A stretch of 64,000 nt of DNA from contig OZ316894.1 in assembly GCA_973895155.1 (NCBI GenBank), forward strand, positions 16,298,699 to 16,362,698, given 5' to 3'. The notes below the pieces were generated by a model. The model saw nothing but the letters and a program-made list of their open reading frames with translations. It was not told where the DNA came from and searched no databases. The first letter of the stretch is position 1; each line of letters opens with the position of its first letter. Positions 1 through 64,000 of the stretch are shown here, piece by piece. This stretch comes from Marsupella aquatica (Eukaryota > Plantae > Marchantiophyta). Position numbers and translations under genes: made by a program.

Positions 1-364
1 AACCAACTTGTCATGGCACATACATATTTTGTTGTAAAGGAGGATACATTCAATGACAAACTTATAGGGCAATTTGATTAATCGCATGCCTGATAATTTA
101 TACGCTTACAACTTAGAAGTCCTGTTTTAATTTAGCAGTCTGATGAAAGTGTTTATGAAAATGACCACTCAGCCTAAATACTTCCAAGAAGGCTTGTAAG
201 GATAAGTTTTTATAGGCATGTACCCAGCCACTGACGCCAGAGCACAAGATAAGTGCTGCCTATATAAACTCGCCTACCCAAGTCCTTTTCAAAATTGGAA
301 TCTCTGCAATCTCAAAAAATAGTACATCCACATCAGGTGCACTGTGCATGTACAATGTTCAGCT

Positions 365-1045
365 TCACAGCCAAGATATGTGATCTCTCACAGGAGTGCG
401 CGAGGTAGGATCAATGGCATGGCGATGACAATAAAATATCCATCGATCAACACCATGTGCAGAGTGATCATAGATTTCTCTATCACAAGCATAACCCTCT
501 GCTTGACGATCTTTCAGGCAATGATAGTGCCACATGGTGGGACACCTAGCACAGTGGACTATGTCAGTCCAGTACTCATGATCATGCTCACCACATGCCT
601 TGCACCTATGAAGTGGGCAAGTTGTGGCATGAGTAGGCAAACACTCAAAACAGAAAAATCTCACACAAAAACGGTCTGGACATTTCCTAACATTTGCTGC
701 AACATCAACAGAGCCCTCATAGGACCCCAACTTCCCACACTGTGCACACTTAGCCTGCTTCTCCAAACAATCAGTGCACATCCAGTCTCCCTGGTGTGTT
801 GACGGGAGGCCCACCCCTGGACAGTTGTTTTCTGCAGCAAGGTCAGACTCCGGGTTGAGGTGGAAATGTCTCATGCAAGGGCCCTCACAAATGACCAGGC
901 CCCCACCATCGTCACAAATGGCACAACAATGAGCTGCCTTCTGGAAAATCTGACTTGCAAAGAAGTTAGTAGCATCTGCCCCAAGTACACCTGTGTTTCT
1001 CACCTCTGTCACACGCTTTTTGGCTTGAATTTTAGGTCGTGCCAT
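365..1045 (-). CDS. Stand-alone EDM2-like composite PHD-finger protein (copy 1), transposon-borne
   Basis: 226 aa, intronless. Motifs CAICDDGG-x3-CEGPCMRHFH, CTDC, CAQC, CPLHRCKAC, CARCPTMWHYHC and IFYCHRHAIDPTSRTPVRDHISW follow the recalled EDM2 PHD region (CAICDNGG..CEGSCLRSFH..CPLHKC..CRRCPKSYHRKC..IYCQEHEID..TPVRDHVKF). Basic N-terminus (possible NLS). CAG acceptor at 1050-1048. Confidence 0.85.
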   Translation of the reverse strand: MARPKIQAKKRVTEVRNTGVLGADATNFFASQIFQKAAHCCAICDDGGGLVICEGPCMRHFHLNPESDLAAENNCPGVGLPSTHQGDWMCTDCLEKQAKCAQCGKLGSYEGSVDVAANVRKCPDRFCVRFFCFECLPTHATTCPLHRCKACGEHDHEYWTDIVHCARCPTMWHYHCLKDRQAEGYACDREIYDHSAHGVDRWIFYCHRHAIDPTSRTPVRDHISWL

Positions 1046-1058
1046 GCCTGCGCATGAG

Positions 1059-1200
1059 ATAGACTCTACAGTTTAGCAGACTGCACAGAAAGTAATATAT
1101 ATTTAGCATTTAAGGTACAAAGGCATTTAGATAGACTCTACAATTTAGCAGACTGCACAGAAAGTAAAATATATTTAGCATTTAAGGTACAAAGGCATTT
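1059..1200. repeat. ~72-bp tandem duplication in the intron upstream of the PHD ORF
   Basis: atagactctaca(g/a)tttagcagactgcacagaaagta...aaaggcattt occurs twice in succession; not duplicated in the 22180-22270 counterpart. Confidence 0.85.
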
Positions 1201-1774
1201 GCTACTGCAATGAATTGGAATGGCCACACAAGGATGCAGAGCAGACATACTTTTGGTATGTTGAGCCCACACACAAACCTGATCCCCTAATACAATTGCT
1301 CCACCAACACCTCAATTTTAATTGTGGCTATGATTCACCAAAGGAGATCTGCAACAACATTTCATGCATTTGAATCACATACAATAGTCGTGACATGTAA
1401 AACGCGCATTCTTCGAAGAGGATTGGTATGAAGCAGTGTCATAAGGGTTGAAATTTATACATCCTAAATAGGCTATGATAGTGGCTGAGACAAATAAGTG
1501 ATGCATAAATCACATTTTACAGGTTATCACATGGCCCATTAATTCATTGAACGTTGCAATGTTCACCAGGTTAAAGCAGTCATGAAAGCAGTCTTTCAAT
1601 AGAGACTTTTATGCGAGTTTGCTAGCCTCTTAAATTAGGATATTTTGCTTAGTGCAGGCATAATAGGATATAAGTTATGTACTGTTGACCCTAAACCCTG
1701 GACCCAAAATTGCTCATACATCAAAATTTTAAGTAAATATCCTCTGTGTTGAAGTCAGAGTGTTAAGCTATAGG

Positions 1775-2251
1775 TCAATGGTATCTGGTCTGTGCATGCG
1801 GTGTGACAAGTGGTCCTCTAGAGCATGTGATCCAAACATGTGTAGACACCAAAGTCACCGGTGGTGGGGTCTGGGAGGGCAGGACAAGTGACATCACCAG
1901 GCACACTGCAGGATGGCGAGTGGTTCCAGATGATACATTGTGCTCTGTGCAAAAATCGGCATCCAATTCTGGGCCAGAAGCCCTACAGGCAGGACAGTCA
2001 TATTGGCAACTGTGTACACACCCTTGGCACCTAAAATGTGGCGGGTCATGTACAAGAGACAGAAATACCAAGGATGTCGGGAAGGGTACTGAAGCAGGTA
2101 GAGGCCGGCTGTAGTTGTTCCTGGAAACAACAGGGTACTCAAAGTACCATGCAGACTGGGCTGGAAGGATCCCAAGTCTGACATACTCAAGGCGCAACAT
2201 CTCTGCCTTGCGTGCAAGTCGCACATGTTCAGCATTGCGGGTCCTCACCAT
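1775..2251 (-). pseudogene. Small Cys/His-rich ORF (copy 1), frameshifted relative to copy 2
   Basis: N-terminal ~97 aa nearly identical to ORF 22841-23290. A 16-bp indel between CATCCAA microhomologies (~1960) changes the C-terminal frame. Confidence 0.5.
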
Positions 2252-3264
2252 AAGTGTTGCTTTCGTTGTGATGTCCTCTGTTCACGTCCTTTGATGAGCA
2301 AGGTGAGCAGGAGGTCGACTTGCCTTGCCAACAGCAACCACCTAAACTAATCAGTTCCCACTCATTGTCTTGGTTCCAACTACAGGTCATAGTATACACA
2401 TAGCATGAAACGTGCATAGTACATATTTGATTCTGAGTTTATGAGTTTCCTAAGACAAAGAGCTTGGTGATAAACCCATATTCTCGACGGACATGTATAT
2501 CAATCGTATTAAAATCCTGTTTTTTCATCCAGAAAGACCGAAAGTCTCACCTTGCAGTTGCAGCAGAGAGAAAATTCACTGGTTGTCGTGTTGTGCAAGT
2601 GAACCTCCACTGATGCCCCCGGTGTAGCCCCTCAGATGCAGGTGACACTTACCAACTCCCAAGTTGCCTGGTCTAACAGAAAATGCTTATATCTTCATAA
2701 CTTTATAGAGCAAGTACATGATCACATACTTCTGGATCTATTCATATTTGGAACTCTTGCCAACTACAACTCCCATTATGCACAAGCTCACATCAACAGA
2801 GAAAGATACAGAATGCATACTTACTAGGCTCTAAGCACCTTCACTACCTTGTTGAACCCAGTCCTGAAGTCTTTTCAGCGTGTTTGTTGTGTTGTCTCCT
2901 TTGGCACCCAACACCTTAGTATACGTCCTTGATGTAACAGAATGCAATTTTACAAGTTAGATGCTTTGGAACCTTCTATGGTCTTAGCTGAATTGATGTC
3001 ATCGTAAGTGGTGAAAGACAAGGAAGACGAAAGCTGGTTGAAGAGCTATAGACAACACACTAGCATGAAGTGCTTCAACCAATCCACTGCCAAATGGAAC
3101 TCTTACACAGTCACATTCTTTCAGTAAACATAAACTCAGTCAAACTTCATAATCAAAGTACAGACTCTGAAGGACCAAAGGAGGATGTTGTGAGTTTCTT
3201 TGTTGTTTAATGTGTTACCCTTCTAGTTTCGAAGTTAGCAAATGCTGAATAATGTGTCTACCAG

Positions 3265-3606
3265 ATCTTCGAAAAGAAGCCCACCACAATTAAGAACTTC
3301 GGTATCTGGGTGAGGTATCAGAGTCGTACAGGTTATCCCAACATGTACAAGAAATATCATGATACCACATTGAACATCGCTGTAGAGCAGATGTATGATG
3401 AGATGGCTTCTTGTCATAGAGTTTGGTTCCCTTGCATCCAGATCATCAAGACTACGACAGTCCCTGTCTCTCTGTGCAAGCAAGAAAGTACCAAGCAGTT
3501 CCATGATTCAAAGATCAAGTTCCCCTTGACGTACCGCAAGATTCAACCTCCATCGCGAAAGCTAAAGACGACTTACAAGGCCACCAAGCCCAACACATTT
3601 GTTTGA
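3265..3606 (+). pseudogene. RPL18A: Captured 3' exon of 60S ribosomal protein L18a (eL20)
   Basis: After a CAG acceptor (3262-3264) the frame reads [63 protein letters not shown]...KIKFPL...[13 protein letters not shown], the C-terminal two-thirds of L18a. No N-terminal exons nearby; conserved residues altered (H>P, E>K, R>C, R>W). Confidence 0.85.
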
Positions 3607-5320
3607 GTAGTGCGGGTGCAGGTTCCCAATTTTGAAACAATTTGGCTCATTTTATGTCCCAAGGGACTCCAGGAGTTTATGTATTGAGTTTCTAGGTCAG
3701 GATGCTTAATATAAGGAAATTCAATTTTCACTTCGTTCCCAGCTTCTACTAATTGAATATACACGAGATGGAAGCAAGAAGATAAGCCACAATCTAGCAT
3801 CTTAGCCAAACACATTCGTCCCGACAAAGCAAAACTACAATCACACAGTGCGAGTTGTGTCTGCACCCCCAGTGAGACTGATCAGCATTTGGATTGCATC
3901 ATTGTCTAGAGCTAGCAGTGGAAGGAATCAACATAGCTAGCAGTGGAAGGTGCAGTGGAGATAGCATGGGGACAGGGAAGGAAATGCAGGTTCCTTAAGC
4001 ATAAATTTCCAAAAATGGAACAACAGGAAATGAAGAATAGGCACTGAAGCGGTCAACTAGACAAACGTTGTAACAAGGCAGCAAGCATTGGATTAAGAAG
4101 AAGCAAGGTTTCATCAGCAGAAGCAAGGTTTCATCAACAATGGCATTGTGAGACAAACCACTCCTTACAAATTTCTATAGACATCCTCCCCACTTGCAGC
4201 TTCTCGGCCAGGCTGGATTTCTTGTAAGACAGGTTTCTTGTAAGAAAGATTTCTTGTATGGTGAGGAAAGATCAAAAAGCAACTGATCAATGCCTTCTTG
4301 TCATCTAGAAGAGCTGGATGCAGCCCTGTCTCACATTTAATGTTAAACTGAATGAAAGACATTATGCGCATGCACAAAAGAAAGACATGAATATAATTAA
4401 GGTAGGTTTTAAGGAGCGGAGTCAGCAGTCAGACTTAGAAAGTTCAAATTGAAGCGCCATTAGTTTGGCGTGGTCAAGAGTAAATAAATGTTGGTCAGGG
4501 ATACTCACCTCTTTTGAATGTATTATTGACTCAGCTAAGCCCAGCTAGACAGAAGTCACTCAGACCCACAAAAAAGTGAAGATCCACCTCCAAGCCGGAG
4601 CTCTATCACTTCAGTAGAGCAGCTTCTGGACGGAACCAACTCTAATCAGCCCCACAGAACACAAATGTTAAGGCTCCAAGTCAGAGCTCACTTCAGCCGA
4701 GGTGGACATCGCAGCTAGACCATTCAATATAGGCAGTATGGAGCCTGAGACTACGCTCATTGTTCAGAATTGAGGTGATGAAAGTGAGTTGGCATCAGTG
4801 GATACAATGAGAGGGGAAAAAATTCTGACCAAATCGCACCTCTATAATCAGAGAGGTTCTATTTCCAAGGAACTCATTCATTGACCAGAGTAATATGGCC
4901 CACATTTAATTAGACTATGATAGACTCTTCCTCTGCAGACTCAAACTCGAGGAACCCCCACGGATGCCAACATATACACGAGCTAGAAGCAAGAAGACAA
5001 GTCGCAATCTAGCATCTTGGCCAAACACATTCTTCCTGGCGATAGTAACTGCAAGCAAGGGGGAGACAGGGAGAACAAGGAGAATAGGGAGGCAACTCAC
5101 AATGGAGCTAGGTAGCTCATGATCAAGCAACTTGCAATTGCAGCAACAGTAGTCTTAGTAGCAAGCGATTGAGCTCCAGGAAATGACAAACCCGCAGCTG
5201 AGTCCTCAACTGACAAAATGTTCGCCACTTGACCCTCCTTCCAACTGCAACCGCCAGATAGTAGGAATAAGATAGAGAGGTTGCAGCCTTCTCAGTGATC
5301 CAATAGCACCTCTCTTACCA

Positions 5321-5690
5321 CCTCCGCTCTTAGCACATCCGCTCGCACCTCTGCTCGCACCTCCGCTCGCACCTCCGCTCGCACCTTCGCTCTCAGCACC
5401 TCCTTTGGCACCTGAGCCGCTCTCAGCACCTCCGCTCGCACCTCCGCTCTCAGCACCTCCTTTGGCACCTGAGCCGCTCTCAGCACCTCCGCTCGCACCT
5501 CCGCTCGCACCTCCGCTCGCACCTCCGCTTGCACCACCTCCTTTGGCACCTGAGCCGCTCTCAGCACCTCTGCTCGCACCGCCACCCAAACTGAAGCTAT
5601 GTAGCAATCCTCAACAGTGTGTGACAGAAGCACTCCACTCCAGCTCCACTCCGCTCGAGCTCCACTCCAGCTGCTCTCCGCTCGTAGCTC
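5321..5690. repeat. GC-rich minisatellite (12-bp CTCCGCTCGCAC units with interspersed CCTCCTTTGGCACCTGAGCCGCTCTCAGCA variants)
   Basis: Direct reading; explains the low-complexity ORFs predicted in several frames. Confidence 0.9.
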
Positions 5691-6799
5691 CTCGACCAGA
5701 CCGGCGGCCAGAGCAGCTCCCAAATTGCAGCTCCTGCCCGCCCACAGCTCCTCCCAGTCCTAGAGCTCGTCGTCCACTACAGCTCACCTCTCCACTCCGC
5801 AAGCCGGTCGCCCTCTCAGCTTGAATGCTCTAGAGCTTTGAAGGTAAACCTTCAAGCTTCAAGCGCAAAACTCCCCTACGCGAAGGAACTGCCCCGATCG
5901 CGAAGCACACTCCCCACTTTGTGAGACCGCGCACAATGTGATGACCTTCAGGCACGACGAATGTCCCCGTAATGGACAAGTGAGTTTTTCTGAAACAAAA
6001 CCCTCCGAGTTCCCACCCACATTGAACTGAACTTTGCACTCTGCTGGCGTGTTTAAACCCTAAACAAAACCCGCGCACCCTAAACTCGTGTCCAAAGGCA
6101 CACTCACGCACAAAGCATACCTTAACACTTAGTGACACTTAGTGAACCAAACCCCCTCGACCACTTTGCGTTGACATGAGCCGTTGATACACATGTTAGT
6201 ACCCTAAAGCAAATTGGACACGACACTTTGTGAGCAAAGATTAAATGAACGCAACTGTAACCTCTTAGAACGCAACTGTAAATTAACCCTTACACATGCC
6301 ACTTAGGGAGGGTGGACAAAGAATGGGGGCCAGACACTACTTTAGCCCTGAATTGAAAATGATATCACCCCAATATTCTTGTCAAAGTTGCCCATGAACT
6401 CTAAGGAATCCATTGAGCAGCATAAGACTTACTATTATAGAGGCAAGTACTCCCATGCACGTTTAATTAGGCTAGCTAGGATAACTAGCTACAATGCTCT
6501 TGACATGAAGACATTTAACTAGTTCTGCAACCCTAAACCCCCATTCCTTCTATGTGCACCTAGTGCTCCCGACTCCGCAAGTTGCAAGTCAAGGGTTGTA
6601 AATGGAACATTCCGTGATGTCTAGAGTGCATGTAATCCTTCTTGCACTCTATTTCAGAATGCCGTAATGGAGAGTAGCTTATTCAACTTACATATGACTG
6701 CCCTACTAGTGTTACAATTGCTACTTTATCAGAAGTTGTAGGAATGACTTTCACAAATATCCCCCAAAAATCAGTTGATAAAATGTAACAACAATGACT

Positions 6800-7950
6800 C
6801 CCCTAAACTTGGAGTCATGTATTTTTGAAAGTCTCCCTAAAGTCACAAAGCATAGGGTCTCAAAAGGGGATGTTTTCTTCTAGTGATTAGTTTACCAAGC
6901 CCACAAAGATCTTTCTAGACATTGTGCGCAGTCCCAACTAGTAAACTGCCAGCAACAGGATTCAATACTCTGGCGATGCGCAACTTGGTATGAATGCTAC
7001 TAGTCTTTTTTTGCCAATGGCGGTACTAAAACTCATGAGAATGGACTTTTACCCTAGAAAGCTTGAAATGAATTCCCCTCTAGACTTCCACAAATTCTTA
7101 CCAATCATACATGGTCAAAGATATTTTGGACAGCTCTAGAGTTTCATAAGGAAAGAGTTTCATATATTGGATCTCAAGCCAATGCTATCTATGATCCAAG
7201 ATATAAATTACATGTATTTATGTAGTTTTATTTTCATATCCAAATTCCTCATGGAATCTAATATAGAAGGAAGTTAGTCTCCTTTTCTTCACCTAAGGAG
7301 CGACATTCAAAATATGTCTTGAATGTCTCCATAATCAGTGTCAAAGGGACAATCTCTTCGGCTAAGATATGCAAGAACTAACTTACCTAACTAGTGTATC
7401 ACCATTCCTTATATAATGCCTCAAGCAAGCTAGGATGGTCAAGAGGGAATGAAAACCAAAAACTAACTAAAATAAATATTAAGTATATCCTTGGAAAGAT
7501 GAAAAGACATACCTCTTCATACTCCAAAGAAAACTAATATGTAAAACAAAGTAGAACTAATTAAAACTTGATATAATTAAATGCAAATATAACAATTGAC
7601 TAACATAGACCTGATAAAAAACCAAGTAAATCAAGTCCAAAAAAGTATTTAACTGTGCCAGCAAGTAGATTATACTCCAAAGATCATGCTTGCAAATTTC
7701 CAGCTGAACTAAAGTTTTGGAAGGTTTTCAAATAAATAGAAGCTTTAATGATATCCTTTTGTAAGTCACCAAATGACTTAAATGCAATCAAAAAGCTCCA
7801 AAAAGTTTTGAAAGTTCCTCATTTCACCATTTCTTCCTTTTTTAAGGATTCTTACATATGTGGCATACCACATAGCCCTCCACTCAAACAGCAAAGTGCC
7901 CCCACAAGCTTGAAAACCAATGAAGTGCTAAAGTTGTTCTTTATATTAAT
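6800..7950 (-). mobile_element. Possible highly degenerate DNA-transposase remnant (hAT-like)
   Basis: Only weak, stop-riddled peptide fragments on the minus strand (e.g. KLRIARVLNPVAGS, LITRRKHPL, VCHICK). No TIR identified. Confidence 0.25.
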
Positions 7951-8631
7951 AAGTGTAGAAACTTCAATGGAGTGTCTTTGAAAGTTTTTGTTGTTTTGTA
8001 TTTGTTGCCTTCCTTAACTTCTGTCTTTGCTCTACTAACTTGTCGTCTTTCTTTGTGGAGACAAAAGGTCCATCAGCTCCAACATTAATTCTTGTAGAGG
8101 GTAACGAAGGAGATTGATTAGGAGATGTTTCATTCATCTATTCCTCTGAGAAATGTAGATGTTTCACCAACTTGGGTTAATTTTGATGATGAATTCTCTC
8201 ATCCTAGCACATGCAAATTCTCATCCCATTCCGGTGAGAATAAACTTCCTGGAGTCACTTCATTGTTGCTTCTCAAACTTGTTTATGTACATTCATTTGG
8301 TCAATTTCAATTAGAGTAGTCATCAGACAGGTAAGTGTGTTAATCTTGTTATTCTGCTCTCTTCTTTGGCATTGTTTCTGTTGCTGCTTCAACCTTAGCT
8401 TGTTGCTCATCCCTTTGTCCATTTTGCACTCCTTCAGTGAACTCAATAGGGGAAAGAAAGACATCCTTCTCTGCAGTAGAAAGACAAGTCTCGTTTCAAT
8501 AGATATAAGTATGTAAACAACCAGAGGAGAATGCCATTTTGTCTTGTTGTTCAGCCTAGAGATCTGATTTGTCCCCCAACTCTGAGCCACCCTGTGAAAA
8601 CTTCTGGACCAGTTGATCTTCTTATGCTGTT

Positions 8632-9418
8632 CCAAAATTTGGGGACCAAAATAGGTCTGGGGATGGCAGGCCTCCAGAAGCATATATGAGGGGAGTGGTG
8701 TCTCCCTGGGGGCTACGGGCGAGCTGAAATCATGAGCCACGGTGGTCGCGACACTAAGGGAAAATGCCAAACTGAAACGACAATAACTTTCCAACAGAAA
8801 ATCCATTGGAGGACTTCTTGGGTGAGTTGGAAAGCTCTCAAGGAGGACTACATCTTTCTGAGCTCAGTTGGGTCTAGGGATGCCATAAGTTCTTTGGGTT
8901 TGCGGGGGTAATCTTGCCCGCTTGCCAAATCCTGTCGAAACAGCAGCCAAGCTGCATTCAGTCTCCCAAGGAAGCTTGCATTGGGGAGGCTTGCCAAGTA
9001 GGCACGGAGGTTGAGCTCCAAGGGCACTTGGTCCCTAGGCCGTCAATGGGGTGAGAACCGGGAGTTGGTTGCTAGAGTTGGGCCATTTGGGTCCCCACGT
9101 GTTGGGACAAGCTTTAGGACAAGCTACGCTATTTGGGCCAAGATCAAGCATGTCCTGGGGACAAGGCCCAGTCAATTGATGATGCACAGGTACGAGGGGA
9201 AATTTGGGCTGCACCCAAGGAAGAAGTTGTTATGGACGAATAGTGGGTGCCGACTCTGGTTCCGGCTTATGGCATCGAGAGGACCTATTGCTGACCTACT
9301 TAATTACCAATGTCTGTTGAGCTTGAGTTAAGATGTTAGACTTGGGGAGATCTAGGTCCTATTGGGTTACTTACCAAGGTACTTGGTTGCTTGTGCAGAC
9401 AGTGAGGATTGTTGAGCG
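8632..9418 (+). repeat. Dispersed repeat arm A (~790 bp); inverted copy at 10879-11135 + 27362-27871
   Basis: Reverse complement matches: 9340-9418 vs 10879-10960; 9130-9330 vs 10965-11135 and 27362-27390; 8632-9120 vs 27390-27871. Confidence 0.8.
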
Positions 9419-10878
9419 ACAATTGTGATAGGGAGCAAGTGCAGCTTTGTATGGGAGGGGCCGCGAATGGTGCGAGGGGCATTGAGTTGCTTGCTTGAGG
9501 AGTTCTGTGGAGGCATTCGGGCACCAGGGGCACTTAGGTATGGGTTCTAGGATAGGTGAGGGCGCTGGGTGGCAAGGTCCACCACTTCTAGTTAGTTTGG
9601 CCTTACTGGGGTTAGTTGACCCTTGGTTAGGTTAGGATAAGATCCACTTATTTAGGCTCATACCTCTTAGTCCCTCTTGGGGGGTATAGGTTGGAGAGAG
9701 AGTATTCTCTCCCTCATCCTTCACATGTACTCTCCTATGCTATGGATCCTTTAGGAGTTTCTCCACTCGGAGTGTCTTGTCAATGTAGCATTTGATTGAG
9801 TGTCTCTCTCATGTTTTGCATTTGCTGTCTAGTTTGAAGCCGAAGATTTTGTACACATTACTCACTCGTATTTTTCTCCTTGTCCCCCGTTCTTTGCCCA
9901 TCCTTCCCTTACTTCCAACCAAGTACAATGAACGATGGGCAAATCAATGAACAATGGTCCCCTCAATCCAAGGGGTGTCCCATATCACGCACAAAGTTGG
10001 GATTTTTGAGAAACATCCTAAAAGTTAAGTCAATAAAGTTTTTTTGAGGAATTGTTTTACCCTAATTTAATAGAATATTTTTGGAATATTCCCAATTTTG
10101 GTTTTTAAAAACCCTATGATCCTTCTAATTCTCAAAATTGGCTTAAAACAACCCTAATATTCTTCAACAATTTTTTTAAGTATTTCACCCAATAAAAAAA
10201 CCCTATATTTATGCGTGATGGGTTGGAAGAAAAGAAGTAAGGACCTTGGGCCAAGTACAATTTAAGCATTAGGGATGAGGTGTGGTTTAAAGCGTTTCAT
10301 TAGTGATGCAACTCTTTATCTCGATCAATGTTTAAGAATAGATCAAACTTTGGCTTTTTTTGCAGCTATTGTTCCAATCCTATTGTTTGGGGCTACTAGA
10401 ACATGCAACATTGAATGAGATGAATTGTTTTATATCCTCAACTTCAAACTTCATCTAAATTCATGATAGAGTCAGGACCTTGACATTCATTCTGTGGATC
10501 AACTTGGTTTGATCCATTCTTTCATTCAATTCATTGATATGCTGATAGGTGTTGTTGGAGCAAATCTCAATCCCACAGATTCTAGAGCCATGGGACACAA
10601 CCGAACCATTGACTAGTCTATTTGTGAAGGTTTATGGAGCAAAGCGGAATTGCAAAGGATTGAATCATGTAGTCTCCACCCAGTAGTCTATCAACTACAC
10701 TGTCATTCAGGTAGTCTCCACTCAGTCTCTAGCTACTTGTCGGGCAGACTTTTCATCCATAGAAATTCACAAAAATTGACATTAATGCTATCAAAATACC
10801 TTTAAATTAGAATATTATGTGGGCAAGCTCTTCTATTCGGCTCAAATCATTTCTTGGGATCCAAAGACTGGTGAGCCA

Positions 10879-11135
10879 CGCTCAATGGTCCTCACAGTCT
10901 GCACAAGCATCCAAGCACTCCGGTAAGTAACCCCAAAAGGATCTAGATCTCTCCAAGTCTAGCATCCTAACTCAAGCTCAACAGACATTGGTAAGTAGGT
11001 TGGTAATAGGTCCTCGCTTGCCATAAGCCGGAACCAAAGCCGACACCCACTGTTTGTACAGAAACAACCTCTCTTTGGGTGCAGTCTGGGATCCCCCTTG
11101 TACCTATCCATCACCAAATGAACGCCTTGCCCCCA
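10879..11135 (-). repeat. Inverted repeat arm B, left part (interrupted by CACTA insertion)
   Basis: Reverse-complement similarity to 9155-9418; continues after the CACTA right TSD. Confidence 0.75.
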
Positions 11136-11159
11136 CACTAGTAGAAACCGGGGGGTATT

Positions 11160-11470
11160 TAGACCCCATTAAACGACTATTCAGTACCGTATAGGACTTG
11201 GAAACGACTGGGAAGGACTCCAGTCCTTTATAGGACTGCGAGTCGTATGTTTTGTTACTATAATCAACTGAGTCCTTTATAGAACTGGTTTATAAGTCGT
11301 TTAATAGACTGGATTTTCAGTCTGTTTTAGTCTTTGTGTGGGTAGCTTTGGTGAGTCGTTTTCAGTCTTTTATGGGCTGAGATGGTGAGTCGTTGGGAAC
11401 GACTAAAAAGGTTATGGAGGGTAGTCTTTAAATATACTTTGTGGGGTATGTATAAGTCTTTCATGTCAAC
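11160..11470. repeat. CACTA subterminal repeat region (AGTC/GACT-core motifs)
   Basis: Dense AAACGACT, GAGTCGT, AGTCTTT and GGACT motifs in both orientations; similar TAGTCTTT motifs at 27200-27330. Typical of TnpA-binding subterminal arrays. Confidence 0.6.
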
Positions 11471-11963
11471 TGGATATGAGTGATGAAGACCCCACTATAC
11501 TACTTGGAATGAACCCACTCTTGTGCACAAATAACATATTGCATTCATGTTTTATTTTGTACTTGGAATGAACTCACTCTATAAGTTCACCATTCATCAT
11601 GTTAACATTAGAATACATAGTTTCAGAAAGCCATCTTCTATACCATGTACACTAATATGAATTCACAGATTCAAACTTCATAGACTACAAAGAAGGTCAC
11701 AAAGTATTCCTCTATACCATACACACTAATACTGAAATGATACAAAACAGATTCAAGTATCATAGACAATCACCATAGAGCCATAGTTTGACATCAATCA
11801 CTTGTTTCATACATGTGAATTGTGTCACATTTTGACATTGCCTTGGAAAGATCCAAGAAATATCTGTACCAATTTTTCCATTTGGTAAAGAGGATGAAGG
11901 AGCCGTTGTGTGTGACATTGATATTTCTGAATTCTGTATGATTCTATCTACACTTGCATTCAG

Positions 11964-14900
11964 TCACTGCAGACTAACACACTCTGATGGCCAGAGCACA
12001 AGAGATCCTACTGCATCTGCAATTATTTCCTGAGGTGGATCATCGTCTCTATTCGGAAATGGCAAATTAAAATCAGATACAATCACTGTAGTCAACAACA
12101 CTACTACATGGTCATCCGGGACCACTTTGCCATGGAATTTTGCATGATCCGGTCGCAAAATGCCTGTACCCACACATACCTGCGAGTCATCCTTCCATGA
12201 TAGAAGATTATGGATTGGCTCTGCTGTGGCTATCACCTCCACCTTACCCTGGCTGTTTTTCTTGGCTTTCCTGGGTGGCTTATACATGACATTATTCATA
12301 CCTTGGTTGCGAGTCATGACTTTGGCACGAGTGTTTTGTGCTGGTGATCGAGAATTGGCTACACTCTTCTTCAAAGAATCTGCATCCATATTTGACACTT
12401 CTGATTGTGTAGCAGGATTTCCCTGCGACATCATCTCAGTATCTGCCAACATTGTACTTGCTTCAATTGAAGCATCTACAATCTTACTTGCATCCAATGT
12501 TGCTCCCAAGTTTCGACGTCGCTTCACCCTGCTCCCACTTGGTTGAGAGTCTGTCAACTCTGCATCAACTACAATTCAGTGTCATGTCCAACATAAGTCA
12601 ATCACTCATCACATGTGCTAAATGTACATGTCACCAACCACAAAGTTGTCACTATCTCCTTACCATTATGAACAGCCTTCTTCCCCTTCTTTGCCATTGC
12701 CATATGCTCCATGTCTGCTTCTGTTGATCAATAAACACACCACAATATTCACGTTGAATCTATTAACCACTGAATTGTTGCTCAACATTCATATAGAGGA
12801 ATTTAAAGCATTAGCTTACCTGATACCTCCTTGGCTATGGTCACTGAGGCACTGGGCACATCTTCTTCATTATTGCTCTTTGAATCACCTGATACATCAA
12901 TCATGATGTCACTTCAGATCCCAGTTCATCCAACCAGTTCTTACAGAAAAGATTACCTCCAACCGGCTTAAGCTTCACAAAACTCCATGCACTTTTCAAA
13001 TGTAATGTACTGGATCATAGCAGGTTACCTGTCTCAGCAACCTTCTTGCCCTTCTGCTTACTGATTACAGGGTCCTTCTCTGCCTCCACTCTTCCTGCAT
13101 TCAAACCATTCACTCAATTCATGAAAACTTACTTCTAACATTTGAACATAGGACACAATGAACAATGGGCCGGTGTCATTTCCATACCTGTGTCAGATTT
13201 GCCAATTCCCTTTTTTGTTAACAAGGGCACACTTTGTACAATGTTGCCCTCATTGTTTGGTTGGGAACCACCCAATTTTTCAATCACAAGCTTGAAATTA
13301 GATTCCACTGATGCAAGAAGGTTCGCTACAGATGCCTCCACAATATCCAAACGATCAGCCAATTTACTTTCCACTCGAGGGAGTCCACACTCTAATGACT
13401 TCAACCGTTCACACATCTCTGTGAGAGTTGTAACAGTTCCCTGTCATAACACAGCTTACATATCTCAGATAACTGTCCCCAAGAACTGGTTGCTTACTTC
13501 CTACTACATTTCTTTCTGATGCTCAAGGCCAAATAGTCACATAACATACAGAATTACAACATAATCACCTGTTTGGAAGTTACACTTGTCACCTCACTCC
13601 TTTGTTTCATGAACTCCTCTCTCACTTCTTGTGCTGATGGTTCTTCACCTGTCAATTTCTTCTGCAGTCCACATCAACATACATATGAATGAAACCAAGT
13701 GTTGATTGTCAATGAAAATGTAATAATGGTAGCAAGATGATAAGTTCGAGGCTTACTATCAGGCATGTCACTGCCTTACCAATTGTTCTTTCACTGGAGC
13801 ATAACTTCCTCTCCCAGCCTGTGAAAGGTGTTTCACTTTGCCTCGAGCATTTGACATCAGTTCACTCTTGCTCTGTCCAGCCTCCGACATGAACCCTTTG
13901 ATTAACCGTGTCCATTGATCCAGTTCCAATGATGGGGGTGGTGGCATTCTCCTGTTAGAACCATTGTCTATCCACATCCTTTTCAACCTATGCCTCTCTT
14001 GTTTCAAAATCCTCATTGCATAATCTGATATGCAATCTTCAACTGGGCCCTTACCATCATTACCAACATACTCCCACCGTTCAAGAATGTCCTTGCAGAT
14101 AGCAGCCCAATCAGCTTTGTTCTGACTCCTAAACTCTGTAATGCTCAAATCTAACCAACGCAATACTTCTCCTCTTAGGTCAGAATGCCAAGGTTCTTAC
14201 CATCACATGTGGGAGTTATCCAACCTTCGGAATTCACTTCTACTTTACCAAATTTGTTACTGTCTCCTGCCTTGGTACTCCCTGAAGCGCTACTAGGTGT
14301 CCCTCCACGGCCTGGTGTCCCCCCACGGCCTGGGGTCCCTCCACGGCCTGATCTCCCCCCACGGCCTGGATTGCATTGTCCAAACCTCCCTGGAGTCCCT
14401 GCACATTTATAGGATCCATTTACAGTCACTTACATTAGGTAAGTATGAATCATAAATCCCGCTGCCAAATATACAGTGGACTTCAGAGCAATTTTGCAAT
14501 GACCAAGTTACCTCTCCCTTGGCGCATAGATGGTTCTGGACCACCTGTCCTATTGCTTTGTCTTGATGAATTAGGGGCGTTTCTCCCGCCTGTGAATGAT
14601 TGCCTCCTATCTGAACGTGGATGGCCTTTGTTGTTTTCGTGATTGTCCCAATCAGAGTCTGCATACCAACAGGTACATGCCACACTCATGGACCTGTAAG
14701 ATAAACTCTTTGCCCTAGCTACACATCAGATAAGTGCATATTGAGCTAAATCTCTACTACCATCACAAAATCACTAGCACAAGGCACTTACTTGTCCAAT
14801 CATCCTCCTCACCTTTCCATTGCCCTCTGTACCCGTCTCTACCACGCTCTGGGTGTTCATATTCATCCCATCCATCTTCTGCTCCATCATAGTCATCATC

Positions 14901-15134
14901 ATAATCATCAGGCGTCCCTTGCCAATAACTCTGGCTCCTTCTAGGGTATGGATTATGTGATTTCTCTCTAGCTGCCCACCTACCTGGGACTTGATGAGGG
15001 CCCTGTGCATCTTGCACAGGTGCATTTTTCTGTGAGCCCCCTGCATCTGGGTCTCCATCCATATCCAATCTTTCCTCTTCACCCCACTCTCCAAGCCCCA
15101 TGTCTGTCTCCATGTCATCACCCTCTTCCCCCAT
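11964..15134 (-). CDS. Multi-exon CACTA TnpA/Ptta-like protein (exon structure approximate)
   Basis: Co-oriented ORF pieces: 14763-15134 (acidic), 14483-14689, 14175-14429 ((GRGGTP)n repeat), 13768-14163 (W..ICK..L.RW; PPP.L..DQW..LI..F.S...Q.KS......R, Ptta/Transposase_24-like), 13135-13416 (coiled coil), 11964-12557 (VGTG...FHGKVVPDDHVVV...LPFP...GSLVLWP, Tnp1-like C-terminal domain). Confidence 0.7.
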
Positions 15135-15311
15135 AGCTTCTGCACAACACCCACAACCAAACAGGGAGAATCAGCACACTAAATTCAAAGTATCAATCAA
15201 TTTCATGCATATCCAACTATCCTAAACATCATTCCAGGCAGCAATTCCCGTTCTGTGACTCTGTGCAGGTAGTCATCCTCAACCTCATACTTGCCAATCG
15301 CCAGCTGTTGC

Positions 15312-18300
15312 CTATTGCAAATCATCAACCTCATCATATTCCATTTGCCCAGGTTCATCATATGTCTCTCTCAATGTTAAGGGGATGTAGTCAGTCCCTG
15401 CCCGAGTTGGAAGTACAGTCTCATGACTAGGATGCTCGAATGCAGCATGGTCATCCAAACTGAACTCTACTTTACTTCCATCCATCCGCCTGTTCCGTGC
15501 TTGGCTATGGCATACCACCCTCCAGCCATGTGACTCCTCCACATCTGCAAAGAAAGCCTGTTCAACTTGGCTAGGGAAAACAAAAGGCTCAGACCATTCT
15601 GGTACTCTGGACCTAAAATTGGCCAACAAGAACCCATCATGATCACGCTTCATGGTAGCCCTTGGTCTCTGCCACTCTGATTTCACCCATGATCCCTTCA
15701 TCAATATCACTGGGACACTTGTGTTACCATAATTCAACACCCAAATGTCGGTCAACTCCCCCACGTAACCCATCTTCATCCACCCCCTCTGTTCTTCAGA
15801 GGTTCTCTGCTCAAACACAGAAATCAAACCACAATCATATGATACACAATGGTCACCCTGCTCATCCCTCACTCGATAATGATTTCCATAAGCTCTCATC
15901 CGTTTGTAGGTCAGAATAGACAATCGTGGTGGCACAGATAGAAGATACAAATCCTTCTCCATATCTGGGTGATGTCTACTATGCTCTCGAATTGTCACCC
16001 GAATCCACTGCTCGAACTGTGGGAAGGGATCCTGCTGCCCAGAGTGTGCAGCTTTTTGCATATCATATTCCCTGCAATATGAGGTACAGGCATAGTTAGG
16101 TCTAAACAACACATGACAACCTAAGATCACCCTTGGAACAGACAAGAAGCATCACAACAAAGGCAAGTCAATTCAATCACTCACCTCCACCATGGTTGCA
16201 TAGGCTCTGTGTTTGCCAGCACATATGAATGAGCCTTGTCTCGAATCGCAACAGGCAGCTGAACAGCACGTCCCACACCTTCAACAACCTTGCCACTCAC
16301 TCCATCATCTTCACCAGATTTCCAAACTCTTGTCATAGCTTCACCAGACCCAGCCATGTACTCTGTTAGGAATCCCAACGTCTCATCCTTAATGTACCCC
16401 AATGCCATGGAAGCCTCTGGCCTGTAGTATGTTCTCACATGACCTTTCAACAACTTCATGTATCGCTCCATAGGGTACATCCATCTGGTACTGACTGGCC
16501 CATACTGCCCTAGCTCTTCTACCACATGGATTAGGGGATGAGTCATAACATCAAAGAAAGCAGGGGGGAAGTATATCTCCAAGTCACAGAGGCCATAAGC
16601 AGCATCCTGCTTCAACTGCTCCAATCCTTGGGGATCCCACACTTTCACACATATACGGGGAAATACATTGCACAGTCGAAGAATGACATTACGGACTGGT
16701 TTCTGCATGAGACCTCTGAGGCATAGGGGCAGAATGTGCTGCATCAACACATGGTAGTCATGTGTTTTCATACTACCAAGTTTATTCTTTGTAATATGCT
16801 TCTTGAAGGCACCAGCATAGCCAGAGGGCACTTTCAGATAGCTCAATCTATACAAGAATGTCTTCCATTCATCCTGTGTGCACACATAGGGAGCTTGGAA
16901 CTTGAGAAGTACATTGGGATTGCTTGCATGGGGCTTCAACCAAAGGTGAGGGCGAATCCCCTTCTGTTGCATATCAGCTCGAACTACTCCTGTATCTTTC
17001 TCACCCGACAAGAACTTCAGCAAGCTCTCACAAATATTTTTCTCAATGTGCATGACGTCCACATTGTGTTTGCTGGGCTCAAATTCCTGCACTCCACAAA
17101 GCAAAGAATTCAACAACAGAAACACTAATTAACCACATAGGAGGATTGTAACCAACATCAATCCACCATTGCTCCAATCTAAAATTGCAATCATACAGGG
17201 GCTGGAGGCTAAGTACATTACCCTCCAGTACTCCAACTCCATCAAGGTCTGTCTTTTCACACCGTGTTTCACCACTGGATCCTCAGGTTCTCGATCAGTG
17301 GCACTTCTCTTGTCCCAATCAGCCTTCCTGGCTGCCCACCTCAGGACTTGCTCTCTGGTGACCCTCTGTGGTGGGCCACGAAGCTCTGTTTTGTTGTTGA
17401 AGTGTGCAATTTGAGACCGTGTGTGCCTGTAAGGATGATCAACAGGCAGATACCTTCTATGCCCCTGAAATTTCATACTGTGCAGGGCATGCGACCACTC
17501 ACTTGTCACATTTTTCCCACATGGTGTGCACCCCACATAGCCCTTTGTCACTCGTCCAGATATGATGCCATGGCCTGGGTAATCTGCTATATCCAGCAAA
17601 CAAATTGCATGCAGTCTAAAGGGGCTGGGTCGAAGAAGCCCCTTCAGAACATCATGGGTTAACACCCCTTCTATCCACAAAGTCTTCCACTCTTCCATTG
17701 TTGGAGCCAACATGATATCTATGAATTGCTCGGTCACAGAAGCTGGTCCAGGGATTAACAGCACCATCATGACAAAAAACCTCTTTGTAGTCATCCATGG
17801 GGGAAGGTTGTAATTTAGCAGCGTAACCGGCCAACATGAATAACGGTTGTTTTTGTCTCCAAATGGGTTTACTCCATCCAGTGATAGACCAAATCTAAAG
17901 TTCCGCTTCTCTGCAGCAAACTGTGGCCACCTCTCATCAACAAATTTCCAATGGTTGGAATCTCCAATGTGATGCTGCAGGCCATCACTGCTCTTGTTAT
18001 CAGGAGTCCATGTCATCAGCTTGGAAATGGCAGGGCATCTAAACAGACGTTGTAGTCTAGGAATGAGAGGAAAATGACGAAGAACCTTGGCAGGGTGTGT
18101 ACATTTCCCTACATTCTTGTACCTGTGCTTACCACAATGAGGGCATGTCAATTTATCTGCATGCTCTTTGCGAAAGAGAACACACCCATCAGGGCATGCG
18201 TCAATAGACACATAGTTCAGCCCAAGGTTAGACATCAATTTCCTAGCCTCGTACATATTTTTTGGAATTGAATTACCATCTGGTAACACATTTCGGCGCA

Positions 18301-19006
18301 GGAAGGTCAACAACTCTGTCACAAATATATTGGGAACATTGTGATTGCCACAGATGTTCAACAACAACACGACAAAACCCAGCTTGGAGCAGTTCAACCC
18401 CTCGTAGATAGGAATGCAAGCTTCTTTGATGTGTTTTGGGCCCCCAAACACCCACTCCCTCTCTGCTGCACCTTCCCCAATGTCAAAGTCAGGTTCAGCT
18501 TGGCCGTCGCCAATGTGTGGCTGCGGTTCATTGTCCTCTTCTGATTCCACTGTGTCGTAAAAAGCATCAAGGTCTTCAAAAATCTCTTGAACCATTCTTG
18601 GGACATCCATCCCACCGTCCTCAGTGACTACCTCTCCATCTCCATCTTGGTCATCCACGTTCTCATGTTGGACCCCAGGACCATCCTCTGCACAGTCTAT
18701 GTCCTGCTCTACGTAGTCTCTACGCCTAGCTGTATTAGAATCCACAAAGTCAGCTCTCCACTCTTCATCAGAGGAGTCTTCTTCTGCTGGTACATTCCAA
18801 ACCCTCCACCGAGGGTGCCTTTCATGCCGCAGCAGGTGAAGGTGCACAGTGTTCAAACTCAACGACTTGAATCCTTGGCACTGTGTGCATGGGCATCTCA
18901 TCCTCCTACTCCTACCTTGGGCGGCCCGGGCTTGTTCACGCATCCACAATTTAGAATCATGATGCCTAATCCTAAATGGGTTGTGAAGAGGCAACCTTGG
19001 AGCCAT
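15312..19006 (-). CDS. CACTA transposase (TnpD/Tnp2-like; Transposase_21 + DUF4218 + DUF4216-like), 3 exons
   Basis: Exons 19006-17222, 17086-16185, 16071-15312 with GT-AG introns 17221-17087 and 16184-16072. Motifs CPCTQC..HL, IDACPDGCVLF, FPLIPRLQRLF, LSLDGVNPF, WPVTLLNYNLPPW, DVMHIEKN, KTHDYHVLMQ, FFDVMTH, RWMYPMERYM, EPFVFPSQVEQAFF. Spliced frame has no stops. Confidence 0.93.
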
Positions 19007-19333
19007 CACTATACACACGCACTCAGCACCCTGTCATTTTATTATGCAAGTGAAAAATACACTTCCTGTTAAGGATTTCACCCCCGACTGTACTTGCCAA
19101 AATACGTAACGTTCCAAAAAAACAAAAAAACAAAAAAATATAGGTGCCTGAGTCATGTACCTATTCTCAAGTGAATGAGACAAAATTCCTAAATGTTTGA
19201 GGGTGTCAACTCCTTCGCTGTCCTCACATGTACTGCCTCTGCACGTACATCCATGACCATATCAGAGTCCAATCATGTATAGTCATAGACACAGGTGCCA
19301 GGTGCGAGACCGGTGTGAGATGTCCTCATCTTA

Positions 19334-19867
19334 CTACCACATCAAATACGGATACCAATCCTGTTGTCGATGCCACTCAGCCCTGAGGTACTCAGGCATG
19401 TACATTAAGTCATCAAGGTCTAAACCCTGCTCATGCCATGGTGGTCTTCGATCCGTGCCTACAAGCAGTGGCAGCAGTGCCCTCCATGGTGCACATGTTG
19501 CTACCAAGTCCCTCCACTGGGTACTAATTAGTCTATATTTGCAGATATCTTGTGCGCCAGACACCACAAGAACCCTCGGCCAGACATGTGTAAGAACTAT
19601 ATCATCTGCCAAATCAGGCAACAAGGAACCACCTACAGCATCGTGCTTGTCTAACTCATCTGCTGAAAAGTAAATGTCCTCTTCCGACTGTGCATCCTCA
19701 TTCACCACAGCATTCACAACACATCCAAGGTCTGCAGGCATTATCTCGGATGGAGCTACACTCTGTCTGGTTACCAATCCACACAAGTAAGCCCAAGCAG
19801 TAGCCATGCACGATGCAACCCGTAGGAGGACCCTACATAGGGCCTGACGGTCTGGAAGAGGCAGCAT
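19334..19867 (-). CDS. F-box-like protein carried by the CACTA
   Basis: Motif LLPDLADDIVLTHVWPRV...ICKYRLISTQWRDLV matches the F-box consensus (LPDLP.DI...I..RL......R.VS..WR.L). Likely ATG 19867. Confidence 0.65.
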   Translation of the reverse strand: MLPLPDRQALCRVLLRVASCMATAWAYLCGLVTRQSVAPSEIMPADLGCVVNAVVNEDAQSEEDIYFSADELDKHDAVGGSLLPDLADDIVLTHVWPRVLVVSGAQDICKYRLISTQWRDLVATCAPWRALLPLLVGTDRRPPWHEQGLDLDDLMYMPEYLRAEWHRQQDWYPYLMW

Positions 19868-20043
19868 ACCCACCAAAGTCTTCAGCCAAACAGAGCCCAG
19901 CAAGTAGATTCACAGTCACACCCCACGCAGCAGGAAACAACAATCACTTCAACTGCGACCAACCATGACAAGATGAGTTAGTTCAAGGATCACATTTATT
20001 ACAAAATTGTGATTTATACAAAAATATGAGGGACTCCTACTCC

Positions 20044-20892
20044 TCACTCTCTCCCACCTTTGCTAAGCATACATCTCCGCTGAATCTTGGAGGGCCAGGC
20101 CTCAAAAATATCAAAGTCCCAAGCATTCTGTCGCTTCCCTCTAGCTGCTGATTCCAGAAGCCAATCAGGGGAAAGCACCCAAAGATTGTTGTTCATGACA
20201 AAATCACGCACTGTTGTCTTAAAGAATTTTCTGCATATTTTCATGTATGACAGACCTACAACATGAGTGGAGGTTTCTGTTAGACTCTCCTCCACTGTCC
20301 CACCTAGCTCAACAACTATAGACTTGTACAATCTGCACTTAGTCTCCCCAATTCCTTCTTCTGCAAATACCACACTGAACCCCTTCATAATGGTATTTCT
20401 CTCCTTGCCATGCTCATTCAATATAGCATCTGCACGCATAGGATGGTGTCCTATGTTGACAACAGGTCCATATTGGACAGAAGCAAAGTTGGGTTTCTCT
20501 GCCGCTGCTTCATAGGCTTCCTTTTCAGCCAAAGCCTCTACAGTGGCCTCCTCACTCTCCCACAACTCATATTGCTCAGTACTCTGTACACACCTATGTT
20601 TAACAGAATCGGTCAGCCAAGAGACTTCAACTACTTTTAGACCTTGGTTGGTAATGGCAGAATCAATGAAGGACCATGACCACTTGTTCATCACATCCAG
20701 CCATGTCCCCGCAACAACATGTGTAGTCTGTGGAGTGATGTCCTTGACTTCAGTCCCATGGAACTCTGAGAATCGTTTTTGTACGATTGGCCAACTCACT
20801 TGGGTGAACCCATAGTGGCCAGGAATCAAAATGGCTTTGATTCCAGCCAACAGAGGCGGGTGGTCAACCTTTGTACGTTTCCTAGAGGCCAT
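20044..20892 (-). CDS. Tandem BRCT-domain protein carried by the CACTA
   Basis: Two repeats: LAGIKAIL...FHGTEVKDITPQTTHVVA...KVVEVSWLTDSV...EQY and MKGFSVVF...LGGTVEESLTETSTHVVG...VLSPDWLLES...DF (GG, THVV and W..DS/ES BRCT hallmarks). N-terminal RKRTK NLS-like motif; CAG acceptor at 20917-20915. Confidence 0.8.
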   Translation of the reverse strand: MASRKRTKVDHPPLLAGIKAILIPGHYGFTQVSWPIVQKRFSEFHGTEVKDITPQTTHVVAGTWLDVMNKWSWSFIDSAITNQGLKVVEVSWLTDSVKHRCVQSTEQYELWESEEATVEALAEKEAYEAAAEKPNFASVQYGPVVNIGHHPMRADAILNEHGKERNTIMKGFSVVFAEEGIGETKCRLYKSIVVELGGTVEESLTETSTHVVGLSYMKICRKFFKTTVRDFVMNNNLWVLSPDWLLESAARGKRQNAWDFDIFEAWPSKIQRRCMLSKGGRE

Positions 20893-21490
20893 GTACACAC
20901 GGGCCACCTAATCACTGCAGACCGGAAGATAATGCGTTCACCTGATAATCGGAGGGCCCTTAAAATGCTGCGTTTATAACTTGGTCCAGTCCAGTCGTCT
21001 GGTGAGTCTCTGCTCCGATTCCAAACGGGAAAAATATTGGGACAAACGTACTAGACACCTGCAAGCATGCACCTCATAGTTTGAATATGTGCCTTCACAA
21101 TATTGAAGGTGACAAGTGCAATTGTTTTGTGATGCCACATACAGATGTTGTAAATGGGCAGACATTCAATGAGAATACAAAATGTTGGTACACTTTAAGG
21201 GAATTCTCGCAAATTAAATAGCCTTGTAACTTATATGCTCATAATGAGAAGTCCTGATTTAATTTAAGCAGTGTCATGTAAGTCGTGATCAAAATGATTG
21301 CAGAGTTAAAAAAGTTCCTAGAAGGCTTAAGGGGAGTTTTTGAAGGCATGTACCCAGGAACAAGTAATGAACTTAGGGTACTTGTTGCCTAAGCATCCTC
21401 TCCTACAGAGGTCCTTCTTCTCAAAATTGGAATGTCTGCAATCTCCAAGGTATCCACATCAGGTGCACTATGCATGTACATTATTCAGGT

Positions 21491-22171
21491 TCAAAGCCAA
21501 GAAATGTGATCTCTCATGGGAGTGTGCAAAGTAGGATCTATGGCATGGCGATGACAATAGAAGATCCATCGATCAACACCATGTGTAGAGTGATCATAGA
21601 TGTGTCTGTCACAAGCATAGCCTTCTGCTTGACGCTCCTTCAAACAATGAAAGTGCCACATGGTGGGACACCTAACACAGTGGACTATGTCCACCCAGAA
21701 ATCTTCATCGTGCTGACCACATGCCTTGCACTTATGAAGTGGGCAAGCTGTGGCAAGATCGGGCAAACATGAAAAACAAAAGAACCTCACACAATATCTG
21801 TCAGGGCATTTCCTAACAAGTGGTGGAGCATCAACAGAGCCCTCATAAGACCCCAACTTCCCACACTGTGCACACTTAGCCTGCTTCTCCAAACAATCAG
21901 TGCACATCCAGCCTCCCTGGTGTGCTGACGGGAGGCCCACCCCTGGACAGTTGTTTTCTGCAGCAAGGTCAGACTCCGGGTTGAGGTGGAAATGCCTCAT
22001 GCAAGGGCCCTCACATATGGCTAAGCCACCACCATCGTCACAAATGGCACAACAATGAGCTGCCTTCTGGAAAATCTGACTTGCAGAGAAGTTACTACCA
22101 TCTGGCCCAACTACACCTGTGTTGCTCACCTCTGTCCCCCGCTTCTTGGCTCGGATTTTAGGGCGTGCCAT
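21491..22171 (-). CDS. Stand-alone EDM2-like composite PHD-finger protein (copy 2), transposon-borne
   Basis: 226 aa, same length as copy 1, about 34 substitutions by manual count (~85% identity), all Cys retained. TAG acceptor at 22176-22174. Confidence 0.85.
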   Translation of the reverse strand: MARPKIRAKKRGTEVSNTGVVGPDGSNFSASQIFQKAAHCCAICDDGGGLAICEGPCMRHFHLNPESDLAAENNCPGVGLPSAHQGGWMCTDCLEKQAKCAQCGKLGSYEGSVDAPPLVRKCPDRYCVRFFCFSCLPDLATACPLHKCKACGQHDEDFWVDIVHCVRCPTMWHFHCLKERQAEGYACDRHIYDHSTHGVDRWIFYCHRHAIDPTLHTPMRDHISWL

Positions 22172-22840
22172 GCCTACGCATGAGACAGATAGTACAATTT
22201 AGCAGAGTGCACAGACAATACAATTTAGTGCAGTGTACAAAAAGTACAGTGTAGCATATAGACTAGAGTGGCAATTGCTACTGCAATGAAATGTTCACAC
22301 ACATGTGCAGAGTAGACATACTTTTTGGTTTGTTGAGCCCACACTAAAAACTGATCCCCTCGTACAATAGCTCCACCTACACCTCAATTTTGTGGCTATG
22401 ATTCACCAAAGGAGATCTGCAACAAGATTTAATGCATTTGAATCACATATAACAGTCGTGACATGTAAAACAGGCATTTTTTGAACAGGATTGGTATCAA
22501 GCACTGTGATCAGGGTTGTAATTTATACATCCTAAATAGGCTATGATAGTGAATGAGACAAATAAGTTAGGCAGAAATCACTTTTTCCAGGTTATCACAT
22601 GGCCCATTAATTCCAGTCTTTGAAAGGAGACTTTTAAGTGAGCTTGCTAGCCTCTTAAATTAGGATATTGTACTTAGTGCAGCCATAATAGGATAAGTTA
22701 TGTACTGTTGACCCTAAACCTTGGACCCAAAATTGGTCATAATTCAAAATCTTAAGTAAATATCCTCTCTGTTCAAGTCAAAGTGTTAAGTTATAGGTCA
22801 ATGGTCTCTGGTTTGTGCATGCGGTGTGACAAGTGGTCCT

Positions 22841-23290
22841 CTAGAGCGTGTGATCCAAACATGTGTAGACACCAAAGTGACCGGTGGTGGGGTCTGGGAG
22901 GGCAGGACAAGTGACATCGCCAGGCACACTGCAGGATGGCGAGTGGTTCCAGATGATACATTGTGCTCTGTGAAAAAACCGACATCCAAGAGAACGGTCA
23001 TCCAACTCTAGGCCAGAAGCCCTACAGGCAGGACAGTCATATTGGCAACTGTGCACACACCCTTGGGCCCTAATTTGTGGCGGGTCATGTACTAGAGACA
23101 GAAATACCAAGGATGTTGGGAAGGGTGGAGAAGCAGGTACAGGCCGGCTGTAGTTGTTCCTGGCAACAACTGGGTACTCAAAGTACCATGCAGACTGGGC
23201 TGGAAGGATCCCAAGTCTGACATACTCAAGGTGCAACATCTCTGCCTTGCGTGCAAGCCGCACATGTTCAGCGTTGCGGGTCCTCACCAT
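22841..23290 (-). CDS. Small Cys/His-rich hypothetical protein (possible Zn-binding)
   Basis: 149 aa; CVHSCQYDCPAC and HRAQCIIWNHSPSC..CP...H...CLDH; N-terminus conserved with copy 1. Confidence 0.5.
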   Translation of the reverse strand: MVRTRNAEHVRLARKAEMLHLEYVRLGILPAQSAWYFEYPVVARNNYSRPVPASPPFPTSLVFLSLVHDPPQIRAQGCVHSCQYDCPACRASGLELDDRSLGCRFFHRAQCIIWNHSPSCSVPGDVTCPALPDPTTGHFGVYTCLDHTL

Positions 23291-26200
23291 AAGTGTTGCT
23301 TTTGTGGAGATGTCGTGTGTTCACGTCCTCTGATAAGCACCTTCGATCAGCAAGGTGAGCAGGAGCTGTACTTGCCTCACCAACAGCAACCAACCTTAAA
23401 TTATCAGTTCCCACTCACTGTGTCATTCCATTGGTTCCAGCTAGGGGTCACAGTGTAAACATAGCATGAAACACTCCTAATCAACTTGCTTACAAACTAT
23501 AATATCCAGAAAGAGTGAAAGTCTCACCCTCCAGTGAGCAGCAGAGAGGTAGTTCAGTAGATGTGTTGATGTGCAGTTAAACCTCCACTATTGCTTACTT
23601 CTGGTGTATGCTGCTCAGAAGAAGACATATTAGTAGCAGCAAATTGCAAATAATGGCCATAAGCAAACCGTGAGAGTTTGCAGAATGCTACGACAAATCC
23701 ATCACAGCAGTGCTCCACAGGAATGAAACCAAGCAAAATTTGGTGACCTCGGCCAATGACAAGGCCAATGTAGTGAACAATCCTTGACCGATCAGGATAT
23801 GGATTGGAATTACAATTAGTCAGCTCTTCTTCTTTGTTTTCTAACTCTGGGGGAAATGAGCATGACCAGGGAATTCTCTGAGAAATAGAAGAATCGCTAA
23901 GTACAGTATTCTTAAGAGTAGTTTTGTTCTAATTCTGAAATCTACACATAGGACATTTATCATCTAAACTGAAGATCCATTTGACAACTCCATGATAGCC
24001 TATTCCGCATTGTGTCCGCCCCATGCAAGCAAGGGGTATTCATCCGAGCTTAGTCTAACCATGAATGATTGTTCTGGAAGCAATTGCGACAATGTTTTGG
24101 TTTTTTTCTCCTATCCAACTCAATAGCTCACAAACATGGCATTGGACCCATTAACAAATTATACTTGCCATCATTCTCAACTGTATTACATGGCCCACAC
24201 TGCTGACATCCCTGACTCTTAAGGGAAACTCATCTCCTGGGCCAACAACATCTCAGATTCTACAAAAATGAGAAACTGTGAAAACTTCTTGATCTCCTAT
24301 CCTGTGATTGTAGCATGTATGATTTGCTGGGACTGCAGGCAGTTCTGGACCTTGCTGCGCTTTATATACAACAACAACCTGAGCTCCATGAATTTGTTTT
24401 TAATAGACGTGCGTTTGACCACGGCTACAACTCCAAAACAATCACCAAATCAAATCATAACAAAACCCACTCGAAAGCTGAACACTAGAACATTGGGAAC
24501 ACACTCAAACAGGTTCTGCAAGGATGGCTCTATGTCGGATCGGCTAGAGAATCAGGCAGGCTTCCTATTATGGTCTGCTCAGAGCCTTCCACTCTGGATT
24601 AGACTCTGAATCCAAATGCGAGTCTACGCTTTCCGTTGCTGGTCACAACGACGGGCAATCAGGATGATGCCATGCCGAGTAGAAGAACAAGAAAGCATTC
24701 CATAAAAGGCACTGAGATGAACCGTATAGTAAAAGTGGTAGTACTTCCGGTAGCACGACCGACCCGCTATGTGACAGTCCGAAGAAAAGCTAAAAGGCTG
24801 AAAGGCGATAGATTTTGTGCTCAATGTGACAGGTTTTTTGAAATGATCAAGCCAAGGTGCAAAGGAAAACTGATTGAAGGTGACATGGGAAAGTTGTCAA
24901 TGCAAGAGAAACTCTTGCCTTAGAGTAACCGTGTAACCAGGTAACAATGCAGGAGAAACTCTTGCCTTAGAGTGCTCGACGCTCCTTCAGCTGGATAGGG
25001 GCAGCTCCAACTACACGGTCTAGTCCAATCACCGCCTGCTTTGTTACAAGAAGGTGGACTAAGCCACAGCTGACGTCAATCACACTGTAAAAAATGGACA
25101 GATGAGCCATGTCACGAAAGCATATATAGTCATTCCTCAATATTAAATGAGACTATGAGAGGGCATATATAAGTTCACGACTAGGAAAGAGTCTCACCTT
25201 GTAGCACGGAGATTCTCAAAGCGCACCAAGATGAGTCATTGTAGCAGGTGAATGTTGGGCGGTGTCATGTAAGGCGCAAATCAATAGCTCGCTACCTCCT
25301 GTCTCCCCGTCTGTCTCCCGTGCACTTCTGCCTCCCCGTCCGGCTTCCCGTCTGTCTCCCACGTACTTAAATTGAAGTTTTAACAAAAACTGTCAACACC
25401 AAGTGCAGCAAATGCCAACATATTCACACGGCAGAGCATAAAAGTAGTCACAGTTCATGAATCAGTTCCCTATCGAATCATGGGCACTACGCTGAGCACT
25501 GCGCAAGAGACTAGGATAGACACTGCAAACATGGGGACTTTTGTTTGGCAAGAAATCTGGACATCAAACCTTCAGCAATGGCAATAGGAAGCATTACATC
25601 AAACGAGAGGACATCAAATGAGCAGTCCGGTTATAGGCAAACGGCGACTAACATAGCGGAGGGAAAAAATGCGCATTGACATAGCGGACATGCGCACATT
25701 GACATAGCGGAGGGGAGAAAAACTACAAAGCCAACTAACCTTTTTAAGGCCCACAATTTCAAGGGGAGGGACAAAGAGAGCAAGCACTCCAATCTCTTCA
25801 ATCCCTTCTGCAAGTAGCCGCCAAAATCTACTTCTTGGGGTCCAGCCCACGGATGGAGATCATGCAAGGTGGTCAATCACAGTAAGTGCAATCGTTGCAA
25901 TCCACAAACAAGCTGCAAATGAAGACACGCAGGAGGGAAAGTCCGCAACACCAACAACATTACCCTTTGTAAAACCCCGAGCTTATCTTCTAGTTGCCAA
26001 CGCTCAAACAAAACCTGCTCGGACACTACCAAAACCCTAATTCCATAAGCTCTCACCTTTGCGACACAACTCCTGCACTATATTCAGCTGGCGTTGGCCC
26101 ACTCTAAGCTCCCAAGCTTCACTTTAGTCCGCGCCGCGACTAAAGTTTCACTGCCTCTGTGAGCTTCGCAGTCCACCTTACAGATCGAACAAAGCAATCA

Positions 26201-27361
26201 CCTCCCTTCACATCTGCACTAATCACCTTTCGCAAAGAGTTGCAATCACCTTCCGCAATACCAGGAAGCTTGCTCCCTCTCGTTCAATGCCTTCTGCAGC
26301 ATGAGCGATCACCTCTGCCGAAGCAACTTCAATCGAACACACAGCAACGGGGCGGGCAGCGACAACATTGACAGTGAACGATGGACTCTACTCAAACAAC
26401 CTCAAAGCTGTCACAAAAGAACAAGGAAACATTGAGGCAGAAAACAAAGTCCCTAGCGCCAGGCAACCAAAGTATCGGGAAACCAAAGGATCGGGACCAA
26501 AGGAAGGGATGACATGCCATTCCAACAACGGGAAGGGGGAACGGGACGCGGGAACGGGCAATTTTTTGATGGTGGGGATGGATGCCAACGATCCAATGGT
26601 CCCTAAACCCCCATCCCCTTAACATGCAACCCCCGACCCTTCACATCAAACCCCCCCTTAACCCCCTTTAGTGAAAACCCAGCCACCCCCTAGCCTTGAC
26701 ATATAAACCCCCTAATGTGCTTAGGACAACTCGACTGTGGCCACACTATGTTTGCAATGCCAGGGTCATCCATTTAGAGCGCCGCTTGCAAGCTTTGGCT
26801 CTCAAGATCCTCCCAAGGCAGCAAACAAGTTAGGGTTCACGGTCCATGTTCCTTTACCCTAAACCGTTGCGTCACTATTTCAATCGAGTGTTCTTCGGCT
26901 GGACGTGCCCCTTTACTGACCCACACCCCCTTGAGACCGGTACAAATCTACCTTTGTGCATCTCGGCCTTTTATAGATGGATTTAGTAATGGCCAAGAAT
27001 ATGTTGACCATCCCTCTGTAGTCCACCCTCCATGAACCTCACTTCATTAAACCCAAAATCTTTTTGGTCACAAAATAAGGCCATTTAATGAGTTATGCCC
27101 CTTGCTATCACCCTCTTTATAGAATTACCCCTCCTCAGCATAAGTGGTCATTACCCATGATGTGCTAGACTATTCATCCTTCACAAAGTAGCAAGGTTAC
27201 TTTTCATAGTCTTTTAGTGAACCATAAAACACTAATAGTCTTTTGTAGTCTTCAACAAAACCGGTGCAATGGGTATGAGTTGTTTTAAGTATGGAAAAAG
27301 GACTTAGTGGGCTTAGTCCTATAAGGTATGGTCTAAATTGCCCCGGTTTCTACTAGTGCCA

Positions 27362-27871
27362 AGACATGCTTATGGCCCAAATAGCGTAACTTGTCACAAA
27401 GCTTGTTCCAACACGCCGGGACCAAAATAGTACGGTCCCGACTCTAGACCAACTCCCAGTTCTCACCCCACTGATGGCCTAGGGGCCAAGCGCACTTGGA
27501 AATCAGCCTCCATGCCTCCTTGGCCTTGTCTCCCCAGTGCAAGTTCCCTTGGGAGACTGAACGCGGCTTGGCTGCTCTTTTGGCATGATTTGGCAAGCGC
27601 ACGCAAACCCTAAGAACCCATGGCACCCCTAGACCCGGTTGAGCTCAAGCAAATGTAGTCCTCCTTGAGAGATTTCCAATGCACCCAATAAGTCCTCCAA
27701 TGGACTTCTCATTGGGAAGTTATTGTCGTTTCCATTTGGCAATTTCTCTAGCCGCGAACGCCGTGGCTCACGACTTTGGCTCGCCCTTAGCCCCTAAGGA
27801 TACACCTCTCCCCTCATATATGTTTCTAGAGACCTGCCACCCCCAGACCTACTTTGGTCCCCAAATTTTGG
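27362..27871 (-). repeat. Inverted repeat arm B, right part
   Basis: Reverse complement of 8632-9150; the ORF track shows the same peptide (MDF.L.SYCRF.LA..PLPSYM.LE.CHPQTYFGPQIL) on opposite strands. Confidence 0.8.
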
Positions 27872-30156
27872 CCCCTCACTTGGACCCCAACCCGCATGTC
27901 TCGGTGCACCACCAACTGGCTATGCCCATAACTTTCTAGTTAGGCATCCGCAAGCGGAGTACCTTACCATCATGATCGGGCCAACCCAGTGCTCATGCCT
28001 AGGTCTTGAGAACCCATCATCGCCCAGGAGCCCCGATCGAGCAACCCTGGGTCGGGCCGTAACTCATGCCCCAAGCGTCCGTTGCACACGGAGTAAACTC
28101 CATTTGCCTTGAGCCCAAGAGGAGCTCTCACTCAAGCCCTTAGAACTCAAAGTCCTTTGGGGGCCTGAACGGTCGACCTTGAGTCCGGTCCTTTCCCAGG
28201 ACCCCACTAGACTTCAGCTAGTTTAAGTCCTTAGTGTGTGTCACCAGCTTAGCGCCTTGCCTTCGTAAGTGCCACGCCCCATTGCCCACAAGTCTCCCCA
28301 AGCTAAGCCCTCCTTGGATGGCCGTTCCGGGCTTGGACCATAGGGGAGCTTGGTGTCGGAGTGAGCAACGCTTGGAGCTAAGTGTTAAGGTAGTCGAGTT
28401 CCACGACTCGAAGACACCAAGCAGTCACCAAAATTTATGATGTGTGCAAAATTATTGTCTAGTGTTCTTGGGAAACAATTGGGATTCATTTTGTATGCAA
28501 ATTTATGGCAGGCAATGATTGTATTCGGACTAAACTGCATCCATGTTCACTTTAACTTTTTAAGCCTTGCCCTGAAGGGTATAATTCCATTGATAACTCA
28601 AAGTGTATATGGAATAAAAGTGTTGTGCTCAAAATAAGTTTTCAAGGCCATTAATCTGGCAGGGAATTCCTACTTTTACCCTAAAAATTTTGGATTGCTG
28701 CAAAGCCATTCATTAACATCCCGATTAACATTGTGTTTCCTAGATATTATTTACTACTCAACATCAATATACGTGGACAATTCAGGACGGGAATGCCTGC
28801 ATCTGTTCACTTGCCTAGTTTTACATTATTGTACAAAATCAATCTTCGTATTCCCCTGGACTAATCACATATTGAACATGTTTAGCTCAACTTTTTTGAA
28901 ACGATACTTCACTCACTCTGCTGTGGATGATGGGAAGGAAAGGAAGGAAGGGGAGTGCAAGTTGTAAAGAGAGATGCGCAATTATGACTTGGCAATCCCT
29001 ATCATTCTGTGATTGGTCGTAATTACTCTATATTAGAGATTGTTGTCTGCTAACAGAGGTTCTGATCAATCTTTCTGAATTTGAATTCGTGTAATCCATC
29101 ATGTTTCTTGAATGGAGAGTCTTTCAGAATGTTTTAATGCAACTTGTATCCTAGGTAAGAGAAACGCTATCCATAGAAATCCATGAAATTTGACAACAAC
29201 GCAGGGAGAAAGCACTTCCAGGAAAACATGCATTCACAGTGTTTGACATTCTTTGGAGGGGAACATCAGAGCAATCACATTTTTACAGCCCGAACTGCCC
29301 GATACTTTAAACCGGGCAGGTTTACCGGCCTGGTATCCAGTGTCGGGTGGAGAAAAGGTCCGGGGGAACTACTGGACCGACGGCCCAGCCCGCATCATCC
29401 CTGAAAATATCCCCAATACAGGCCCGCAAATGGAGTGACCAGTGGGGATGCTCTAATAACATTAGTTTGTGAGACCAAGTCAGTCAAAGCTAGCTTAGGA
29501 AACAAAAGTGTGAGTAAAGGAAAGGGGGGTTGGCATTATTTTGAGGTCCTTTTCCAGACTCCTGGAAGAGATAGCCCCTCGTGTATGAAATTAATTTAAA
29601 GATTATTTTCATTTAAGGATAGAAATAGCACAATGTAATTAAAGGTGGGGAAATTGAAAAATAACATAGAGCTAAAGGTGGGTCAGACAAACATTAATAA
29701 CATTAAAAATAATTTCAGAATCCAATAATACAAATTTTTTGTGTTTGCCATCAATGTAATAATGAACCAAAATGGCCCATAGATTATAGTTGAGACCCTC
29801 TAAGAGCATCTCCATCGGGACCCGCAAACAGCCCCGCAACCCCCATTTGTTGCAAATAGCGGCTGTTTATCCCAACGAACCCTCCCACCGCCACCCCGCA
29901 ACCCCTATTCAGGTTGCGGGCTTTGCTAGAAATGCTCACCCCAACCACTACATTTGGTAGCGTTGGCGGTCGGGGGCCGAGATCTCCATTTTGACCGCGA
30001 TCCAAATTGACGACTCTACGGGTTGCATGCGTCGCCATCCGACACTGGGTGGGAGAGAGTTCCCGCTTGACCATTTTTGTGCGGTGGACTGGCAGGTGTT
30101 GTGCAAAACCATTGTTGCACCATCTTGGTGCCCATCTCCATCATCAGCACAGAATC

Positions 30157-31140
30157 ATGGCGAGCACTCGAAGCAAAAATTATATGGAAACTGAGTTGAA
30201 GCAACTATGTTACAGCATAGTGCATGATTTGCAAGATCCTGTCATTGGAACTGGATAGAGAGCTGAGAAATTTTGGGGCCAAGTAGCAGAGCATTACCAT
30301 AAGAACAATGGTCGGGAATTTGAGACCAAGGGGAAGAAATCACTTGAAGGCAAGTGGTCTGACATCAAGCACGATGTCCAGAAATTTATAGGAGCATACC
30401 AACAAGTTGATAGCAGACAGGCTTCAGGAACAAATGCTGAAGGCACCTTCAAATTTGCCAAGGAGCTGTACAAGGAGAATCATCCAAAGAAAAAGAATTT
30501 TAGTTTTGATTGTTGTTACTACACTCTGAAGGATTGCCCGAGGTTTATGAATCCAGAGATCGACATGCCAAAAGGGAAGAGCAGGAAATCTAACAGGAAT
30601 GCACCCTACAACAACATCCCCATTGCAAAGGTGGTTGAACTTTATTCAGACAATTCTTTGGAAAAAATGGGGATGACACTCCAATCAAGTTTCAAGGCAA
30701 AAAGGGCCAAGAGGAAATTGAGTTGCAAAGGATGAGCTCAAGAGAAGGAAGAGCCATGATGATGCATTGAAGATGTCAACATTGGCACAGAACGAAATGG
30801 CAACTTCCAATACTCTTGCATACCAGAACAACTCAACTTTGGCTATGCTTTCATTGCCTACAAAGGACATGAGTCCAGAAATGCTCAAGGTATGGGAGGA
30901 TTGGAAATTGGCCGAATCTATTAAATTGATTCAGAGGGTGTCACAGCAAAATGCGTCAGTGGCACGTAATGTTGGGCCAACCTCCATACCTGCCAACAAT
31001 GCAAGTGTGGAACCTCCAATTCAAGTGGAGACACCTCTGCCTGAATCACCAGCTCCAACTCCAGTGTCCACCAAGGATCCTTCAGATGATCTTGAAGCAT
31101 GGCTTGCACAGGAAGTAGATCCATTTACAGGTGCAGAAGG
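30157..31140 (+). pseudogene. Harbinger Myb/SANT-like DNA-binding protein (NAM-associated type), disrupted
   Basis: MASTRSKNY..TELKQLC.S......DPVIGTG*RAEKFWGQVAEHY...KSLEGKWSDIKHDVQKF...F.FDCCY..LKDCPRF; in-frame stop at 30256-30258 and later frameshift. Confidence 0.8.
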
Positions 31141-32323
31141 TGCAAACAATTTTGTAATTTGGATAATTTGGATTATTGAAATAAAAAACCTGTTGTTTGT
31201 AATTCAGTATTGTGCACGTTTCTTTCAATAGGTCATTTTGCATAGACAGTCCAATTCAATCAGGGTTGCACTATTCAATCCCATTCAATTGTGTAATGCA
31301 CATTCAAACACATTCAGACAACCATAAAGCCACAAACAGTACTTCACTTCGAATCAAAATTTCCATTGGCAAAAAGTGCCAGGCCAAGTAGTCCATGGCA
31401 TCATAGTTACAAGCTCACAGAATGAGCAAACTGTGATTGTTGTAATAAAACCCTAAAGCACACTACATTATGTCAAAGTTGGTTTGTACTTGAAAACTGA
31501 AACCAAGAACCAAAAAAAAAACGTGGAACTACGAGAGTTATGAACAAAAAAAACTAGGATATGCAATCCTAGTACCAATATTAGTCCCCAACCATCTCAT
31601 CATCCGACTCCTCTACAAGCGCAGCCTTCCCATCCTTCAGCTGAGTCTGCTCCAATGCAGCAGAGCGAGAGTTTGAAGAGTCCTCCTTTGAAGCCTTTGT
31701 GGTCACGTCCACACTAGCTAAGTTCTCCACCTGCTTCTCCATAGCCTTGCCTTTCGCCACCTCCCCCACAGCTTTGCTCTTCTTTGGCTCCTCCATGCTC
31801 TCTGCTGTGGGCATCAAGTCCATTCCTGGCCCTTAAAATCAACAGGGCCAGGTGCTTGAATTGCACCTCCATTCTCTCATCTTCAGGTCATACAACGTGA
31901 GCTCTTTGCTCTTCTCCTTCTCCATGACAGTCTGCTCCTTACCCTTTCTCAATTTCTTTGTGGGAGGCATGATGCAAAGACTAATTGACCTGTGGTCAGG
32001 GAGCGAATGCAACACTGAAGATTGAGAGCTTGGGCGAAGGAAGAAGGAAGTGTGAGCTTCAATTCCTGAGTCCTCACTGAAATTGTGAAAATGCGAAAGC
32101 CCTAAAAACGCAGAAGGGGTGCCCACGAAGAAAGAGCAAGCTCGAAGATAGGACCAGCCCAACCTCCAACGCCTCTGCCCTGCACGAACCGTGGGAAGCA
32201 TTTGTGAGAAGTGTGTACAATGATTCTACCAAGTGTGTGAGCAAAATTGCACAAAGTGTGCAAGCAAATTGTACAAAGTGCACAAAATAAGTGTGACATA
32301 GACTTAAATAACTGACCCGAATA

Positions 32324-33626
32324 TCAATTTCCATAGCCTGACCCCTTTGAATTCCATAAATGGTCCACAAGGTCATTTCTTAGCTTGAAATGGGACCGTT
32401 TGTCACGAATTTCCCTGGTAGCTTCTAACAATTGCGACCATGGCATCAAGCCTCTTCTCACTGGTGGTGGACAAATAACAAAGTATGGAGTGAAGTTCTC
32501 ATCTCTCTCATCCTCCAGAATCATGTTGTCCATTAAAATGTTTGTGAGGTTAGCCACAAACCAAGACCGTGCAGGTCTTTTTATAATTTCAAATTTGGCT
32601 TGCAAAACTCCAAAAGCCCTCTCCACATCTTTCCTAGCAGCTTCTTGGCATTTAGCAAAGTGCTTCAATTTTTTTGACTGTGGTACATGCACAGTTGAAA
32701 TAAACATAGACCACTCAGGGTATATACCATCAACCAACAAGTAGGCTTGATTGTATTGTACTCCATTGACTTGAAATGAGACCTTGCCAAACTCATTTGC
32801 CAACCACTCATTCAGACGTGGAGACCTATCTAGAACATTGATGTCATTGTTTCCTCCAGTTAGGCCAAAAAAAGCATGCCAAATTCAGAGCTCTTGATCA
32901 GCAAATGCCTCTAAAATGTGGAACTTTGCTTTGTCCTTGTCTTGGTATTGACCCTGCCAAGCCGCCACAGGGCAGTTTTTCCACTCCCAGTGCATGCAGT
33001 CCAAGGACCCAAACATCCCAAGAAACCCTCTTTGTTCATTTATTCCAAGATTTCTTTTCCAATCCTCCCCTGTTGGCTTTCTCAAATATATTGGTTCGTA
33101 CAATTGTCTGATAGCCCTCACAAACCTTTACAGAGACTCTAGTACTGTGGTTTCAGCAATCCTACAATATTCATCTATCGCATTTGCCCCTATACCATAT
33201 GCAAGTTATGTGAGAGTTGCAGTAATTTTCTGATGAGGAGAAAGATAAGGTTGTCTAGTTGCATCAAATTTTAATTGAAAATAATTGTCATGTGCACATA
33301 CTGCTGGGAGAATTTTATTGAATAACCTAGAACTCATACTGTACCTCCTTCTAAATTTTGAGCTCATCATATGTAGGATTCTCAGCAAAGTAGTCATTCC
33401 ATAGATTCTCCGCACCTTTGCCTCTCCTCCTGTCCACATTTGGAGCTTTGCCTGGCCTGGACCCTCCATGCTTTCTCTTTCTTGATGCTCCTTGTACAAT
33501 GGATTGGATTGACAATTCTCCACTGAACAAAATCTGTCCCCAGAAATTGTGCTCCTCTTCCCAGACTTGTTCATCTTCCTCTATCATCTTGAACAAATTG
33601 TCCCTCCATGTTTTTGTGGCAGCCAT
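32324..33626 (-). pseudogene. Harbinger DDE transposase (Plant_tran-like), frameshifted
   Basis: Fragments LWNDYF.ENPTY, FRRRY.MS..LF, LSPHQKITA, GMFGSLDCMHWEWKNCP, ILEA.AD, YLLVDGIYPEW, QEAARKDVERAFGVLQAKF, LRNDLVDHLW spread across frames. Confidence 0.9.
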
Positions 33627-36600
33627 GGCAACAAACAAGAGTGCAAGAACGCAACACATGCGAGGGGAGAAAAATCAATCACATCAAGAATCACTCTGTC
33701 TGTGAGAGGAATGCAATCCCGATGCAATGCAATCGTAACGTTTCCTGGTGTGATTTTGACTTGGTATGATGTTGCTTACAAAATGGGGCGCTTGCTTTTG
33801 GGGTCTGCAGGTGGGGATTGCCTTAAATGAACTTGGCCCCTAAACTCTTGGGGCCTGTAAACGGCCTGCCAAATTTTACCAATAGCGGCAGTGTTCTGCC
33901 AAACAGATGGAGATGCTCTAATGAAATAGCCTACCAGTAACCCATTGTGGTTGCCTTTTTGACCAAGCTTACTCGACTTGGTCAACTTGGAGTCAAAGTA
34001 GACCCCGGAAGTAGACGGACGCATGAACAGTTGGATATGCTCTTACTATATCTTGGTTCTGTGCGCTATTTGAAAGAGTTCTCAGAATCGTTGAAATTAT
34101 ACACGGTGGTGGAGGAGGGAATTGAGAGGTGACGAGAAACTGAGAAAGAGTAGGAGCGATAGAGTAGTGAATGTCAACCAGCCAGTCCTTTGGGTCTGAC
34201 CCGAGCACAGTAATGTTAGAGCTCAAATTTGTAATTGTTGTGCAGAGCGAGGCGCGCACATGGATGAGGTTTGGCTGGCTAGAAATGCAACCAGCTTGCA
34301 TGTACTGTACTCTACTACATCTTTTATGACCCTTTCGTCGGCATAGAAACCTCGAGATAAGACGCGTGTGGAGTAGTAATTTGCCGCCTGCCGCCAGACC
34401 CTTGGTAAAACGGGTTTCACCAATCCAGTCGAGAGGAGCAGTGCGAAAAGCAATCGAAAGTAGAAAGCCAGCTCCTCCTCAATAAAGATTCTCCAACTCG
34501 GAGTCTAAAATCCGAACCTTTCCTTGATTTCTACGTAGAACAATCCAAACCTTTCCTTGCTCCCCTTTATTAATAACAATCCAAAGACAGACATTCTACA
34601 TTCTTTGTGAGCAGCATCGTTCTGAGTTCTGACACTGGATCAAAAATGATCCCCTCTCATTCGCATTCTACTCGTGTAGTCTGCCGTGCTACCCGCTTGC
34701 CCAGTCCAAGGGACGCCCACAGCGCCCCACTGCCCGACTGCCTTTATTACGACCCATTCTTTTCTCTCCTTCAAACGGGCGGGTCCGCCATGGACAGTTG
34801 GGCTGCACTTTTGTCCACATTAAAAGCCTCATCTGACCGTCCACCTCGCCCAGAGCCAGAGCCCAGAGTGGCAGAGCAGCTCCACAGCCCTACCGTAGCT
34901 ACTGCAGTACTGTAGGCTACTACTACACGCCGTCGCCGTCTCCCGAAAGTCACGCCCTCAAAAGGTCCGGCCCAACCCAAAAAGACTCACAAAAGCACAA
35001 AAAGCGAAGTTAAAAAGTGCAAAAAGCACATTTCCTCTGTCCCCAGTTTCGGCACTTGTATGAACATCATCATCATCATTGATGAGTGATAAATAACCGT
35101 ACAAACTTTCTTAACAAGGTATATTTAGAGAACCTTCTGTAATCGTGGCAAATTCCGACAGGAATTTGGCAGGGTCGAACTTGACCAAAACGTGTTCCGC
35201 ACATAATTTTGGCCAAAGATTAAACCCCCACCGCCTCTTTCCTCTTTTTACGGTGGAAGGGAAGGCATCAAGGCACGGACAGAGGGGGAAACCCGACAAA
35301 AAGCAGGCAAAAAATAATAATAAAGCGTCCAGTGAGGGGTCGGGACGGGTCAGCGGACCGGCCGCCCAATATCGATCACCCAGCTGTGGGCGCCGTTTGT
35401 GCGCTATCTAGAATCACCGGTACGGTGACTTTTCGGGGAAGCATATACAGCACCGGGTGCTGTACCTTCGAGCTTTGTCTATACGATGACAGATTTCGAT
35501 TTGATGACTTCGTTCGTTCCCATGAAATCGTCATATAAGACTCATGAGTGTTATGGCAGGAAACAAACACCAGAAACGAGGAGTATGTTTTGTAGACCCC
35601 CACCCCAATTCCCCAAAGAACAATTGCTTGATAAACCCCCAAAATACATTTGTTAATTCATCTCCTTTGACGATTTTACAGATGGTTCTTGTGAAGGGCA
35701 CTAAAGGGGGACTGTATCACAGTGAATTTTAATTTTCTGTCATGTGAGCCCGTGGTCTCACCCGTGGTATGCAACTCCAGCGTGCGTTGCACACCTGGCT
35801 CCCCCCCTCCAAAGGCTTGGGATGGCTTTGATCATGATGGAAATTTTTCAAAAGGTGATGAATGTTTCCCAATTTAATTTTTCTGAGGGGTAGTTCCCTT
35901 TCCTTCCCTTTATTGGGGTTTTTGGCTTTCCTTTTTGGGCAGCATAAAAAATATGGTAGCTTTGGTTATGATGGAGAGTTTGTAAAAGTGATAAATGTTT
36001 TTGAAATTTTGTTGTTTGAGAAACCTTGGTTCCATGAGACCTCCACTTGCAAAGGAACACTACTTGTCCAGAGGTCAGAATGAGATCTCTGTGCACTTTG
36101 CCAAAATTTTGGGAAGAGAAGGCATTGGCAATGCATAGAAGGTTGTATTCTATACCTGGTACTAGCCCAATGCGGGGCCCAATGATAGTGCATTGCAGAG
36201 CTATCTGCCATCATGTTCATGCAAGAAGAGCGTTGTCATTGCAGTCATGCTATCTGTGCAAAGGTGTTTAGAGAACATTAATTCAGTGGGGTCACAAATG
36301 CACATAATGTTTTTTATTACGGACCCCCAAGAGGAGTCTCTAACTTACAAAATTCAAGACATATACTTAGTGTACCTTCAAACCAAACTTGTTCTCCTGA
36401 TGGATGGAAAGATGAAGATTCTCTCCCATTGGACCAAAAGTTTTAGATTCTCAATGTCCAACAATGTTCTTGTGAAAGGGTTTACCAATAGTTCAGGCTG
36501 ACTATGCAACACTGTGACTGGTCCTGTTTAGTAACATCAGAAGGTAAATTGTAGTCCGTGATCACGCCCTTGCACAGTGGAGCATCCAAGTGCCATAGGG

Positions 36601-38260
36601 CAATGACCTCCCTGCTTGGTTAAATACATTGTGGCTATTGTATCCTTCAAACTAGAAATGAAGGATTTTTTGGGGAGCACCCAAGTGTGGTAACTCCATC
36701 TCCCAACTTGGTTGAATACATTGTGGCTATTGTGTTGAAACTACAAAGGAAACAGTTTATGGTTGCATTGAAGCACGCAAATGCCAGAGCATCCTAAACC
36801 TCATTAAGTTTTTTAGAACACTGTGAATTTTGTATAAAAAGTCAAAGCAATTTTAAATTCAAATTTGTCCACCTTTTTATGAAACCTGTGGGGAACCTGT
36901 TTTGTTCTCCTTAAGTTAAGAGCTTCATTTCTTGACATTTTCTTCTGCTGCTTGTTCTTGTTGTTCCTACTTGTTGACAGAATTTGCAAGACAAGGCAAG
37001 GACAACGCCAAAATCAGGAAACACCTCTTGTTGTTCAGTAACTCTTGGTATTAGGGCTCTGTGTGGGGGCACTGTTTGCTTCCTCATGTTGCAGCCCCCT
37101 GCAATAGAATGCTACCCCTTGTCATCATTGCATGTCCTTGATAGCTGTTAAGAATGGTCACTAGAACAACAGCATGTAGGTGCCATTGTTTGGGGCCACA
37201 CTATAAGTAAATAAAACCTTGTCCTCTGCTTAAGCAGCTTTGAAAATTTTGGGGTCCCACCAAGTAGTCTCTCACCTAGGGGATCAACAAGACAGAAGGA
37301 ACAAGAAGGGGAAGCTCTCGTGGAACAAAGTGTTTGACAAGATGCTAGATGTCCCCAACCTGTGTGGACAACTCAGAAATGAGACTTCTACCTTTGGTTT
37401 GTATGAATGCTCATCAGAGTCAAATGTTGCCATTCATTTGAGCATAATCTTCCAAGAGTAATTTAAAAGACACTTTCATCAAAGTCTTACTGGTTTTTGC
37501 TAATTCTGATTAAATTTTCCTTTGTATATTGTAATGCGCTGGTAACAGGACATAATGCTGGGCCTTAACCCAAATTTTGAGAGGCTTTTATGTAGCAGGA
37601 TATAATGGGCCATAATGCTGGGCCTTAACCCAAATTCTGAGAGGCTGTTATTGCCAATAATTCCCTCTAACGTTCACTGTCCTCTTTTTACACATTCTTG
37701 GAATCTAAATTAGACATTCAATATTTTGCTCCATATATGCAATTTAAAAATGGCCCTAAGAAAGATCTTTACAATGAACCTATTAAGGTCAAATTTCATT
37801 GAGCCATTAGGCTTACATTTCAGAAAATCCAGGAATGGCATTAAGATCTGTGAAACTGACTCCCCATGGACCACATTCTAAAGAATCTTCTTATAACTTC
37901 ATGGCGGCCTACCTAATCTTGGGTTTTACTAAGACCCTTCCGGTAAAAAAGGAAGGAGCACATATTACGAAATTGCAAAATAAATACACTTCTCCAATAC
38001 CATGAAGCTGCAAAAATAAAAATTGAGATTTGATCTACAATCACGAAACACGATCTAATGGAAATTTGAAAACACGATCTCATAGAAATGTGGTATATGG
38101 AAGATTTTTGGACCAAACAGTTCTTTAACTCAAGTCTCCTGCTCACATGAAGGATTGCAGACGTGAAGGACATACCAGAAATGTAGAAAAACTGGTCAAT
38201 TAACATCTTGTAAGTAGTTACGTATTTGAGTGTACTATATATCACACTGCCAAAAAATCA

Positions 38261-38565
38261 AGAGCACCCAACCAGAGACATGATCCCGACATGATCCCTC
38301 AGGCAAAGGACCCAATCAAGAGGGGACCATCAAAGGGCCAGGAAACAAGGAAACAAGATAAAAACAACACACCTAAAAACAGAAGCCTAAACCCAGAGCA
38401 CCCAACCCAGAGACATGATCCCTCAGGCAAAGGACCCAATCAAGAGGGGACCATCAAAGAGCACCCAACCCAGAGACATGATCCCTCAGGCAAAGGACCC
38501 AATCAAGAGGGGAGCATCAAAGGGCCAGGAAACAAGATAAAAACAACACACCTAAAAACAGAAGC
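38261..38565. repeat. Tandem/direct repeats (~57-135 bp units) at the 3' end of the LINE remnant
   Basis: agagcacccaacccagagacatgatccctcaggcaaaggacccaatcaagagggg repeated three times; aaacaagataaaaacaacacacctaaaaacagaagcctaaa twice. Confidence 0.85.
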
Positions 38566-39115
38566 CTAAAGCCTATCGATGCAAACTGAAGAGCCTCTTA
38601 GAGCTCTGGTGTGAACTGCATAGGGAGGGTCAAGCACAGGAACCCTACTAAAGGCTCTAAGATCAACAGCCTCACCCCTACGGAGAATAGTGAATGCTTG
38701 TGCCCGCTGAAGCGCAACAAACACCCTCTGCCTAAAAAATGCCGTGATGACAGACACCAGGGGATAAGGCCTCCACTCGACGTACTCAACAGCACAAGAC
38801 CATAGGAATCGATCAAAGGATGGGTGTAGATCTCCACAGCAAACAGGTAAAAGAGGTTCCCAGGGTATTGCATAGCATAAGCCTCCTCCTTAAGTCGCCC
38901 TCACAACAACATGGCCCGGAACATAAGCAACGGAAGCAACATTGGTCCTGCTGGTAGGATCAACAACAACGATGTTCCCAAGGGCACGAACCCCAGCGCG
39001 AGAGAAGACCAGGTCAGCCCCACGCCAATCAAAAACCCCATACCGTGGAATGTATGTCGCTGCTCCATCATGACTTTGGTACCCAGAGTCACGAGCAATG
39101 GTGACAATGGCATAC
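38566..39115 (-). mobile_element. 5'-truncated non-LTR retrotransposon remnant with restriction-like endonuclease (REL; CRE/R2-type)
   Basis: Broken frames give RGADLVFSRAGVRALGNIVVVDPT...KEEAY...FYLFAVEIY...FFRQRVFVALQRAQAFTIL, i.e. the PD..D..K..Y / PF.VE / 'SIALQRGNA'-like C-terminus of REL LINEs. Confidence 0.65.
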
Positions 39116-39526
39116 TCAAATAAACATGTGCAGGGTTACATACAATTTGAGTTCAATTGGTCAAACAACTTCTTGTATATAGTTGCGTTTTTCAGTTTAC
39201 TCAAACAGACATGTTCAATAACCTACTTCTTGTGCAGATTTTGAGTTTGACACTGCCTGTCAGAGCAAAGTTAAGAACCTACTTCATTTTACAAAGTCAA
39301 ACCGGTCGTCCTGGAGCAGCTACCATGGACATCCGGCCAACTATCCACCCAATGCTAAAACAAGGGGAGCAATAAGTGGCGCAATCAGTGTGATCTTATC
39401 TAATAGGAGGTCGATGTGGGTGTGCTCAGATTTCAACTTGCATGAAAGGAGGACCATGTAGGGTGTACTGAGAATTCTTGGCACGGGAATCACCAATCAA
39501 GCTCTAATATATGCATAGAGAAGGTG

Positions 39527-39900
39527 TCAGAAGGGTTGTGATGGATTATCGCGACTTGTCAGTGGACGAGAATAAGATATATGAAAAGGGTTGCGAGGAA
39601 TCATGCGAATTGTCACTGGAAGAGAACAAGCCATATGTAACAGACCACCCAGCATTTGGACTCTGAAGCCTATGCTTGGTAAACATGTTGACAAGCTAGG
39701 CAACAGCTTTAACTTACCGAGGCCTTTCGGATTCTTCCACTGAGAGTACTCCATACTCATTACTGAACCATCAATTCCCCATTGCCCCAGATTACTCATG
39801 GCAAGGAGAATCCCTTGAGGACTCTCCTTGGTGTATCCTTCATCGAGCTCCAATCAGTCAGATTCTCCATGGCCAGAAAGAGCGCCCCAATGATTCTTCT
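39527..39900 (-). mobile_element. Possible degenerate Ty3/Gypsy integrase C-terminal fragment
   Basis: VTYGL.LPVTIRMIPRNPFHIS resembles the VAY.L.LP....H.VFHVS motif; frameshifted. Confidence 0.35.
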
Positions 39901-40884
39901 TGGTATATAGTGTCCTCGGTCTAATCTAGCCATGGACCTCACTTCCAAAATTCAGTAAGGGTGAGACTTCAGAGAGGACGAGACTGCAATCAGATCACTT
40001 GCCAACATCGAAATGATTGCTTTGAACATCCTCCTCATTTCCTCCGACATTTTTCTTCATGAAATAGCACGAAACGTTTTAGATCATTTTGAATTATCTG
40101 AAGTGAAAGGGCGGGATAGGCAGAACCAACCTTGACAGCTATACAGTATGTGATAGCATACACACCAACAGAGCAAGAGTCCACTCAGTGTCAGTTGGGA
40201 ATGAAGAACCTCATGCAAACATCTTCATACTTCCATTCGTAAAAAAATAGTGGGATCCAATTGCATAACCTGTCGCCAATCTCATAATGGTTGCCCTTCC
40301 TTGGAGAAGAAAGCTACCAATTTGTCATAATGCACACGGAAGACGGCATCCAACAGCTTTCAAGGGCAATGTTGCCCAGAGAGTGTTTCTGCGCGAGATT
40401 CAGCAACCCATGTAGTAGGCATTGGTCAAATAAGGAACAATCACAAACTTCAAGACACCTTACAGTCTATTTACTACCAGAAGAAGTAACACGACCATGA
40501 GCTTAAAAGTAACCAGAGCAGAAGCTGGTATTGTCACGTGTTCATACTCCTACCTGTACTAGGTTCAAGATATCTTAAGACTGCACGACTGAAAGGATGC
40601 GGACTCTCCACGTAGGGTGCACATATTTCACCTGGTACTAAGGAGCCCCATTTTTGCCTGAGTGGTGATGGCAAGGAAGCTTTCGAGAATCTGTTGCTTA
40701 AAAACTAGATTACATTCGGATTACAGTCATGGATGCAATATAAGGGGTCTACATTCAAGATCGGAGCAATATTTTCTGTAGACCCCGATTACACAGAAAC
40801 CTACGAACTCCCTACCCGACGGTCATCTAAGACCCGCCTCTGTTCTACAGCTTTTGTTTGCAATCTTCAAACGATCAGGGTACG

Positions 40885-43800
40885 TTACATCCTATCTTCC
40901 CTTTGTCTAGGTGCACACTTTATGATCTCATCCACCCTTAATATCATCTCTGCTGCTTCAGTTGCAGAAAGCAAAATTGCTTGCTTTACTTTGAAAGCCT
41001 CATAAATACCAAGAGTCTCCATATCTCCAACCTGTGAGTAGAACAAATATAAAAGGCAATCAATACTCTTCCCCGGATTCCCATAACACATGTATACCAG
41101 AAGTTTACATCAACCTTCCATAAAACAATTCCTCAGTTCAGTACAGTAAAAGCCAACTGCATCGAAACAGACTCCACACCATCTAGTTGCTGTAGGCGTT
41201 TTGGCACTTTATGGTTGGCACGCCAAGCAACAAAAAACACTTACCGCTCCTGTGATTACATCAATGCCTGCTCGGCTATCATTTCCGAAATGAGCAGCAC
41301 GTAGCTTTGAAACAAGATCCGCACTGTCCAGCCCAGCATTGTCAGAAATTATGGAAGGGATTGCACGCAAAGCACTTGCAAAAGCTTCAATGGCAATAGA
41401 CTTCTTGCCAGGAGTCTTTCTGGCAAGCTCGTCCACATGCTGAGCCATCAGCATTTCCGGCCATCCTCCACCCCAGACAACCCTACAGTCTTGAACAGTA
41501 GAGGCGAGCACGCACAGGGCATCATGAAGCGATCTCTCTGCTTCATCCAGGACATGCGAGCTGCACCACAAGTTAAAACACCAAACTTAAATGAGAGAAC
41601 ATCAACACAATGCTGGACCGTCATGACTACTCAAACCTCAATGCACGTCATGTAAAACCAATTATAAGAGGCCACAGAATTAGTCTCATCGCGAAAGGCA
41701 TCTATCGAAATCATAAACACCACGCAATCCGGCACGCAGTTCTTTATCATACACTTTTTCAAGAACAGATAAACAACGTCTCTACTGGCGATGAATGACG
41801 GTCTCTGCCTATGCAAAATCAACATATGTTGGTCACATCTGTGTTTCTTCTACACATGGGAAACAAAGTAAACGCCTCACAATATCACTTGACAGTTGAT
41901 GTAAAGGTTCCAATTGTCACTTTAAAAATTTTCTTGGCCACCAACCAGTTTGAAATCTTTGCATCAAATACTCATTCATCCCACCTTTCCATGCAAGGCT
42001 GTCAGAGACATTGAAGTGCATATTTAATCCGACTCAGCGCTTTTGAAAATCTAAGACAGGTCACGGTTGATGGCTCCAAACCTTGCTCCTCTCAGAACAA
42101 TCGTACAGGCTTGGCCCAATTCGACACCCGAGAAGTGAATAAGTTTGTCTTCGCCAATCATAATCTCCTCGATAAGTTTGCAGTGGCCAAGCTTTACGGA
42201 TTCTGGACTATCAAAAGTAGATGTGATTTCACCTCCAGTTACTAGTGCCAAGCGCTCAATACCGTCAAAATCAGCATGTTCAATTGCCATAACTCCAGCG
42301 TCGGCGAACAGCTCCTCAGGAAAGTTGTAGATTAATTGACGGTTAACGAAGCAGTTGATTCCATGCGCTATAATTTTCTGAACCTTTGCTTTCATTTTAT
42401 CTTTCTCAGCAGCTTCTATGTCAGCTACTTTTTGCATGGCATCCACACGGACACGTGCGCCATAAATCTTTATTTTGTCCGTATCCATAGCAGTATTGGC
42501 AACCAATATGTTGGCATTTTCAATTCGTTTTGGCTGGCCAACACCTATCTTCTTATCCAGAATAAACCTGCCAAAAGCTCCAGAACGTGAAATCCTGTGA
42601 GTACGATGCATTCGCAAAGCTAGACGACAGATTCACATTACCCATTCGAGACAGCAGAGAGGTAGCCCTTATCGGCTCGTGGGTAGTCTAGAAAAAAATA
42701 GCTTGTCAGTTGAACTCAGTACTGGGAACATGCTTGCTTGATCACATACCCTTCATCCAGGTAAGAATCTCTCAATGAACCTCCGCACTTCTTGATTATC
42801 TGGATTGCTTCCAAATTGCCACTTCCCTGAGAAGGCAAGAGCACAGATAAGGTTCACAGTCCGCGCATGTAGTTATTAACTAAAAGAAAGGGCTAGATGA
42901 AAGAGAACACGTTGCTTGACCAGACTCGCCACACCACCGAATAACTGAAAACTTGCACCAGAAGAAAATACTCAGACCAAGCTTTAGGTAGACATTGCAT
43001 TTTTTTCCAAATCGTGCCAAGTAAGCAGAGAGTCTACAGTTGGGATTGACCTGCTGCTTGCTTACCTTTAGCCGCAAGACAGCATCCACTGCAAGATTGG
43101 CAAAGTACTCCTTATCGTGGGACAGAATCTTTGAACTCAACGTTGTCATTGCAATGTTAACCAGGTCAGACCGAAATCTCTCTGCCAGTCGATGATTCTA
43201 ATCAGTACTAGTGAAGTAATTAAGAAGTAGCATAACACAAAATAAGGGAGAGTGAACCCGACACTTTAAGTAAAAATGTAGGACGCCCGTCTAACCCGAA
43301 CGTTAATAGTACCTCATTACTATTCGGAATCGTGACTAGCCACTAGCCACAAGCCTGTACACACGATACCTACGTTCTACGAGCAGTAACGTAAATAAAA
43401 GACCAGACAACAAAAATGGGCGCTCCGAGAGACAATTGGCCCACACGGCTTTTACCCTAACCAGGTAGTTTTGAATATGGCAGCTCTAGTACGCAAAAAA
43501 GAGGAACCCGACACCTAAAATCAGGAAGGAACAGTGCGAGAGTAAGCAGCACAATGTGCGCTCTATCCGAAGTGTACCTGGGTCATCTTTATTGTTGCGC
43601 ACTTTACTTTCTAAAACTTCTCTTGCGCAGTCGACAGCCATTCGATATCCTGTGATGGAAAGAACAGCCCATGCTTAGTGCAAAACGCATCAACTCAGTA
43701 CGACACTGATCTTCTGAAGTCATGATGTATAGTGAATCGTCTTCTTTGCACTACGCAACGATTGGGTTGGACACTCATGTCTAAATAATCAATAAATAAC

Positions 43801-45118
43801 CCCTTACCGGCAATAATGGTCATTGGGTGAATTTTTTGGCTAATTAGTTTCTCTGCCTCCCTCAAAAGTTCTCCAGCTAAAACCACTACAGATGTGGTTC
43901 CATCGCCCACCTCGTCGTCCTGAACCTTCGAAATGTCTTCAGAGGAAAGATTGCGGTTACGACCAACCTCCACGGCACAGAATTGAGAAAGTACGAGCTA
44001 GCTACTACATTCAAAAGCTCTTCATACTTCATCAAATTGTCATTCTGCCAGAAACGATCTGACTAATGACTATCCGAGAACAGTAACCGTTCAATCAGCT
44101 TCCAACTGAAAATCCTTACTATCAACACGTAAAGGATACCAACGAGAACTTTAGCGGCCGGGTTGTCGACGTGCAACGACTTCAAAATGGTTGCCCCGTC
44201 ATTGGTCACGGTGATTGAATGACCCCTTCCAGTTGATTGCAGAATCTTATCCTGATATGACAGAAGCAAGCGGCGAAAGAGCAAGGGTCATGAGAAAATC
44301 CGGATACACTCTAATTGCACTATCCCGAACGAAATATGTTAAGGACCACTCCCTAAACAATACAGCAATGCCGTCCTTGCGGGTGCGGAGGACCAGTAAA
44401 AGTTACTGCTATTGTCGATCGGGAACTCAATAAGTCTAGGTTTCCAACCTTCATATCGCCAAAAAAGAGAAAATTGCTGCACATACCATTCCCTTCGGCC
44501 CAAGGGTACTTTTGACAAGGTCTGCGATGGCCATCGCTCCAATGAACGCCGCCTGCGGGGAAGACGGACAAGAAAAGAACAACTTCGTCGGTAAAATCGA
44601 CGTTACCATCGCAGACAGGCACAATGCTGAAAAAAACTTTGTACTATCCGGCATTGTCACAAAATCAACCTCACAAAACCAGTCTTGAAGGATGATTGTA
44701 AATCTCTTGTGTGTGGATGCACAAGAAAGAGCGGGAGTTCCATAAAGACATCTTCAACATGTAGAGTTGTATTCAAAGTTACCATTCTGGCCCGTTCTCC
44801 TTTCTCTTCCATTGCCTCCTCTTTGAACAGATTCCCCTGTACAAACGAAACATACATGAACTTAAACCAAGCATAGAGGATATTCGAACTGACCACAGAA
44901 GATCTCCCTCCTCTCTTGAATGTTCGTCATCGTACGTCGTACCATTCGGAACGCCTCAATCGCCAAAAATTATCTTTCCCTGCGCTGAAAACATTTCCAC
45001 ATCTTCTTCCGCGACCAATTTCACACAGACACACCAGGAGGAAAGGACGGTAACACAGAACAACACGTAGCAGCAAATCCTCGATAATTTGATAAGCGCT
45101 ACTCACCCCGACCGCCAT
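40885..45118 (-). CDS. CCT2: T-complex protein 1 subunit beta (cytosolic chaperonin CCT-beta), ~11 exons
   Basis: Exon peptides [94 protein letters not shown]..., [16 protein letters not shown]-terminal [10 protein letters not shown]; GT-AG introns. The first micro-exon (ATG 45118) is inferred. Confidence 0.95.
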
Positions 45119-45422
45119 GTTGCCTGATCGCTCGGCTCACAACCTGACGCACTGGCCGATTGCTCAGATGCAATGCGGATAGATCTAGCGCTCGACGGTT
45201 TGATTCTAAAAAAATTCAGGTCCGACTGGCTCGCTCACTCTAAACCACTGGAGAAGGACCTCCTGCTCCGCCTCGACACAGCAGAATGATGAACACTACT
45301 CCAGTGCCTGATACTCCCGTAGGTAGGAAGAAAATGAGGAGATTACTCTGTTCCTCTCGACGTTCTCGATGAAAGAAACTGCAAGCGACCTAAACCCTTC
45401 AGTACGATCGAAATCACAAAGA

Positions 45423-45431
45423 AAACCCTAA
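45423..45431 (+). promoter_or_regulatory. Telo-box (AAACCCTAA) upstream of CCT2
   Basis: Exact motif ~300 bp upstream of the CCT2 start; telo-boxes are common in promoters of plant translation/proliferation genes. Confidence 0.45.
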
Positions 45432-45459
45432 CAGACACGAGAGGTACAGTAGGTGTACC

Positions 45460-45570
45460 GGCGTTCGTGACTGGGGAGGTCACCGGTTACAGTAGAATGA
45501 CTTCCCGGCTTCTCGGAATTGGCGTTCGTGACTGGGGAGGTCACCGGTTATATTAGAATGACTTTCTGGC
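45460..45570. repeat. ~61-bp direct repeat upstream of CCT2
   Basis: ggcgttcgtgactggggaggtcaccggtta..tagaatgact occurs twice. Confidence 0.8.
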
Positions 45571-45689
45571 TGGACTCAGAATCACCACGGCAGGCGGATG
45601 GTGACTCAAGCAAGGGCGGGAGAGGAGATCTGCCCTGTTCAAATGTAGAGTAGTCGTAGACGGAGGGGAAGCTGAGGGAAGCAGGACCT

Positions 45690-46040
45690 GTCGTCCGTTT
45701 CGGTTCCCGGGCGCTCAATTGCGAGGGAAGCCGCTTGATATTGTACAGTCCACCGCGCATAAGTGCACCAGTGGATAGTGCACCGTGGATAAGTGCACGA
45801 CGATACCTCAATATCAGTGCGTTTTCTTTGTAAAATGAATGCACTCGAAAAGTGCAGATTTTGTAAGTGCATGTTTACCATCACTAAAAGTTTCCTGGAG
45901 CTGAATTGTGTGGGATGTGCTTGTTATTGTACAGTCCACCATGGATAAGTGCAGGAGGATCCCTTAGTACTCCCTTTGTAAAAATGAATGCACACAAAAA
46001 TACAGATTTTATAAGTGCCTGTCTACCATCACTAAAAGTC
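45690..46040. repeat. Degenerate direct repeat (~190-bp period)
   Basis: tattgtacagtccacc...ataagtgca...ctttgtaaaatgaatgcac...taccatcactaaaagt twice. Confidence 0.7.
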
Positions 46041-48759
46041 AAAAAAATGTTAGTGCATATAAGCATTTATCTGATCAACGCATAATGAGTCCTATTTGAT
46101 GTGACAACACGTGGGAAATTTCATGAACTTATAGGGTGGTGCATTATCACTCACATATGGGAAAGTGCATAAGTGACTTTGTATCGCAAGCACTTATAAA
46201 GTTAGTACCGTGGATAAAATAATGCAGGGTCGGCCCTTCATCCCTTGCAATCCATGCATAGCATAATGGTGCCTAGCCAAATAGATTTGAAATTTGTCAC
46301 TGATCTAGGCTCATATGTGAGGTGTCCTTGGGTCATCTCCACCTGTGGCGGCCTGTATCTCATCAGAACTCCAATCAATGGTTGGATTAGGGAGAGATAT
46401 GCTTAGTAAACCCCCATCTGGAAAAAGTTTGCTTAATCAACCCCCTCCATATTTTTCCCCAATCTGGACCGTTGATAGACCTTAGGGGGTAGATCAAGTA
46501 ACAAGTTTCATTTTGGGGGTCGATCAAGCAAATACCTCTGCATTAGGAGGTGTTGAAGTTGGTGTGGGGTTGTCCTCATGGTTGACCAGGTCAGGTTAGA
46601 CAAGGTTGCTGTCTCATAAATGACAGAACACCATCAATGAAAATATGACAGAGTTGTGCCATGTTTTGGCCGCCCACAGTTACTCTGCCTATTCCTCCCT
46701 TGCGTTGCCTGAGTTATGGTACCTCAAAAAGCTGCACAACTCCTCATCCCTCCTCTCTAAGCATCTTTGTGAGGTCAAATAAGGGTGAACTTTGCTTCTT
46801 GGGAAAAGTTGGCTGGAGCCATATATATTTGACACCCCCTATTGAAAACGCATCTATACGGTACCACTTGCAATTGATTATACTAGAGTTTGCCTACTTG
46901 GAAAAGTAGGCACCCACTATTGGATACACAGAAATATTTCTTGCCAATGATGTGTCCAACCAGTGGAGAGTTAGTCACCTCAAGGGAAAAACTGGTCCAA
47001 GGGCTTTGACACCCTCAATGTGTATAGCTTTGACAGCCTCTATTGGATACACATAAATACCACTTACTAGTGATTATACTCTCACTAGCTGTGAGTGGGT
47101 TACAAACCACTACTCATCCAACTAGGTTGTGTTCAATTCCAGGCTTTGAAACCCCCTACCTATTGGTTTTTCCTAGGAGGACTTGCAACCCTTACTGGAA
47201 AGCCTTATTGTAACTGGATGTTTATTTTATTCTTTATTTATTTAGGGGAAATCTATGAAACCCCACAGAAAATAAGTCTCAACATTTGAACTCTAGACCT
47301 ATGAGTCTCAACTCAAGTGAGCTACCACCCAGCCATGCCTCTCTAAGCTATTGCAGCTGGGTTTTGATAGAAACCAATAACTACAATGCAAGTGCCCAGA
47401 GAATTGAATGGAGACTGGTAGGTCTCGGTTCAAATGTTGTGATTGATTGTCCCCTTTCTATGAGGTTTCACAGATTTCCCCTTAAACAAATTTAAACAAT
47501 GCAACAGGTCATATCCATGAAGTGGGTTGGGTGGAGACTATGGTAGCTGATTGGTGGGAGTGGAATGACAGAGTGGTGGGGCAATGACTTAGGAGTCCCT
47601 AAGTTGAAAACCAGACAGGAGTCACTAGTTTATGGATACATTTGGGAGGCAAAATATAAAATTACCACGGCAATAAGTACAAATATATGTGCACCATAGC
47701 ACTAGGCCCTGTGTATATATAGAGGTCAAATATGGAGATCCCTTCTCACTGGAACTATCATCATTAGACCTGGTTCCCAATTCGTTTTTCCTTGGGTACA
47801 GCTTGGGCGATGTGTGAGCCTGGTGTGATAGTCTGGTGTTAAGGGGATGAAATGGTGTTTATTAGCTTGCACAACATCCATTTGTGATTGTCAGGAACAA
47901 GGAGACAATTTAGGCACCAACAATGAGGTTTTTGGTGTTAAGGCCGTTATCAATCGCATGACAACACCGACAAAGTTAACTCTATTTCAGATGAGCACAA
48001 AGTTGGTCCAATATGATCAATCATGATTTCACTTACCACTTGAAAGTTTTTCACGTGTGTCAACTGAAAACCGGTGTTCCTGAGTAATGACATGATATCT
48101 TGACATCTTTTAGGTTCAAAGCCAACAGATCGCCAAGGAGACCCATTTGATAATGTAAGTGAGATAGGATGCAAACAAGAAGGAGACAATCTATAGGTCA
48201 CATTTCCATCAAAATTGTAAAGGGTTCTATCTGAGTAATATTACCAACAAGTATATCCAAACTTTACCAATCCGTATGGACAAAATAAAACACAATTGTA
48301 ATCCCTAAACCAAGAGGTCCCAAGTTCAATCACCCTCCCACATGCAAGGGATGTGGAGGGTATGTGTGTATGTGTGTGGGTGGGGTTTAGGGTTTACTGG
48401 TTCTCCTTGACCCAAGCTAGTAAACTTTGGGGCCCTTGTCAACTGTGGGGCCTGGTTTGGATCCCTGATGGATCCGTGGGCATGACCCCCTTGTGGCCAC
48501 CCTATAGAGGCACATGCTTTGCTCTGGTTTGCCTAGTATCCTCTCTTGAGTTGGTCTCTAGGTTGCAAGGCCAAACAGATGAGACAATGTCAAAATGCAT
48601 CTTGGTTTCATTTTCCCAAAGGCCATGGTCCCTATCCTGAAACCTTCACTAACATAATTTTTGTACTGAATGCAGGTTATTGGGGTGTAACCATTTTTTG
48701 AGGTACCTAATATTCCCATAATTTCTTGCCCAAAATTAACCATTTTCCTGCACTAATTA

Positions 48760-48866
48760 TAAACTATAATGGAGGTCTAGGCAAGGGTTTTAGCCCAAAC
48801 CCTGCTCCAAATATAAACTATAATGGAGGTCTAGGCAAGGGTTTTAGCCCAAACCCTGCTCCAAAA
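48760..48866. repeat. 51-bp tandem duplication
   Basis: taaactataatggaggtctaggcaagggttttagcccaaaccctgctccaaa twice. Confidence 0.9.
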
Positions 48867-49977
48867 TGCTCTGAAAAGCTTTCTAGCCAATCCATTGATC
48901 AGGTTTTTCTCACTTTGGGGTTCCGTGACTTTTAGGTCAGAGGGTTATAGTAGGGGTGTACTCACTTTAGTGATTTTCTCACTTTCTGACAGAGAGTTAC
49001 ACCCACCCAGGCCTGACCCCATTATCCTATACAATGAACCCCAAACCAGATCCCCATTATCCCTTTGAGACCGCCCTATATATTGAGTCCATTGCTCTCT
49101 GGTTGGTGCATCTTACTTATAAAGCGACAACTATAAACTAGAGTTGGGGTCTAGGCTTCTAGAATGAAACATCTAGAGAGTAACTCCCTACTCATCATAT
49201 GGATGGGAAAATTTATGAGTATAATATATATTAAATGATAATCATGCATGCTTTTTATTCTGATTTCTATTAATATTAAAAAAAACTCTATAACCCCACC
49301 ATAACATATGTGTATAGAAAATAATATGATATATTATTATTAAAATGATGACAAATATGATAATTTTGTATCATTTAATTAACCTCAAAAAATATTAATT
49401 TATTAATATATTTTGATGACATTTTATTTTACCCTCCACTATTTACAAAAATAACTGGGTAGTAGGGGCTAGTTTTATTAAAAACAAAAGAAACGCCCCA
49501 CTCTAGTAGACTCTCTTTTACTTAGTCAGTTCAGACTGCACTACACAGCGACACCTCAGCGGCAAGGATTATCCGGCGGCATGCAGGCCAGGCCCACGGG
49601 GCAAAGGGATGAAGAGAAACAATCCATAGGTGACAATCACACGACCAAATGCGGGGCAATACATCGGAACACAACTACACTTCGATTTGGGTGCAATGTG
49701 TCCGAAAGACGTCCTCCTTACTTCGCGTGTAAATGTCTCTGTCGCCCAAACGGAGAAATCGAAGGAGGCGATGAGCCGTGGTGGAGCTGCAGGTGGTAAT
49801 GGAGACAAGGCTTCTTCCTGATTGCTAGTGTAGTGCGCTGCTCCTCGGACCATACTTTCCATTTTGTGCTTCGGGGATTGCAATTTTCGCATCTGTCATT
49901 GATGCACTGTGTATCGATCATGGTCCTTCTCGATCGATCATCACTACCACCACCACCTCCTCCACGGGCTGGCTAAT

Positions 49978-52900
49978 ATGGCTCTGGCTAATGAGCTTGT
50001 GCACCAGCTCCTTCATGCGCAGCTGCAGCACTGCATTGCTTCATCAGCGGCGGCGAAGGCTAAGAATGTACCACGACGACATTCATTTGAGGACCGCGGG
50101 CCTCTCTGTTCTCTCCGTTGGAGCCCTAATAGTGGTGCTCCTGGCAGAAGAAGTAGTGCATCTCCTGCGAGCAAAGAGGCAGCGATCTTTCCGTCGTCAT
50201 CCCGGACACGCAGAATTACGCCGTGCGTGAAAAGAAGTCCAGGAGCAGGTGGTGGCAGAGGCAGGAACAGTGTTGAAGCGGCTTTAGTGTCGGAACCACA
50301 GAGCAGCTGCAGCAACCCGTCCTTACTCGTCGACGGTCTCGTTGTCACTGGCGGTTATCCACTGGCTGGTCATGTTCAGGTTAGCGGAGCAAAGAATTCG
50401 GCACTGGCTGTGCTGGCGGGAGCGTTGTGCACCGAAGGGGAGGTCAGATTGCAGAGGATTCCCGATTTGGAGGACATACGAAGGATGATTCAGGTTTTGC
50501 AGTCCGTGGGTGTGCGCGTCGGGCGGTGCTGCTCTTCTTCTGGCAATGGTAGCATAGTGGTCGATGCGAGTCATATTGCGTCCGTTGAGCCCTGTCCGGA
50601 GGCAGTGAGGAAGCTGAGGGCTGGCTTCTTCGTGATCGGGCCTCTCATTGGCAGAACGGGTGAAGCTGTGGTTCCTTTACCAGGTGGATGTAACATAGGT
50701 GCCCGGCCGATAGATCTCCATGTTCGTGGACTTGAAGCTCTTGGCGCCCAAGTGGAGATAAGGTAAGGCAAATTCTAGGATTTTCTTGTTACGTTGAATG
50801 TTCTGTCTGTCTTTGGTCATTGGCTTCATAACGCCCTCGCTTATGAAAGAAACCAGCCAGCCTGTGTAATGCACTGTGGTCATTGGCTTATAACGCCGTC
50901 GCTTATGGGGAAAAACCAACCAGCCTGGGTAATGCAGGTGTGATTGACTGTCCCAGTGACATGAGTGTATGGTAATGAATTGCACGGCATTCAATGCAAT
51001 CCGATTTCGTAATCCGTTTTCTTAAAATGTTTGCTTGAGCATTGAATCTGCGTGGCATGGGTAGTAGTATGGACAGTCACGGACGGACCTGGCCAGCTGT
51101 CCTGTGCAATTCTTACCTTAGGCCAGTACGAAAGTCATACTTGTGTATGTCTCTCTTTTCTCGAATCAATAATATCACTGTACGAGTGTATCCAGTACAG
51201 TCCATCGTTCTGGTGCTATATTGTGGCCTTCTTCACGTAGATAGCGTACACTCTGCGTTCTTGTGTTCTCCGGATTAGGTAGGCAGGCAATGTCGTCGTT
51301 TAGATCCGTAAATCAGTTTCTGTTGAAGTCGTGTGCTAGACAGTCACACACGTACAGACTTGTTTGTCCGTTCGTATGATAGTCCGGTCGAGTCCGCTAC
51401 GAAATTTATTTTGAAGGAAGGCTACCGGCTTTTTCTTATTTGCAGGCAAGGAAAGGTCTATGCACGTGCGTCGAGTGGTAAAAGATTAGTTGGGGGAGAG
51501 TTCCATTTTAATTATCCGAGTGTCGGGGCCACAGAGACTCTCATGATGGCTGCCACTTTGGCTGACGGAAGAACTGTGTTGTCCAATGTGGCTCAGGTGT
51601 GACCACATTGCTTACATTACTTTCCTTGCTCGATCTCTGCCCTCCTCTGTTCGGGTTTTCTGACTGAATTGCCGTGCAGTACAACTTCAACAGGTTCATT
51701 CAGTTTCCTCTCTTGAATGGATTCTTCCTGCATTTCATTTTCTTTCGCAATTTTCTCCTCTTCGAACCGCTCTCCTTCCATTCAGCTAGGCATGGTGGCT
51801 CGTCCTAGCTCCCTCCGTCAGCGCAATACAATGCTTCTTCTGTGTATGACAATTCTTGGGTATCGAAGAACAGTACAGTAGTAGCTTAATAAGCTACGAG
51901 CGAATCCTGCAATCGCCGCAACCAAAGTGCTTGATATCCAGTCCACGTTTCCTCGTCTACGGAAAATGTCATGTACAGAATTGAAGCTGTCGTGTCATCA
52001 GTGGGGTCCTTGATACAGCCTCTGTGAGGAGTTTCCCTTCCAGCGTCCTTTTGGCACTGGTCGGTGTCTCTCTGTTGATTAGTTGCTATATCGTCTCTGA
52101 CACACTTCGTTGTTCCCAGGAACCAGAGGTGGTCGACCTTGCTGAGTTCTTGATCTCATGCGGCGCTTGTATCCATGGAGCTGGAACCGGGACTATTGTG
52201 ATCACTGGTGTGAAAAAATTGCACAGCACGGACTACACAATTATACCGGACCGTATAGAGGCCGGGACGTTCCTAATTGCCGCTGCGATTACTCGGTCTG
52301 CGATCTCTATGTCCCCCGTTGTCCCACACCACCTGACGGCGGTAGTCGACAAGCTGCAACACATGGGCTGTCAAATTCGGCAGACAAGCCTCGACAGTTT
52401 GGTTGTGAGATACTCATCCTCAACCCGTTGTCCACCACAAATATTCAAAAATTGTGCACGAAAGTTCTTGATGCATTTCACCTTCTATTTGGCGCGGTAC
52501 AATTGGCATACTTTGAGGCGTCAAAGATATCAGTCATGAGTGGGGCAATATAGAGTCCGGAATCTATACTGATGAGGACAATGTCGATGTCTTGAAAACA
52601 ATTGCAGATTAGTTCTGCCCAAATTTCTCGAAGCTCAAGTATTACGACTCTTCCTTACCCTGGATTCCCCACTGATCTCCAACCCCAGTTCATGACACTG
52701 TTAACTACATGTAGCGGACAGGCCATAGTTGAAGAGACTGTCTTCGAAAGTCGGATGCGACACGGTAAAAGCTCTACACGTCATTACCTCCACAATGTGT
52801 TGTAATCATGGGACAAGTTTATCAAAATGACACAGCCGGCTTGTACTTTTCCTCAGAGTTCTGAATGTCGTCTCGAATATGAATATTTCACTTTGGTTTG

Positions 52901-53413
52901 AGCCTCCAATGCTGTAATTTGCAGTGAAAGAGCTTCAAAGGCTTGGAGCAACAGTCAGGGTGAGCAAGAACGTCGCTGTTGTTCGCGGAAAAGATGAGGG
53001 CAGGTAAACTTCAGGGAAGCATTTCCTCCAAGTTAGGACTGTCCCTCGAATGCGAAGTTAAACAGATCTCGTGTATGGTCTAGGAATAGCAATGCTTTCG
53101 CGTGTATTGTCAGATAATACGAAAGTCAACTTCGAAGATATGAAAAAAGTGACAATATGAACGCGTTTCCCCCCTGACCCTGAAAGGGCTAACGTCGTTT
53201 TCTTGTCCTTTTCCCCGCAGTCCCTTAGTTGGAGTACCAGTTACTGCCACGGATCTGAGAGCTGGAGCAGCTCTGGTGCTTGCAGGCATGGCTGCCGAGG
53301 GTACTACTCTTGTTGAAGGTGTAAGTCACATTGATAGAGGCTACGAATTATTTGATAAAAAGCTTCGTGGGCTTGGAGCCAATGTGCTACGCCTTCCCAT
53401 ACCTTCCTGCTGA
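49978..53413 (+). CDS. murA: UDP-N-acetylglucosamine 1-carboxyvinyltransferase (MurA), nuclear-encoded with predicted plastid transit peptide, 6 exons
   Basis: Exons approx. 49978-50762, 51446-51596, 52120-52401, 52608-52764, 52924-53003, 53221-53413. Motifs [34 protein letters not shown] (catalytic Cys), [68 protein letters not shown]. Ser/Arg-rich ~120-aa N-extension. Confidence 0.95.
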
Positions 53414-56400
53414 GTTCATCGATCGCTCGCATTTACTGTAGAGTTCCCTGTTAGTGTCATTGATGCCGACATAGTTAGCAGCATTGCTTTCTGTAAGATA
53501 GTAGTTCTCTTTTGCATCACACATTGTTATTGGAGAGGATATGGACTGTATGGACGGCAGGCCTCAATCCAATCCAGGCATTCTTCATCCTTTGCACGAT
53601 GAGCGAAACCAATTGCATTGGATATCAAGTAAGTGATGACTTCAGATAGTCTTCGAGAGTAGTAACCTTTAATTCATTGGGAATAGGTGGAACAAAGTAG
53701 TCACTGCCCTGACTTTTGATTTTGCCAGTGTTTGTCCTCGAGTGCAAATCTCTTCTTTGCTGTCAGGGTCGGTGACACCCGGCCTACCCAGAAAATTAGA
53801 TGCTTGAAATGGATAGACATTCATAGCTCAACTGCTGCAATGAGAAAATTGCGGCCCGACTTTGTACCAAACTGAGAACTTAAATTTTTGTATGCTGTAT
53901 GCCTCAACAGCTGCATCAAGGATTTATTTTCTGTTGTGATTGTCTCACGGAACGGTGTTCTGTTCGTCCAGGAAGTCTCATATATCTGCGACAGGAAAGG
54001 TGCATGATGTTGTCTCTGATGCCATCCTTCGCCTGTCGACCAAGATCCTCTATGGCAATATGTTGACAGTGCTCTCTTCCATAAGCTCCCACTGTGATAT
54101 GGTTGTTTTCCACAGTCTAGTTATCTCTCTGAGTAGCTTGTCATACTTGGATACCACTAAGATCTCGGGTTGTTTTGCTAACAGCGTGAGTGCCTTCTGG
54201 TACAAGAGTTGATTTCCATCGAACACTCGGGAGACTTCTGGTTATGCTGGAAACTAGGAGTTACTCGAACTCCTTGAAATCCACCTCTATGCACGCTTTT
54301 CTCTTTACACAAATCCTCCAAGTAATAGAAACATAAGAGAAACAAGTACTGGTGGATGGCGGGGACTTGAATTGAACCCCAAATCTTAGCAGCCGTGCAA
54401 GCGAGAAGGAAAACTCATACTCATCCTGACCGACCATGCACAGATAGCTCTACTCTAACACCCCACTTGAAATCCCTGCACCCCAAAGTAAACGTGTCTA
54501 CTCCCAACTTCCAAACTCGTGCGAGGCAGCAGCTTGTGCACAAGTGTCCTTCCTATATATCCTTTGAGTCCTTCCAGAAACCCTAGGATTAGAGCCTCGC
54601 ACTTCAGTCAAATGTCCTCCAGAACTGCTCCAAGCAACAAGTCTTTCATAAAAAGCTGAAGTACTGAGCGTCCTCTGATCTTCCACGGAGCCAAAGCGTG
54701 ATGCTAGATGTGAACTTAACAAGCTTGAATCAATTGCCCAGTTCTCTTAAAAGCATGATATTGAGACAAGTTTGGAGGACACCAGAGCAAGAGAACTGAT
54801 TGGAAAGAACACTTATAACCTTTGCAGCAATTAACACAACAATGGGCGTGAATGTCCTTTGGGTAGACAAAAGCTCTTCCAGCATTTGTATCGGTTTTGC
54901 AGCTAGAAAACTGACTTTGTTGAGCCAAATTGACAGTTACAAGCAAAAAGACCAACCCAAAGGGCATGAGTATCTCCGTGATTTCGTTTCCAGGTGTTGG
55001 AATTCAGGTAGTGAGGTGACAGGATTCATTATTAGATACTCAGTGACCCCTAGGCTATTGAGATGCTAATCAGATGGTCACTGCCAAATATGGTGGGTGT
55101 GGCATGCTGGTTGTGTTCTTTGCTAGTCTTAAATTGCCACTCCACCAGGTTTTGGGAGGACAAGATAGTACACATTTTTATTTTCTTAATTAGATTAGTG
55201 ACCAGTTTTCCATGTATTCACCAGGTTTTGATTTGGAGACAGCGGCAGCAAAAACTTGCCTTTCCCAATCCAGTTGTTGCACCTGCCATTGCACCAGAAA
55301 GTTTTCCTGCCAAAGTCACATTTTGTAAACAGACCATGAGAAAGGTAGAAAGAGAACGATAAAATGGGATTGTGTATTAGAGTGTTTAGATTCAATTAAA
55401 CCTCAACTTGTCGTATACAAGTCATGGGTTACCTTTAGTTCTGATTACAAGTTCAGTTTCACTAAGGATTGTGCCGACTGCTCCACCTTTTATGGGGAGC
55501 ACACTGTTCACCACAAGACAAGAATGAGTAGCAATGAGGCAGGGAAGGGGCTTTTGTAGGGGCAGGTGTGGTTTAAAGAACATGACTCACTATCTTGGGC
55601 CCCATTATCCAGTCGAGAGGTATCTACAATGATAATAAGTGATCCTGCCTTTTTTTGTTATTTGTCTCAATACAAAAAAGCTCCTGAAAGCTCTTGAAGA
55701 GGAAAGATACACAACAGTTGGACTCCATTAGTTCTTTCCTTGACCATTGATCGAGAAAATGTGCACCCTGGGCACATATGTGCTTTCTTCTGCCTGCCCC
55801 ATTAATGACCCAGCCCGAGGTAGTCCTTGCACTGTGCAATGCACAGGCATAAGGCTCATATAATTAATATAATATGTATAGACGACTATGGCCAAGATGA
55901 GGAGAAGCCAGCCATGGCAGCGCTAGCGTCCACCCCTTCTTCCCATTTCTTTTGGGTATCCCACTGTCTTTCCATGGGCAGCAAATGCAGACCCGCTTTC
56001 TTTCTATAGATTAGCAAACACCCACCCGCTTTCTTTCCACAGCGTGCACACAACATGCCTCAACACACCGGTCCCCAACACTATTACACTAGTTTGGACC
56101 ATGCATTGACATTGCATGGACCAGAGTCATAGTTTTCTCTAGAGTAGTGTGATACCCCACATGGTCCCATCTATCTAATAAAGCGCAATGCAAAGCTACT
56201 TTCTAGGGCTAGGGTCAGGTCTAGAGTGAAACCTATAGATTGTAACTCTCAATAAGGACACAACTGACCGTGACTCTAGATGAGGACAAAACTGAAAGTG
56301 ATGGTGGAAAAAAAACAGGGATGGGGCAAAATTTTGGGCAGATTTGTGTTTTGTCTTCATCTCTATTCAGTAGCAGGGCTAGGAGATCTATACTTGCAAG

Positions 56401-56723
56401 CCATATCTCTCGCTCCATTTGGTATAGTTCATGAAAAAAAACCTTTTAAGATAGGAGCCTGAAGTGGAAGGTTCAGTGCATACAAGCTCAGTTTTGCTAA
56501 ATGCCTGAGGGCCCACTTCTTTCGCACTGGCAATAGATTTAATGCAGTTTGTGGCAAAATTGTGGAGATCAAATACCATGTATTTCTATCATTTTATTTC
56601 TGTCTCTCGTTGTACCTTGTTGACTCTCTGTCAGTAAGTTTGTTCGTTCCTTCTGAGGGAATTTGTTCGCTTCTGAGGGAATTCGGCTCGGATGATCTTT
56701 GCCAACAAAAGCATGAGGAAGCG

Positions 56724-57714
56724 ATGAAGGGTGTGAGTCTGAGCAGAAAGGTTGTAGCGGAGATTCATAAAGCAAGCGGTCATCTACCGCTGCGATCGCA
56801 GCTCTTGTCAACATTTTCAAGGAAAGAGAAGGGCAGAAGCGACGATGGCACAGGCAGCGGAGTAAGACTAGGGAAGGTTTTCAGTCAGGAGGGCTGCTTT
56901 AATTTTGATGACGTCCAGTCCTACACTCAACTCACCGGAGACTCCAACCCAATTCATGTCAGTGCTTCTGCAGCTCAAGAAGCAGGCTTCGACGCTTGCC
57001 TGGTACCCGGCATGCTGTGTGGCAGCCTCTTCCCAGCCATCATAGGCTCTCGCTTTGTAAGTCTTGCAATTTGTTTTTCTTTGCCATGAAGGGAAAGGAT
57101 GAGTCCGTGATAATATCATGTACAAGTCGCTCGAGTCTTTTGACGATTTTCTCTCTGTGCGTGTGGAGCAGGTAGGGGCAGTGTATGTCTCGCAGGACTT
57201 GAAATTCAAAGCGCCTCTAATGGTGGGTCAGTCTTTTATAGCTGAAGTGGAGGTGTGTACAATTGTGAAACTCAGGCAGCAAGCTAAGTAAGTTTGCATT
57301 TTTCCAACAGTCGAACGGGTTCTTAGCGGGCAGACAAGCATCGTAGCAGAATTTTTTAAGACGCCTCTAATCAGTTGCCTCTCGTATAGCTGCGCAAGTG
57401 CGACCTTATCCTCAGTATAGATTCCTCAAGTTGTTTTCAAGCACGCTGTACAATGAACCTGCCGGAAAATCCTTTGGTGGATGCCAGTTTGACACCCGCG
57501 GTGTTGAAATGAAGTGACTGAGATACTACTACTGTTGGCAGTAGTGGTGAACGTAGCATAAAACCTTTTGACTGATCTGCGTTTCAATGGTGTGGGTTGC
57601 AGAGTTACATTCTTTACACGTTGTGTGAGAGAAAGAGAAGAAAGAAAATCTATCTTTCTGGATGGTCAGGCTGTTGCTTTGGTGCCGATGTCTTTCATTG
57701 CCGACTCACGGTGA
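56724..57714 (+). CDS. MaoC/hot-dog fold dehydratase ((R)-enoyl-CoA hydratase / 3-hydroxyacyl-ACP dehydratase-like), probable organellar presequence, 3 exons
   Basis: Exons 56724-57056, 57172-57287, 57603-57714. Motif DVQSYTQLTGDSNPIH...GF...LVPGMLCGSLFPAIIG...GAVYVSQDLKFKAP...DGQAVALVP; basic N-terminus. Confidence 0.85.
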
Positions 57715-58337
57715 TTTAGTCCTGAATGTTTCTACGCACATTGGAAAGACATCCGACAACGGACATTGCAGGGTAGGTGAATTTAAGGTCTTTAAAGTAA
57801 ACACACTGTAATGTAGAGGGCTGGGTTCACTTTCCAAAAGTACCTTCAATCTCGTCTTATCTAATGTTGCTACAAGTTTTGCATCTCCAATGAGCTTTTA
57901 CAGAATGCCGATATGGTAATGCGCTCGAAGTGCTTGGATCCGGCAGCTTCTCGCGTCACGAGGTACGACCAGATAAAGGATTCTTAGCTCTTTATTCTTG
58001 GTCAGACAAAGTTACTGTTTCCTCAATATCTCGGGCTTCATTTCAACAGTTTTACTCAGTTCGGGAGCAACTTTTGGGATTGCAAGGTGCGTTCGATCTT
58101 TTCAGTGATAAACAACCTATTGATAAACAACCTCATGACGATGCATATCAAGTACATTAAACTACATCTTCTAGTAGTACTTTAAAGCCGTCATGAGACA
58201 TTCCCATTAAATGGATGTCCATCTTTCGGACAAAGGAAGGACAATGGAAAGCTTTAGGAAGGAAGAAAAGACGTTACGGGTTCGTCGATCCAGTGAGGAT
58301 GTGCTTCCTTGATGAGGTACTTGGAAGGGGCAACTTT

Positions 58338-58631
58338 TATTAGAAAAGGTTTAATTGGTAGGCCACCGTCCTTAGTTGTAGGCCATCGTCCTAAGTGGTA
58401 GGTCACCGTCCTTAGTTGTGGGCCACCGTCCTAAATTAGTGACTTAAATTAGACCATGAGTTGAACTATGTTATAGGCACATGTGAGGGAATGTGTAGCA
58501 TGAGAGAATACACGATATTCTGGTTTGACTTGACTTGGCATCCAAGGGATGTCCTCCATGTATAAAATCCTTCACTACTCAATGACATACACACCGCATT
58601 TCCACATTCTTGGGCTCATGGATTTTTAACA
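58338..58631 (+). repeat. 5' LTR (TA...CA) with ~20-bp internal tandem units
   Basis: Near-identical to 62332-62650; units (g)gtaggccaccgtcctaagt. Confidence 0.9.
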
Positions 58632-59078
58632 TGGTATCAGAGCCTTGTTACGTTACTTCTGAATTGTGGGACTTCATATTTCTTATGAGGAGAGGAGAGT
58701 TGGTGGGACTTCATATTTCTTATGAGGAGAGGAGAGTTGGTCTAGAGAGAGGATTCCCCCTCTAGAACTACTTGAATCAAATTTGAAGAAATAAGAATTG
58801 GACTCAGTTCCCTACCAATTGATGAGAAAAGTTTTTCAAGCAGGTACATCGGGCAGCAAGACAGATTTTTTTGGGGGGAGCAGTTGAGGCCAAATCTAAG
58901 CACGATTACATGACATTTCAGAAGGAGCAGAGTTTGTCGAATTCACGTTTTGGGAGAGAGGACGCTTGATCTCAAATTTTGTTTTTGGCATTGTGAAGAA
59001 TGTGACGACGCAGATGCAACGGAAAGCATTCCGAGTAGGTCATCTGTGGTGAGCAACAATAGAAGTGTTCTATTGTGA

Positions 59079-62000
59079 ATGCAGTGCTTCTTGCAGTGGT
59101 CAAGAAGATTTTTTGCGGTGGCAAGAAGATTATTGGATAGTGATCCAGTCAAAGGCGATTCAGTGAGGATGGTGGAAAAGGTGCTTCATGTACCTTGTCT
59201 CACAAAGAACTTATTTTCAGTGAACCAACTTGATGAAGAAGGAGGAGAGGCTATCATCAAGAAAGGTTCATGTACTTTGAAGAGTCCAAGTGGCTCTATC
59301 ATTAGTACTTGCTTTACTGTTAACAAGTTATATAAACTTGGTGTAACTGTAAGCCTCCATAGTGCAAATATTGCTATCACAACAAGTGGGGCGATGTGGC
59401 ATAAAAGGCTTGGCCACATCAATGAAGCTAGAATGCAACAACTGCAAGACCACAACATGGTGGAAGACATTGGTAAATTTGATGGAGTTTCTTTGTCTAA
59501 TTGCGGAGCCTGTGCAAAGGCAAAGTCTACAAAGTTGAAATATCCGAAGGGTGGAAGATCAAAGGCAACTGAACTTCTTGCCTTAGTTCATTCAGATATT
59601 TGTGGCCCAATTCGCACTGCCACTCATTCAGGCTATGTCTACTTCATCACATTCATTGATGATTTCTCGAGATATTGTACCATATATCTCTTGAGGCACA
59701 AGTCAGAAGCCTTTGAGAAATTCAAAGAGTTTAAAGCTCTTGTAGAAACACAAACCGGCAAAAAGGTTAAGGTGTTGCGGTCTGACAATGGAGGAGAGTA
59801 CAAGTCGACAACCTTTGACCTATTTTGCAAGGAACATGGGATTGCAAGGCAATTTATAGTTGCAGAGACTCCTCAACAAAATGGAGTAGCTGAGAGAAAG
59901 AATAGAACACTAGTGGAGGCAGTTCTATCCTTGTTGAATCATTCAGGTCTATCTCAATCCTATTGGGGGGAAGCTATTCATACAGCTAACTACCTTCAAA
60001 ATCGAACACCCACAAAAGCACTACATGCCGACAAGACACCATATGAGCTTTGGTATGGGAGAAAACCAAACTTGTCACATCTTAGGGTTTTTGGATGTAG
60101 AGCACATCTTAACATCAACAAAAACCATCGAGGGAAGCTTGACAATCATGCCAAAGATTGTATTTTTTTGGGATATCCAGAAGACTCCACATCAAGAGAT
60201 GTCTATAGAGTTCAACAAACAACCGATCGCAAGGTGATTGTGGCAAGAGATGTTCGATTTAAAGAAGACCAGCCCGGTGGAAAAGGCCCAGTTACTTCAG
60301 AGTTGGATGATCCGGTGCTATTTGAACTTCCAATAGCACTAGCACCAACACCAACTCCAGTGGGAGCACCAGTGCTAGCACCGGCACCAGGTCCAGTGGG
60401 AGCACCAGCACTAGCACCAGTGGGAGCACCGGCTTTAGCTCAAGTGGGAGCTAATGCACCTGATGTTAGAGAAGAGGCTACTGAAATATCAGGCACATCT
60501 ACTTCAAGAGGACCACAACCAAGTAGTTCACTACCACGATCCAGGTCCACAGAATCATTTGCAACACATTTTGATGAATTTGAAGGTTCAATAGAAGGTG
60601 ATGCCTCTACTCACGTTGAATTCTCAGAACCTGAATTTGGAAGGGGAAAGAGGAAGAAGATACCAACGAGGAGATATGGTTTTGACTCCGATTCAGCCAT
60701 TGTGGCCCTAGTGACTGAATCTGGACCAAGAATGGCGGAACCTATTTCTTTGAAGGAGGCACTTACAAGACCAGATGCAGAGCAATGGAGGAAAGCCATT
60801 AATGATGAGTTAGACTCATTGAAGAAAAACAACACATGGACCATAGTCAAGCTTCCTCAAAATTGAAAGGCGGTGGGCTGCAAGTGGGTTTTCAAGTTGA
60901 AGTACAACCCGGATGGAAGCATTGCAAGATACAAAGCTAGACTTGTAGCCAAAGGCTATTCTCAAGTCTATGGGGTTGATTACTTGGATACTTTTTCACC
61001 AGTAGTGAAAATCACATCTATAAGGCTCATTCTATCCTTGGTGGCCTTTTATGACCTTGAGGCCATCCTTTTAGATGTGAAGACAGCATTCCTGAATGGT
61101 ATACTCACGGAACCAATCTACATGGAGTTGCCTGAAGGATTAGAGTGGTTGGAGAAAATTCTTGACCCTGAAATGGTATGTCTCCTATTGAGGGCATTAT
61201 ATGGCCTCAAGCAATCCTCTAGGTTATGGTATAAGAGGATTGACACTTTCTTGTTAAGCATTGGCTTTAGAAAGTGCATAGCTGACTCAAATGTGTACTA
61301 TTATGAGTCAGGAGGAAACTTTGTGATATTAGCTCTATATGTTGATGATTGCATACTTGCAAGCAATGACACCAACATATTAGCTGAAGTCAAAACGACA
61401 CTCATGAAGGAATTCGAGATGAGTGACTTAGGCAATATACATAATTGCCTTGGTATGGAAATCTCTCGCAACAGAGAAGAGGGTTGGCTCAAGATGTCTC
61501 AAGAGAGATACATCTTGGACAAATTAAGCACTTTCAACATGGAGAATTGCAAGGCAGTGCATACTCCAGTTGAGTTGGGCTTAAAGCTAAGCAAGGAGGA
61601 TAGCCCACAAACTGAAGATGAAAAGTTACAGATGGAGAGTGTACCATACCAAAATGCAGTTGGAAGCCTCATGTGGGCTATGATCTGCACAAGGCCCGAC
61701 TTATCCTATGCAGTTGGATCAGTGGCACAATTCATGTCCAATCCAGGTCCAAAGCATTGGATGGCTGTGAAGCGAATTTTTCGGTACTTGAAGGGCACAT
61801 CAAGTATGGGTTTGGTGTATAAAAGATCAAAATCTTTTATTCCCTTACATGGATATACTGATGCTGATTGGGGAGGAGATATTGACACAAGAAGATCAAC
61901 CTCTGGCTATTGTTTCATGCTCTCAGGTGCAGTAGTGAGTTGGGCAAGCAGAAAGCAAAAATCTGTAGCCTTGTCTAGCACCGAAGCAGAGTACATGGCC

Positions 62001-62303
62001 TTATCAAAGGCATGCACTGAGATAGTATGGTTGAAAAGACTTCTTGGAGACTTGCATCATCAGCAAGCAAGAGCCGTCATTCATTGTGATAATCAAAGTG
62101 CTCTTAGCTTACTTGAAGCGTCTCGGCTTCATGATAGGAGCAAGCACATCGATATTCAATATCACTTTAGTAGGGAACTAGTTGATAGTGGTGAAATAGA
62201 AGTAATCTATTGTCCCACCGAGGAAATGGCAGCGGACATTCTCACCAAAGGACTTCCAAAAGACAAACACATTTATTTGAGAAAAATGCTAGGGCTTTAT
62301 TAG
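59079..62303 (+). pseudogene. Copia pol (GAG-pre-integrase zinc motif, integrase, RT, RNase H) with one in-frame stop
   Basis: [92 protein letters not shown] at 60864-60866 in LPQN*KAVGCKW. Confidence 0.92.
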
Positions 62304-62331
62304 GGTTCTAATTTAGTCACTAAAGTGGGAG

Positions 62332-62650
62332 TATTAGAAAAGGTTTAATTGGTAGGCTACCGTCCAAAGTGGTAAGCCACCGTCCTTAGTTGTAGGCCAC
62401 CGTCCTAAGTGGTAGGCCATCGTCCTTAGTTGTGGCCCACCATCCTAAATTAGTGACTTAAATTAGACCATGAGGTGAACTATGTTATAGGCACATGTGA
62501 GGGAATGTGTAGCATGAGAGAATACACGATATTTTGGTTTGACTTGACCTGGCATCCAAGGGATGCCCTCCATGTATAAAACCCCTCACTACTCAATGAC
62601 ATACACACCGCATTTCCACATTGATTTCTTGGGCTCATGGATTTCTAACA
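62332..62650 (+). repeat. 3' LTR (TA...CA)
   Basis: Matches the 5' LTR with one extra ~20-bp unit, a small insertion and scattered substitutions. Confidence 0.9.
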
Positions 62651-63113
62651 ACTTTCTCATGAACTTCGCACCGGGGTGCAGCTATAGCCCATGCGACAAT
62701 CAGTGGTCATCATGAACACGGTATATTGGTCCTAAGTGTGAAGATTTTGAAGATCATTTCTGAGCGGTTCCGACACCAGCAAAAGCACAGCTTTATCCTC
62801 TGGTCAATTCAAGTTGTCTCCAAGAGCATAGAAGAAATCCCTGGGATCTGACACGTATCGAATGTAAGTTGTGGCCCATTGAGTTTTCCTCTTCTGATTG
62901 AGCCCAAAGGCACGTTAGTATACTCCTGAGCCAGCCACTTAGTCTCCAAAATTGTACTGCTTTGCGATTGAGATTTCATCATCATTTGTAATTGAGTGCC
63001 AGTGGCTAACAACTCATCATCGAAAGTCAATTGCTAGGCTGAAACAAACTGCTCCAGGTACATTTTGACCTTTATCTGGAAAACAGGGATTTTATTTTTC
63101 TTTGGCAGAAGAC

Positions 63114-63660
63114 TCAAGCTGCTGCATTCTGTGCTTGTGCCTTTGCCTTTCGTCTCAACTGCTTCTCGTGGTCATGATAGCAGCCAACGAGTGATACGGG
63201 GCTTGAGAGTGACATGCACTTTGCCTGATTCTCATTCCCTCCTTGATCAATCAACAAGTTAAAGCCTCCCACCTGCGGATACGCATACCCTGGTTAAGGA
63301 CCGTACGACATAATTAACACTGCAAAAATTCTTGACCCTATGCAATAATTTTTAATTTTCAAGTTTCGAACTCCTAGATAATCTCCTCTCGCATTGAAGA
63401 GTATCATTGTCATTCATTTCAGCTTTAGCAAATCTTCATTTGAAATTTTGATGACAGCTTGCTTTGTTTCGGTTATGGTGAATTCATCTCTCAAACATTC
63501 ACAGCAGCACACAGGTAAGCGAATCTGCATTGGAGGCTGAGGAGGCAATCGATGCTCCATGTCAACCAATGTCAAGCAGTCATTCAACATGCAGTACTTG
63601 AGCTCATGATCCGAAGGAGTGTCAGACGCCAGACTTGGTGATGCATTGACCTTCACAAGC
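63114..63660 (-). pseudogene. 3' fragment of a tubulin polyglutamylase (TTLL9/TTLL1-like)
   Basis: Exon ~63660-63525 LVKVNASPSLASDTPSDHELKYCMLNDCLTLVDMEHRL and exon 63272-63114 VGGFNLL...VGCYHDHEKQLRR match the recalled TTLL C-terminus (LIEVNASPSL...D..LK...L.D....VDME.RL...VGGFDL...LGC.NDR.KQL). The intron donor reads AT instead of GT. Confidence 0.7.
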
Positions 63661-64000
63661 GCCAGTATTTAATGTTTGATGAATAAGGTAGGTCAACTTG
63701 ATCGCATTATGCTTCACGGGAACTGAATATGGATAAACAACCATTGCACTTTGCGATCTGTTTGTTTATGTAGGTAGGGATAGAAGTTTTGATCTACTAG
63801 GTCCAATCTAACTCTATTCTAATAACACTTGTAGTATACGCTGGCTGATGATCTTGGTTTCCATGCAAAAACTGATTCCATTCAAGTGCTCCTTCACTTT
63901 ATGAAGACAAGGCTCTAACACTCCAGATTGACCTCAATTAGCAAGAGGACCCGGTTGCTGAAGTACTAATTTGGAAAATCGTTTAGATATGTGTTTCAGC

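Follow-up and report, generated by a model that had tools for sequence, protein, structure and literature searches.

A complete CACTA transposon of 16,223 bp (11136-27358) lies in the window, that is, in the whole stretch of 64,000 nucleotides of the liverwort Marsupella aquatica that was analysed, and upstream of its transposase it carries accessory genes which would be old and maintained by selection; the product of one of them, a zinc module of the EDM2-type PHD kind, we tentatively regard as a chromatin decoy and not as a reader of histone marks in the style of EDM2. A decoy of the histone tail is suggested by the N-terminus of this protein, which resembles that of histone H3 and is kept across its clade, a new observation that is absent from the preliminary description of this DNA. 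It is more doubtful that a CACTA lineage has long been carrying a whole counter-silencing kit of host derivation, in which a PHD protein that has lost its acidic cluster and gained an H3 mimic would be accompanied by an adaptor for break repair and by a protein that binds SCF.

The two ends of the element, read inwards from 11136 and from 27358, are identical over their first 18 bases and form the terminal inverted repeats (TIRs; 11136-11153 on the plus strand for the 3′ end and 27341-27358 on the minus strand for the 5′ end), which are bordered by the target-site duplication CCA on the left (11133-11135) and on the right (27359-27361). Inside the left TIR there is a subterminal zone rich in GACT/AGTC, with 18 occurrences in 400 bp versus a window mean of 2.9. 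When the element and one CCA are excised in silico, the rejoined sequence aligns with the other arm of a foldback element over 796 columns at 80%; the transposon sits inserted within an arm of this other repeat. On the minus strand, the TnpD-type transposase gene (15312-19006) has three exons under a GT-AG model, in which the inferred splice sites of introns 17221-17087 and 16184-16072 would give a protein of 1,148 aa without a stop, with its domains in the order Transpos_assoc, Transposase_21 (E 2e-58), DUF4218 (E 2e-25) and DUF4216 (E 1.5e-5, under the cut-off). A putative TnpA-like gene region (11964-15170, minus strand) contains a weak match to Transposase_24 at 13768-14196 (E 0.002-0.006, under the cut-off). 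The identification as a CACTA element that had been proposed is borne out by the TIRs, the 3-bp duplication, the TnpD domains and the restored empty site, and the four-gene cassette is enclosed, as claimed, by the identical 18-bp ends and by the CCA on both sides.

Elements of the CACTA/En-Spm type, in the passages that PMC8978399 devotes to them, encode TnpD and TnpA, and have variants that bear Peptidase_C48/ULP1 or captured fragments. The element in the window shares with them the CACTA ends, the 3-bp duplication, the order of the four transposase domains followed by a putative Transposase_24 region, and the presence of additional sequence upstream of the transposase; in contrast, what it carries there is a set of four complete ORFs (of PHD, BRCT, F-box-like and Cys/His type), three of which have old stand-alone relatives. 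Red-algal CACTA elements of 16-20 kb with 4-5 ORFs figure in the account of PMC6431247. The term 'PHD' has no occurrence in the main text of the CACTA paper PMC8978399, nor do PHD, BRCT or F-box occur in the main text of the Arabidopsis transposon-product atlas PMC13547354.

Between 19007 and 23400 the minus strand holds four ORFs of at least 149 aa and the plus strand none; in 983 of 1000 dinucleotide resamples of this segment no such ORF appeared, and the maximum was two. They correspond to the F-box-like gene (19334-19867, 177 aa), a gene for a protein with two BRCT repeats (20044-20892, 282 aa), a stand-alone EDM2-type multi-PHD zinc module gene (21491-22171, 226 aa) and a Cys/His-rich gene (22841-23290, 149 aa), all of them uninterrupted from ATG to stop and on the strand of the transposase, as first described, the word 'intronless' referring to the open reading frames alone. 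The labels given to them have fared unevenly, as BRCT is firm, EDM2-type PHD is upheld by profile search, tree and fold, F-box is weak, and Cys/His has no family behind it. Full-length stand-alone relatives exist for three of the four (PHD, BRCT and F-box-like), and the observed/expected ratio of CpG in the four ORFs (0.25-0.38) matches that of the transposase (0.24-0.33), compared with 0.68 and 0.84 in two host gene regions. The four ORFs do not look like recent debris. For the PHD gene, which is the best covered, the picture differs from that of a recent Pack-CACTA capture, with a product ~27-39% identical to host-type proteins, a dN/dS of 0.29 and a long stem; the proposal that the cassette is maintained rather than random is sustained, at least where the PHD, BRCT and F-box-like genes are concerned, by the relatives, the CpG values and the PHD dN/dS. 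The profiles of the F-box and BRCT proteins show no similarity when compared with each other. The BRCT gene, like the PHD gene, begins with a basic stretch.

The PHD and Cys/His part of the cassette occurs a second time, in a diverged copy (8-2611, minus strand, 81% DNA identity) that runs off the start of the window, and a CACTA-like end at 6872-6885 (minus strand) is putatively the 5′ terminus of the element holding this copy, the partner end being outside the window. In the second copy the PHD ORF is intact (365-1045, minus strand); the Cys/His ORF, from 2251 on the same strand, is frameshifted by a 16-nt deletion, a break in one of the two window copies that the earlier reading missed. Between the two copies the PHD gene has a dS of 0.277, a dN of 0.081 and a dN/dS of 0.29 (bootstrap 0.17-0.50), with no indel in 226 codons whereas each non-coding segment has 7-9 gap events, and the signal stays significant when transitions are weighted (p 1.5e-4 at kappa 2, 0.007 at kappa 10), a pattern of substitution that shows purifying selection on this gene. 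For the Cys/His gene the signal is weak (dN/dS 0.35) and fades with the same weighting (p 0.037 at kappa 2, 0.067 at kappa 4). Gene order and spacer are kept between the copies, the linkage of the cassette being observed for these two genes in two copies of one window. The non-coding spacer has diverged less (0.134) than the synonymous sites of the PHD gene (0.277), which counts against the explanation that we prefer. A ribosomal L18a exon adjoins the second copy and suggests that passive capture also occurs here.

In the PHD protein the module (residues ~36-226) follows a flexible N-terminal tail. Profile search, tree and fold place it firmly in the EDM2/NSD type, each Pfam hit being under its own cut-off, and the EDM2-type origin attributed to it is confirmed by these three and by the zinc ligands, whose columns are common to 58 host-type rows. 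Five of 92 candidates are stand-alone relatives of similar length (38-81% identity), several stand-alone relatives being truncated or frameshifted, and in a quick, midpoint-rooted tree of 73 rows a long branch (SH-aLRT 100) has all the stand-alone ones (15/15) on the same side. The predicted structure reaches a pLDDT of 86.8, with residues 1-23 below 50, and a fold search based on it retrieved NSD PHD-C5HCH matches with middling scores. The stand-alone clade departs from the host type as follows: an acidic residue (Asp/Glu) 2-4 positions ahead of the first Cys, in the first finger only, is found in 0/14 stand-alone versus 56/58 host-type rows; one His ligand has become Cys in 15/16 of the former and is His in 56/58 of the latter; and an insert of ~20 residues has been deleted. 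This acidic cluster is, in the part of PMC3241642 concerned with it, the mark of readers of unmodified H3K4, and because the transposon clade has lost what host-type proteins keep, the EDM2-style reading of histone marks that had been ascribed to the protein is not supported. EDM2 itself, as outlined in PMC7529245, binds chromatin that carries H3K9me2 and favours transcripts of full length. The transposon protein has the multi-PHD zinc module, C-terminal motif included, in common with EDM2 and EDM2-like proteins as these are presented in PMC7529245 and PMC3632883, but it consists of the module alone in 226 aa, versus about 700-1,600 aa, is devoid of the N-terminal DNMT1-RFD region of EDM2, has lost the acidic cluster, and has an H3-like tail with Lys4. 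Short host-clade EDM2-PHD proteins also exist. A scan of metagenomes by means of the PHD alignment yielded nine loci from 221 stretches; these are PHD genes, of the host EDM2 type or otherwise, at 26-46%, and none of them matches the transposase or the remaining genes of the cassette. The scans of viral contigs gave no TIR pattern, no F-box in 70 stretches and no BRCT in 95; the one PHD hit among 18 stretches was rejected, being a match by chance, in antisense orientation, on a phage-like contig.

The H3-like N-terminus comprises codons 2-11 of the PHD gene (22139-22168, minus strand), with Ala1, Arg2, Lys4, Ala7 and Lys9 in the register of H3. Across the clade Arg2 is present in 16 of 17 rows, Lys4 in all 17, Ala7 in 10 (Ala or Ser in 14) and Lys9 in 12, with Thr3 kept in only two and Ser10 in none; the columns 11-27 are mostly variable, and six of the 17 rows are without a Met directly before the motif. 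Of 8 positions compared with H3, the window protein agrees at 5, with a shuffle p of 0.0004 for a pool of 25 residues and of 0.0066 for a pool of 10, and the clade has 69 matches in register, while none of ten other registers gives more than 20. The motif is conserved in register beyond what composition gives, in a post hoc test, as the likeness was spotted by eye beforehand and the 17 rows are related. Two of 144 controls, from one Marchantia cluster, also reach 5/8; liverwort host EDM2-like proteins likewise begin with Met-Ala-Arg, and Lys4 is present in three short host-clade forms, one of them named as a grass protein, and on account of these three facts the motif may in part have been inherited, or serve as a basic import signal. 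The 22-residue N-terminus alone found no match among solved structures.

The histone-tail decoy has its main rival in a nuclear-localisation signal: the accessory genes would be maintained without making up one anti-silencing system, and the tail would have drifted into its resemblance to H3. Its richness in Lys/Arg, the loss of Thr3 and Ser10, the six rows that have no adjacent Met, the basic start of the BRCT gene and the broken Cys/His copy would all agree with this, but a signal of import would hardly account for a fixed N-terminal register with Lys4 invariant and Ala/Ser at position 7 in most rows, nor do nine control N-termini rich in Lys/Arg score more than 0-3/8, so that we consider it improbable. 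The same protein could instead be a targeting or activating subunit comparable to RAG2, tethering the transposase complex to chosen chromatin and steering insertion, with the basic tail as a self-regulatory or import signal; all the zinc-ligand positions are kept, PHD tandems that read histones match the predicted fold, chromatin sites are specified by a PHD in RAG2 and in RAG2-like transposon proteins (in the relevant part of 10.1101/2023.08.20.553239), and the element does sit in the arm of another repeat. The loss of the acidic cluster, however, speaks against such a role, one insertion site is uninformative as to preference, and we hold this to be unlikely. To the extent covered by that source, RAG2/RAGL is alike in that a cut-and-paste transposon has a PHD encoded by a second gene, whereas the superfamily is another one, and the PHD of RAG2 is part of a subunit of the transposase and recognizes methylated H3K4, that of the window being EDM2-derived and stand-alone.

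Equally unlikely, in our estimation, is that the four ORFs are Pack-type cargo, small host genes copied into the element with no role in the transposon, their selection dating from an earlier or parallel life in the host. CACTA elements are indeed described in PMC8978399, in its passages on capture, as taking up gene fragments upstream of the transposase, an L18a exon lies beside the second copy, short EDM2-PHD proteins occur in the host clade, and the stand-alone relatives, known as isolated sequences, could be host genes. Nevertheless, the ORFs are whole and not fragments, their CpG depletion is that of the transposase, and the window copies have kept gene order and spacer while diverging under selection on the PHD gene; moreover, the clusters of relatives looked up (7 stand-alone and 4 other PHD, 1 BRCT and 3 F-box) have no label beyond 'hypothetical protein', and many relatives look decayed, as copies of transposons do.

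If the PHD protein is the decoy that we prefer, the removal of Met would leave Ala1-Arg2-x-Lys4...Lys9 presented to the readers and writers of the H3 tail in the host, whose number would include the EDM2-type PHDs that keep the acidic cluster, and the zinc module would hold the tail at the partners of EDM2 or at chromatin; the outcome would be a weaker silencing, or more full-length transcripts of the element. This would be a transposon-encoded histone mimic, a form of mimicry described previously for viruses. The histone mimics of influenza NS1 and of G9a, as summarized in PMC6028506, are likewise short H3-like motifs in non-histone proteins, the present, putative one differing in being N-terminal, in following the H3 register over positions 1-9 and in belonging to a transposon protein. 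Few transposon-encoded counter-silencing proteins are known, and VANC and TnpA act, as described in the papers cited below, through DNA motifs, so that a stand-alone EDM2-derived module with an H3-like tail would represent a second strategy, that of chromatin mimicry at the protein level. With VANC and KIU of the VANDAL Mutator elements and with the TnpA of Spm (in the portions of PMC5735166, PMC13317346 and 10.64898/2026.08.24.746577 that concern them) the cassette would share the condition of accessory genes, borne by a transposon, that have been proposed or shown to counter silencing, and with KIU the capture of a host domain in such a gene; theirs, however, is a sequence-specific DNA binding with demethylation, no homology to them is seen here, and the anti-silencing role of the cassette is putative. 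Even if the mimic should fail, a CACTA element that keeps whole PHD, BRCT and F-box-like accessory genes is documented.

For the companion genes the proposal is more weakly inferred. The BRCT label is firm (PF00533, E 6e-14, in two stretches), the two repeats being 24% identical (E 4e-7), and one of 656 candidates is a stand-alone relative of like length (61% identity). A motif search in the three available sequences found neither S/T-G in the beta1-alpha1 loop nor S/T-x-K in alpha2 of either repeat, features which in the pertinent part of PMC10386641 belong to the phosphopeptide pocket of tandem BRCTs, and as the linker between the repeats also extends over ~60 residues, the phosphopeptide binding first attributed to the pair finds no support; the pair might act as a phosphate-independent adaptor at breaks made by the transposase. 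Its structure model, from an alignment of three sequences, is unusable (pLDDT 32.6), and the best match among solved structures was DNA ligase 4 (E 0.005), with TdT at E 0.19. The pair may resemble the BRCT of plant polymerase lambda. The F-box-like protein has a variable hydrophobic N-terminus, an F-box-like motif at ~87-133 and a conserved tail of 44 residues. The profile match in the window is weak (E 0.1, 13 bits versus a Pfam cut-off of 20.5), three of four family members are matched (best E 0.0011), and the Atlas places the protein in an F-box cluster (0.91, 82/256 features). Three of 100 candidates are stand-alone relatives (51-55% identity), with 27-29 identical residues of 41-43 in the C-terminal tail. 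No known substrate domain was matched in the ~44 residues C-terminal to the F-box, and given this short stretch, the marginal F-box and the lack of any indicated target, the suggested degradation of a host defence factor is unsupported; the protein could bind SKP1, acting as an adaptor whose target module is very small, or else as a sponge. The Cys/His ORF matches no known family and has no Atlas hit, and its product probably binds metal.

The element at 11136-27358 (16,223 bp) is a CACTA transposon, as preliminarily described: its terminal 18 bases are identical at both ends and start with CACTA, CCA borders it on either side, and its transposase domains follow one another on the minus strand in the expected order (Transpos_assoc, Transposase_21, DUF4218, DUF4216). 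The transposase gene (15312-19006) stays open over 1,148 aa under a model whose two GT-AG introns were chosen by us, and a weak Transposase_24 match marks a putative TnpA-like region (11964-15170, minus strand). An older foldback element (8632-9418 and 10879-11135 plus 27359-27871), whose arms of about 790 bp are 80% alike, had one of them split by the insertion; with the CACTA element and one CCA deleted, the empty site aligns with the partner arm at 80% over 796 columns.

The four accessory ORFs are likewise present on the transposase strand, upstream of that gene: F-box-like (19334-19867), BRCT (20044-20892), PHD (21491-22171) and Cys/His (22841-23290). Their number exceeds chance, given that 983 of 1000 resamples had none and the maximum was 2, and their CpG depletion (0.25-0.38) matches that of the transposase and differs from the values of two host gene regions (0.68, 0.84), a pattern that a long stay in methylated DNA would produce.

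Selection on these genes is shown for PHD and marginal for Cys/His. The stretch with PHD and Cys/His occurs a second time, at 8-2611, with 81% identity. Between the two PHD copies dS is 0.277 and dN 0.081 (ratio 0.29, 0.17-0.50; 226 codons, zero indels); the counts of transitions and transversions are much the same, and the signal persists under transition weighting (p 1.5e-4 at kappa 2). The PHD gene, at least, has been under selection. For Cys/His the ratio is 0.35 (0.13-0.91; 143 codons, 6 gapped codons excluded), the signal is marginal under weighting (p 0.037 at kappa 2, 0.067 at kappa 4), and the second ORF is frameshifted by a 16-nt deletion; this gene had no family match in domain and Atlas searches, its support coming from the second copy only. 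Stand-alone relatives of like length were found for PHD (5 of 92 candidates, 38-81% identity), BRCT (1 of 656, 61%) and F-box-like (3 of 100, 51-55%), mostly on short contigs without genomic context, so that their link to transposons is putative. Passive cargo is a rather unlikely account of the four ORFs. The non-coding spacer between Cys/His and PHD (22172-22840 against 1046-1817), without a long frame, diverges less (0.134) than PHD synonymous sites (0.277), possibly reflecting a regulatory or RNA element, or conversion.

The EDM2-type origin of the PHD zinc module is borne out by profile, tree and fold. A profile search gave 563 proteins at E <=0.001; among the best 150, further short stand-alone forms (the module alone) rank first and long EDM2-type proteins come next. 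Liverwort proteins score high among these long relatives, which, with the EPSP-synthase/MurA family gene noted below, suggests that the host plant is a non-flowering one. From an alignment of 72 fetched proteins and the two window copies, a quick tree (73 rows, one short row left out) placed all 15 rows that we had labelled stand-alone on one side of a long branch (SH-aLRT 100). Zinc-ligand positions are kept, with one His replaced by Cys in 15/16 stand-alone rows and His present in 56/58 host-type rows, and an insert of about 20 residues is missing. Fold searches with the structural model (pLDDT 86.8, residues 1-23 being the part not confident) gave middling scores for PZP and NSD PHD-C5HCH tandems (Foldseek best E 2.5e-5 at low TM-score; VIA Z 5.2, rmsd 2.6, 75 aligned). 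However, the supposition that the protein reads marks as EDM2 does is not upheld: Asp/Glu two to four residues ahead of the first Cys, a mark of readers of unmodified H3K4 (PMC3241642), occurs in 56/58 host-type rows and in 0/14 stand-alone rows (two of the 16 being without that region), and the reading specificity of EDM2 is thus not simply transferable. RAG2-like PHDs offer a precedent (10.1101/2023.08.20.553239) for a targeting role, which we think rather unlikely here.

The N-terminus, ungapped in 17 of the 21 family rows, resembles histone H3 when scored against residues 1-4 and 7-10 of the H3 sequence given in PMC6028506: Ala1 10/17, Arg2 16/17, Thr3 2/17, Lys4 17/17, Ala7 10/17, Arg8 2/17 (Lys in 9/17), Lys9 12/17 and Ser10 0/17. 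The window protein matches five of the eight positions (shuffle p 0.0004 and 0.0066) and the family totals 69 matches in register against 20 or fewer in ten other registers, figures to be read with the pattern having been spotted before testing and the rows being related. Among 144 other fetched proteins two score 5 and five score 4, and nine Lys/Arg-rich controls score 0-3; that the genes are unrelated and the tail an import signal appears the least probable account. Six of the 17 rows have no Met directly ahead of the motif, liverwort host proteins likewise start Met-Ala-Arg, and Lys4 also occurs in three short host-clade forms. The chance that the tail is a working H3 mimic falls somewhat short of even. 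Short host-clade EDM2-PHD proteins (L001, L003-L007, P0031, P0036, P0055) branch apart from the transposon clade; P0031, from a grass, P0036 and P0055 start Met-Ala-Arg-x-Lys, and there may have been two origins of stand-alone PHD modules that begin this way.

The preliminary reading is partly supported and redirected, from PHD reader to decoy. The accessory genes would be maintained, and the H3-like tail would be offered to host readers or writers as a decoy, easing silencing or favouring full-length transcripts, a step that EDM2 controls (PMC7529245); we hold this tentatively, at a little less than an even chance. That the CACTA lineage has long carried a counter-silencing kit of host parts (H3-mimic PHD, repair adaptor, SCF-binding protein) is doubtful, and a single system formed by the four genes is hypothetical. 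The two BRCT repeats are real, but phosphopeptide binding is not indicated: the linker is long and the phosphoserine-pocket motifs S/T-G and S/T-x-K (PMC10386641) are absent from both repeats in 3/3 sequences; the pair could be a phosphate-independent adaptor in break repair. The F-box match lies under the Pfam cut-off for the window protein and extends to 3/4 family members (best E 0.0011), an Atlas F-box cluster match has a low shared-feature count, and conservation peaks in the motif and a 44-residue tail; the data point to no target for the proposed degradation of a defence factor.

Among the top-ranked matches of a literature search with most subscription journals outside its scope, neither a CACTA element carrying genes of the EDM2-type PHD, BRCT or F-box kind nor a transposon-encoded histone mimic appeared; such an element may be present in repeat libraries or in supplements to genome papers on bryophytes and ferns. 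Partial precedents are ULP1-bearing VANC/KIU genes (PMC5735166, PMC13317346, 10.64898/2026.08.24.746577), CACTA variants with extra domains (PMC8978399) and red-algal En/Spm elements of 16-20 kb with 4-5 ORFs (PMC6431247).

Elsewhere in the window, a ribosomal protein L18a 3′ exon-like fragment (3265-3606, plus strand; PF01775, E 4e-13), between the second cassette copy and a CACTA-like end at 6885, resembles a host piece that was captured or has decayed, and a 12-15-bp tandem repeat array (5305-5595), open over long frames in more than one reading, lies inside the possible second element that would hold that copy. Host gene exons belong to a TCP-1 chaperonin (41209-42632), an EPSP-synthase/MurA family member (49903-52539) and a MaoC-like dehydratase (56463-57089). 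A PIF/Harbinger-like element (30259-33580) carries a NAM-associated ORF convergent with a Plant_tran transposase (E 4e-48), and a Copia-type LTR retrotransposon (58353-62650), with LTRs about 93% alike, has a stop between its integrase and reverse transcriptase frames.
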